Shown: positions 1-64,000 of the stretch, in pieces
Numbering within the stretch: position 1 is the first letter of the stretch
How the letters are laid out: every line of letters begins with the position of its first letter
NCBI GenBank assembly: GCA_964187785.1
Contig: OZ076409.1
Coordinates: 37,760,001-37,824,000, forward strand
Direction: 5' to 3'
From: Amphiscolops sp. MND2022
Taxonomy: Eukaryota
Length of the DNA: 64,000 nt
The notes under the pieces: model-generated
Told to the model about the DNA's origin: nothing
The model's input: the letters and a program-made list of their open reading frames with translations, nothing else
The model's database searches: none
Translations under genes and position numbers: made by a program

Positions 1-505
1 TGCTATTTCCCGGGTTGACTTCCAAAGAGAAAACATCTTGATGATGAAATGATATATTTGGTGATGTATGAACACATTTCAGTCATACAATGACCATACA
101 AGAGCAAAAAAATCAAAACTGACATTATTGACTGGTCTTTTTATGGACTAAATGTTTTGCATGCATTGCAAATTAGCGTAACGTAGTCATTTAAAGTAAC
201 GTTGATGATAAGTTGGCTTCTCCCTAATCATGAACCAATTTCTGACGGAAATGTGTCAACATCAACTCGCTTATTGAATTCTAGCATCTACTACTAATTT
301 TAAACGGTTGATTTGAAATTAAGCACAAATTAAATAAGTTGAACAGTTTCGTAATTCATTGTAATAAGCGTATGTTACGTGATCTCCGGTTCCACCTTCA
401 GCCTTTAACGCCTAACGCCATTACTATTTGAAATGTTCGTAGGAACAAACCCAGATCTACTTTAATCTTTTCCAGAGAACATGCAAGTCATACAATGACT
501 AAATA

Positions 506-3428
506 AACAAGCCGGGAAAAGCTCAGGTCGGCACCCCGCTCAAGGTTCAATAAATCAAGTTTTTTTTTGATATTTCAAAAGATACTACTGTGAGAATGTC
601 ATCAAATTTACAGTGCCGGAAATTACCAGAAGGGGCATCCATAAGACTCAAAAACCACTTTTGTTTCCATCAAAAAACTGAAAGTTTTCAAAATTCAATA
701 ATATTTCGTGAAATTTTTCTTCTGAAAATGTCTCGCAGTGCCGAAAAAGGAGCCTTAGGCTTGCCAAACACTTTTAAAAAAACGAAATATTTTATGAATT
801 TATGAAAAGAGGGTACCCTTTGACCAAATGAAGTTCGAAGAAAAGTCGCAAATTGTCAAAAAAATCGTCTGCCATTTCCCCAATTATTGGGAAACTCTCA
901 TCTCCGGTAAAAATCCAGATTAGCTCTCTATTCAAGCAAAACATTTTTTTCTGCTAGTGTTAAGGGACGGTTTTTGGTTTTAAAAAACATATCAAAAATC
1001 GAATGGTGCCGAAAAAAAGCCCGAAGATCGCCTTCGGTCTCCCCTCTACGTTAGCAAACATAAAAATATTGGTTTAGTGCGAGACTCAAATCAACATACC
1101 CCTGCATATCAGACCTCGCCACCTGAACAAGAAATCCGCATTAACCACTGGGTCAAGTGGGAGTGTGACTAAATTGAGTATACTAACTTATAGAAGCTTA
1201 CAGAAATCTGTCAATTGTCCTGTCTTCGAAAAACAAGCCGGGAACGGCCCAAATCGGCGCCCGATCAAGGTCCAAAGAGAGCAACAAGTTCCCATGTTGA
1301 GCTTTCCTTGAGAATCTGTAAAGATCTGTGAGCCAATTTTCCTTGAGGATCTGTAAAGGTCGTGCCACTTCTACGTAAGGACAACTGCAGATCTGCAAGG
1401 ATCTTTACAGATATTCAAAGATTTTCTGTACAGATTTCTCAGGAAAAGTTTTTCCGGACCTTCTAGTGAAACTATGCATTTCATTTTTTAGCTTCTTCAG
1501 TAGATATTTTTGCTGACCAAGGCTCAGTCAGTTGAAACTCTCCATCACTCAAAATTCTTGAGCAGGAAATCTTGTCCCCATCACGGTAATTTTGGTGTCT
1601 GGGGAATGTTCGGTGTTGGTTATACACTGTAATTTATCCATTTCAGTTGAACTTTCCAGAAGTGGTTTTTCAACTTTGAGAGGCTCGTTTGCCATATTGA
1701 CTTCGTTTTGACGGATGAAATTTGACATGTGACAACCTTCTGGGTTGGTAGAGTTGTTGATAGAATGCTGTGGTTGTAATATTTCGGGAACATGGTTTGT
1801 TGGAGTAGTTTAAGTAATTGCTGGAAACTCGGAATACGTTATAGTAATTTATTGGTATGGTTAATTTTTAACAAATCCTGGAATATCTGCAAGGATCTGT
1901 ACAGATCTGTACAGATTCGCACAGAAACGTTTTTAAAAACTTCAAATAAGAGGCGTGTTTTTTTCGTAGAGCACTTTTTAACCAACTAATTTCTTTTTCG
2001 AAAACTGAATTTATGACTATTCAATTTTCGAACAATCCTGGAATATCTGTCAGGATCTGTGCAGTTCTGTACAGATTCAGAGGGAGTGCTCAACATGGGT
2101 TTAAAATAATAGAAAAAAATTATAATGAAACTACCTTCAAATTATTCTACAATGAAACAAAAACTACTTTCAATTATTCTACAGTGTCATAAATTACCCG
2201 AGAGGGCATGTTCGAGACTCAAAAACAGCTTTTTTGAACTGGACTCATCTAATTGGAAAAGCTAATTTTCCTTTTAGCAAAAGCATTGCGCACTACCGAA
2301 AACACAAAAAGAAACCGAAAAGACAGTCGAACGCTTTTTCCAACCCGAAGCCTTCAATTCATCATACGATGCCAAAAAATCCAAAGAAGTTCCTTTGAGA
2401 CTCTAAGACAGTTTTTTTGAACTGAAAACATCAGAATAACCCAAATTTTTGAAAAAAACAATACTTTAAAAACTTCCTTTCAGTCGCATAAGTGCAAAAA
2501 TCCCCAAATAGAGACCCTTCGTGCTCGCTAAACGCTCTTTCCGAATCGGAAACTTCAAAAAATGAAAGGGTACTCTTTGTTATGAAATTAAAAATTTTGT
2601 GGAAAAGTCGCACAGCGCCGAAAAAACCCCAAAGGGAACCTTTGGTCTCGTTAACGTTTTGCGAAAATCAGAAATCGTCCATCCTGGGATGGAAACCCAC
2701 GCACCCTTGCTCAGCAGCCACGCACTCACCCACTACGCGGAGTGAGGGATTCTCTCAAAAAACGTCCAATGCAAGGTTCACGAAACGTTTAACATTTGTT
2801 ACGACAAGCTGTCACAAGTTTGCCACTGTGAGCTTGAAGTCTTAAGGGATGGCGCGTCAATGCACGGGACGGGCGTTCAGCTGCCAATAGACTCATCTTG
2901 CATCCAATGGGGTAATGTCCCGTACGTCACAAGATGGGGCTCTACGTATCGATAAATGACAGTTACTCATATGGATTCATCTGTGAGATGTTTATAGTAT
3001 TAGGCATACAAGGTGTGAGCAGCAATTGGGTTCGGAGAGCGTGGGTACAACCGGAGAGCGTGGGTTCGATTCTCGCACTAAGCCATAAATTTTTTAATGC
3101 TTCCAAAAGTACAGGTGAGACCAAAGGGTCCCCCCTTTGGGTTTTTTTCGGCACTATGCGACTTTTTTTTCGAAAATTTTCGAAATTTATCAAAGGGTAC
3201 CCCCTTGCATTTTTTGAAGTTTTCGGTTTGTAGAAAACGTTGAATGAGCCTGAATGGCCTCTTTTTGAGTTTTTCGGCATTGTGCGACTTAAAAAATACT
3301 TTTTTCGAAAAAAAAATCAAAAATATTTTTTTTTGAAAAAAAAAATTTTCCAAATTTTTCCAATAGTTGTTCCTTGAATATTTTTGAGCCTAAGATATGG
3401 CGCCGACTTGGGACGTTCCCGTCTTGTT
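506..3428. repeat. Cluster of an abundant dispersed repeat family with AACAAG(C/A)CGGGAAC.../...GTTCCCGTCTTGTT ends (MITE-like)
   Basis: Left-end motifs at 506 and 1232, inverted right end at ~3405-3428. Internal modules (AAAGGGTCCCCCCTTT, TTTTCGGCACTGTGCGAC, GAGCCTTAGATATAGCGCCGAC) recur at ~14200, 15127, 36700, 39300-39700 and 58931-60271. Confidence 0.7.
1291..2099. mobile_element. Non-autonomous TIR element (CCC...GGG ends, 2-bp TSD; CMC/EnSpm-like), AGATCTG-rich subterminal repeats
   Basis: TIR CCCATGTTGAG / CTCAACATGGG, TT on both flanks. The interior is homologous to 34742-35610 (e.g. CACGGTAATTTTGGTGTCTGGGGAAT in both). Confidence 0.75.
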
Positions 3429-4201
3429 CTTTTTTTCGTCAGCCACAGATCTCACCTTCTATGTGCCTTTTTTCTGCACTGTGCAATTCCATCAAAAGTG
3501 CTTAGTACTTGATTTTGAACTCATCCAAAGCCTCTAACGTGAAATACAAAACGATTGCAAAGCAGAAGAGCCCCATTTTCTAATTTTTCGGCATTATGAG
3601 ACTTTCCTCGCCCCCTTTTTCGGCCTTGCGAGACTTTTTTCCAAAAATTTTTAAAAATCCCTTCAGTTTTTTTGATATTTTGTAACAAACTGGATTTCCA
3701 AAAAGCCCCCTATTTCAATTTTAAAAACTTAGCGCTTTTAGAGCCTTAGATATAGCGCTCACTTCAGACCTTCACGTCTTGCAAAATCAAAAAAAAACTC
3801 GACACAGTTTGATTGATATTTTCCAAGTGAACTTTCTGTTCCGATTCAAAGGAAAAATGACAGTTTGCTCATGTTTCTGTTAGGGAGGTTTTTTTATGTA
3901 CCAGAAACTTCACACGAACACATATTTCAGCAATTGATCTTGGTTAATGTTGTTGTTGTTCCAATACCAACGATTTCTCTCAGATTCGACAAAGCTTAAT
4001 GTGAAAATTTCTTCGAAGCTCTAAGGTGACAAGTCAGAAGCATTCAATTTATTGCATGAACTTACTGTAAATAACTTACAAGACGGTAACATCTGAAGTC
4101 CATGATCCGGCTTGATGTACAGAAAGCGCAAAGTTTTTCTCTTCAGGTTGGTAATTTTTTTAAGTAAACAATTTGATAAATTGCTGGAATGGCCCTGTCT
4201 T

Positions 4202-5351
4202 CCCAATGTTTGAAGCCATGGAACGCTTGCTATGATCATGGTTAATCTTGCTAAACAATGGTTAACCATGGGACCCTTGTCAAGATCATGGCTAATCATG
4301 ATACATGGAACGCTTGCCAAGATCGTGGCAAGATCTTGGAAAGATAACCATGGTTTGTCATTGTCCTTGCCAGGGACATCTTTTCAAAACTCGATTCGAA
4401 CCATTTTCAGTTATTACCCGTGTCCTTGTTGAAATTTAGGGGCGCGACTAACTAGGGGCGCGACTAACTAGGGGCGCGAATAACTAGGGGCGCGAATAAA
4501 TAGGGGCGCGAATAAATAGGGGCGCGAATAACAAGGGGCGAGAATAACTAGGGGCGCGAATAACGTCTAAAGGAATAACATCTAAAAAGTGTTCCGGGAA
4601 TAACGTCTAAACGAATAACGTTATTCCTGCTCCCCGTTGGAATTCACTGTTTCTTTTATTGGAAGGCCTGCAGGGATGAATATGAAAGTAGAGGGAAGAA
4701 TAAGATCTAAAGTCAAAAAAGGGAATATCTAAAATTTTAGGACGGGAATAAGATCTAAAGGAATACTCAGATTTTCAGGTTTTCATGCTGAATGGCTGTT
4801 CAATCAATGATGCTTTTTGTTTTTCATTTGATATTATACTAGTCTCTAAATATTTGAAGGTATTTAGTGGTTTTTCTCCTTTTTTGGATGTTAGATTTGC
4901 TGTACCTTGTTTTCAACTTTGATGTAACAGCCTCGAAATATATGAAAAATGTCTCTCTTTTAATGTTCAGTTTACTGAAACGTTTTTGATCTGTGTGAGT
5001 TTTCTAGATGAGTAGCTAAAGGTTCAATGCTATAACGTCTAAGGAATAATATTTAAATGCAAAACGGGAATAACGTCTAAAGCGGCGAGTGGGAACATGG
5101 ATCTTGCAAGCATACCATGGTTTCGAACACTGGGAATTACCAAAAAAAAACGGATTTGTTACCATGGAACCCTTGGCAAGAACATGGTTAATCATGGCAT
5201 CCTTGCCAAGATCATGGTTAACCTTTGCACGATCTTGCATGGCCATGGCATCCTTGCCAAGATCATGGCAAGATCATGGCAAGATCTTGGCAAGGCTACC
5301 AAGGAACTTGCCATGTATCTTGGCAAGGATGCCATGGTTTTGAACACTGGG
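4202..5351. mobile_element. Non-autonomous TIR element (CCC...GGG, 2-bp TSD) with CCATGG/CTTGCCAAGATC subterminal arrays
   Basis: CCCAATGTTTGAAGCCATGG at 4202 and CCATGGTTTTGAACACTGGG ending 5351, TT on both flanks. An extra internal right-end copy ends at ~5134. Confidence 0.65.
4437..4564. repeat. 16-bp minisatellite, ~8 copies (TAGGGGCGCGAATAAC)
   Basis: Directly visible head-to-tail units without spacers. Confidence 0.9.
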
Positions 5352-7291
5352 TTCGGAGTATTCTCTGGGCCTAAAAAAGTTTTTCCGAACTGAAAATTTC
5401 TAAAAATAAAAAAGAACTATGATTTTTCAAATATCAAAAATGTCCCACAGTGCCGAAACAATCCAAAGAGGCCTTTTGGCTTCATACAGCTTTGTGAGTA
5501 AAAAGCAATACAACCAATTCCTTTGTCTTCTTTGCATACCCTTTACATCTTAGATTGGAAGTCTGATGCCTCCAGATACATTATGTTGCCAATGCGTTGC
5601 ATACAAATGTTGCTTTTACAAAATTCACCAATAAAAAGAACTTCAGAGGGCAATAAAAAGATTCAGTGGGCAAAGAATGGTTGTTTTTGTTCATTTTCTA
5701 TTGTGGAATTATACGATAAATGAAAAAAAAGTCCATTTAGCGGGGATCAGAACAGATAGTCAAGGTTGTCTGTTCTCCTCCGAAGAGCTTGACACTAAAA
5801 GTCTAGGTGCGAAATACTTCTACACTCTGTCGGGTAATCTCCTTTCATCTGACTGCTTGTTACGTAAATTGCTCGAAACGTTTTTCTTTAATGCATAGAA
5901 CAGACAGACCTTGCCAACATTAATCGATTCGCTTAGATCAATACTCTTTTAATGAAAAGTCCTGAGCAACCATTCAAAAAAGTCCTTTGAAAAGAATTGC
6001 AATGAGCCTTGGATGATGATATTTGACAGCATAAAGGAAGAGGTAATCGTTGTGCAAGTTAACCCAAAAATGACCTTGAGAGCAACTTTTGAATCCCTTC
6101 GTTGAACTTTCAAGCGCCCTAGTCAAAGGCTTTGATAATGCGAGAGTCAAATATTCGAATGTTATCTTATGGTCACAAAATCATTCACAGATGAGCAGTT
6201 AACATTTTCGAAGCCATGGCAACTTTTCCATTGAGGTGTTAGTTGACGCATGCTTGGAAAATTTGTGAAGATTTCAAAAGAGTAAACTGGTCATCTGTAA
6301 ATGATCAGGCTCTAAATTTGTGATTCCATAGTGAGTTCCACTTTTCAAAGAAAAAGCATCGTACTTACATGAATTTTGTCGGGCATCGAAACCCTTTCAA
6401 ACTACTAGCATTCACTGGAATGGGAGCGGGGTTTTGGCCGAACTGGAAGCTAATTTTGATATATCCATGGTCATCTCAAAGTGATCACAACTATTCTATA
6501 TTAATTTGGTTGTCTACCCACAAGGTTCTCTGTGAAATTTGGTTGTCTATAAATAATGCCTCAAGGTCACAATCAGCAGCTGAAATCGCTTACATCATAG
6601 CTTCCAGGGGAACTAACTAAGACCCCTTAATTCAGCTTTGAATTTTCCTCAAGATTACAGAAGTAAATCTTAGACAAGGCAAAGGTCCTTCATGGGATAC
6701 AACTGTAGTCAAAGATAATCTTCTAGCTCCATTGAGATCTCTTGTAAGTTCAAGTAAGCTTAAAGCCATGAAAACTTTGGAAAAATTGGAAAAATGTATA
6801 TATTATAGGCATTCCATTACCAAGATAAGTTTATCCCTAAGAAATACGAACTTATTCACTGAATGTCAATTTCTTCGCTAGAGGTGATTCTGGACTCATT
6901 TGTTCATCCGACTGGGTGTCCATTTTTGAATAAACAAAAAATTCAAAAACAAAATTTCATCAGACCTGAAATTCAATGATACCAATTTCTGACCAGAAAT
7001 TGGTCCTTTTTAGAATGCACTGTAGTATTGACTGTTTATATTTGAAACGCCTTGTACATGGTTCTGGGGAAACTTTTGCCTTTTCGTGGTGACAAATACG
7101 TGACATGTGCTTATTGGTATGCGGAAAACTCGTCGAAAACAACCCGCCAAAATTAATGCAACTCGTCGAAAACAACTCATCGAAAATATACAGGGTTACC
7201 GAAAATATTATTTTGATAATATTCTATCCAAAAGTACAGTTATTTTATTTCTGTTCTCAAAAATAAATAATTGCAAAACATTTGTTTCAAA

Positions 7292-7504
7292 TGTTATACG
7301 GTTCATCCGTCAATCAAAAAGAACAACAACCTTTACCGAACTTCGGTAGCAGACACACCAGTCTGTTGTTTACAAACATTAGATGTGAAACTGTTACATC
7401 CATTTATGTTACAGAGATACTGTTGAATAGTTTATTACTTTGATACAGAAAAGATATTATTTTAGAAAACCTCATTTTATCTAAACCTAGTTAGAAATAC
7501 AACA
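7292..7504 (+). repeat. 5' LTR of element A (213 bp)
   Basis: TGTT...AACA termini; direct repeat of 12899-13128. Confidence 0.92.
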
Positions 7505-7520
7505 TGGCGCAGTAAGCAAG
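7505..7520 (+). promoter_or_regulatory. Primer-binding site of element A (TGGCGCAGT..., possibly tRNA-Ser)
   Basis: TGG immediately after the 5' LTR. The tRNA identity is an inference. Confidence 0.7.
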
Positions 7521-7562
7521 ATTTTTTATTTAACAAACCGAAAAAAATTTTTAACCGGAACT

Positions 7563-8483
7563 ATGGTAGAAAAGAATACTGTACCAAACCTAGAAGCAAA
7601 GGCATCAGACGGAAACCCAATATTTACACCGAGACAATGGTTGGAGAGATTTAGACAATTTACCAAACGAGAACACAAAATCGACATCACACCATTAATA
7701 AAAGAGGAAGATATTACAGAAGCCGGTTGGACCGCCAAAAAAGATGCAAAAATCCAAGAAGATTTTATCTGGGGAGTGGGGCCGGAAGCATTGTACCAGA
7801 TAACCCGGGCCGAGTACAAAACGGAACCGGATAGTATAAAAAGCAAAGACCTAATTCGGTTATATACCGAACACTACCTCCCAAAACGAAACACATTTCA
7901 CAATAGAGGAGACGTCTTTTGGGCGAAACAATCGGAGAACGAAATACCCGAAGAGTTCTGGAGACGACTGATTGAAATAGAAAAAGAATGCAATTTCGGA
8001 ACCATCTCAGCCGAAGAACTACTAATATCCAAATACATGACAGCGATTACCGACAAGAAGTTACGGGACAAGCTAATGAAGGAAAAGACCATAGAGATGA
8101 AGAAAACAATTGAAATGATTAAACAAAACACATACGAAAAGAAAAACAAGAAAAATACAATACCCGAAGCATTAATCACAACAAACGAAAAACAGATGAT
8201 CAAAGAAGAACCAATACAAAGAGTGGAGAAATTCGGAACCAGACCGAAAACGAGAATAACGGGAAACCCACCATGCAGATTCTGCAACGCACCAAATTGG
8301 AACCCAACACACAAATGCCCAGCATTAGAATCAAATTGTAACAACTGCGGAAAGAAAGGACACTACGCACGGGCATGCAAACAAAGAACAAAGAACAATC
8401 GAACACTGAGTAAACTTACCGGAGAAGAAGAAACAGAACCAAACGAATCGATGAGTGAATCCGATGAAAGTATATATCATTAG
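7563..8483 (+). CDS. gag: Gag of element A
   Basis: 306-aa ORF with a twin zinc-knuckle region CRFC...HKCPA..SNCNNCGKKGHYARAC, typical of Mag-like Gypsy. Confidence 0.85.
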   Translation: MVEKNTVPNLEAKASDGNPIFTPRQWLERFRQFTKREHKIDITPLIKEEDITEAGWTAKKDAKIQEDFIWGVGPEALYQITRAEYKTEPDSIKSKDLIRLYTEHYLPKRNTFHNRGDVFWAKQSENEIPEEFWRRLIEIEKECNFGTISAEELLISKYMTAITDKKLRDKLMKEKTIEMKKTIEMIKQNTYEKKNKKNTIPEALITTNEKQMIKEEPIQRVEKFGTRPKTRITGNPPCRFCNAPNWNPTHKCPALESNCNNCGKKGHYARACKQRTKNNRTLSKLTGEEETEPNESMSESDESIYH

Positions 8484-11400
8484 AAGAAGGAAAGAACATC
8501 GTAGAACAACAGAAACATTAAACGGCGAAAATAAAGATAAACGGAACACCAAAAGAATTTATCATCGATACCGGATCACCGTGACCATAATGCATTAGAC
8601 GAACAAATCATAAAGAAGACCGATATACAGAAAATAACAAACCGATACCAAGGTGTAAACAAGAACGAAGTAAAATTCCGGGGGAGAATACCGGTAAACA
8701 TAGAATACGAAAAGAACAACCAAAAAAAAAGGAAATACTAATTACCGAAAGAGCGGACATAACACCCCTACTGGGGATGGACTGGATGAAAAGATTCAAG
8801 CTGACAATCGGTAAAATACAACTGGCCGAAATCGGCCAATCAGAAAAGGAGAGAATAATTAACAAGTTCCCGGACCTATTCGAAAACAACCGGACAATGA
8901 AAGATACCGAAATAAACATACAACTGGAACCCGGACGTTACCCGGTGAAACAAAAAGCAAGACCGATACCACTACACCAGCAAGAAGATGTAGGGCGGGA
9001 AATAGAGAAATTAATAAAAGCAGGACATCTAGAGAAAGTAAACAATGTGGATGAAGACTGTTTCGTATCACCGGTACTAATAACGGTAAAGAATGACAAA
9101 TCAGTGAAAAAAGCATTTGACTCCCGGAAATTAAACGATAGCTGCAGTAAACGGAGACCACAATGCCGAAATGGAGGAACTACTAAACCAAATATCGGTG
9201 GAAATTACACGAGACCTCACACTACAATTATTCATGTCAAAGATCGACTTAGATTACGCATACGGACAAATGAAATTATCCGAAGAGACAAGCCGACAAT
9301 GCGTATTCGCAATCACCGGAGCGAAATTCAGCGGATACTACAGATTTAAAAAAGGGTTTTACGGACTTGCCGATATTCCCACAATTTTCCAGGAGAAAAT
9401 AGACCGAATACTGGAATACAGTACACCGGCATGGTCAGATGACATTATAGTAGTAACACGCGGAAGTAGACAAGAACACAAGAAAAAACTATTCGATGTT
9501 TTATCTAAAGCCGGATACCGGGCAAGCAAAAGGAATTCGGACCTTTTCCTAAAACAGACAAAACGGTTGGGACACGAAATTGATGAATCCGGGATAAAAC
9601 CGAACGAGGAGAAGGTTGAAGCGATACAAAAATTGAAATCACCGAACAATACAAAAGAACTGAAATCATTCCTCGGGGCAATACACTATTTAGCAAAATT
9701 TCTACCAAAACTATCGGAAAAGACAGACAGATTGAGAAAGCTACTGAAGAAATATGAACCATGGATATGGGGACAGGAACAAGAAAGTGATTTCAAACAA
9801 ATAAAACAAATGCTGACCGAAAAACCATGCTTAGCACATTATGCAAAAGATAAAGATAACATGGTAACGACAGACGCAAGCAAAACCGGTCTCAGCATTA
9901 CACTTTGGCAAAAGCAAGATGACATGGAATTGAAACCAATTGCATTCGGTAGTAGATATTTAAACAACACCGAAAAGAACTACTCAATCGGCGAACTTGA
10001 ACTGCTAGCAATAGTTTGGGGATTGGAAAAATTCTGTTTCTACCTATACGGAAAAAAGGTACACCTATACACGGATCACCAAGTACTAGAACCTCTAATT
10101 AAAAGGAACCGAAGCAACCATCAATACAGCGCAAGACTAACTAGATGGTTAGATCGGCTAGCACATTTTGACATCGCAGTTCAACACATTGCCGGCAGCA
10201 ATATGAAATTCACCGACTATCTCACCAGAAATCCGGTAGGGGGAGTACCGACAGAAGACAAATACGACGAAGAATACGTCATTAATATATTAACCGAGCA
10301 CGCGGAATTGAACGCAAAATATGGTTCGCTATTCGACAGCCAATCAGATTACAGCAAACAAGATACCGAGACAAAACGGAATACATCCGAGAGCCAAAAA
10401 GAGCGAAAGAACGACCAATCACATGCAAATAGAACATTCCAGAACAAAGGCCACGTGAATAAAATTAACGAAAGCGAGAAAAACACATCCGGGCAGTCCA
10501 AAATTAGCACCGCAAAGACAAGTTCAAACTTAAAAGAAGAAGACATTGAGAAAATGAATCGAGAAAACCTGTACCACTGGGGAGCAACCCGAGAGATCAT
10601 GGAGATAATAAGAAGAAGAAACAAAAGCCCCGAAACACGGAGACTAGTAGAAAGGAGAGAAGCGCTAGCAAGGCCCGGAACAATGAGAAGACGGTACGAT
10701 CCGCAATCACAGAGAATGATCTTTACACCATCAAGACCGAATAAAAGAAGCCGGGAAGAGATTGCGGAGATAGATGCAGAGCTCACACAAAGAGCTAACC
10801 GAAGAGGCGGTGGATACCGGACAATCCAAGAAGAAGACGAAGACGAACCGGAAGCACCCGAAGAGGGAGAACTGCAAGCTGAACAAAATACGGTGGACAC
10901 CGAAGAAGATAGCGTGATAATGCGGGGGGACAACCTGCCGATCGTCGACCTCAGCAAATACCACACAGAAGGCAAGGAAGCCCACCACATTCAAATAAAC
11001 CACATTGTGGGCCGGCTCACCGAGAATAAAAAGATGACAGAAGAAAACATCAAGAAAGCAGAGTTTAATTTCATGCTCGACCTCAAAACACTCATATCCA
11101 AAACGGCGATCGATCCGGAAATGACACGAGTCCGGACCAGTATGAGAAGAGAGGAGAAAGACTCCGCGCCCGAAGGATACAGAGCGGTATTCGACAAACT
11201 CTCGGTTCGATGAGGCTTAGTCTTCGTCGACGATCAAATCGCGTTCCCATCGACTTGAGAAGACAGCTTATTGAAATTCTCTACTTCGGTCACTCCGGAA
11301 TAACAAAAATGCTATCAGACGCGAAGATATTTTGGTGGCCGAAAATGCGGAAAGATATCGAGCAAAGAGTAAAAGATTGCACAGCCTGCTTAGCTACAGG

Positions 11401-12737
11401 TAAGAACCTTAAATACCAAATTCCAAAAAAACAAGTACGGGAAACTAGGAAAATTGTCCGAACCGGGACAAGAAATACAAATCAATTTTACCGGAAAATT
11501 ACATAATTAAAACCTAAACGGCGAACCCCAAATATTAATTGCAAAAGACCGGTTTAGTAAATGGCCGACGGCGAAAAATTGTAAAACATCGGAAACAAAA
11601 GAAGTTACAAGTTTCCTATCAAATCAGTTTAATTTATACGGCATCCCCGAAAAAATTAAATCCGATAAAGGGGGAGCGTTCACTTCAACCGAATATGAAA
11701 TAATTTTGTAAAGCCCGAAACATAGAAATACAGTAGTGCCCCCAAGAATGCATACCGGAAACGGAGCAGTAGAAAGAGCAATACAAACAATGAAAAATCT
11801 AGTGTTGGCTAAAATGGAAGATGGAAATAATCTCACCGAAAGTGTTAATAGAGCATTAAAAGTGATGCGATTCACAATACATACCGGACTAAAGAAAACA
11901 CCATTTGAACTACATCACGGTCGAAAGCCGAGAACGGAACTAACTAATATAATAAAAGACGGAAAATCATTTTTATCCAATTGGTCAGAACTGTCCGTTT
12001 CAGCACCAAATCGGCCAAAAAAAACGATATATGTCGGTAGAGACGCAGACGGGGAAATCACCAACCACATGGTGATGGCCCGGACAAAGACCGAAGAACG
12101 GCAACTGGCTTCGGAGTCAAAATCACCGAAGAAAAGGAGCTCAGTTAGATATGCCTTTAAATTTCTAGAAAAAAGACATAAACTAAGCTCCTTAGAATGT
12201 AGATTCCAATCAAAAATACAAACCGCAGTAAGTGGAACCGAGAACACCGTAAAAACTGACACGGGAAAAATAATACACCGAAAATTTATTTCGGACCCAT
12301 TATTTCAGAGCTAGAAAAGACACCGAAGAGAATCGGCACCGACAGTCTCAGCTGAGATAACGCCCAAGAACCGACATTGCCTACGCGGACGTGATGGCAA
12401 ATACGGGAAATGGGATGAAATACTCAGAGACATCCTAAACGGAAAACTGAGAATAGTGCAAAACAAAAAGTACGCCGAAACAGAGACGGAAGACGAAGAC
12501 GAAGACAATGAAGAAATACCGGAAGATGCCGGAAAGACGTATGACACATCGGAGAAAGATGGATGGTATGCTCCGATACAAACAGACCCCGAAAATGATG
12601 TCATACAAATACACACTGATGGAGAAATGCCGCCCCAGGGTGAGAATTCTCAAAATAAATATAGACGGTCAAACCGAAACACAAGTAAACCGAATAGATA
12701 CGGTGGTATAACATATAAAGGAAACTTTTGGGTATGA
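8484..12737 (+). pseudogene. pol: Pol of element A (PR, RT, RNase H, integrase) with stops and frameshifts
   Basis: Protease FIIDTGS (~8560), RT KIDLDYAY and WSDD, RNase H TDAS/ELE/YTDH, integrase HHCC (GH...CTAC), SDKG and NGAVER. Confidence 0.9.
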
Positions 12738-12881
12738 AAAAGTTGTTTATGTTACAGGCCACAGCTGGACCCGAACAAAGGGCACACCCAAACCAATCCT
12801 GGGAACTGCACAAAAGCCGCAAGACTTCCTGCCGGAGAACATGACGTTACCCGGCACATCTTCAAGCCTCTGAAAAACCCC

Positions 12882-12898
12882 GGAGAGAGAAGGGGAAA
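12882..12898 (+). promoter_or_regulatory. Polypurine tract of element A
   Basis: GGAGAGAGAAGGGGAAA abutting the 3' LTR. Confidence 0.85.
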
Positions 12899-13128
12899 AG
12901 TTATACGGATCATCCGTCAATCAAAAAGAACAACAACCTTTACCGAACTTCGGTAGCAGACACACCAGTCTGTTGTGTACAAACATTACTTGTGTACAAA
13001 CATTGTGTGTGAAACTGTTACATCCATTTATGTTACAGAGATAATGTTGAATAGTTTATTACTTTGATACAGAAAAGATATTATTTCAGAAAACCTCATT
13101 TTATCTGAACCTAGTTAGAAACACAACA
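12899..13128 (+). repeat. 3' LTR of element A
   Basis: Direct repeat of 7292-7504 with TG changed to AG and a short internal duplication (TGTGTACAAACATT). Confidence 0.92.
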
Positions 13129-16100
13129 TCAAAAATAAATTTTTGCAATAATTGCAATAATTTCACAATATATTTTACTAGTATATGAATATATATAACA
13201 ATTATATGGCTTTTAACACAGTTTCTGCCGACCAAAGCTCCCTGTTATAATGGAGAAATTGAATGGCCTCCACATGCAGTGGTGACAATGCATGTCGCAA
13301 ATGAGTTTGTGTCAACCGATGCGACGCAATTGTATTGGCTGACGACGCAATTCGTTATTGCTCAATTATTTTTGCGGTTGAATAAATAATTAGTATTTCA
13401 AGATTCAAAAATAAATAGTTTTTATTCCATCATCTCAAAAATAAATTATTTTTATTTATTTATTGCAATTATTTCCGTTGAAATAATTTTTTCGGTAACC
13501 CTGAAAATATAGGGCGGAAAACTGGTCGAATATTAACTCGTCGAATAATAATTGAGTGCAAACTCGTCGAATAATTACAGATTACAAACAAGGATTGTTC
13601 AGTGCTAATTGTGCTAATTATGGATTGTTTTTCTTTTATTGAGTTTCAGTTTCGCACATAATATAGCTTTTCTAGTTATAAAATTGCTTGAAATGTTTCA
13701 CTTTTATAGTTAACAGTGAAATACTTCATAATACGTTGGAACTTAATAACACAGTACGATCACAAAGTTAGCACTATATTTGTCTGAGATTATTTTCTGT
13801 CCTTGCGACGAATTTTCCGCCTAGTATTTTCGACCAGTTGTTTTCGGCGAGTTGTTTTCGACGAGCTGTTTTCCTAGGTTCGTGCTTATTTGATCTGAAC
13901 AAGACGAGAACAGCTCAAAGTACGATAACAGTATTGGAAATAAGTCACTGCCATGTCGACTGCTCTATAGGTTTTCGTCTCATTCGTGTCTGTCTTAAAT
14001 AAAAAATAATTGACTGTAATAGTCTGGCTATTTTAGTATTGAATGAAAGCGCCGACTTAAAACAATAGACAACTAATGTGGAATTTAGAAACGCCGCATA
14101 AAAACAATGAGCAGCTCTAAGATTAAACATGCTAAGTGAAATCAGACAAAAATGCGCATTGAACGGAATAAAAACAATGTTGATTAGATTGAGACAAAAA
14201 CAAACCGGGAACAGCCCAAGTAGTCACCCGCGTGAGGCCCGAAAAGCGTTAAGTCTTTGGACTTTGCTGTTGGCTTGTTTTGTTGAAATTTCAAAAAAAT
14301 GGCGCAGCGCTGATTAACTCAAAAAGGGATTTTCTTTTCCATCAATGGGGGTACCTTTTTGGTACAGGAAGAAAATTGGAGGAAGACTCACACGGACTAA
14401 AAAATTCAAAAAAGTCTTTTGTCTAACAAATTTCTCAAATGAAAACACTGAAAACCTGGATAACTAATATTGGATTTTTGAATACCTTCGAAGAGTTGGA
14501 CTGATGTCCGGAAAATCTATAACAATGAGATAATCTATAAAAATTCGATTCAATTTTATCAAGCTGCCTATAAAATGCATCCTAAATTTGGCGGCAATTC
14601 TGCGCCGCAAAGTTCTACAGGTTTCATTAAGACGTCGTTCTTAGCATTAGGACGTCGCTCAGACCGCTGCTTTAATCATCAATTTTACCGCGATTTTAAT
14701 GCAGATAAACTTCAATCACAATATAAGTTTCAAAGTAGCGTCTTATTCAGCGTGCTATTTGACTAACGGTGATTACATAAGATACTTACTTGAGAAACTT
14801 ACGCGTGAAAACAAAGTGATCGCGGCGGTGAAGATGTGGAATTGTTTTCAGTTTTAATTCAAATAGTGGAGGCTGCATTGTAATCCTACAAAATGTTTCC
14901 ATGCAGGCTCCCGAAATTTTCCATGTTTTGTAAAAAAATTAACCTGCATGTTTCCATGCAGCATGTAAAAAGACAAGCAATCTCGACTAGGGCCCACCTT
15001 AATCCTAGTAGTTCGCCGAAAAAGTGAGAACAGGACAAGATCTAAATTGTAGACGTTCGATCCTCATCATAACGCTAAGGCCTTTAGATCCAAAAACGCG
15101 TTTATACAGTTCAATTCCGAAACAATAACAAGTCGGGAACAGCAAAAGTCGGCGCCCCACTGAAAGCTCAAAAAGAGCAAAAGTACTTCAAAGCGCCATG
15201 AAATCTCACTGAATAAATTCTCAAAATTTTCAGCAAAACAGTACCGAAAAAAACCCAAAGGGTGAACACTGAGCTTTGAAGAACTTTTTGCTTTAAATGT
15301 TGGCAGAAACATCATGAAATAAAATTTTTCTGCTTCTTTTCCCACCGGACATCATAAAATCAAAACGAGAACCTTTTTGTGAAAAATTAGGCTTTCAAAA
15401 AATTGCACAGTGTAGAAAAAACCAGAGGTAGATCTTTTTGGGCTTAAAAACGCTTGTTCCTTTACAAGAAACAAAAAAGAAAAGGTGGACTTTTTAGGTA
15501 AGGTGATTTTATTGGTAAAAAAGTGGCACAGTTCCAAAAAATTAGGTTTCGAAAACCTCGTTCAATCCGAATAGATATGAGAAAATACGAATCGGCCCTT
15601 CCTAGTAAACTGCCCCAGTAAAGATGAGCCTTTTTGTCTAATTCACGAATCTGTGCCTGTGGTGCTCCAGCTTCCGAACTGAATGTAGATAATGACAAAA
15701 TATTGTTGTGGACGAGATTCCTGTACAATTGTTGTAATTTTATGCCTACTTTGACAACTTTGGATCCTATTTTGCAATTTTAGATATTATTCCGCAAGTC
15801 ACCCTGAATGACGAAAACTTGACATAATTACACTTTGGAACATTTTTGAGGGCTGTCTAAGTGGTAGTTTAGATAACAAAGCGTAAGTCATGCAACGCCA
15901 TCCTGTGATCAACGAAGTTTTGACACATATTGAAAAATTCGTTCAAAACTGAGGTGGCATCCAAGCATGACTTTGGCCAAAACCCTGTCAGCAAAAAGCA
16001 TAAAGAAACTGACAGAGAAGCGTCCCCGCCAGAGAAAGCAAGCGAAAAAAGCGTGACAAGCACATAAAAAGTCAAAAAGACAGCAAATTGGCTGAATCCA

Positions 16101-16865
16101 CGGTGTTTGCTTGCTGAAATCATGGTTTTGAATACAGCATGACAGCTTGAAGACCACAGTACCCGTCCCCTGGGGTTGTGCCCAGCTCGAGCGCTGGTGC
16201 CATGCCACCCCAACACCTACAAGTTTCGCCGAACTAGACTTCGTTATCTTGATTGATGTGATTTCACTGTGTGATTAATATTTAGCTCGAGGGCTACCTC
16301 CAATTTGTTGCATTTACTCAGATTCCCGCTGATGAAATTCAGTTATGCAGTACTTTGTTGTTTTATGAGCTATCAACGCGGTGGTTGTGAGAGGAGGAAA
16401 GCGCAATACCCGTGATTCCTAGCAGTTACAGACTGGTTTCAGGCCAGAGAGCATCCTTAGAGGCGGTTCCCCCTCCTCGGAACCGGCTATCCTTAGAAGG
16501 ACAAAGTGAGCTAATATCATGGAGGCTTGTCACGGACCATATCCATGGTACCAGTTCCTCCATTCTATTGTTACAATACAATCGCTTAACGCTTGCCGTT
16601 ACACCACGTTACTGTTTCTAAATTTTTTTGTGTGGAATAACGTCTGAAAACATTTTTTTTGGGAATACTGTCTAAACTCACTATATTTGCGAAATAACGT
16701 CTAAAATCACTGTATTTTGGAAGAAAATTATCTAAAACCAATGTATTCAAAACACTATTCGAACAGATTTTACTTACTGTTATGGAAAAAAATTCACTTT
16801 TACTTCGATCAGTTTGAAAAATACCTGCATATTTTTGCCAAAATATTTTAATGGTGGGGAGGGGG

Positions 16866-17570
16866 TGTCATGCCTGATGCATGTGAATATTGAACAAAAG
16901 ATGTGGCTAACCACCCAACATTCCAGAGCTGAAACAAACCAAAATACGGCACACGAAGTCTGGCGAAGGGGAAGAATGTGGTTAACTAAACCACATCAAG
17001 AAACTTAAACTCGAATCTTTCAAATGCGTCATTTATATTTAATTTCCCAATCATAATCCATACATTCTCTACATGTACCTTTTAAAACAATTTCATGATA
17101 TATTAGGTAATTGTACAAGTAATGTGGCTAGCGCACCATCATCAGATTTTGTTTTAATGCAGTTAACCTCGTGACCAATGCTTACATTAACTATTTGCTC
17201 ATACGATGAGAGAAACATAACTACATTGCAGTACCAACCGAGTAAACCAATTAGTGAGTCATGTAACTATGGTAACGCGTGTAAATGTGAGTGTAATTCA
17301 GTAAATATGAGCGGGATGGATAGAGTAAGTAATGCGGAGAGTGAAGGTAGATCACAAGAGAACAAATGAACGAGTTTGACAACGGCAACTTGCTAGAGTA
17401 CCGAACTGAGGCTGAACGACGTGCAGTAAACCAACGATTCACCGAAATGAATACGCAAACCAGTGAACTAACGAACTTAGTTCTTGTCCTGACAGAAAAG
17501 ATATCCTCTAGCAATAGAGAAGGGAACGTTGTAAGTACTGCCTCCAATGAACAAGACACACGTTCCGACA
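16866..17570 (+). repeat. 5' LTR of element B (internal ~200-bp deletion)
   Basis: TGTCA...CGACA; matches 31516-32430. Followed by the PBS remnant AGGTGACAGGAG. Confidence 0.88.
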
Positions 17571-18750
17571 AGGTGACAGGAGCTCCTACAATCAATCCTC
17601 AGACGAATCCACTGTGCCCATCCACATCGCAATTCCCTCAGTCATCCACCAACCAAATTGACGACATTGTAAACGAAATCCACCACCTGAGAGATACCAC
17701 CACGAATACAGTACAACGTCCAACAAGACTTCAAACGCAAGTCCCACTTTTCCGAGGAAATCGGGAAACGTACAACGAATTTGAGCACCTTCTGGTCAAC
17801 CACCTCAGGCCACACCAGCACAAACTGTCAGAAGAGCAGAAACTGACATACTTCCAAAGTTAGCTACGCGACGACGCTATTGAATTCTGGCAGTCATTGA
17901 AAATAACGAATCAGACAACCTTAGCGCAAGTGTTGCGTTATTTCAAGAGGGAGTATGCCAAAGAAGACCTGAAAGAAGTGGCCAACTACAAGTTTGACCA
18001 AATGCGATACGACCCTTCCATACAGACATTTAACGACTTTCTCAACTAATTCAAGAAAGCGGCGAAGCAAGCATTCGGGAAAGAACTAGTGACATAAGTG
18101 AGACCTTTTTGGTCGCAAAGCTCCAAGTTCAGATGCAGAATGAACTGCCAATGGCAGGCAAACACGACGCATCGATGGAAGAGATTCGGACATTTGTGCA
18201 ACAGAGATGCCAGTATGCACAGCTCCTTCTGAACATATCCAGTGCACACCCATTCAATCAGATGAATGCACCACAACCAAATGCAGTCACACCTCAGACG
18301 TTCAATTCCCAACCCCAACAAAACAGGAAACCAAATGGGCAATGCCGTCCCTGCGACATACATGGGCACAAATAGGCGGAATGCAGGAAACGCCTCAGAG
18401 AAGAGGCACAAACCAAAACCGCAAACCAGAATCCACAACAGCCAGCCCAATCCAACCAAACCCAAGAAGTCAGACCAAAATACAACCCTAAACTAGTATG
18501 GCAAATCTGTGGCAAGGTAGGACACTCAACCCGAGACTGTTACTATAGAAATACGGCTATATCAGCATACAGAAGCGTTCCGTATCCCAAACAGTCAACG
18601 GAGAAAAACAAACAGTTCAGAAGGGATTTCCGACAGACCAACAGCAGAGTCTACAATACAAGCGAGCTGTCCCACACAACCAGCGACGAGATCGACAATG
18701 CTGAAGAAACGGAACGACACGATGACTTAGAAGACCCAAAAAATGTTTAA
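17308..18750 (+). pseudogene. gag: Gag of element B (starts in LTR; ATG deleted in the 5' copy)
   Basis: LQTQVPLFRGNRE.YNEFEH motif shared with C; degenerate CCHC knuckles; multiple stops. Confidence 0.8.
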
Positions 18751-21700
18751 AGCCCCGTCATCCTCCTCAATCACACAAAAGTGCGCTCCAAACTCAACCA
18801 CAACCAACTACTACTGAAACTCGACTATATACCGAAAACCACACGGGGTGGCAGTCCCGTCCTTCAACTTATACTAAGGAAACTACAAACTTTGTCATCA
18901 CAAGACACTCGACTGACAACTACACCATCAAGGCGAAGGAGAACAAGCGAAAACCCGAAGTCAACAACATAGAACCGTTACATTCAGATAACACATTGCG
19001 CGACCAACCGCATGAAGACAATCAACCCACATCTCCAGAACCAAACCATCCACCGAAGAAGCCAAAGTACGAAGTCCGCCAATTGAGCGCCACCCTGCAA
19101 CTCAATAAGAAAAACAGGATGTTGTATGTGCCACTTCAATTCCGAGCATACGAAAATTTTGGCCTCCTAGATACGGGAGCAATCCAAAGTGCTATCTCAG
19201 AAGCAGAACTTAGACGCATCCTCACAGCCCACCCAGCTGCCCTTCCCCAAGCGCTCCTGTCCCGGAGTTCAAAGTACAGATCGCTAATGGCAACATCGGA
19301 CCAGTGAGGAAACATGTCTTGTTAGGATTCTTTATTCTTTATCGGCGGAAAAGTCTTTGAAGAGACACTCATGGTTCTCCCGACAATGGGGAACGTACTC
19401 GTTGGAATGTCATTCTTCAAGAAATACTCCGTTACGCTACACTTAGCCAACAACATAGTCAAATTCCCGGATATCACCCTCCAGCTACGATCAGTCAACA
19501 GGAAAAATAAATCACTCGAATTGAAAACAACTCAGAATGTTGTGATCCAACACAACCAACAAGTGTTCGTCCCAGTGGTGATTGAACGCGACCTAGTCGA
19601 CATCACTGGTACTGTAGAAGGACTACCCGGTTTTTAAAGACGCTCACACCTGAAGGTATCTCCGGCTCTCAGCGAAACCCAGGAGGGTCGGACTCACGTT
19701 CAGATCACAAATCCACTCGACTACCAGGTTACCATCAATGTGAGTACTGCTGTAGCATCATTCAAGATAATGACACAAAAACAAGCTAAAAACCTACTGC
19801 CGATGACAACCCACCAACTAAACCTGAATTCACAAAACCCAGACGACGCTGAAGCAGTTTGTAGCGAAACTTTCCAGGATCCAACTGTAATGTCAGATAG
19901 ACGAAGGTACTCTTGGCCTGAGACTTGAGATGACCCGTCAAAACTCAACAAGATTGAAAAACGTATCTACGATGAGATCATCAAACTCAGGGCAGAGGAG
20001 AAACTGGATCCAACAGCAAGCAAATAAAAACGGCAAGAATTTCTGGGGGTTTTTCAGTGGAAACTATCAATACTGAACACTCACGAGAAGCAGAAAATTG
20101 AGGCTCGATTGGTCAAGTACCATGACATCTTCGCCAGACGCAGACTGGACATAGGGATCAACACCGAGTTCAAGATAAAGTTGACTACCAAACACGACAG
20201 AACCGGTTAATGCCCGAAGCTTACCTACACCAACGAGCCTGAAAGACGATTTACTGGTTGATTTGGCGTTGATGCTGGAGTACGGTATAATCACAACATT
20301 GCCGTACAGCAAGTACTCATCACCCATCTTCTCCCAGCGCAAACCAAATGGGAAGCTCAGGTTCCTTGTCGACCTTAGAAGAATAAACCATTTACTGAAA
20401 AATGACTACAACCAACACAACCACCCAGTGACAACGATGGCAGACGCAGCGCAACATATGGCAGGAAAGCGATACTTCTGTAAACTGGCCTGTTCACAGG
20501 CGTACCACTGCTTGCAGATGGCAGATGAACAACCAGTCCAGCTACTCGCATCCAATTTAGTAAGTAGGACTTTCGCCTACCTCAGGCTAGCTCAAGGACT
20601 GAACCGATCAGTATCAGCCTTCAACAGTACGGTTCGTGAGAGTACCAGGTGGTCAAGGCTGATAAGTGCGCTCAATATGCCAACGACATCGGCATTGCTG
20701 CCAACAATGAGTTGGTCGACAACATTGAGTCAGTTTTCATCAAGATCAGACAAGCTGGCCTGAAGCTGTCAATGGCTAAATGCGCCCTGACATAGAGTTC
20801 CTGGGACGGAGCATCACCTCCAAGGGAGTTGCACTCATTGAAGAAACAATCGACAAATTCTTGAAAAACATCAAGTTACCGACGTCCGTGAAATCTCTAC
20901 AACGGTACATTGGTTTCATTCAGTTCTACCACCAAAACATTCCATGCCTAGCCGAAAAGCTTGTACCACTTTACAAACTGTTACAGAAAGATGTCAAATT
21001 CGAATTACATCAAGTCCATTAAGATGCCATATTCAACTTCAATGAGAGCCTCGCAAATTCAGCCAAGATTTTGCTGCAACTACCACTTCCGGACAAACAG
21101 CTAGTGATCATGTGCGATGCTAGCGAGAATGCAGTCGGATACGTTCTCTTGATCGAGGATTACACTGAAGCGAATGATGGACCAACGAAGTCATATGCAC
21201 CAGTAGCCTTTGCTTCGCAAAGGTTTACTGAGGGCGGTGTGTCACGCACGATGTACGCGAAGGAGTTCCTGGCTTGCACTTCGCATTTGACGAGTTCGCC
21301 CATATCTTGTGGGGAGTGAAGAATCCAACGATCGTCATGACTGATAACAAAGCACTCACAAGATTTTTCCAGTCCAAACAAAGACCGCCAAAACTGTGGA
21401 ACTACTGCGACCAGGCCCTCCAATTCGACTTCGTCCTGGCCCATGTACCTGGTATTGAGAATCCGGCAGCTGACTACCTGTCCAGAAGTGACATCAACCC
21501 GAATGACAGTGTTCACCTCAAACTCCACGATGAAAAACCAGTCTTCAAAGTCGAAACTGATCTGGCATCCAAGACGACTAAACAAGATGATGACGAGAAG
21601 GAGTACATCCCAGAAGATAAAGATGTACGCTTTCGTAGTGTGTGGCCTTCGACGTGGCGCAAGTGGGCAGCGCACGGTTCAGCCTGTGCGTCAAACAGCA

Positions 21701-24700
21701 CACAAACACTCTGGAAAAAGAATGGGGACGAGGCCGCAAGGATCTACCCCACAACCTCCCAGAAGTGCATGGAGCGGCGAAGGGCTAGCCACCCGGAGCA
21801 TCTCCCCAACAAACATAATGGCGAGTGCCCTCCTGGACCCGGTAGTATAGGCGCGAGACAAACAGACGCTCCACAGCAGACGCCACACAAGTAATCATCA
21901 GAACCCAAGAGGACATGTAGTACATCAGAGCAAGACGCACTGCAGCCAACAGCCCGGAAGACGGAAACGAATCCGAAGGACGCCTTCTAGATCTGGAGAA
22001 AGCTTACCCCAGAGTTTCAAAACCGGCCTTATGGCAGATTCTAGAGCGTCTCGGTCTCAAAGGCAACTTCTTCGACACTATCAAGGACCTGCACGAAGCC
22101 ACGTCCTACGCCGTCAAGAGCAGAGAGGGCGAGAGCGAGAATTGGCTCCCACAACGTGGTCTCATTGAAGGATGTCCAACCAGCCCCGTCCTCTTCAACA
22201 TATTTCACCGAGTGGTGATAAGAGATGCGAAGAAGAACAGACGGTCGAGGAGCTCCTCACCGGTGGGGATCCCCTGAAGTCACATCGTGCAAGACAAAAT
22301 CCCCGGACCGAACCAGTTTGGGAAGAACAACTCGGAATGTCAAGACAGCCACCTGGCCAAGTCCTTATTCGCAGACGACACCACCATCCTGGGCACAGCC
22401 AGAGAAATGCGGACAGGATGTGACGCGGTCAAAGAAACCATGCAGAGCTTCGACGAGAAGAACAGCACCCTCAAAGAAGAGAAACTAATCTGTGGAGCGG
22501 AGCAGTCGGCGGACATCAGAAAGCTCGGATGTTGGGTGGACCCCAGAATAGACACACGGAACCATATGGCAAGATCTGCAAAGCTCTGGGCAAAACTGAA
22601 GCCACAACTGATCAAGAGTAGGCTCTCCAAAGTACAACAAGCCCTGGTAGTGCAACCCTGCGTGGAAACCGGCCTCCTTTTCGATGCAGCCACACGCCCG
22701 TGACAGAAAAGGGAAATAAAAACGATGCAATGTTGGATAGACAGAACCTATCGGTACATATGGAGCAACAAGAAAGAAACCCCCTTAAGACGATAGAAAA
22801 AAACCACACGAACATGCAAGATAGTCGAAACAGCCTTGGAATAAAGATTCTGCAAACCAAGATCAAAGAAAAGCCTCCAAAGAATCGGACACGTTCTCAG
22901 GATGGACCAGCACAGACCGGTGAAGCGAGCTAAATGTGGATGGTTACCGGAGATGGAGCACAACTCAAAACAGAGAACGAAGATTAGAACAACCCTATAC
23001 TATTGGCTCAAACTTGTGAAGGAAGCGGGAATTGACACCAAAAATCTAGATTTCCTCACGGCCAACCGCAACACGTGGACAGAAATAGTCCGAAAACGGA
23101 ACGACCACCTAGCAAAGTGAGAAACTAGCCGAGGAGACAGAAACAGAGAAAATGCTCAATACACGCCCAGGAATGACAATCACCCGGAGAGACCTGACGT
23201 TCCCTGATTGCGAGATGATCTGTAAAACCGCGGGAGTGTTAAGCATCCACATCAAACGGATGCACCGCCAAGCGACCACATCATTTAGTTGCGGAAAGAG
23301 TCAAACCGAGTTCAAATCCGGATACACGCTCAAAAACCACCACGAAAGATGCCGAGGAGAAAGAAAAGTCGGGTCCTCAACCCGAGTGCAGCGAATGCGA
23401 AAAAAACAACACAGTCATCAAACTTCGCAAGACATCGGAAGAAGTGTTGCCCTTCCGCCCCCGAAGCACCACAACCCAGAAAATACAAGGCCAGATATGT
23501 CCCATGCCCCCAATGCGAATATCCAGTTGCAGCCATAAACCTTGCTCGACACCTCCGCGCCTGCAGAGCCAGACGGAAGGAAAGCGCACCCTCAGCAATA
23601 GGGTGAATGCTAAAAAAGGAGAAGAAGACAATGGTCTACCTGATGCGACCACACCCGAAAATCTGACGATGCAAACACTACTGGCGACGTTCCCGCAACA
23701 ACGTCATGAAGACGAGGAACAGTGCAGCAGACGCTTTGACGAGATCAGGTCCCAGATACAACCATTTGTGACGCCCCCTGACCCAACACTTTTCTTCAAC
23801 CGATTCTACCAACGGAACCAGGTTCACATGGAAAATCAGGTATGCCCTTCGGGGACTTCAGAAATTCTTAGGGCTCAAGGCGAAAATAGTGATGTCCAAC
23901 GTGTAAATAGGATCCTCATTTTGCAAGAAACTCCTCCGAACCAAGTGAACTTTGCAAGTACCTTTTTTCAAAAACTTTTCAAAAACCGTGAAAGACTTGA
24001 AGTTTTGAACAACGTATTATACAGGCAGTTTTTTGACAACGTAGGAAACTTAGCTGACCGACAAATTGTAGTTCCTCCAGAAACTACGGAAGCCATATTT
24101 AGAACGATGCATGGCGACACATGCAGGACACCCTGGCGATTCCAAAATGTTAGGTGAACTAAGGAAAAGGTACTACATCCCGAATCTAGCAAAAAAAGTT
24201 CAAAATTTTGTAAATAATTGCCAAGACAGTATCAAAGCGAAACCTAGTAAAAAGTAGCACCGTGACTTAGTCGGTGAGTTCCCGCGATCTAATGGGTACT
24301 CACACATTCTGACTGCATGCGATTATTTCTCACGATATCTGTTTGCCATTCAGATCCGTAAACCTGATACCAAATAGGCAGTTGACGCACTGCTAGACAT
24401 ATTCACGAAACACGCATATGTGCCAAAACACATCATCGCTGATAAAAGCGCAGCCTTTACATCACAGGTCATACAAGAATTGATGGACAAAGCTGGGATC
24501 AAGGTATCCCTTGCGACGAACAAACATGCCCTAACTATTGGGATGATCAAAAGATCGCATCAACGTCTGAAGCAGATCCTGAAAATAAACGTCTCCGCGG
24601 ACCGCCCACAGTGGGACCGATACGTCAATCTTGCTGTGATGGCACACAAAACGACCTACCACCAAACTCTAAAATGTTCACCGACTGAAGTCTTCCATGG

Positions 24701-25618
24701 CCGCGCGCCATAAAACGCGCTTGATCTTAAATTTGGCACCCCTCTAAGCTCTCCGAGGAACGCCATTGACACACAGTCGCTAGTGCACAATTTGAAGGCT
24801 AAGTTCAAAGAAACTCACACCAACATAAACCGAGCGTTCCATAAGTATAAAGCGTGCTACGATCGAAAAGTGCAAGCATCACCACTAAAAGTAAACGACT
24901 TTACCTTTTTACTGAACCCAAAATTATCGCGCAAACGAACAAAATCCCTTTCAACTCCTTCAATTGGGAGGGCCCTTACAAAGTAGTTAAGGTGTTATCA
25001 CAATCGAGCTACATTGTCAGAAAAGTCGGTACCTTCAAAACACAGTGTGTATAATATAGAAGGCGACTCTGCCCGTTCGTACCACACGACCCCATTGAAG
25101 ATGTAAACGACGACGTAAACCGACATTACAGTGACCCCAACGCCACTGACGACAAGTCAAAATTCAACGATAATCTGCCTGCATCCGAACAATCACTGCC
25201 GGCTGAAAACACATTTGAAATCGAGACAAACGTAACCGAATTTTTTGATTCTGAGCACGGAACCATTTATTACGAATAAAGACGCGTTCATGAGGTACCA
25301 CCTCTATCCAGTCCGATTCCAGAAACTGCCCACACTGAAAATACGCACCAAATTGAAGCTGAAAATCAATCTGACCAACCACCAATACCACTGCCAAATA
25401 ATGAGTCTAGTCTAAACAACACATTCCGACAAAGGGTGATGTGGCATCGATCACATCGTCTACCAAAATGTCCGCACCGACCACACGAAATAACAATACC
25501 CGATAGAGCCTCCGAGAAGCAACAGTGCCAAAAAACATTTGATAACTTTCATGTTCATGAACTGCAAGCAAAACCCACACTTCTAAAATTGATGCAACGA
25601 AAATCTGCAAACCAATAA
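18739..25618 (+). pseudogene. pol: Pol of element B, interrupted by a LINE
   Basis: LLDTGA protease, RT (LRFLVDLRRIN, YFCKL), RNase H MCDAS, integrase fragments; many stops and frameshifts. Confidence 0.88.
21621..23622 (+). mobile_element. 5'-truncated non-LTR retrotransposon (RTE-like) with C-terminal zinc fingers
   Basis: RT motifs LDLEKAYPRV, GLIEGCPTSPVLFN, LFADD. C2H2/C2HC motifs. 3' hairpin CACCCT/AGGGTG and a GAA-rich tail. TSD AGAAGATAA/AGAAGACAA; removing it restores pol EYIPEDNGLPD. Confidence 0.85.
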
Positions 25619-26144
25619 AAATTACATGCATTCATTTGAAAGTGGTCTACGTCACTACATGCAACTACCTAATTGAAAAACAGCTTTCCAAAAAAACTTT
25701 TCAGTGACGACTGGAACTCACTGTCATACACACTAGAGAGTACCGGCAGAGTAATATATTACTCTCTACTGAGACAGCTGAGCACAAAGTAAACACATGC
25801 AGTGTAGCTACACTCACCACATCGCTACATGAAACAGCTGATCGAGGTAAAACTTACATGTAATGCTGCTATGCACACCACATCACTACAACCTGATATT
25901 AGAAATATATGTATTCAACATGAAAATTAGCCACTAATTTGTTCAATTCACGGGAAATTCCACCCAAGCAAATTAAAAGGGATTGCTCTGATGAGAAGCT
26001 GTGCTTCCCGGGTAATCCGATGACACAGTGGGTTCTAAGTTAGGTTTGTAGAGATTTTGTGACAACAAAACTTTTTCCCCTAAAACTTGAACTTTTAAAA
26101 CTAAAGAAACGACAGTAAAATGCAGTTGTCGCACCCCCCTCGAC

Positions 26145-29100
26145 CTAATAGTCGGATTTCATCAACTGGTCCCATAGTCTACATCGGGCCACATCGGACA
26201 GGCGAGTGACCTGCATGTCACTCATCTCACATACTCGCAGTAGCCCAGTAAGAGTTTGACGTGTATGACCCGAAAAGGACTTGGCAAGCCATCTCCGCAC
26301 AAATTGTAGACTGGAACGTAGGGTATCCACTGGCATCGTGCACGTCGTCGACAAAATTTTGTTCGTAAGTTCCAACTACATTCAATCCAAACAGAATGTT
26401 GATCAAGGTCAACAACTCTCGACACCGAGACCAGTAGAGGTAAGAGCATTACGATACACATGCCGGTACGAACTAGCAGGATCCTGCTAGTTCGATTTTT
26501 GTCCAATCAGAGCGCGAATATTTTTTTTGGAAATATAGTTAAAATTCCTGTTAAAATAGGAAACCTGTTGACAGATCAATCAATTGTACTAATTAGAAGC
26601 TACAAGGTATTTTATTTGCACGTAAATGCGTGGATGAAACACACGTGTTCACGTGTGCAACTTGCATTGAATGCAGTTTATACGTACTATGCACGGTAGA
26701 GCTCAGTAATGATAACTAATTATTTATTGAATCATTGTTTACTTTGACTGGTTTATGATGCTGTGGTATGAATTAGAATTAAAATGAACACTGAGTTTTG
26801 AATGCATATAAACATGGTGTAAGTTAGTCAAAACTTTGACCACATTCCACTTTTCGGAAGTATAGGAGTCCCTCAATTTGCAAAAAGTGGAAGTTAGTCA
26901 ACGTTTTGACTGACTTACGAAAAAGAGTATTTTTGGACTAACTTCCGCTTTTTTTCTAATTACGTGTTTTGACTAACTTACACAATTTTCCATTACGCGC
27001 GTTGATTTTGCTACACCGTTGAAGCATAGACCGTCTTGACTAACTTACGCTGAATGACCATTTTACCATTTTACTCAGATTACGCAGCTTGACTGACAGC
27101 AGCTTACCGGTACGTGTATCGTAATGAGAGCCACATCGTTACCACGTCATCTACTACAGGTGCACTTTCGGTTAGTGTCCATTTCTTCTTGAAGAATTGC
27201 GTTACTTCCCGATATTGCCTGAGAACAGCCGTAGCATTGTCACCATCCAAAAGTTGGAACCTAGAAAAAGTAGCGCACGTTCCGACAAAGGCATTAATAC
27301 ACGGATCGTCAGATCCTCTCTGAATCAATTCTGGCTCAAACGGTGTCATACTGAAGTGACCAATGGCACCTGGTTCCCACGTCCCTGTTAATTTCCCGAA
27401 CAATAACGCCCAGCAACTTCGGTACAGATCTATAGAAGAATGGCAACTGAGTTCGTACGTCATAAAAAGAAAGGTTCTCGTCCACTGCCACGTACTCGTA
27501 GTCCACAGGTTAGGCACTCACTTCAAATTCAGCAGGGATAAATGGCGGAGATTATACAGAGCACATAAGTTTTCGAATGAATTGTGACAGCTCGCGCTCT
27601 GCTAACGTGTTGCTGTCTCTGTCACTTCTGCACAAACGTGGACCAGTCTCGACCACTGCAAACACAAAAGAAAACACATGAGTCATCGGCCGTACCTCTT
27701 TTCGGTTTGGAATTCTTTTACCAAAAACGCTGTCTTGAAAAACGTGCCTATGTCTAGCCCCTTGCTACATCAGACCAAATTCAACACTCTCACAAAAAAA
27801 TTTTTTAAAGCAACGTGTAACACTAACGCAAATCCATAATGAGTCGAAACACAGCAAACCGAGGGCGCATCATTGCATCCTCAAAAAGTTGCCCCCCAAG
27901 CGGAGTTACCAGACGCAACTCAGAAGTTACATTAGGCCGGTGAGTGCCGAAGTACACAGCGTGATCGTTCCAGTACTCGACGACCTCAAGACACAATGAT
28001 GCCAGCAAAACCACATCGCTCCCTCCAAATTGAATGATTTGCAAAACCAGAACAAAACAAAGTTTTGACCCAATCTACATACTGTTATAGTCTCTATGCC
28101 CAACGTTTTCCTTTGCAAAAAAATATATGTGTATATTAACAAACAATGTCATAGGCATAACCACTTCATGAAAATTAAACTAATTACTTACTCGTCTCAG
28201 TTTCGGCAATCGATCCACCAAGCCCTTGTGCACCACAGCGGCTAAGCGCACACCGAATTCTGCTAGGAATTGCTTCCTCACGAGATCCAACAACCACGTT
28301 TGAGTCACTCGATCGACAACCAAGGGATGAGTGATTCCAATTGTTGCTGCTACAGTGTATCCAATACATGACTCCAACTCAGTGCTGTACATCCTGATAC
28401 TGGGAAAAATGTTGCAAACTGAGCAACAATGGTACCACATTAGCAACCATCCTCGTCTCCCATCCAGTTCCAACAACCAACACACCCAGAAAAGCCGTCT
28501 TGATCGAACAGTCCCCGACTACGTGACACTCGCAGATCCAATCAGTGTTATGCCTTCTGTTGCTTACGCCCACGCTCTTTCCACGGGCTAGCAGACTGTC
28601 AAACTGCTCAACGACGAACTCGTACAGTCCGTACAGCACCAGACTCTTTTAACACATAAAAACATCCTCATGACGTCCTCACTTCCACATCATCACAGAA
28701 AAATACAAACACTAGTGTTCATGACACCAAGTACACACTTTCCCCCTCCCTCAAAAACCACTAACTGTAGTTACATGTAAACGCTCTTTCACAAGCAAAG
28801 AAACGTCCATACATACCTGACAATGGGCACACCTGACAAAGGAGCGACACGTAGTTCAGCACTCATACTATCCCGCCACGACTCCATCATTCTCATCACA
28901 GCACCCAACGAGGTAACATTGCAAAAACTGTTTATAAAGTGGCCTAGCCACAGGTAAGCCACGCTCTCAGTAGCCAATGTTGGTCTCTCACCAGAGGATG
29001 CTTCGGCCTCCTCGATCGCTATCCTCTCGTCCACAAACAAACTCAGCTCTGACTCTAGAAAGACTGGAGGCTCCGTCATCCTCTCTTGGCGAATGCGTTT

Positions 29101-30680
29101 ATCCTCATCTGCTGTTACAGGACGACAAGCTTTGTCAAGAAGTGGCATCTGCATCATGATGCGGTTTTTCTGCTCTAGGCCGGTGTATTGTACACGCCGC
29201 CAATGCTCCCACAATAAGAACAGTCCGCGACCAGCAAAACTAAGATCGGCTTTACACAGTCAGCACCGAGCATACCCGTCCACCACACGTTTGTGTCGGG
29301 GAAACCAACGAAGGTCCCCACCGCTCCAGACACGAAGTACAAAGGCTTCAGAGTCTTTACTTCCTTTGTACGAGTTGTAACAGTAAAACACCCCAATCAC
29401 AAAACTCCAAGAAAAAAAACAAAAAAGAAAGTGTTTTGTATCGTCTCCCGTGTGCCTTGAGTTTAGGAAAGGTTTCTAAAACCCTCACATGATCTTTTGA
29501 GAGTTCATTACCAGGTTTAGATGATGTAGCAGCTCCTCCATCCCTCGACACCAAAGACCGCAATCCACCGAACGCAGTTGATACTTCGGAGATCTGACTC
29601 AGACTAATGGATGCCGCACCACTAACGGCACCCGAACTGCTAGGCACGTCTAATTGAATGGAAGGCACAGCTGCCACTGCCAAATATTGATCCGCCCCGC
29701 TCCCAGAGTGCAATTCAGACTCCGCAAGTTGGCCCATGGCTGTCTTCAGCTTCTGCACAAAGCCTTCAATTGAAAGTACAACAGTAGGAGCCAACTATCC
29801 AAACTTCGAATCTATTACTGCCTTGATTGTTTCGGACAACTCTTTTGTCATGTGATGCAGTGAGGACATCAATTATGCCCTCGTTACGGATGCGCCGACA
29901 GACGTTCCTACAAAAACATTGGTTTCCTCACTTGTTATATGTCACCCTACAGACGAAACACAGTAGACTCCAGCAACGAATGGCGAATGGAAATATTCTC
30001 GCAATAATGTACAACAGTCAACTACCCTGTTGACCGGCGAGAAAGGTTTTGAAGCGGTCCTCACCCACTGTCACTTCTGTTGATCCACTTGCACCAACAC
30101 CATGTTTTGACTCAAGAAATGTACGAAGTACCCGCACGATGTCTACCAATGACAACTGTTCTAAAGCACAAATGTTTAATTAGCAACAACATCTGTTACC
30201 CAGAGCATTAGATCCCGGGAAGTACACATGACTTGATGCTAGCACTGCTCTAATGACATACTGGCACACGATAATTCAGAATGCTCTGACGGAAGAGAAC
30301 CTTAAACAGTTACTTCTTCGAAAAATTGCCTGCAATCTACTAGTAAGGACACACTGTCCTACAAATCTAACTACTGACTACGAACGAGACAAAAGAAGAA
30401 ACGAGAGTGTTCACGGAATTCACTTGACAGTGCAATTCCCAGTAATGTGTTGGCGCATCGTTGTTGGAAGCAGTCACCTGACCTGCGAAGCGACAACACG
30501 TTCCAGTAAGGATGCCCTCCGGACAAGACTTCCTCTGCAACAGCAGGTAAATCACTGCCCACCGACGAGAAGCTGAATTGTTCAAGCTCGGTGAATACAC
30601 CCTCTGCAGCTAACACAGCTGCAGCGACATCTGCTTCAGCCTGAGAATCCCCCTCCTGCGCCGACGAAGTCTTAATGATA
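26145..30680 (-). pseudogene. Antisense seven-exon BED-finger/hAT-transposase-like gene of element B (decayed, 3' truncated)
   Basis: Introns (+ coords) 30161-30414, 29908-30025, 29375-29511, 28646-28816, 28039-28191, 27656-27827, at the same protein positions and phases as in C. Two acceptors read CAA instead of CAG. Confidence 0.8.
26447..27126. mobile_element. MITE (CATTACGATACAC TIRs, 2-bp TSD) inserted in the last exon of B's antisense gene
   Basis: Inverted termini CATTACGATACACATGCCGGTA / TACCGGTACGTGTATCGTAATG. Removal with one AG copy restores the frame MWLSYLYW, matching C's LWVSYSHW. Confidence 0.8.
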
Positions 30681-31039
30681 ACAACAATCAGGTCTGAAAA
30701 ATGATAAAGTTGAGGCTATCAAACTAGAAGCACACAGTCGTTTGCGATTTACTGAGGTTCAAAGTATCTTCTAACGATCATGTGGACTGATCACCCACAC
30801 TATCTATGCAAAGAAACTACCCGGAAATTACAAAGGGACAACCTAATTTCCGAAATTAGTCTACCATCCTCCTTCTAAAAGGGTCAACGCCTACTCGAAA
30901 TTTTCTTCAAAATCACCATACAACTCCCTGGCTTAACCTAACCATAGCCCACTTGATCATTAGTACCGTTACTCAGTAAGCCGCGGCCGAACTGAACTGC
31001 TAGAGAATATCACAAATGAAGATAGTGGAGAGGAATTTG

Positions 31040-31260
31040 CATCTCGTAATTGGCATCGACGAAGAATTGTTTACAAAGCGCACGACAATTCAATACATTC
31101 TCTTCCGAACACTTTCCGAACCAGCCGAGTAATTATATACGCTGCCACGTTAGATTAATTTCCGGTGAATTCAATTCTATTTCCAACTCTTCTACAATGC
31201 GCACGGCTGGTTAGCGTGGCTACTCGCGCCACATCAATTCACACTTTACTCCCGGACGAA
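31040..31260 (-). promoter_or_regulatory. Candidate promoter of B's antisense gene
   Basis: Non-coding block strongly conserved with 55563-55790. Minus-strand TATATAA (31133-31139), CCGGAA and ACGTG motifs. Confidence 0.55.
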
Positions 31261-31515
31261 GTGGAAAAATCAATGCGCAAATACAATTTCTTCCTCTTGC
31301 TTGCTGACTCGAGACGAATTATCTATCCGACTATGGACATTGTGCAGCCGATTAGTCACTACCAATGTGGTTGCCATGACCACAGCATTGCTACCTTCTA
31401 CCGACGAATACAGTTGAACAATTTCCAACTCAGAATGCTGTCCAATTTTACTCTCAAAACGAAGTGCTCATTCACCATCCCCGCAACATATTTCTTTTTC
31501 AAAAAAGACCCGGAG

Positions 31516-32430
31516 TTTCATGCCTGATGCATGAGAAGATTGAACAAAAGAAGTGGCTAACCACCCAACATTCCAGAGCTGAAACAAACCAAAATACAGT
31601 ACACGAATACTGGCGAAGGAAAAGAATGTGGTTAACTAAACCACATCATGGAACTTAAACACGAACCTTTCAAATGCGTCATTTATATTTAATTTCCCAA
31701 TCATAACCCATACATTCTCTACGTGTACATTTTATATCAATTTCTTGATATATTAGTTGATTGTACAAGTAATGTGGCTGACGCACCATCATCAGTTTTT
31801 ATTTTAATGCAGTTAACCTCGTGAACAATGCTTACATTAACCATTTGCTCATACGATGAAAGAAATATAACTACATTGCAGTACCAAACGAGTAAACCAA
31901 TTAGTGAGTCATGTAACTATGGTAACACGTGTACATTATATTTCGGTGCAATACCAAATTTAGTCTTAAAATGCGCAATTAGTAATCGAGGTGCGATTTC
32001 ACACCATAAATATAGTGCAATATGATTGGCCGATGTGGTCACGTGACCAACATCGACATACTCAATTGAAGACGAGAGTGCGCAATCATTAGATTTTGAG
32101 AAGCCATAGATGGTCAACACTAGATCTCAGAGAGTAGGAAATAATTCAGTAAATATGAGCGGAATGGATAGAGATAGTAATGCCGAGAGTGAAGATAGTG
32201 CGCATGATGTTCTCACAAGAGAACAAATGAACGAGTTTGACAACGGCAACTTGCTAGATTACCGAACTGAGGCTGAACGACGTGCAGTAAACCAACGATT
32301 CACCGAAATGAATAAACAAATAGTGAACTAACGAACTTAGTTCTTACCCTGACAGAAAAGATATCCTCTAGCAATAGACAAGGGAACGTTCTGAGTACTG
32401 CCTCAAATGAACAAGACACACGTTTCGACA
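31516..32430 (+). repeat. 3' LTR of element B (915 bp), contains gag start MVNTRSQ at 32110
   Basis: Direct repeat of the 5' LTR, ends CGACA. Confidence 0.88.
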
Positions 32431-33950
32431 GTGGGGCAGAAAAGAGCCAGCCAGCAGTTTTTGTATATTGTGACCCATTTTAATTGTTTTATTCGTATGG
32501 TTTTTTTTAACAAGAACATCAGAGCTAAAGAAATTAGATTTCGTCAGAATGAGAATTGAGTTCAAATTGAAAGATCGTTTTAAGAGTTTTTTTGGGGTGA
32601 AACTACATGGATTTTTTTTAAAATGTTTTATAGGTTGCAGGGAAATTTTTTAAAAGCACTTTGAAATGCTGCCAGCATTTTCCAAGTTGCCTGGTAATTT
32701 TGCAAAATTTTATAAGTTGCCTTTTAATTTTACAGAAATTTTACAGGCATGGTCCCTGATTTTTCCATGTTTTATAAAAAAAAATTAGCCGGCATTTTTT
32801 GAAGGTGTCTGTAAAACTTCGCGGCAACTTCGACCAGGGTAGTATTAAGTGTCCTGACACCAATGATGCTTACACTCTTTGAGTACCTGATTTCTCTTAT
32901 TTATCTTTTGTTCTCCGAGACGGGAGAAGTTTCACCGATATGCAATCACCTGGAGAGTCCAAAGCGTCTTGAATTTCTCACACCGCCTTGAAGCATCTGA
33001 GTTTATGGACTTTTAAGCTTCCGAGCACTGATAGCAAATGCATGTGCACGTAATTGTCATTGCCTATAATCAGCCTTGCGCGGCCATATAATGTAATATT
33101 TCTCTTTTCTTCAAGACCTCAAAACCTTTAATTAAAAAAATTAAAATTGTTGCAATCTAGAGGACCGCACGCTTTCTAATCAGCAAGATTACCCCACCCT
33201 GAAACATGTCGAAACATTAAATTGGCAACCTTGAACTTCTAGCATTGCGCAATCTTGAGATTGAGAACTGAATTGGTTTGGGAGTTGAGTCTGGAGCTTT
33301 TGTGCGTTGCACGAGCTAATATATGCAAAGATTAGAATCTACTCTGTAAACCTACCAGGCTTTAAGAAGGGCTGCCAATCACTGAAAAGTATATGTTGCG
33401 CTTTTGTTACTTTTATATAGGTACCCATTAAGCGACTTTGAACAAATGTGTTAGATGGGATAGTCCAAATATGAACATTTTATAACATTTGGTGAACACG
33501 ATAAGTTTAATCTCCCCTCCCTTAAAACTGTGCATGCAATACTATCAAATTCCTCTAAATCCTTCTCCACTTGAGGTCACTTCTAGCCACATTTCATTCA
33601 CATTTATTTCGCCTAGCAGGTAGCCAGTTTTTGCGTAATTCACATAATGACTGAGTTTCATTTATTGCTTAAATTAGTCACACCACTTCATTAGCAGTGT
33701 TTTAGAAGCTCCTTTTGAAAACAGAGTTACAAAAGTTTTATTTTGAAATCACGATTTAATCTCAACGTTGGTGACTTACGACAGTTAGTAGGTTATTTTT
33801 AATATTTTGAAGTTCCTATTTCAATTTTCAAAGATTTTCAGAGAGAGAAAGTTTTCAAAATTAAGTTAATTTTCTCTCAAAATGTTCAACCGAAGTCGAA
33901 AATAAAACACTATTTTCTATTATGCACTAACTTTTGCAAACAAGTGAAAA

Positions 33951-34694
33951 CCCAGCGATCGAAGACATGGTACGCTTGCCAAGAACCATGGTAAATCGCT
34001 AGCTAGCCTCGCCAAGACCTTACCATGATTTACCATGATCTTGGCAAGGATGCCAAGACTAACCATGTTCTTGACAAGGGTTCCATGGTAGCAAAACCTT
34101 TTTTTGGTAACTCTTATTTTCTAATTCTATTCATTTTTATTGCACTAGTTTCTAGAACTTCAGTAAATTCAACACGTTACCTCAATAGGTGAGGTATTAG
34201 CAAGATTAACAAATCATAGCTAGAAAAGTTTTCCACCGATATCGCAAACCCTCAAGTTGTAATAACTTGATTCGATGTTTGCTTTGTATATTAATTTATG
34301 ATAGTAGTAACAATGCCGTGCTCTCAAGTAACAAAACTCGGTCAATAGGTGCAGCAAATTATTGAGAATTGTTGTGTACTTTTCAGTTTAAAAAACTTTT
34401 TTTTCGATAAAAAACAGTTATGTCCGAAGTTATCAGAACGACTTAGTCAGAAATTGGAGTCGACAAGAAATTTTTATGAAAAGAATAAAATATACCATTG
34501 AAAACAGCTCACGTGTCTTACCATGGTTATCTTGCCAAGATCTTGCCATGATCTTGCCTTGACATTGCCATGATCTTGACAAGCGTTCCTTGTATCATGA
34601 TTAGCCATGATCTTGACAAGGGTACCATGGTTAACCATGATTTAGCAAGATTAACCATGATCTTGGCAAGCGTAGCGTGTCTTCGATCGCTGAG
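33951..34694. mobile_element. Non-autonomous TIR element (CCC end, 2-bp TSD AA), same subterminal array type as 4202-5351
   Basis: CCCAGCGATCGAAGACA / TGTCTTCGATCGCTGAG. Confidence 0.7.
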
Positions 34695-34741
34695 AACACT
34701 GAAGGATTATTTTTATGGCCAAAAGCGGCGAGGTGCTACCA

Positions 34742-35610
34742 CCCAGGTTTTCGATCTTTGTGAATCTGTGCAGATCTGCAGGATTTTTCTGCAGGGTTCT
34801 GCAAAGATCGTTGCACTGAATCTTGAAGATCCATACAGATCTGCAAGATCTTTACAAAAGTGTGCAGATTTTCTTTAAAGATTTTTGCAGAAATATGTTT
34901 TCTGCAGCTTTCAAGGAACCAATATACTGCACTTTTGGACTTCTTCAACTACTTTATTGAGTATTTTAGCTGACGTAAGGTCAGTCAGCAGAAATTCTCC
35001 ATGACTCAAAATTCATGAGAAGGAAATATTGTCCTCATCACGGTAATTTTGGTGTCTGGGGAATATTTGGTATAGGTCATACACTACTTTATGTATTTCA
35101 CTCTAACTTTCCAGAAGCAGTTGTTCAACTTTGGGAGGCTCGTTTTCCTTATTGACTTCGTTTTGGCAGATAAAACTTGACATGTGGCAACCTTTTGGGT
35201 TGGTCGATGTGTTGATAAAGTGTTGTTGTTATAATATTTCTGCAACATAGTTTGCTGGAGTATTTGTAGTAATTGCTGTTAACTTGGAATACGTTATAGT
35301 AACTTATTGATCATTGTTTGGCTCTGTAAAGGTCTGTAAAGATCTGTAATCTCTACAGATCTTTACAGATTGCTACAGAAAATGTTTCATCATTTTGACA
35401 TAAATGAGACTTCTCTCCAGTTTTAAACATTTTTATTACTCGTTTGACATCGCTGTTGGGTTTTTATTGTGTTTCTGAGTACGTCAGTTTTTTTTCGATT
35501 CTGCACATCTCTGCAAAGATCTGCAAAAATTCTGCAGATCTGCACATATCTGCAAAGATCTGCAAATATCATGCAGATCTGCACAGATTCGCAAAGATCA
35601 AAAACCTGGG
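34742..35610. mobile_element. Non-autonomous TIR element (CCC...GGG, 2-bp TSD CA), relative of 1291-2099
   Basis: ~38-bp TIR CCCAGGTTTTCGATCTTTGTGAATCTGTGCAGATCTGC and its near-perfect inverse. Confidence 0.8.
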
Positions 35611-37909
35611 CATACATGAATCAGCCACAATCGAAAATGAAATACTTTAATTCCATATTTTTGATTCAGAAAAATCATTCATTTACTATGGTTGTTATCC
35701 ATTGTTGAGAGGCTTATTGCAGTTTTGTCCGCTTTTGCATCACACTGCCAGCGGGCGATGCTCCTTGTCACGCTCCTTGTCAGTCTATAGATTGGGTTTC
35801 GAACCTCACTTTGAGGTAGTTTTTTGCGTCTTTGGAAGCTTCCCCACTAGTATATTTATCAGAAAACGGTAGGCGATTTTGAGGCAGACTTTTTATTACC
35901 ACCAAAAGACTTTCTCCGTTTTTTGATCTTCAAATAATTTTGCAAGATCTTAGTGGAAATAGGAAAGACAGTGCAAACGATGGCTGAATCATTTAGAAAA
36001 ACCACATTTCTTGAGAAAAAATCTTAGATCTGTTGGATACTTTTGTTTCACAACAGCCTCTGTCTTTAACTTATATAACGTAGGTGAGACCGCTTTGAAT
36101 TGTTATATGCTGCAGGCCTGCATGGAGAATAACTTTTTAAAATCAAAAAGAAAAAATAAAATCAAAAAAACATATGGAAATCAGGAAGCTTCCGTTGGTA
36201 CACCAGTGTAGAATTAAATTGCAGTTTCCACTAATGCAATTGACATCGGGAATGATTTCCGCTTAGTCACCGGCTCGATTACCTTGTTTACGCGCATTGG
36301 TTTCTGACCTGCTCACTTGAGGTAATCAACGCTTCCCGAATGACACGCTGATGATACTAGTTTAAAGTGACTGGGGGATGATGTTTTGCATTGAAATGTA
36401 AACTTGATAACGTCTTAACTGTATTTTGCACGTCTCAAGATGGCGCCCACTTGAAAACTCAACAAGCGCAAAATCTGGAAAATGCCCACAGTGACTTCAA
36501 GCAACTTCTCATAACTTTAAGAGATCAAAAAACCCAAAAGGGCACCGTGTAGTCTCAAAAAACGCTTTTCTCTCAGTCAAAATTATTCAAAAATACTCAA
36601 TGGGTGAAACAATTGTTCCTGAAGAATGGTTCACAGTGCCAAAAGACACAAGAGAAGGGACCATTTATGCTCAGTAATCGACAATTCTGAAGTTAAAACA
36701 GTGAAAACCGAAGGGGTGACCCTTGGGTGAAAAATTTTTCTTCTGGAAAAGTCGCACAGGGCCGAAAACCCATAATGGCTGAGCCTCTACTACTTCCTAG
36801 AATTTTTGATGTTTTTAGTTGGTCCTAGATACATTTTAGTCTGGCTTCACGATGATATGAAGTCACTGCAGAAAATGAACAAAATGAAGATGAACAATTG
36901 AAGAAAATGAACAAAAAATGCCCGATTCAGTGTAACCACCGACAAAAAAACATGCCTCCGTAAGATTCGGGCACCTTTTGGTATTCAGCAAAGCCCGGAT
37001 TTAAAAAACTGACACATAATGAAACCTTCAAAACTGCATATGTTCAAGTTGTAGCACTGACATATCTTTCAAGCAGCTTGATAAAAGTTTGTTTCAACCG
37101 GAAAAATGTTGGCATGAAAGTTACTGAGACTTTTTGAACATTATGAAGGTTATTGTCAACCTTGAAGAGCATGTACAAAATTTAAGTAGTTTCAAGTAGG
37201 TTTCAATTTCAAGGACTTCCGGCTCTTTATCATATACCGGGAAGTCATGTCTTGGTGTATCGGGTTTGAGTACCAAGCTGGACCCCTGGACTGGAAAAGT
37301 TCCGTGAAAACTTTCTTAGTAGTTGGAGATCGACGCCTAACTTTGTAGTACTGACGCAAAGTAGTTCAATTTGTTGTAGGCACTTTCTGTTTGATATAGA
37401 AACGCAGCAAGATTCACGACGTTCGGCTATTACTCTCATGAAACGATACCACGAATCTCTATGTTACTTAGAGATATAAATGTTCTCATTGTGGAGCTTT
37501 CGTGAGCATTCAATTTCGTAAGAAATTTAAAAGACACACACAACGTAACTATCTGAGAAATGGTTGCTCGCAGGCTTCAAAAGTCCATCTTTTATAGAAT
37601 AAATGAAACTTTTGCGGAAATCGGTTTTTGTGAACAAATTTAATGTTTCTGCACAAAAGTTGCGCTTCGCCTGATAACCATGGAGACTATAAAACATTAA
37701 AATCAACGGTGGACAAACGACACAGCGGCTTTGTTGATTTTGTTCGGCAAATCTGCTGAAACGTCGTTAGAAAAACGTAGTCACCTTCAAGACTTATCTG
37801 ACTGCCAAAAATAATAAAAAACACTGAATTTCTTCCATAGTTTCATAAATTAAAAACATTCAAAACTTTAGAAAAGGCAGTGTTCATAATTATTAAATAG
37901 AAAGAAGTA

Positions 37910-38880
37910 ATTATAAAACATTACATGAGACCAAGAATCGCTACTTCAACGTATAGGAGCTCCAACATTTCTTACCAAGTTCTGATCTAAATGCCTCATG
38001 CTAAAACCTGGTAAAAAATTGTTTACTTTTTTGCTTAGCAGTAACATAAGCATATTTTTTGTTTTAATAGATTCAGGTAGGGTGTTCCACAGTGCTATTG
38101 CTCTTTTGAAAAAGCATTTCCCCATAAAGTCAGTTCGTTGTATTAGGTTAAAATATTCCCATATCGTTCTGTTTTGTTTTCCAAGAACTGCAGTGGATGG
38201 TTTCATTTCCTTAAGAAAGCAGGTATTAGATTGTTTTTAAATTTCCAGAAATAAATCGATGCTTTAGTGTTGAGAAAATAACGAATTGGCATAACGTCAG
38301 ACATAAGTTTAAGGTCAAAGAAACTATCATATTTATTTCTATAAAAAACAACCATTGATGCCCCAATTGTGTTGTTTTTCAGATTGTTAACAGATTTTCA
38401 GTAAAACCATTCAGAAGAACGGCAGAATAATGCAGATGGTTCATTATTAGAGCAATAAAGAGCAAAAGTCGAGCATTAGTTGGTCAGGAAATCACGCAGT
38501 GCGTAAAGTGTTTTGATCCCACGAGTCATTTTTCAAAGAATATTTTTAACATCATTTTCATAAATGAGATTACGTTCCATGTAGACTCCCAAGTAGTTGA
38601 CATTTGCTGAAGTTTGTATTATTTCATTTTTCGCACGTAAGGTGCAATTCTGGGTCGCATTATTTTTCCAAGGTTTGTAAAAAACAATGATTTCTGTTTT
38701 GTTAGCATTGACCGTCAAACGATGACACTGGAAAAAGTGAATGAGTTTGTCTATCTCATTTTCTAAAATAGAGATGACTTCTTCATGTTTCGATGAGAGG
38801 TATAAATCATAGTGTCGTCTGCATATTGAGCCAGTTCCGTTGTTTCACCGATCATTTGCTGCAGAGGGTGTTTGATGTAA
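37910..38880 (-). pseudogene. 3' fragment of a LINE ORF2 (CR1/L2/Jockey-group-like)
   Basis: Minus-strand ELAQYADDT (~38810-38840), TVNANKTEIIVF, YLGVY and FFKRAIALWNTLPESIK. Confidence 0.75.
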
Positions 38881-41460
38881 CAGGAAAGTTTGATAAAGAA
38901 AAGTCACCTCTCAAATGAAAACCAAATATGGTTCCACCATGGCCATTTCAAAAAGTCGTTTTTGCCTTTGTCTTCGCAACATCCGACATAAGTCGAGAAA
39001 AACAGTAATATTTCGAATTCAGAGTCTTTTTCTTGTTGTTTCGTATAACAGAAAACGGTAAAATTAGGGTTTAAACTGTGAAGTACAAAATTCCACTCTG
39101 ATTAGAATCGAACCCTTTCATCCTGGAAAAGAGTAACTTCGTAAAAATATGACCTAAAAATTGGAATCAGCTTGTTTTTATTCGTTATTTTTGTTTTATT
39201 GGCGGTTATTTCATTATCCAAAGTTTTCGTTTTTGTTTTCGTAATCATGAAAAAAGCTGTTAGAGACCTTTTTGTGGTTCAGAAATGCAATTTCCCAACG
39301 AAAAACTGTCCGGGAACGGCTCAAATTAGCGTTCCGCTTGAAGCGCAAATCGACTAAAGTCTATTTAATAAGCTCTATTAAAATATTAGGAAGACTTCTC
39401 TTTACAACATCACAGAGAAATATTTAAAAAGATTGGAACGTCTCAGGTCGGCGCTATTTCTAAGGCTCGAAAAGCGCATTTTTGAATAATGTGTGTGACG
39501 TTTTTTTGAAAAACTCCTGTTTTGGAACCTCCGCCTCCTCCTTAATAAAACGCAATATAGTTCGGGTATAACGTCAAAAGTTCGGATATAACGCTTTACT
39601 CCGGATATTACGATGGGGAACTTCAATGAAACCGAAGGATCCTTTGGAGACAAAAAAAATGAAAACAAGTCGCACAGTGCCGAAAAAAAACTGGAAGGGG
39701 GCCTTTTATCTCGCCCGGTTTTTTGTTGCGTTTGAAAAGAAAAATGAAAAGGGGACCCTTTGCACTAACTTAGATGCGTTTCCCAGGTATTCATTTAGTT
39801 GAACGAACTGAACAAAAATTTCGTCGCATTCTAAAAACTCTTCTCAACTAAAAACAAAAAGCCCAAAGTTTTGGGAAACAATTGTTTCTAAAATTTTGTT
39901 ATCAACAAAGCGTCGCGCAGTTCCAAGTCGAAGGACCCAAAGGGTCTGTGTGCTCGCAAAACGATATATCCTTGGTGTAATCAAAAATTTTAAAGGACCC
40001 TTCAGTAAAGTGAAAACATATGGGAGGAAAAAACAGTGTCGAGAAAAAACCAAAAGATGGACCTTTTGAACTTCCCTTTACCGTTGCAAGCATAAAAAAC
40101 TTTGGCGTAGAGGGTGAATTGACCCGTGTGGTTGACGTATGAAGAGTGAAAGTTCGTAGTTGTAAATATGTATTGAAGTACCTGTTAAAAGTCTAGCTTG
40201 AGATTCTCACGCTATCGCCATTTGCCTGAGAGCCTTGATGAAAAGAAGCAACATCAGAAATCGCTCATTTCAGAACACTACAATACATTCTTAACCCTCT
40301 GCATCTTTTTACATTCATTCTATTGAGTTCAACGTTAACAAACCGAGCTATCTGCAAAAATGGTGGAAAAAATTCCTGTAAAAAATTCCTGTGCTAAAAC
40401 TGATTTTTCGTTCATAGAAAAACGCAAAATAAGAGGAATTGGGAACTACTTCATCAAAAATCGAAACTTTGCATTTTACGTTATGCGAATTATTTTTTTT
40501 GTACAAAATGTTGCGTCACTTGGATTAGCAATAATCAGCGTGGAAAAATAGCAGCAAATCATGTTTTCGTTCTGTTAAAAAAACACTCTTTTATAAGACG
40601 TTCTTCGGAAAGAATTTTATACCGGGGCCCCTTTCGTAATCTCTTGCCCAGTTTTTTCACCTTTTCATGTTATTTCAATTTTGTAACACACTTGAATTAC
40701 ACATCTTCGAAACAATCTCTGTAATTTTATACACCGGTTAGGGATTCAAGCGTTTTCAAAATTTGCTTAGTATAAGATAGGAATTTTTAAAAACATACCA
40801 TTAGATGAAATTACTTCGAATTATACTGCTAATTGAAAGGTTCGCACGAGAATTTTTACAGTGCACGCAGTAGAGAGTGAACAGAGAGACAACAATGTCG
40901 AAGAGCAACAGGTAGAATTTTATCTCAAGAAAGCACGTGATGTGATGTCTCCATTATTTTTGTTTAACGATAAAAATTTCCACTCGTTCCCTTGCAGTCT
41001 TCTCTCAGCTTCAATAATTTGTGTCTAATTTGATGGTTATTCGATAACTGCATCACCTAACAATGCAAATGAAAGTAGTAAGCAACGGAAAGAAACAGTT
41101 TTGACATTTTAATGAAAATAGTCACCTCAAAAATTCTCATTACGTTTTTGCATTAGAAAATTAGTCAATTTAGAGTTACACAGAAAAATTTGATATCATG
41201 TTAAAAATACTAAAATTTTCAAAAATACCTTATCAATAACTTATGGAAAAACAATTTCTGTCAATTTTCTGCTGAAAGTGAAGCCTATGTCTATGTAATG
41301 AGCACTGAACGGTAATAAAGAAATACGAAGCTTTTCAATTCTCACTATATACGAACTTTGAGAAAACTCGCAAAATTAAGTATTCACTGGTTGGCATAAC
41401 ATTTAGTTGATACAATGTTTCCATATAAGTGTATCGTCCAGCAAAAGGAGCAAAATCTTG

Positions 41461-42342
41461 TGTCATGCCGGAAGCATGAATGAAACTGATAAAGAAAATT
41501 CTAAACATTAAAAACTCCCCATCTTCATTATCCCATCATCATTATTACCTTCCAAAATAAAATCGATTTGTAAAAGTTGACATCATTTACTCATTACACG
41601 CTACGTACAAGTGCTTTCATCATATTTAACTTCATCACTAAACTGTAGTACTATATATAGCAATGGTATTAAACCACCATAGATTCAATTTGTATCAACC
41701 AACGCAATACTAAAGTGATAGATGATTCATGTAACCATGGTAACATATCGGCGCTATCTTTTGTACTAAACGCCATTTACGTTGCTACCAGCAGGACGCA
41801 CCAATTAACACCTAATCAATAGCGCAATACTATTGGTCAATGCGGTCACGTGACCAGCTTCAGTGAAAATTGCGACAAGTGTTGAAGTACCTTCAGTACA
41901 AAAATTACCTTCACCTAACGTAGTGTTGCTTACCTCATTGATTTACGCAAAACTTGATATTCATATTTTCAACTTGATCAATAAACTTTTAAAACAGCAA
42001 TTCCTTTCGAAGATTTTGAAGATGGTCAATACTAGATGTCAAAACGTAGATAGTTACGCAGCGTGTTCCAGCGGAATGGAACGAAACAGTGACAATGAGA
42101 GCGAAAATAGTTTCCCTAACACGTTATCTCGAAATCAAATGAAAGAATTCGAGAATGGAGATTTGATCAACGTTAGACATAATTCCAACTTTGTTCGGTC
42201 GATCAACGTTTCATGGAAATGAACAGACAAATCAGTGATTTAACATGTATTGTGTTAGCCCTTACTGAGAAAATATCATCATCGACAACCGAATGTAGCG
42301 GACTCAACACCGTTACTATTACGAACGTGACCCGTTCTGACA
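41461..42342 (+). repeat. 5' LTR of element C (882 bp)
   Basis: High identity to 56107-57038 apart from a ~50-bp indel near the start. Confidence 0.93.
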
Positions 42343-43610
42343 TGGTGACAGGAGTCTCCACGGACTCAAGCCCGACTCCAAATCTCCCACAGCCACGCAG
42401 GACCCTCCCAACCCCTGCAACTCACCAGACCAGAGATCGTGCACCACCCACCAACGAACCTCAGATGGATGATGTATTGACTGAAATACATAATCTACGA
42501 ACAACAACGACTGACGGAGTGATACAGCCCAAAATCCTCCAAACTCAAGTACCTCTCTTCCGCGGAAACCGAGAGAAGTACAACGAATTCGAGCACCTAC
42601 TGAAGAACCACTTTCGCCCACACATGAACAAATTAACGGAAGAGCAGAAACTAAACTAATTGCAGTGCTGCTTAGGGACGAAGCCATAGAATTCTAGCAG
42701 ACACTGAAAATCACGAAAGAAACGACACTCCAAGACGTCCTGCAAGCTTTCACCAAGGAGTATGCGAAGGAAGACCTCAAAGAGGTATCGAAGTACAAAT
42801 TCGATCAGATGAGGTATGACCCGACGAAGGAATCGTTTGCCGACTTCCTCACTAGATACAAGAAACTCGCTAAACAAGCATACGGAGATAAAGTCAACGA
42901 CATAGCCGAAACATCCTTGTTTGCCAAACTACCAATCCAGATTCAAAATGAACTCGCCATGGCAGGCAAGCACGATGCTAAGGTTGAAGAGATCAAGACG
43001 TTCGTGCAACGTCGTTGCCAATATGCACAACTGCTCCCTGGCACTTCGGATATGCAACCACTCAACCAAATCTACAACTACCAACCCAAACAACCAGAAC
43101 GCCCAGCCGGCCCCCAACAACAATACCACTGAAAAGACCGCCACAAGGGAAGTCAAACGAATGTTTGAAGGAAACTGCAGATACTGCAACATACTGGGCC
43201 ACAAGTGGATTGAATGCCGCAAACGTCTCAGAGTCGAAGCCAACGGGATAACAAAGAAAACACAACAACGTCCTCAAACTGACAACACCAATGCCCAACA
43301 ACAACAGACCGAAAAACCACGATACAACTCCAAACTAGTATGTCAAATCTGCGGAAAAGTTGGACACTCCGCAAGAGACTGCAGGGACAGAGTCCCAAGT
43401 GCATCAGCTTACGGAAATATACCATATAACAAGCAGTCCACCAATGAGAATCGCGAATTCCGCCGTGAGTTCAAACAATCGCAGAACAACTACCAGCCAA
43501 CCTACCAAGTCAAGCAGGAGACAAGCCAGCATACCCAAGCAGAAGAAGACAACGACTGCTACGACATGGATTACAATGATGAATTCGACCAGAATTCAAA
43601 AAACTTGTAA
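42022..43610 (+). pseudogene. gag: Gag of element C (ATG inside the LTR)
   Basis: Starts MVNTR. Two CCHC knuckles, CRYCNILGHKWIEC and CQICGKVGHSARDC. A few frameshifts and stops. Confidence 0.88.
42343..42355 (+). promoter_or_regulatory. Primer-binding site TGGTGACAGGAGT (tRNA-Leu-like), lying within the gag frame
   Basis: TGG directly after the LTR. Resembles the TGGTGTCAGGAGT Leu-type PBS; the tRNA identity is inferred. Confidence 0.7.
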
Positions 43611-46600
43611 TGCCACGTCATCCTCCATCCAACCAAACAGAAAGTGCGCGCAATAAACAACCAACTTAAACTCACTACTACTCGAAAACTACAACAACAG
43701 GATGTTGGCAGCGTCCTGACAAACAGACTAAACCATCAACGAAATACTATGTACACGAAGTCTCACCAAATAACTACCATATACTTCCTCTCATAGACGA
43801 CGACCCCAATTGTACAACGAAAGACTGCATTCCGAAAGAAAACCCACCTAAACCACAAGGAAGAGAAGATGCCAACCCGACAAGAACCAAAAACCCACGA
43901 CGCAATCCGGACGAACTAAATGACAACACCAAATGGGGAAACTCACTGAAGCCAACAAATATCAGACCATTGAGCGCTACACTCCAACTTGACAGAAGAC
44001 ACAAGATGATCTACGTCCCTCTTCAATTCCGAGAGTACGAAAACGAAGGACTGCTAGACACAGGAGCAATCCAGAGCGCAATGTCCGAGAATGAGCTACG
44101 CCGCATCTTACAAGCTCACCCAGCAGCCCAATTGGAAGAATACCCAGCACCGGACTTCAAAGTCCAAATTGCCAACGGATACATCGTCCCTGTGAGAAAA
44201 CAAGTATTGCTTCGCTTTTTCATCGGAGGGAAAATATTCGAAGAGACATTCATGATCTTACCAACAATGGGAAACATCCTCATCGGAATGTCCTTCTTTA
44301 AAAAATACTCTGTTACGCTGGATCTTGCAAATAACTTTGTACGATTCCCAGAAATATCCCTCCAACTAAAACCGCCGAATGGGAAATTCAAACTGCAGAT
44401 GTTGGAACTCAGAACAACCCAAAAAACAACCATCTCGCCCGGACAACAAATCTTTGTGCTTGCTACGACGGACAAGAACATTGGAACAATAACAGGCACA
44501 ATAGAGGCGTTTCCAGCCTTTGAACGAAAAACTGAATTGCTAGTGTCTCCATCAATGTCCGAAATCAAGGACCAACAGACCCACGTCCAAATCACCAACC
44601 ACATGGACCACGCAATTACGACACCCCAGAATACCACAATCGCAGTCTTCCGAACGCTTACGCCAAACCAAGCTAAAAACGTTCAGTCAATGACTAACGA
44701 GCAGCTGACATTGATCACTAAAATCCCTGAAGAAGCAGCCAACGTGATCAACCAATTGTTCTAGGATCCCAGTGCCACAAATGACAAGCTATGGTACCCA
44801 ACGCCCGAAACATGTGACGATCCGGACAAGCTAAACAAAATAGAAAGACGCATCTACGACGAACTCATCAAACTCCGAGAAGCTGAAAAACTCAACCCGA
44901 CATGTGATGACGAACAACGCCAGGCGTTCCTCGATAATTTCAGCTGGGACGACTCGATCCTCACTGAGCACGAACAACAGAGGATCGAAGAACTGTTCGT
45001 CAAATACCACACGATATTTACCAGACATCGTCTTGATATCGGCATCAACACCGATTTCAAATTCAAGCTGACACCCAAACACGATGATCCGGTGTACGCC
45101 CAGAGTCTACCTACTCCGACCAATCTAAAAGATGACCTGCTGGTTGAACTCGCCCTGATGCAGGAGTACGGGATAATCACAACGTTACCATACAGCAAAT
45201 ATTCCTCCCCAACATTTGCACAACGAAAACCCAACCGGAAACTTCGGATATTAGTCGACTTGAGGCAGATCAACCACCTCCTCAAAAACGACTACAACAA
45301 ACACAACTATCCAGTGACAACAATTGCCGATGCAGCCCAGCACATGGCTGGCAAGAAGTACTTTTGCAAGCTTGACTGTTCGCAAGCTTACCACTGCCTT
45401 CAAATGGCCGACAAACAGTCAACACAACTTCTAGCATTCAATTTTGGCAGCAGAACCTTTGCTTACCTCCGATTTGCGCAAGGGTTGAACAGGTCTTTGT
45501 CTGCATTCAACAGCACAATTCGCGAGTACCTGGATGCACTAGTAAAAGCAGACAAATGTGCCCAATATGTCGACGACATCGGGATTGCTGCCAACAATGT
45601 GGACGAACTGATAATCAACATCGAAGCAGTTTTCCAACAGATACAAAAGGCAGGACTAAAGCTGTCGATGTCCAAATGCGCCTTTGGCCACCCGAAGATC
45701 GAGTTCTTGGGTAGAAGCATCACTACCAAAGGGACCACACCGCTTGAGGACAAGATCGACAAATTCCTCAACAACTTGAAACTACCAACGTCAGTCAAAT
45801 CACTGCAACGCTACATCGAATTTGTACAGTTCTACAGACAATACATACCGATGTTGGCAGAAAAACTCGCACCTCTGTACAAGCTACTACAGAAAGACGT
45901 CAAGTTCGTACTGACGCAGGTTCACAAGGACGCGATCTTCGACATCAATCGGAACCTGGCACGGGCTGCTAAACTGTCTCTTCGACTACCACTGCCAGAC
46001 AAACAGCTAGTCATCATGTGCGACGCGAGCGAACATGCAGCAGGGTACGTACTCCTCATTGAAGACTACACCGAAGTCAATGATGGACAGAAGAAGACAT
46101 ACGCCCCAGTAGCATTTGGCTCGCAACGATTTACTAAGGTCAAATGTCATTGACCATGTATGCGAAAGAATTCCTCGCAATGCACTTCGCCTTCGACGAA
46201 TTTGCTCACATACTGTGGGGCCTCAAAAAACCCACAATTGTAATGACGGATAACAAAGCACTGACCCGCTTTTTCCACTCGAAGCGAATCCGACCTAAGC
46301 TGTGGAACCATTGCGACCAAGCACTGCAGTTTGATTTTGTCCTCGCTCATGTCCCTGGAGTCGAGAATCCTGCAGCAGACTACTTGTCAAGACTCGACAT
46401 AAACCCCGAGGACAGGATACATTTAAAATCGAACGACCAGATCCCAGTCCACCACATTGAGATAGATCTTGCGGCCAAAACCCCAAAACAAGATGATGAC
46501 GAGGAAGACTACGATCCTGACGAACAGCGACCCGATGTAACGATGACCACTACACCAAACCAACCCGAGACCACTGCAGACTTTGCGAAAATGCAGTCTT

Positions 46601-48560
46601 TGCTAAACTCCCTGGCGAGCAACCACTACCAACATGACGATGAACGCCTCAAAATGATTCAGCTCATCAGCAGACACCTTGAACCAGTTCTGTCAGGCGA
46701 CGCTCCTTCCGTCATACTAACGAGGTTTACCAGACGTCATCACCCCAACTCGGTAAATCAGGAATACCCAAACGGGGGTTCATAAATTATCCAAGACCAG
46801 TTAAGTAACCAGGACATCCAAAAAATGGTTCGCATTTTAACAAACAACGAACCGCTGCCAAGCCACGTTAACTTTACCAGTTCCTTTTTCCAAAAACTTG
46901 TTAAAAACAGAAAACGACTTGAAGTTGTCAACAAGGTCTTTTATAGGAACTTTTTTGATAACACTGGCAGAATTCTACTTAAACAAATTGTAGTACCTCC
47001 AGAAACTACTATGCCCATAATCAGGACAATGCATGGCGACCCCATGCAGGGACACCCTGGGGCATCAAAAATGTTGGTAGAACTCCGCAAGCGTTATTAC
47101 ATACCAAACTCGAGTGCACACGTGTCAAAGTACGTAAGTATCTGTATTGAGTGCATACAAGCAAAACCGGTTAACCCGAAAAGACTGACGCCTCCTTTGG
47201 AAAAAAATCTACGACCCCTGCAACGGGCCGGAAGACGTACTGGAAATCGATTTGGTAGGCGAACTACCTATTTCAAACGGATATACGCACATCCTGACGG
47301 CGTGCGACTACTTCTCGCGTTATCTGTTCGCGGTACCGATCCGAAAACCAGATGCGATATCCGTGGTGAAAGCACTCATGCAAATATTTACCCAACACGC
47401 CTACGTCCCGAAAACAATAATCACCGACAAAGGCACAGCTTTCACATCCAGCATCATGACCGAAATAAAGAAAACTGCGGAATCAAGATCGACCACGCTA
47501 ATGTAAAGCACGCCCAAACCATAGGGATGGTAGAACGTTCCCACCAAAAACTGAAACAGATTTTGAAAATTAACAATTCCGCTGACTCCCCACCAGGGGA
47601 TAGGTACGTTAACATTGCAGTAATGGCACATAACACAACCTACCACCAATCACTCAAGTGTACCCCAAGTGAAGTCTTTCACGGTAGGATTCCGTTTAAC
47701 GCACTAGATCTCAAATTCGGCAACCCCCTGAAGTGTGAGACTACGGAAACTGACATAACGAGATTAGTTGATCAAGTGAATGAGAAGTACCGACAAGTGA
47801 ACGACAATATACTACAAGCGTACCACAAGTACAAAAGGTATTACGACCGCAAAGCTCAAGCGTTACCGTTAAAAGTCAACGACTTCACCTTCCTGCTTAA
47901 TCCCAAACTCACAACACAGTCCGACAAGATTAGTTTTAACGACTTCAAATGGGAAGGTCCTTACAAAGTAATTAAAGTACTGACAAACTTAACTACATAA
48001 TCAGGAAAGTCGGAACTTTCCGAACACAGTGCGTGCATAGGATGCGATTACGTCCTTTCACACCGAACGCACCAATACCGGACATTGAAGAAGACTCAAA
48101 TCGCTTGTTCGCTGACCCCGATGCGGCCGATGATCAAGCGCTCTTCAATGACCACATGCCTCAACATTTGTACGCAGAACCAGCACCGGAAACAATCGAT
48201 CAAGAAGAAATCGACAATGAACATGGCATCATCTATTATGAGTACGTATGGAAATCGAATGACCAAACGCTGCTGCAACCAATTCCTGAGAGCCCACCTG
48301 AAACTTGCGAGCAACCCCCTGACAATTCAGTTGTTAATCACGACACCAACAACGAATCTGATACTGAAACAAGCGAATCTGTTACTGAACATACCACGAC
48401 AATTCACAATGAGCACAACCACACAACGTCGCGTAACAACGCAACACGGTACAATCTCCGAACCGAACCGCAACCGAAAACCTACCAAGACTTCTTAGTC
48501 CACGAACTCCGCGTCAAACCGGCTTTGCTAAAATTCATGCAAGGCAGACCCGTCAACTAA
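43599..48560 (+). pseudogene. pol: Pol of element C (PR, dUTPase-like insert, RT, RNase H, integrase)
   Basis: LLDTGA; YVDD; MCDAS/KEF/MTDN; integrase H..GH...CIEC, EIDLVG, ITDKG, GMVER. Several frameshifts. Confidence 0.93.
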
Positions 48561-50676
48561 AACTCATGCAAACGTAACATCTGTGTTTCCTCTTACTGAC
48601 AATTCGGAGGCTTCGCCTCGTGTCAGTACGAGAAGTAATACTACATGCAAAATTTAAATGGGAGTGTGCTACACTCTCTCCACAAAAAAAGAATCTCGTA
48701 ACACATACATGTGAACTAAATCAAGTAGTCACGAAGAAAAGCGATACTGAATGATACCACAAATAACGTCTAACACTCACTGTCATCAATTTTCAAAATT
48801 ACCGGACAAAGCACATTTACGCCCTTAACCGGCTAACGAATGACAGACGAGACATCCGTAACACAGTTCCACACCGCGTCGCTACGTGTTATTTAACGTT
48901 TCACTCTATTCCACCAGCGGAATGAACGAAAAGAAACACCTTACGCCGCCACGCATACCACGTCATTCTTACCATAAAAAATATATATACATGCAATTAA
49001 CTGAGTGTAGTCTACATCACCACATGTAACGACCATACCACCGAATTACTCAATTTACTTTACGTCATTCAGTGACGACTGATACTCACTGTCCTGCAGA
49101 CCCGAGTTTACCGGCAGAGTAAAGTGTTACTCTCTACCGAGACAGCTGAGCGCGAAAGTAAATACATGTAATGCAGTCATATACACCACATCAACCTAAC
49201 CGGAAATTACTAAGTACATGTAAAACGTGTGTAAGCGAACCACTAAATTATGCAATTCATGAAAATCTCCAACCACACGCCTTCAAAGGAATTGCGTTGC
49301 AATTCCGTAACCACTGACTCTGAATCAACTAAATTAGGTTCCCTTTGCAAACATAACAGCCCACAAACGAGAACGTAAAAGAATTAGCCGATTCGCTCAA
49401 GTTACGTCTTCAGAACCTAGTTTCACACTTCCGCCCGAATAACCATGATGTGGTTCGGCTGTGTGGGTGCGTCATCAAAAGCGCGTCTGTGTGGTTGGTC
49501 AAACATTCAGATGAAGCTTGCTCTTTAGCAAGTGGATTCGGTGTAAGTTTTGTATGGGTTTTTGCGACGGCAAACAACCTTCCCAATAAACTGAAAGGAA
49601 AAAACCTCTTCCTCAAGGACATTTACATGCAGTCGTCACTATTACTTGCCAATTTTGCCGTGACGCTCTTGTTCTTACTGGTGATTCGAAGGTTTCGCTT
49701 CGCGTCAGAAAGGACAACGATACAAATACACGTAGTCACTATCACCACATGACCGAAATTCGGAACAAGGGATAGATCACACCTTCCCTTGCCAAAAAAG
49801 GTAATGGACATGGGGAAACCCAATTTCCATTAATCTGACGTTAACATTTGATACACGTCACGAGTGATGACGTCTCATGACACACATCAGCGTTGACGCT
49901 GTCAGAGCTAACGCTCAACTTGACAACTAGAATAATACATGTAAAGCACAAAAACAATATTTGACACCTTAGAATGACACTTAAGCTCCTAAACACCCGT
50001 TAAAGCACACGCACTTAGAGTATATATAGCGTGCAATACATTAGTTCGACCATTGGGAAGGAGCGGTGCAGCTCCGTTCATTCACCTTGGTGTAACCACA
50101 GGGCATCGATACCACTTTGTGAGATCTGTGGGTAAACCTCCGTGAACTCTGTCTTAAGTGGTGGCTACGCAAGTAACCATCATGCATTCGCACTGGAATA
50201 AGAAAAAACTCTATTCAGCCCCCTAACAAAATGAAACCAGCTAACAAAATTCACATGTAAAAAACTTGTATAACGTAGGCAACATGTAAATTCAACTTCA
50301 GTAACGGTGCTGGAAGCAAAACAAAATAAAGTCAAAAGTCATGCACCAACGACAACTGAATACTACAAATCATGAAGAAAGAACAACACAACAGGTATGC
50401 AGAATGAAACAAAAATCATCAAAATGAAAACTGAAAAACAAGCTCAACGTTCTAAAACATGTAAAATAACCAGAAGTCAAACAAAAAGAACAGGAGACTG
50501 CCTGTTATCACAACTAGCCTCTTGTGACCTCTGATATATCTAAAACTGCTCCCGCAATAAAACAACAAAAAACATATATAAACTACACGTTCAGAGGCAA
50601 AACATTCAAATTGATACAAATCATTTGAACAAGCAACAAACTACCATCTACAAGCTCAACACAGTGTAGTTCACAA

Positions 50677-53600
50677 CTATTCATCCGACGTATCACGGAT
50701 GGCCTGCTTCGTCCGCTTGCTAGTAGACAGTGGCGCATCATCACTAGACGATTGACTACCATTATCTGAAGCCTCACCAGCTGCCACAGATAACACCAGT
50801 CTCTTAGCTGCATGCGGTTTCCCGCCGGTTCGCCGTCCTTTTCCAGACTTCACCACTACGCTATGACCTCGTCGACTGACTGCACCGCCCCTTGTTCGCC
50901 CTGTAGATTTCGAGACCCCAACTGTAGCCACGTTAGGTGTCTTCTTAGGCATCTTCAACTTCACATCAGACTGACTGCGGGGCCGTTTAGCCTTCACGTC
51001 TGTACTGGATGGCATCGCTCTAGAACACGGCGCTATACGAGTAGGGCTCGTTGCCATTACCTCCATGACATTCAACTGCGCAAGCACTATTGAACGGTAC
51101 TCATCTACCACCGGAACGACTGTAGTATCAGGACCATTGTCCAACATGGACACACACAAGGACAGCGTTTGATCCAGTCCGATTTTGAGAAGCTGATCCC
51201 ACGGCTTAGCGCGAACACTAACGGTTAACCGAGACACTTGCATGTCGGTTGACTCAATAACACGCAACAAACCACGTAGATCACGGCGCGACTTTCCCAC
51301 AAAGGATTGACTGAACCAACTCCGGACGAAATGCAAGCTTGAGCCGAGTTCATCAGGATCCAAAGCCCCACTGACGTCATCCACAAAATCCGCCCGGTAC
51401 GAACTAGTTGCCACTGCACTGAAAGCCAGATCGATGACCTGCCGCAACTGTTCACACTGCTCCCAGTGAGAATATGACACCCACAACGCGATAATGTCCT
51501 CTACCACTGGTAGTTCTTCCGTAGAAAATGCCCAACGTCTCTTAAAAAATTGGGTAATTTCTCGATACTGTTGCTGAACTACTCCGCCATCGTCTAGCCC
51601 CACAAGCCCATGAGCAGTAAATACAGCACAAGTTGCTACTAAGGAGTCGACACGGCGATCATCAGACCCACTATGAATAAGGATCGGATCAAATGGAGTC
51701 AAACTCAAATGCTGGGGCCGCGTACGCTGCCACAATCCGCTCAATCCACGGCATATACCAAACAACATTTTCTGGACACATTTGTAAAAGAAAGGCAGTT
51801 GAGTACTGATGTCGAAACATAAATACTGCCCGAAATGTAATCTGTACAAGTTAGAGTCTACGTCTGCATACTCCCGGTCCACATTTTTCAACAAGGCAGC
51901 GATCTCGTACTCCGCTGGGATACTGTGAACTGGATAGATCAACCTCATTAGCCCTCGCAAAAGGTGAGCCAGTTCTCGTTCCGAGACAATGCCATAATCG
52001 CGTCCACGTCCACGCAAACTAGGACAATGCTTCACCACTGAAACGCAACACCAATGAGTCACCCACCAAACTTTACACACGGAACCTTAGCTCCATACAC
52101 CCCCCCCCCCCCACAACCTAAGTTCAATCCATATTAAAACATACGAACATACAGCTACACGTACACCCAAATGAGTATCCAAACAACTACATATAAACCC
52201 ATACTCACTCAAATCTAGCACAAGGCGTAGAACAGCAAAACGAGGCCGAATCAATGCCTCCCCGAACACCTGACTTTCTAGAGGAGTAATTGGACGCAGT
52301 TCTGATGTCACACCCGGTCTATGAGTGCCAAAGTACAGCGCCAAATCATTCCAGTAGTCCACCACTTCTGCGCAAACGAGTGCAAGTTGAGACACGTCAT
52401 CTCCACCGAGTCGAATATACTACAAAACAAGAACACAATCTACCTTTTCACCAGAGCCAAACAACCGCAATCCTACACAAACGCCATGGCCTACACAAAA
52501 AAGTTTTTTTACTAACCCGCCGCAATAAAGGCAACCGGTCTAAGAAACCCTCTTGAGCCACAGACACCAGTCTCACACGAAAGTACTCCAAAACACTGAG
52601 GGGATCCAGACCCGCGAACTCTACAAGAAACTGTTTCTGTACCTCGTCGAACACTGACCGCTGCGTAATCAACCCTACCACGAGTGAAGTCTTAGGCGAT
52701 ACCACTGCAGCTAACGCCCGCCCAACATGTACATCGCCTTCGACCGCAATCGTCTTCAATTGAGTCCTGTCTTTAAGACACGCAAGAACTGGGATGACGT
52801 TGTTCAACATACGCTTCTCCCATCCAGTTCCACCAGAAACAAGCGCCAGGACCACTGACTTTATGCCATGGACGCCAACGATGTGGAGCTCACCACACCA
52901 CCGCCAATCACACTGACGGATGCAGACGCCGATACAAGAGCTTGCTGCAACCAGTGCGTCTAACTGCTCCACTGCATACTGGTATAGGCCATACAACACG
53001 AGACTCTAAACAGATTCAAACAACCTGATAAGCTAGCGAAATCTTAACCAAACACAACACTCATACCCGAAAAGCGTAACAATGCACCGATAACAACCAC
53101 ATGACTAGCAACTTACCTAAGTCGCCCGTACTGTTTAAAGTAACTGCAAAATTCGATTTTACCTGACACCGAGGGCAGGTCAGAGTACGGCACTCGAAAT
53201 GAAGTTCGTTTGCCATACAGTCCCTCCATGCGTCCAGCGACCGGAGCACCCCATCAAAGGACGTCACAGTCAGAAGACTCGAAACGAAATTACTCAGCCA
53301 TAAGTAATTCACACTTTCGTACTGCAAATGTGGGCGTGCGCCTTCTTCAGCCTCTGCCTCTTCAATTGCTTTTCGCTCCTCCACAGTTAACTTTAGGGCA
53401 GACTCTAGGAAGACCGGCGGTTCGGTCAGCCGGGCACGTCTAATCCGTCGATCTTCTTCTGCAGACACTTGCCTTCAAGACTTGTCCAGTAATGGCTTGT
53501 GTGTCATAATTCTGTACTTTTGCTCTAATCGGGTATGTTCTACCCCTTCCAGTGATCCCATAACGATGACAGCCCACGTCCTGCAATACTCAAGTCCGCC

Positions 53601-55057
53601 CGACAAAGCAAACATCGAGCGTATCCGTCAATCACCCGCTTGTTCCGGGGGAAACCAAAGAAGGTCCCCACGACGCCAGAAACAAAGTACGACGGCTTTG
53701 GCGTCTTGATCTTCCGAGCACGAGCTAGAACACAAACACACAATGTGTTAAGTAGTCCCACAGAAACTCAAAAAAAAACAAAAAAAAACAAAAAAAATGA
53801 AATAGTCTTGTCTCTTGCTAATCTTAGCATTATTGTTCACTAAAACCCCGACCATGATTTTTTGAGATTCTTACCAGGTTTAACAGCTGTCACTTTCCCT
53901 GCACTGGATGCTCCCGCTGCTGTCACCTCTCCAAACATGGAGGGAACCATCAATTCCGTTCGACTTATGACCGACAAGTCTTTTTGAGCATCACTTCTAC
54001 CTGGCACAACACCCACAGATGATGATGATGATATGAGGGGGACATCCTCCCCTGGTATGGCTGCTCTCCAGTCGCTAGCAGGGACTAAACGGGAAACTGC
54101 TGCAGTCAGCTGCCCGACAAACTCATCCACAGCCATTGCGCCAACTGTCCCTAGCTGACCAAGAGTGGATTCGATGGTAGCCTTTACTACGCCGGACAAC
54201 TCTTTTTCCAGTCGGGCGATCGAAGAAACGACGTCGTTCAGAGTCAACACGCCCCCCAACGCCACACCTGGAAACATTCCAACCAAGGGATAACAACGCA
54301 GATTACTACACGTCGTGTAAACGAGATCAGATCTCGAAGCCAACCCTAAGCAACTGACACGCCGTACAGAACAATAACGGTTATGCTACACCTTCGTAAC
54401 AACAATGGATCAGTTAGCGAACAGACTTACCAGTTTGGCTGTACACATAATTCCGGAGCCCAGTCTCGACGGCACTCACGGGAAACGCACCTACTGGAGG
54501 CTCATTCTGTTGGAGCATTCGACGTAGAACGGCGACGATATCGGTCAGACTCAAAGCTTCTGCAACACACATGGTACAATCTAACCTATGAGTATCATTA
54601 GCAATGTCCAGAAGTCTATCCAAGGTAATAGTTCCCGGGGAAGTTCTTTCAGTCGTGACGTTGGTAACCACACTACACAAATACCAATGCCACAAACACT
54701 CCAATTACCTTGACGAGCTTAGCCCTAATTGCACATCACCCAATAACGAACACGTTGAAAGACCGTCTTAGTAGCCAAAAGAAAAAAATAGTGATGACAA
54801 CTACGGATTTACTTACGGAATTCGCTGGACAGAGATATATCCAACAACGTAGTCGCAGCCTCTACATTGGATGAATTCACACGCTGAGCAAACTGGCAGC
54901 ATAATGATGGTGTCTCTCCTTCCAACAACGCATCAACTGAGGCTTGGAAACCCTCTTCATCAGATAACTGCTCCAGATTAGACATCTCAGCTAGCGCACT
55001 TTCTGCGGCTCTCACATTCGATGCGACTTCTTCTTCAGATAACTCAGATGATAACAT
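50677..55057 (-). CDS. Antisense seven-exon gene of element C: ~1,130-aa BED zinc finger + hAT-transposase-like protein (two lesions in exon 4)
   Basis: Exons 55057-54817, 54559-54431, 54267-53875, 53724-53163, 53005-52517, 52419-52209, 52037-50677. All introns are GT-AG and phase-compatible. One 1-nt deletion (~53542) and one TGA (~53477). Motif ARCLLC...GLSSLWDHWKGVEH. Confidence 0.82.
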
Positions 55058-55562
55058 TCAAGTAAAAGCTGGAACTAATCATGAACAACGAATGGCAAAC
55101 GAGACAACAATGGTCTATGGCTGTAGAATTCGCGATCTACCAGGCTTCAGCGTCTTTGGCGATACGAGATGTGGTCTTATCACCCACACCCTCTGTGTTC
55201 ACAAGACATCGAAATATCACAAAGAGAATTTTCAACCGAATTTACTCGAAAATAGTTCACTCGGAAAAAATTCAGGCTCAAAGAACGCTTCCGTTCGAAT
55301 ACTAAAGATCGCCGAAATCTACTCAAAACAAAAAAAAAGAAAAGGGAAAGACACCGAAAAGCAAAACTAACGAGAAGACAAAATGCCAAATTCGAAAATC
55401 TTAATACCCTGCAATTGAGTTTTCCACGCAGAGCAACCTAGATGCAGATAGTATCGCTGAACCGATTTCCTGCTAGTCAAATTACATCCACCTGGTATAC
55501 CGCTAACTGGACAATAACAACTTCAATCAACAACTGAATCAACCGTAACCAAGCTTACTTCC

Positions 55563-55790
55563 TTCTCTCGTATTTGGCACCGACGAAGATTTGTTTACAA
55601 AGCGCACGATGTTCCACTACATTCACTTCCGAACAGTTACCGAATTAGCCGAGTAATTATATCACGCTGCCACGTTTCGATTAATTTCCGGTAGATTCAT
55701 TCTTACTTAAACTCTTACTACAAACGACGCGCACGATTGGATGACGTGGCTACTTTCGCCACATCGACTCTACAATTACCCTTTACCGAG
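55563..55790 (-). promoter_or_regulatory. Candidate promoter of C's antisense gene
   Basis: Conserved with 31040-31260. ATATAA on minus at 55657-55662, about 600 bp upstream of the ATG at 55057. Confidence 0.55.
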
Positions 55791-56094
55791 GTGGTTCAAT
55801 CGACGCGCTAAGTTCATTCTCTCCCTCTCGCTTGCTGAACCGAATCGAAGTAACAATTGGTCCCAACCAATCCGAGTATTTCCAGCCATGAAAGCGACTC
55901 ATCACTGCCGATGTGGTTGCTATGTCATCACCCACAACGGACAATGCAAAAGTAGTTGAAGTCACTACACCAGTCGAATCACCTTCGCAGAAAGATTAGA
56001 CAGCTAACACTTACTACATACCTGAAGCTGCTACGTTTACCACACCTCCCCGCTACCAGATTTCTAAATACCCCTGCACACCACTTTTCCTTTT

Positions 56095-56106
56095 AAGGAG
56101 GGGGAG
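56095..56106 (+). promoter_or_regulatory. Polypurine tract of element C
   Basis: AAGGAGGGGGAG abutting the 3' LTR. Confidence 0.85.
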
Positions 56107-57038
56107 TGTCATGCCGGAAGCATGAATGAAACTGATAAAAAACATTCTAAACATTAAAAACTCAGTTAAATGTAACACTCTTGATATTTCAATAACCATG
56201 AATTACCATTGAACAATGACGGGCCTATCCCATCATAATTATTACCTTCCAAAATGAAATCGATTTGTAAAAGTTGACATCATTTACTCATTACACGCTA
56301 CGTACAAGTGCTTTCATCATATTTAACTTCATCAGTAAACTGTAGTATTATATATTGCAATGGTATTACACCACCATAGATTCAATTTGTATCAACCAAC
56401 GCAATACTAAAGTAATAGATGATTCATGTAACCATGGTAACATATCGGCGCTACCTTTTGTACTAAACGCCATTTACGTTGCTACCAGCAGGACGCACCA
56501 ATTAACACCTAATCAATAGCGCAATACTATTGGTCAATGCGGTCACGTGACCAGCTTCAGTGAAAATTGCGACAACTGTTGAAATACCTCCAGTACAAAA
56601 TTATCTTCACCTAACGTAGTGTTGCTTACCTCATTGATTTACGCAAAACTTGATATTCATATTTTCAACTTAATCATTAAACTTTTAAAACAGCAATGCT
56701 TTCGAAGATTTTGAAGATGGTCAATACTAGATCTCAAAACGTAGATAGTTACGCAGCGTGTTCCAGCGGAATGGAACAAAACAGTGACAATGAGAGCGAA
56801 TATAGTTTCCCTAACACGTTATCACGAAATCAAATGAATGAATTCGAGAATGGAGATTTGATCAACGTTAGACATAATTCCAACTTAAGTTCGGTCGATC
56901 AACGTTTCATGGAAATGAACAGACAAATCAGTGATTTAACAAGCATTGTGTTAGCCCTTACTGAGAAAATATCATCACCGACAACCGAATGTAGCGGACT
57001 CAACACCGTTACTAATACGAACGTGACCCGTTCTGACA
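56107..57038 (+). repeat. 3' LTR of element C (932 bp) with intact 107-codon gag N-terminus from 56717
   Basis: Direct repeat of the 5' LTR. ORF MVNTRSQ...VTRSD runs to the LTR end. Confidence 0.93.
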
Positions 57039-58289
57039 CCTAGAGATGTGAAAATGCTAAGGTTGTATCGACCAAAGACATTGGTCCTCGAAAAAATTAT
57101 ACATCAGTTTTGCCCAACAAATGGTCGCCGGAGGCACACATCAAGTATAGAGACGTCCCCCAAGCACGTAAAAACTTTTCCTACGGTTCCTGAGAGATCC
57201 TTCATACTTCCTGGGTCTGAAATGGTAATTCGACAAAATACATTAAACACAAAATACAACACTAGATAAATACAAAAACTTGAATATGCAAAACAGTTTT
57301 TTGTCATCTTCTCTGTGATTCTTCCTTAAACCACACTGCATCGAGGTGTCAACAAGATCTGGATTTGCGTGTTATAACATATTCTGTAAAAAACAAGCCA
57401 CTTTACGGACTCTCTAGATAAAATCGGACTCTCTAGAGTACATCGGGGTGTACTCCGCATATTGTGGTTTGGTTCGGCATGTGTTCACTTTTTGCGTTTT
57501 CCGTGTTGATTTGTGTACATGACATGTTGCGAGAACACAGAACTCACTTTTACAAAGCATCTTTTGAACGAATTCCTGTTCTCCCAGCAACTGACTGACG
57601 TTACATTTTCCCCCGGTCTTCGACATTTCTTCAACAGACAGGAGAGCATCCACGTCTTGACAGTCCTTATTTAGAGTTTGTTGTTTTTGTTTGCAAGAAG
57701 AAATCAAAAATACTTGCTGTCCAGAGGTGAGACAAGGTATTTCATTTCAAGATTTGAACCGCCAACTACGCTTCGTGTCGTTTCATTTATGGAACGAGTT
57801 CTCAAGCGCAAAACCAGTTCTCAAAGACTTCTGAAAGTTTTTGCAAACTTTAAGGAAGACTTGGTGCTGAATTTAATGCCGTTTTTTGGGCCAAAATTTC
57901 CAGTTTTGCCTAATAGTTGCTTCGGTTTGTGCATTGTTGTGTTAAAAAGAGGTTCTGGGAACAAGAGAACTATTTCCCACATTGTAAGATTCATTAATTG
58001 TGAAACTGGGGCTTTTAGCAGAAGTACTTATTGCACAATGATACAGCATCTTCTTAAGTTGCAAATAGTAACATCCCCCCTGCCATAGTGTTTAGGCTCC
58101 CAGTTTAGCTATATCTGCTATGTGAGCCTTTATACAATTCACAAAAGCACTTGAAGAATGAAAAGAATTGCCATAAGCCTATGGCGGCTTCGTGATGCTT
58201 GGAAAGCAAAAATAGCATTGCAAACAGAACCAACACAAAAAAGTACCATAACATCATTACAGTCAATCACAGTGAACTATAATAAAGAC

Positions 58290-58790
58290 ACAGCCACAAA
58301 ACGAGAAAACGTGAGACTTCGTGTGTTCTATTTCGTTGAAATGGCTCCATTTTGATTCTTCTTAACCTAATGGGGCAATCGGATCAGTTTTTGTTGCTCT
58401 GCTCTTCTCGATCTTTCCGCTTGCACTCAATTTCGACTGCTCCGCTTTTTAAAATGATATTTTTGCTTGTCTAGAGTAGTGGTGGTATCTAGCTCCTGAA
58501 AAACAACTATATATGCAGAACAAGCGTTCCAAAAGTCGATTTCCGTGGATTCGCGCATGGCGCTGGCAATCAGAACATACGGCATCAGTAAGACAACCCA
58601 TGCATTGGAAGCACTTCCATCGTTGACAAGTGAAGGTTTCACAGAGATCACAAGCTGCACCAATAGTTTGGGGGCAAAAGGTCTCAGTACCTACCATATT
58701 TTATTACATATCCCCTGTTTTCACAACGCATTCAGTTTAACCAATGCAAATACATAACTTGAGCTTGTTAATTGATTCATATGACTCCCC
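58290..58790 (-). pseudogene. Decayed NOA36/ZNF330-like cysteine-rich gene fragment
   Basis: GAACDLCETFTCQRWKC...LTDAVCSDCQRHARIHGNRL resembles the recalled NOA36 pattern GAICDFCEAWVCHGRKC...[20 protein letters not shown]. Frameshifts and stops on both sides. Confidence 0.6.
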
Positions 58791-58930
58791 GTATCAGGGG
58801 ACAAATGAGAAATAATGGCCTACTGAAGTTAAAATGTCTCCCTGGGGCACTAGAGAATCATGGGAGTAGATATTCAAAACACTCAGTTTTGACAATCAAA
58901 ATTGATTCGAGAACAGCCGAAAGAAATTTC

Positions 58931-60271
58931 AACAAGGCTGGAACGTCTAAAGTTGGCGCTATATCTAAAGCTCAAAAAGCCCTCAGGACGTTTTTAAATG
59001 AAAAAGTCTCAGTTTCCAAACACCGCTTTTATTTATAAAAGAGCCCGACTATTACAGTCACTCGTTTTTTTTTTCATTTTTCAAGACAGACTCGAAGCGA
59101 CGAACGTTAAAATTAACGTTCAACTACTAAATACAGTACTAAACGACTGGACCGGTAAAGGCAAACGGGGAGCGCATTCATTTACTTTTTAAACGTTACC
59201 TACAAGCCCGGACGGGACTAAAGGGTCCCCCCTTTCGATTTTTTTCGGCACTGTGCGACTTTTTTTCGAAATTTTTTTAATGTCCCCAAAGGGTCCCCCT
59301 TTTGAGTTTTTTGTCATTTTGCTACAAAATGCGTGTTTATAAATCAAAAAGGGTCCCCCCTTTTACATTTTTCGGCACTGTGCGACATTTTCCGAAAGAA
59401 TTTTTTTTTCGAAAATTTCAAGTTTTTTTCCAAAAAAAATGTTTTGCGCTTTTTGAGCCTTAGATATAGCGCCGACTTGAGACTAAATACAGCAAAAGGG
59501 TCCCCCTTTCTTTTTTTTTACTATTTCAACGTAACCTACAAAACCGGACGGGACTAAAGGGTCCCCCTTTTGATTTTTTCGGCACTGTGCGACTTTTTTT
59601 CGAATTTTGTTTTGTCTCCAAAGGGTCCCCCTTTGGTTTTTTACTTTTTAAACATAGTCTACAAAACCGGATGAGTGTACAGGGTCCCCCTTTTCGGTTT
59701 TTTTTCGGCACTGTGCGACTTTTTTTCGAAATTTTTTTAATGTCCCCAAAGGGTCCCCCTTTTGAGTTTTTTGTCATTTTGCTACAAAATGCGTGTTTAC
59801 AAATCAAAAAGGGTCCCCCCTTTTACATTTTTCGGCACTGTGCGACATTTTCCGAAAGAAAATTTTTTTTCGAAAATTTCAAGTTTTTTTCCAAAAAAAA
59901 TGTTTTGCGCTTTTTGAGCCTTAGATATAGCGCCGACTTGAGACTAAATACAGCAAAAGGGTCCCCCTTTCTTTTTTTTACTATTTCAACGTAACCTACA
60001 AAACCGGACGGGACTAAAGGGTCCCCCTTTTGATTTTTTCGGCACTGTGCGACTTTTTTTCGAATTTTGTTTTGTCTCCAAAGGGTCCCCCTTTGGTTTT
60101 TTACTTTTTAAACATAGTCTACAAAACCGGATGAGTGTAAAGGGTCCCCCTTTTCGGTTTTTTCGGCACTGTGCGACTTTTTCTCTAATTTTTTTTGTCT
60201 CCAAAGGGTACTCCCTTCGGTTTTATTTGAGCCTTAGAAATAGCGCCGACTTGAGACGTTCCCGTCTTGTT
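58931..60271. mobile_element. Complete AACAAG-family TIR element with internal ~460-bp tandem duplication
   Basis: AACAAGGCTGGAACGTCTAAAGTTGGCGCTATATCTAAAGCTCAAAAA and its inverse ending 60271. Near-identical units offset by 460 bp (59528 vs 59988). Confidence 0.75.
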
Positions 60272-63200
60272 CAATCCTACGGCTCCTCCTCAGCAAAACG
60301 CAAATTACTTCTGATATAACGTCAAAAAGTTGGATGTAGCGCCTTACTCCGGATATTACGTCAATCTTTCGGGAAACCTAAACATTACTTTCCGTTTCAA
60401 AAATTGTCTCATTGAGGAACAAGTTGCTAACTACGGTAATTTAATTTTGCTAACTACGTTTTAATACGGGTGCTGGAAAAGCGTGTGAGATCGCGCATCG
60501 TCTCGTGACGCCAGGTATGTTGGTGAAAACGAAGTATATTGTTATATTAGTATCTACGAAAGTGCGCCAATTCTCGAGACATTCCAACAGTTTTCCTAGT
60601 AGCACTGATGACTTTGAATCCTAAGAGCAAACTAAGAGCCGCCAATTGGCAATGATTTAGTACACATGTCAAGGAAGAAAGGCCGGGCTGAAATTATCGC
60701 ATAACTAGTGAGAGGTTATAAATCGTTCCATTTCCAAAATTCGTCTTCATGTGTAACGTCCAGCAAACGTTGCAAAATTTCGTTCAAGAAGCAGAAAGTG
60801 TGCGAGTCAATATGGCCGACCTTGCAGAGACAAAAAAAGGACACAAAAAAGACACACAGATCCCCGACAGCGAATAATAAAGTACCAGAAGGACTTTCAG
60901 AGGACCGAAAGTAGCGGCTTGTGTCGTCTCACCGAGAACAATGCCTCTGAAGACAAGAAAAAGGCATAGAACCCATCGATGGCTTATCCCAGAAACCCGA
61001 AAAACTAGATGAAGAAGCCAAATATGCATTTTCTTGTTTATTTCCTGTTTGTTATTAATGGAAATTTGCAAATAAATGATGGTGCTGGATCTTCTAGATC
61101 CACTTTATCCCTGTTATTTACATGATTCTGCAAATTAATGTACTGTAGCTGAAACCCCTGTTTTGGACCTCGGAGGTATGTAGGTACACGCAGGAACCTT
61201 AGGATACGTTTTTACGTGCTTGTGGGACGTGTCCAGACTTTGAGTGTGCCGGCACGTCGCCACGGAGCTCTAAAATGAGGAGTCTCCACGACGTCTTGGA
61301 AAAGTCCCTACTGAAACATTTTGGGACCAAAAACTGATGTTTAGGTTGTTATAAGACACTGGTCTCTTGTTAAGGCAACCTGGGCATTGTCCCGGTTCTA
61401 GAATGTTGCTGTTAGCTTGACGTTACATCTAGGATAGTTTTTATGGCGCCCCACAAGGGACCTTTTTTCCATCTTTTCGTCATAATAGGAGTTTTTCCTG
61501 CTTTCCGGCCCTGCTAGGTCCGGATCTAGGAAAACTTTTCGGAGAGTCCTAGATTGTTTTTTTATTGCTTAGTCAAGCCTGGTAGGCTTTCTATTAGCTG
61601 AATTCCTGCGTTCCCTGCGTATTTCCGAGGTCTGGAAGCTGAAATAACCGATTTTTGACAAAGTACCGTTTCGACACCGTTTCAGTTTACCGAGATTAAC
61701 CACCCGGCTTAACCGGATTGTGTTTTAAAGGGTTTTGTAGCTCTATTTCAGTCTATTTGCAATGCATTGGGACGGGGAACAAGCAGGGTGACAGTCCTTA
61801 CCCCATCAGCGGTGACGAAGTGTAGACGAACTGTACAACACCACTTCCCTCACCCAATTGATTGCACCAAATCGGCTGGGTTACTTTGTCCCCTTTGTTT
61901 TCCGTGGCTTTAGAAGCCTATTCCCAGGCGTACCCTTATTAGTAAGAACTGAGAAAAAATACCCACTGGGTATTCCGATGGTTTTCTAAAAAAAATAAAG
62001 CGAGCTAGCTACACCATCTGATATAGCTCAATTATCAACTTGGTTACTTTCAAAAGTCAAAATTTTTCAGAAGAGGGTACGGCCAGTGGGAAAACAATAA
62101 AAACGTTCCATCAATCCTGCTAGGTCAGGAACAGAAAAATTTGCTCGGCTAAAATGCTGAAACATCGAAAAATTTAGCGATTTTTGTTGAAGAAACAACA
62201 ATTTTGGCCTAGAAAACAAAAATTGGTGAGGGCGAAGCCTTGGGCGTGTGTTCCCAAGCTTTTAGATCGACCCAAAAACGTTGTACCCGAGCTTGGTAGT
62301 ACAAAACATTACTGCCAAGACGTTTTTTACCCTTCCCCAATATAAATTGATAGTTTAACCCTTTACTTTCTTTTGTTATACATAAACCTGAGTAGAGGAC
62401 CCCCTAGACCTGAGAGTTATAACATCAAAACTAATAATTGAAACAACCCCAGTCCCCTGAATAAAATTATTACACCTTGTTACGTTACGTTTAGAACTAT
62501 CCCCAATATCTGGGAACCGAGAAATAAATAGTTACTAGGGAAAATACATATTTTTCACATTGTTCCCAGAGTGAAAAAAGTGTAACTTGAAAATTTTTTG
62601 ACAGACCTTGTTTGGAACCTGCCAGGTTTTGCTTGCCTATTTTCTGTTAGTATAGAGTAAAACGTTGCTAACGCAGAAAATTGCGAGTAATTCCAACCAG
62701 TGGTTGCCGAGAAATAGCCAAAAACGTGCTGTTTTAGTGACAATATCGGGACATTGGTGTCTGCTCCCAGAGCAGGTCGAAATCTCTCCTAGTAGGAGCA
62801 ACCCAAATCGAATTGCACCATCGTGTAGACCACAAAAAGTTACGCTAGTGGTGTAGTTTTCTATGCGCTAGCATTACTAGTTATTGAGAAAACTTAGCCG
62901 CAGTTTTGCCTCAAAAGTGTACGAAATTGTTGAAAAAATTGAATTTTAGTTGAGCATAGTGCAATACCTTCGGAGTACCCCAGCACTAAAATTATTGCAA
63001 TTTCGTACATAAGGCACTCGATCCCGACGATTTGTGCATTTTGAGCAGCTTGCTTTTGTCCAACTTGGAGAAATTGACAATTTTGTGAATTTTGACCCCA
63101 AAAAGTGAACTAAAGGGTACATCACAATTTTGTCAACTCGGATTGCCGAATATTGACCTGGGCACCCCGCTATATTGTTTTTCTGTTAGGCGGGCATAGT

Positions 63201-64000
63201 TTACGCTCGCATACAAAATTTCAGGTAACTAGGACGCCTAGAAGCCGCGTTTGACCAATTTTTGTGAATTTCACGACGTAGTCAAATTTTCTGTGAACAT
63301 TGTTAAGTGACCGTAACACCCACAGAGTCAATTTCTTTGCAATCGGCAACAATTTTCCCACGATTTGACCACAGTAGTATACCGTGTTAAATTTGCAGGT
63401 CGCAACTAGCTCTAGAAGTGATTTTCACCTTTCCCAGGCGTGCATATTGGCGAAAAAATTGCCGAATCACACAGTTTTCGTAGGTGTAGTAGCAAGTGAA
63501 GGCTCAAACAACCCTATTTCTACTCTAGCCACCCATGGCACGTCTCGTTGAAGCACTTTAAAATGAGCTAAGTCAACCCTTAGATCTTGGGTTCATTAGA
63601 AAACCGTCTACGAGACGTAGAAGCGAAAAACACCAAAATCGTGTTTTCTCTACCAACAACCACTAAAGTCACCTAAGTGCGAACTGATAGTTGCAGCCAC
63701 GCTTACTTCGACTGAGAAGCAACGTGTGAGAGCTAGAACGCATTTAAGAGTTCTCTAGGAGACTTAGACTTTGGACGCGGTGCGTCTCGAAACAGAACAT
63801 CAAGTGTAATAGCAATTAAAAGTGTTAAGAACTGTGTTTCCCTTGATCGCGCTACGATCAGATTTGTACAACTCTCTTGTTTGCCAGTGTTCTAGCACCT
63901 ACTCACCCCCAAGATCTATTACCAGAATCCCCTTTTTGTAGTAACACCACTTGTGCTCTCCTACTAGAGGGCAGTGCGAGTGTCATAGTGTACGCTGAAG

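Follow-up and report, generated by a model that had tools for sequence, protein, structure and literature searches.

Two Ty3/Gypsy retrotransposons, B and C, lying in a 64,000-nucleotide stretch of the Amphiscolops sp. MND2022 genome (contig OZ076409.1; the whole stretch is termed the window here) each carry an antisense gene of seven exons between pol and the 3′ LTR, and hundreds of element copies in the same genome also carry it. Comparison of its copies gives good support for long purifying selection on a spliced antisense gene while it moved with its retrotransposon, and tree conflict among them makes it very probable that the gene is an exchangeable cassette that moves between element lineages. 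Our best explanation, offered tentatively, is that the product of this conserved and swapped gene is a dead hAT-type transposase whose BED-like finger would bind element DNA and so promote or protect expression.

Both elements have direct LTRs with TG...CA ends, as LTR retrotransposons of the Ty3/Gypsy type do. In C there is a TGG after the 5′ LTR (primer site) and a purine run before the 3′ LTR (polypurine tract), and its Pfam matches run zf-CCHC, aspartyl protease, RVT_1, RT_RNaseH and Integrase_H2C2, i.e. gag and then PR-RT-RH-IN. The primer site and polypurine tract of B have decayed and its gag-pol order was assigned by homology. The position of the gene is that of the antisense additional ORFs between pol and the 3′ LTR (aORF-3R) that the available text of two papers describes for maize Grande (gene23), rice RIRE2, Silene Retand and bean PvRetro13 (PMC7264820; PMC11963269). 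In 73 of 82 loci the gene has this antisense position, with integrase on the opposite strand and downstream of it; the count covers gene-bearing elements, since copies were collected by searching from the gene. Coordinates are in Table 1, where the block adjoining the 3′ LTR of B is a possible antisense promoter.

Table 1. Positions in the window of the two elements, their antisense genes and associated features
Feature	Position	Strand	Remarks
Element B, Ty3/Gypsy	16866..32430	+	LTRs ~16866-17571 and 31516-32430, 92.8% identical; gag-pol decayed
B exon 1	30415..30673	-	acidic N-terminus; no in-frame ATG
B exon 2	30026..30160	-
B exon 3	29512..29907	-	two stops
Motif over exon 3 donor and intron 3 start	29476..29520	-	conserved, ~45 nt
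B exon 4	28817..29374	-	BED-like C2H2 finger region; CAA acceptor; frameshifts
B exon 5	28192..28645	-	RNase H-like domain predicted in relatives; frameshift and 36-nt deletion
B exon 6	27828..28038	-	CAA acceptor
B exon 7 remnant	~26145..27655	-	split by insertion; ~1 kb deletion takes off basic tail
680-bp insertion in B exon 7	26447..27126	.	22-nt inverted ends; 572 bp match a young high-copy repeat
Conserved non-coding block adjoining 3′ LTR of B	31042..31321	.	77% to 55566-55852; inner end is left cassette-exchange boundary
Element C, Ty3/Gypsy	41461..57038	+	LTRs 41461-42342 and 56106-57038, 96.5% identical; gag zinc knuckle, PR, RT, RH, IN
C copy of seven-exon antisense gene	50677..55057	-	frameshift and stop in exon 4; basic tail kept
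C exons 1 to 7	55057-54817, 54559-54431, 54267-53875, 53724-53163, 53005-52517, 52419-52209, 52037-50677	-
Conserved block downstream of gene	50250..50293	-	in C; commonest right boundary of cassette exchange; not found in B

That this is a real gene, of about 1130 amino acids, we regard as almost certain. Exon order and intron phase (1,1,1,0,0,1) are alike in B and C, and across 60 copies (L065 and L068, with an inverted duplication and a truncation, were left out of the count) 353 of 356 donors are GT and 342 of 356 acceptors AG; the dinucleotides bounding exons 4-7 are canonical at 117 of 119 sites in 17 further copies, three of an original 20 (L107, L119, L120) having been dropped. Splicing is inferred from these DNA signals. 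An unbroken model of 1125-1134 amino acids was found in 14 of 58 copies, a share inflated because the copies were picked from top-scoring matches, mostly without stops. One apparent intronless copy, P0001, was rejected as it reads through intron 4.

The initial annotation, made on B from the letters of the window, held that its exon peptides align with those of C (ALSSEF with SLSSEF, CAHCQ with CPRCQ, each with SLVLYGLY, and EPPVFLES in both), and so they do, on the same strand and in the same order and phase. Over 898 codons the two proteins are 45.5% identical, identity at the three codon positions being 0.58/0.67/0.36, and pN is 0.366 (bootstrap 0.34-0.39) against a saturated pS of 0.774 (0.73-0.81). 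The excess of synonymous change bears out its further proposal of long purifying selection during retrotransposition. As in aORF-3R genes, the selection is of the kind seen in gag-pol: pN between B and C is 0.37 for the antisense gene, 0.25 for integrase and 0.15 for RT-RH, with pS saturated in all three. Among 78 pairs of representatives the 11 with dS below 5 give dN/dS of 0.04-0.17 (values of dS above about 2 are unreliable; the four pairs with dS below 1.5 give 0.09-0.17) and the remaining 67 pairs are saturated. Conservation is highest in the finger region, with a pairwise value of 0.82 versus 0.47-0.60 elsewhere. Relatives at about 30% identity are present in other assemblies; a metagenome scan with P0413 found no match.

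At the DNA level and against shuffles, exons 1-6 of B and C give Z scores of 6.6, 2.1, 5.5, 28.9, 10.3 and 21.7, exon 2 being barely over chance, and intron interiors 1-6 give 0.8, 0.0, 7.7, 0.3, 0.6 and 0.7. The earlier statement that intron interiors do not align accordingly stands for five of the six and fails for intron 3, which is conserved at its 5′ end and is not free to drift there. An RNA hairpin was considered for the motif at this point and discarded, RNAalifold returning no pairs and no consensus structure. Nor is TGACTCAT, put forward as a shared branch-like motif of intron 6, family-wide: of the 18 representatives examined only B and C have it exactly, and two others have a similar word.

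Copy B is dead, as had been noted: it has stops (e.g. at 29875 and 27554), several indels, two CAA acceptors and an inverted-end insertion, lacks an in-frame ATG upstream in exon 1, and has lost its basic C-terminal tail to a deletion of about 1 kb at ~26155. An Rfam scan of 24900-32500 gave three sub-threshold matches, all within the insertion. Copy C is also broken, by a 1-nt deletion (53543) and a stop (53477), which the initial annotation did not mention.

Does each element simply inherit the gene along with its own pol? Strict co-inheritance can be set aside because the gene and integrase trees conflict strongly: of 19 strong splits in the gene tree and 12 in the integrase tree only 3 are common to both, and the Spearman correlation between gene and integrase distances is 0.28 (53 copies, 7 of 60 having been dropped for poor integrase cover). 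Of 13 integrase classes, four are each found with 2-4 classes of the gene, and each of three gene classes is spread over 2-4 integrase classes. Near-identical LTR/integrase backbones bear alleles only about 50% alike. L033 and L072, for instance, match at 90% on one flank of the gene and at 93% on the other; inside it there is no blastn match and 49% amino acid identity. Several recombinant types each occur in 3-7 copies on different contigs, and therefore were amplified after exchange; the recurrence of identical combinations on several contigs also makes assembly chimeras an unlikely source of the mosaics.

Apparent breakpoints cluster at two places in independent exchanges, as might be expected if the protein were still an active nuclease or recombinase driving its own cassette into other elements in the manner of a homing endonuclease, and within the Amphiscolops genome exon 7 has several near-invariant acidic residues. 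We nevertheless consider such self-driven movement very improbable: the breakpoints fall where shared homology ends, as they would under template switching, the junction alignments show by eye neither terminal inverted repeats nor target duplications, and a deep alignment of exon 5 has no acidic column conserved at 80%.

What was the protein by descent? Its sequence and models point to a BED-like zinc finger and a predicted RNase H-like domain without conserved catalytic acids. In distant relatives the finger pattern, C-x2-C...H-x5-H, persists, three of its ligands at 87-98% and the fourth at 82%; zf-BED was matched by 3 of 24 members, with a best E of 0.028 that is below the Pfam cut-off, and when an exon 4 profile was run against 5254 peptides the two best non-family matches were finger motifs in hAT-bearing loci (E 0.005 and 0.0075). 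AlphaFold models are of low confidence (pLDDT 46.6, for exon 7, and 46.7), the exon 5 block having pLDDT 56-72 and a predicted order, helix-b1-b2-b3-helix-b4-helix, that fits RNase H-like folds. No conserved DDE was found (after strand 1 the acid is D in 34%, after strand 4 E in 52% or D in 23%, positions being mapped by predicted strands) and no CxxH motif.

We lean towards a catalytically dead hAT-type transposase. The hAT transposases, such as Hermes, have domesticated forms that include ZBED5, FAM200, GTF2IRD2, EPM2AIP1 and ZNF862, and with these the predicted protein would share the BED-like finger, the RNase H-like core, size and domain order, as well as its nearest ESM clusters. In ESM feature space the ten best family-bearing matches were all of the hAT ZBED5/FAM200/DUF4371 family or clan, the top one scoring 0.89 and so, being below 0.9, a lead only; exon 7 fell with unrelated clusters from basidiomycetes, at low recognition. 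It differs from hAT proteins in having neither a conserved DDE/CxxH nor a PF05699 match nor a profile match to the two clades tested, and in its carrier, which is a retrotransposon and neither a DNA transposon nor the host. By eye, the junction alignments show around the gene no sign of the inverted ends and 8-bp target duplication of an active hAT transposon.

An alternative is that the protein is a captured host gene, or some other RNase H-fold protein, with an unrelated C2H2 finger and an otherwise similar function. No Pfam family passed its cut-off for the antisense protein, PF05699 included, and that dimerisation domain was matched by 0 of 20 exon 7 members, with no profile match either. 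Profile-profile comparison (HH-align) with 49 DUF4371-type hAT proteins and 13 hAT ORFs from the same genome was no better than reversed or block-shuffled controls, the finger excepted, and hmmsearch against hAT sets was likewise negative except for the finger. Searches of the organism's own genome for PF14291 and PF18658 gave none at E 0.001 (the controls were blank too), PDB sequence searches with five alignments gave nothing below E 0.05, and homologues of C exon 7 among proteins of 796-2270 amino acids were not found, which is weak evidence. Fold matches are generic: Hermes ranks 42nd in Foldseek (E 0.14) and is missing from the best 50 VIA matches for exons 4-5, the highest of which (Z 6.0) are sugar kinases, and the exon 7 model has no Foldseek match. 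Six introns also have the look of a host gene. Set against this, the protein runs from the finger through a helical stretch and the RNase H-like domain to a long helical stretch, an order and a size that fit hAT; its ESM neighbours are uniformly hAT; the relatives examined were all exon-sized pieces of the same family; and L164, the only outlying match whose genomic position was checked, adjoins integrase too. On balance an origin outside hAT seems rather unlikely.

As to function, the protein would likely act as a DNA-binding regulator or anti-silencing factor, and the more specific suggestion of a positive DNA-binding regulator is put forward as a tentative prediction. Transcription would start from a promoter near the 3′ LTR and be followed by splicing; the introns would survive reverse transcription because they face backwards in genomic RNA. 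The protein would be nuclear by virtue of its C-terminal tail (20-22% K+R), would oligomerise through the old transposase body, and would bind by its finger to motifs common to all lineages. The acidic N-terminus would recruit host factors, a mode of action resembling that of VANC, the anti-silencing proteins of DNA transposons in plants. Exchange would come about when reverse transcription switches from one co-packaged RNA template to another within the conserved blocks flanking the gene.

The finger and basic tail would also serve a dead transposase that acts at integration, binding element cDNA together with chromatin or integrase and steering nuclear entry or target choice. An allele swap would then shift a backbone to a new niche, in keeping with diverged alleles being kept and exchanged, and nuclear-import and accessory roles have been proposed for plant antisense ORFs (PMC7264820). 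It is an improbable role nonetheless: translated from an antisense mRNA of its own, the protein would not have to find its way into particles, and a tight partnership with integrase is hard to square with a gene that moves freely between integrases up to 54% different. Might the protein or the antisense RNA rather be a brake, curbing the activity of its own element or of competing families as copy-number control? Transposase-derived repressors are known, and the cassette contains conserved motifs that could serve as operators. Antisense transcription can, moreover, yield double-stranded RNA (PMC7264820). The family is, however, large and recently active (three elements that were examined have LTR pairs 98-100% identical), an element that represses itself should lose out to deletion derivatives without the gene, and selection acts on the protein and not only on RNA, so that we rate a brake as distinctly improbable. 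Positive regulation by DNA binding is what we tentatively retain.

Antisense cargo as such is already known from plant and fungal elements, its origin and function in LTR elements being described as not known (PMC7264820). The present gene resembles aORF-3R in position and orientation, in conservation across copies and in a product that is probably nuclear and DNA-binding. It differs in encoding another protein, without a TRP28 (PF04195) match in Pfam scans in which exons 1, 2 and 6 were not scanned singly; in six spliceosomal introns (the word ‘intron’ occurs 0 times in the Retand paper); in exchange of deeply diverged alleles; and in a probable DNA-transposase origin, the review reporting no similarity to other transposons (PMC7264820). 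From the available text, brtn of the Boty-like Ty3/gypsy elements of Botrytis is likewise an antisense accessory gene in a non-plant Gypsy element (PMC7264820; PMC8365987). VANC of VANDAL elements, described in the accessible part of its paper as a transposon-encoded factor that counters silencing (PMC13547354), would be a functional analogue only, as it is unrelated (MAIN-like) and has a DNA transposon as host. Bdelloid LTR elements have modular extra ORFs, ORF3, common to lineages (PMC5408684); as far as the available text goes these are env-like, esterase or exonuclease, typically from spliced element messages, with no transposase-like cargo, and ‘transposase’ and ‘intron’ each occur 0 times in it. 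No description of a hAT-like spliced antisense gene in an LTR element was found in a literature search that covered few subscription papers or repeat-database reports.

It may be that a retrotransposon lineage, present in more than one host genome, domesticated a DNA-transposon enzyme complete with introns, and that ancient alleles of it are kept in a pool and pass from backbone to backbone in cassette form, much as at an allelic counter-defence locus that races against host silencing. If the hAT origin is true, a class II enzyme has been domesticated by a class I element and not by the host. Origin and function are testable here, since copies run into hundreds, natural alleles are many, recombinants on common backbones occur naturally and there is a candidate ancestor; an identical backbone can be compared with different alleles. 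Facing backwards allows a gene of six introns to survive reverse transcription, and there is a warning in this: such genes will be annotated as genes of the host.

The gap of ~7 kb between pol and the 3' LTR of both Ty3/Gypsy elements in the window, B and C, holds a minus-strand gene of seven coding exons (intron phases 1,1,1,0,0,1). Exon ends were fixed in C and one genomic relative, the two references agreeing in alignment column at 12/12 internal boundaries, and were then carried over to other copies by alignment. The peptides quoted for B and C in the initial annotation were indeed found in order by six-frame comparison, and over 898 codons the two genes have 45.5% amino-acid identity with a third-position identity of 0.36 (pN 0.366, pS 0.774). 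For RT-RH the figures are 75% identity, pN 0.15 and pS 0.86, and for integrase 63%, 0.25 and 0.75, these being upper values since poorly aligned windows were left out. That intron interiors do not align was right for five of the six, which do no better than shuffles, but not for intron 3 (Z 7.7), and the proposed branch-like motif, TGACTCAT, turned out to be exact in B and C only among 18 representatives and so is not a mark of the family. With these corrections the proposal of long purifying selection during retrotransposition is supported: among 13 representatives dS is <5 in 11 of 78 pairs, with dN/dS of 0.04-0.17 there, the remaining pairs being saturated. B had been called a dead copy, and the defects then named are real: CAA precedes exons 4 and 6, there are stops, an insertion (680 bp) interrupts the gene, and the tail is lost through a ~1-kb deletion. 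B has frameshifts as well; C is likewise broken, in exon 4.

Across the exon 3 donor and into the beginning of intron 3 runs a motif of ~45 nt that every aligned subfamily has kept; its core pattern occurs at 64/82 loci, and the motif ends in a conserved TTTTAG ~35 nt past the donor. RNA structure prediction gave none for it, and P0413, a distant relative, has a similar stretch that is read through; the motif is a candidate binding site or alternative acceptor. The conserved GT ~60-75 nt upstream of the AG directly before exon 1 suggests, as sequence, that the 5' untranslated region has one more intron.

Features of the window, with their positions
Feature	Positions	Details
Ty3/Gypsy element B	16866-32430	15.6 kb; LTRs 92.8% identical
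Ty3/Gypsy element C	41461-57038	15.6 kb; LTRs 96.5% identical
First gag frame of C	42183-42659	begins within 5' LTR, crosses primer site
5-nt flanks of C	41456-41460, 57039-57043	agree at 3/5 only
Third, shorter Gypsy-type element	7289-13129	repeats 7289-7505 and 12896-13129; no room for accessory gene
Tandem and dispersed repeat family	59181-60360, 39422-39762, 3119-3429	unit ~120-140 bp
TTACATG clusters, gene-pol spacer	49023-50458, 25622-25857	11/21 window occurrences (raw count)
Young repeat	26549-27120	572 bp
Exon 3 donor/intron 3 motif	29476-29520, 53840-53885	
GT/AG pair ahead of exon 1	30690-30750, 55070-55145	

Element C has the Gypsy order of gag zinc knuckle, protease, RT, RNase H and integrase, and the start of its first gag frame is also present in the 3' LTRs. 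The flanks of B agree at 4/5; C could have arisen by recombination between two insertions, or else could just have decayed. The young repeat has matches of 99-100% at 39 other scored places (2144 first-look candidates), and the inverted ends lying outside it point to an element inserted within another.

Across the 1.07-Gb genome, to whose contig C1 the window belongs, single-exon searches gave 136, 150 and 150 scored matches out of 938, 1142 and 1062 candidates, in several subfamilies, counts that are lower bounds and not copy numbers. Eighty ten-kb stretches were taken across subfamilies, stop-free matches being favoured. Over 60 copies, made up of B, C and 58 of the first 60 loci, donors are GT at 353/356 and acceptors AG at 342/356, with introns of varying length and internal exons whose lengths preserve the phase; in a further clade (17/20 loci) sites at exons 4-7 are canonical in 117/119. 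The gene model is unbroken, at 1125-1134 aa, in 14/58 copies, and the family moved recently, since LTR pairs are 98-100% identical in the three elements traced to both ends. From what is known of splicing and LTR replication, antisense-strand introns would be invisible to the spliceosome in genomic RNA and so should survive reverse transcription. The deletions across intron 4 in L011, L029, L041, L044 and P0002 remove exon sequence too and are not precise losses of the intron.

An opposite-strand integrase is present downstream in 73/82 loci, those examined of the other nine being rearranged, truncated or interrupted. The trees of gene and integrase disagree over 53 copies (Spearman 0.28, the pairs not being independent) and have three strong splits in common. 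Loci L033, L072 and L022 are 89-93% identical on the LTR side and 92-96% in spacer and integrase, with genes that have at most patchy DNA matches of 64-70%. Single linkage at 85% and 88%, by which broken copies become singletons, sorted the genes into 17 classes and the integrases into 13; four of the integrase classes each come with 2-4 classes of gene, and three of the gene classes each occur with 2-4 classes of integrase. Apparent breakpoints are at the inner end of the conserved block by the 3' LTR and in conserved blocks downstream of the stop, where template switching in shared homology could have placed them; the nearest downstream motif is present at 48/82 loci and was not found in the third clade in the search over these 82. 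At one rearranged locus (L117, L118, L135-L137; contigs C6, C4 and C12) two gene copies lie tail to tail with no pol, in a segment of >20 kb common to the three contigs at 96-99%, which suggests either segmental duplication or a mobile unit of greater size.

The protein has an acidic exon 1, helical exons 2-3 that become low-complexity, C-x2-C-x16-H-x5-H at the start of exon 4 and a basic tail ending exon 7, conservation being 0.82 in the finger region vs 0.47-0.60 elsewhere. In a full HMMER scan 206 representatives reached E 0.001 or better; the best 150, which were listed, do not exceed 253 aa or are similar exon-sized pieces. Two relatives tested have no close match in this genome, and the family must therefore be present in other assemblies too. 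In the distant relatives P0290 (best match here 31-34%) and P0328, neither of them from this genome, exon 5 runs unbroken into exon 6 sequence, which implies gain or loss of intron 5; further relatives start or stop at exon 4 and exon 5 boundaries.

We lean towards an ancestry in hAT DNA transposons, counting for it nearest protein-language (ESM) clusters in the hAT ZBED5/FAM200/DUF4371 family or clan, weak BED matches, the RNase H-like domain predicted for exon 5 and Hermes among the Foldseek rows (rank 42, TM 0.18); motif order along the protein also resembles that of hAT transposases, as a lead only. Against it, DUF4371-type and Ac-type hATs did no better than controls when profiles were compared, no Pfam family passes and fold matches of the predicted structure are generic. 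A non-hAT origin, a question separate from that of function, is rather unlikely. As deep alignment of exon 5 has no acidic residue conserved at 80% and CxxH is absent, the protein is not an active hAT enzyme, and that it is an active homing-like nuclease seems very improbable. Several short non-coding motifs are common to all alleles, which with the finger conservation would fit a common DNA target within the element. By analogy with VANC, the anti-silencing proteins of plant VANDAL elements (as presented in PMC13547354), we tentatively favour, at a little under even chances, a nuclear factor promoting or shielding element expression; an integration targeting factor is a good deal less probable, and a gene acting as a brake somewhat less again.

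Plant elements and Boty also carry antisense ORFs in the interval from pol to the 3' LTR, with no origin or function assigned to them (PMC7264820, PMC11963269, PMC8365987), so that the arrangement is already of known type. Bdelloid LTR elements have modular ORF3s that are shared (PMC5408684). The literature searched held no match for the seven-exon structure, size, probable transposase origin or allele exchange. It is conceivable, though we would put it slightly below an even bet, that a class I element here domesticated a class II enzyme, which is now traded in the form of a cassette with many alleles.
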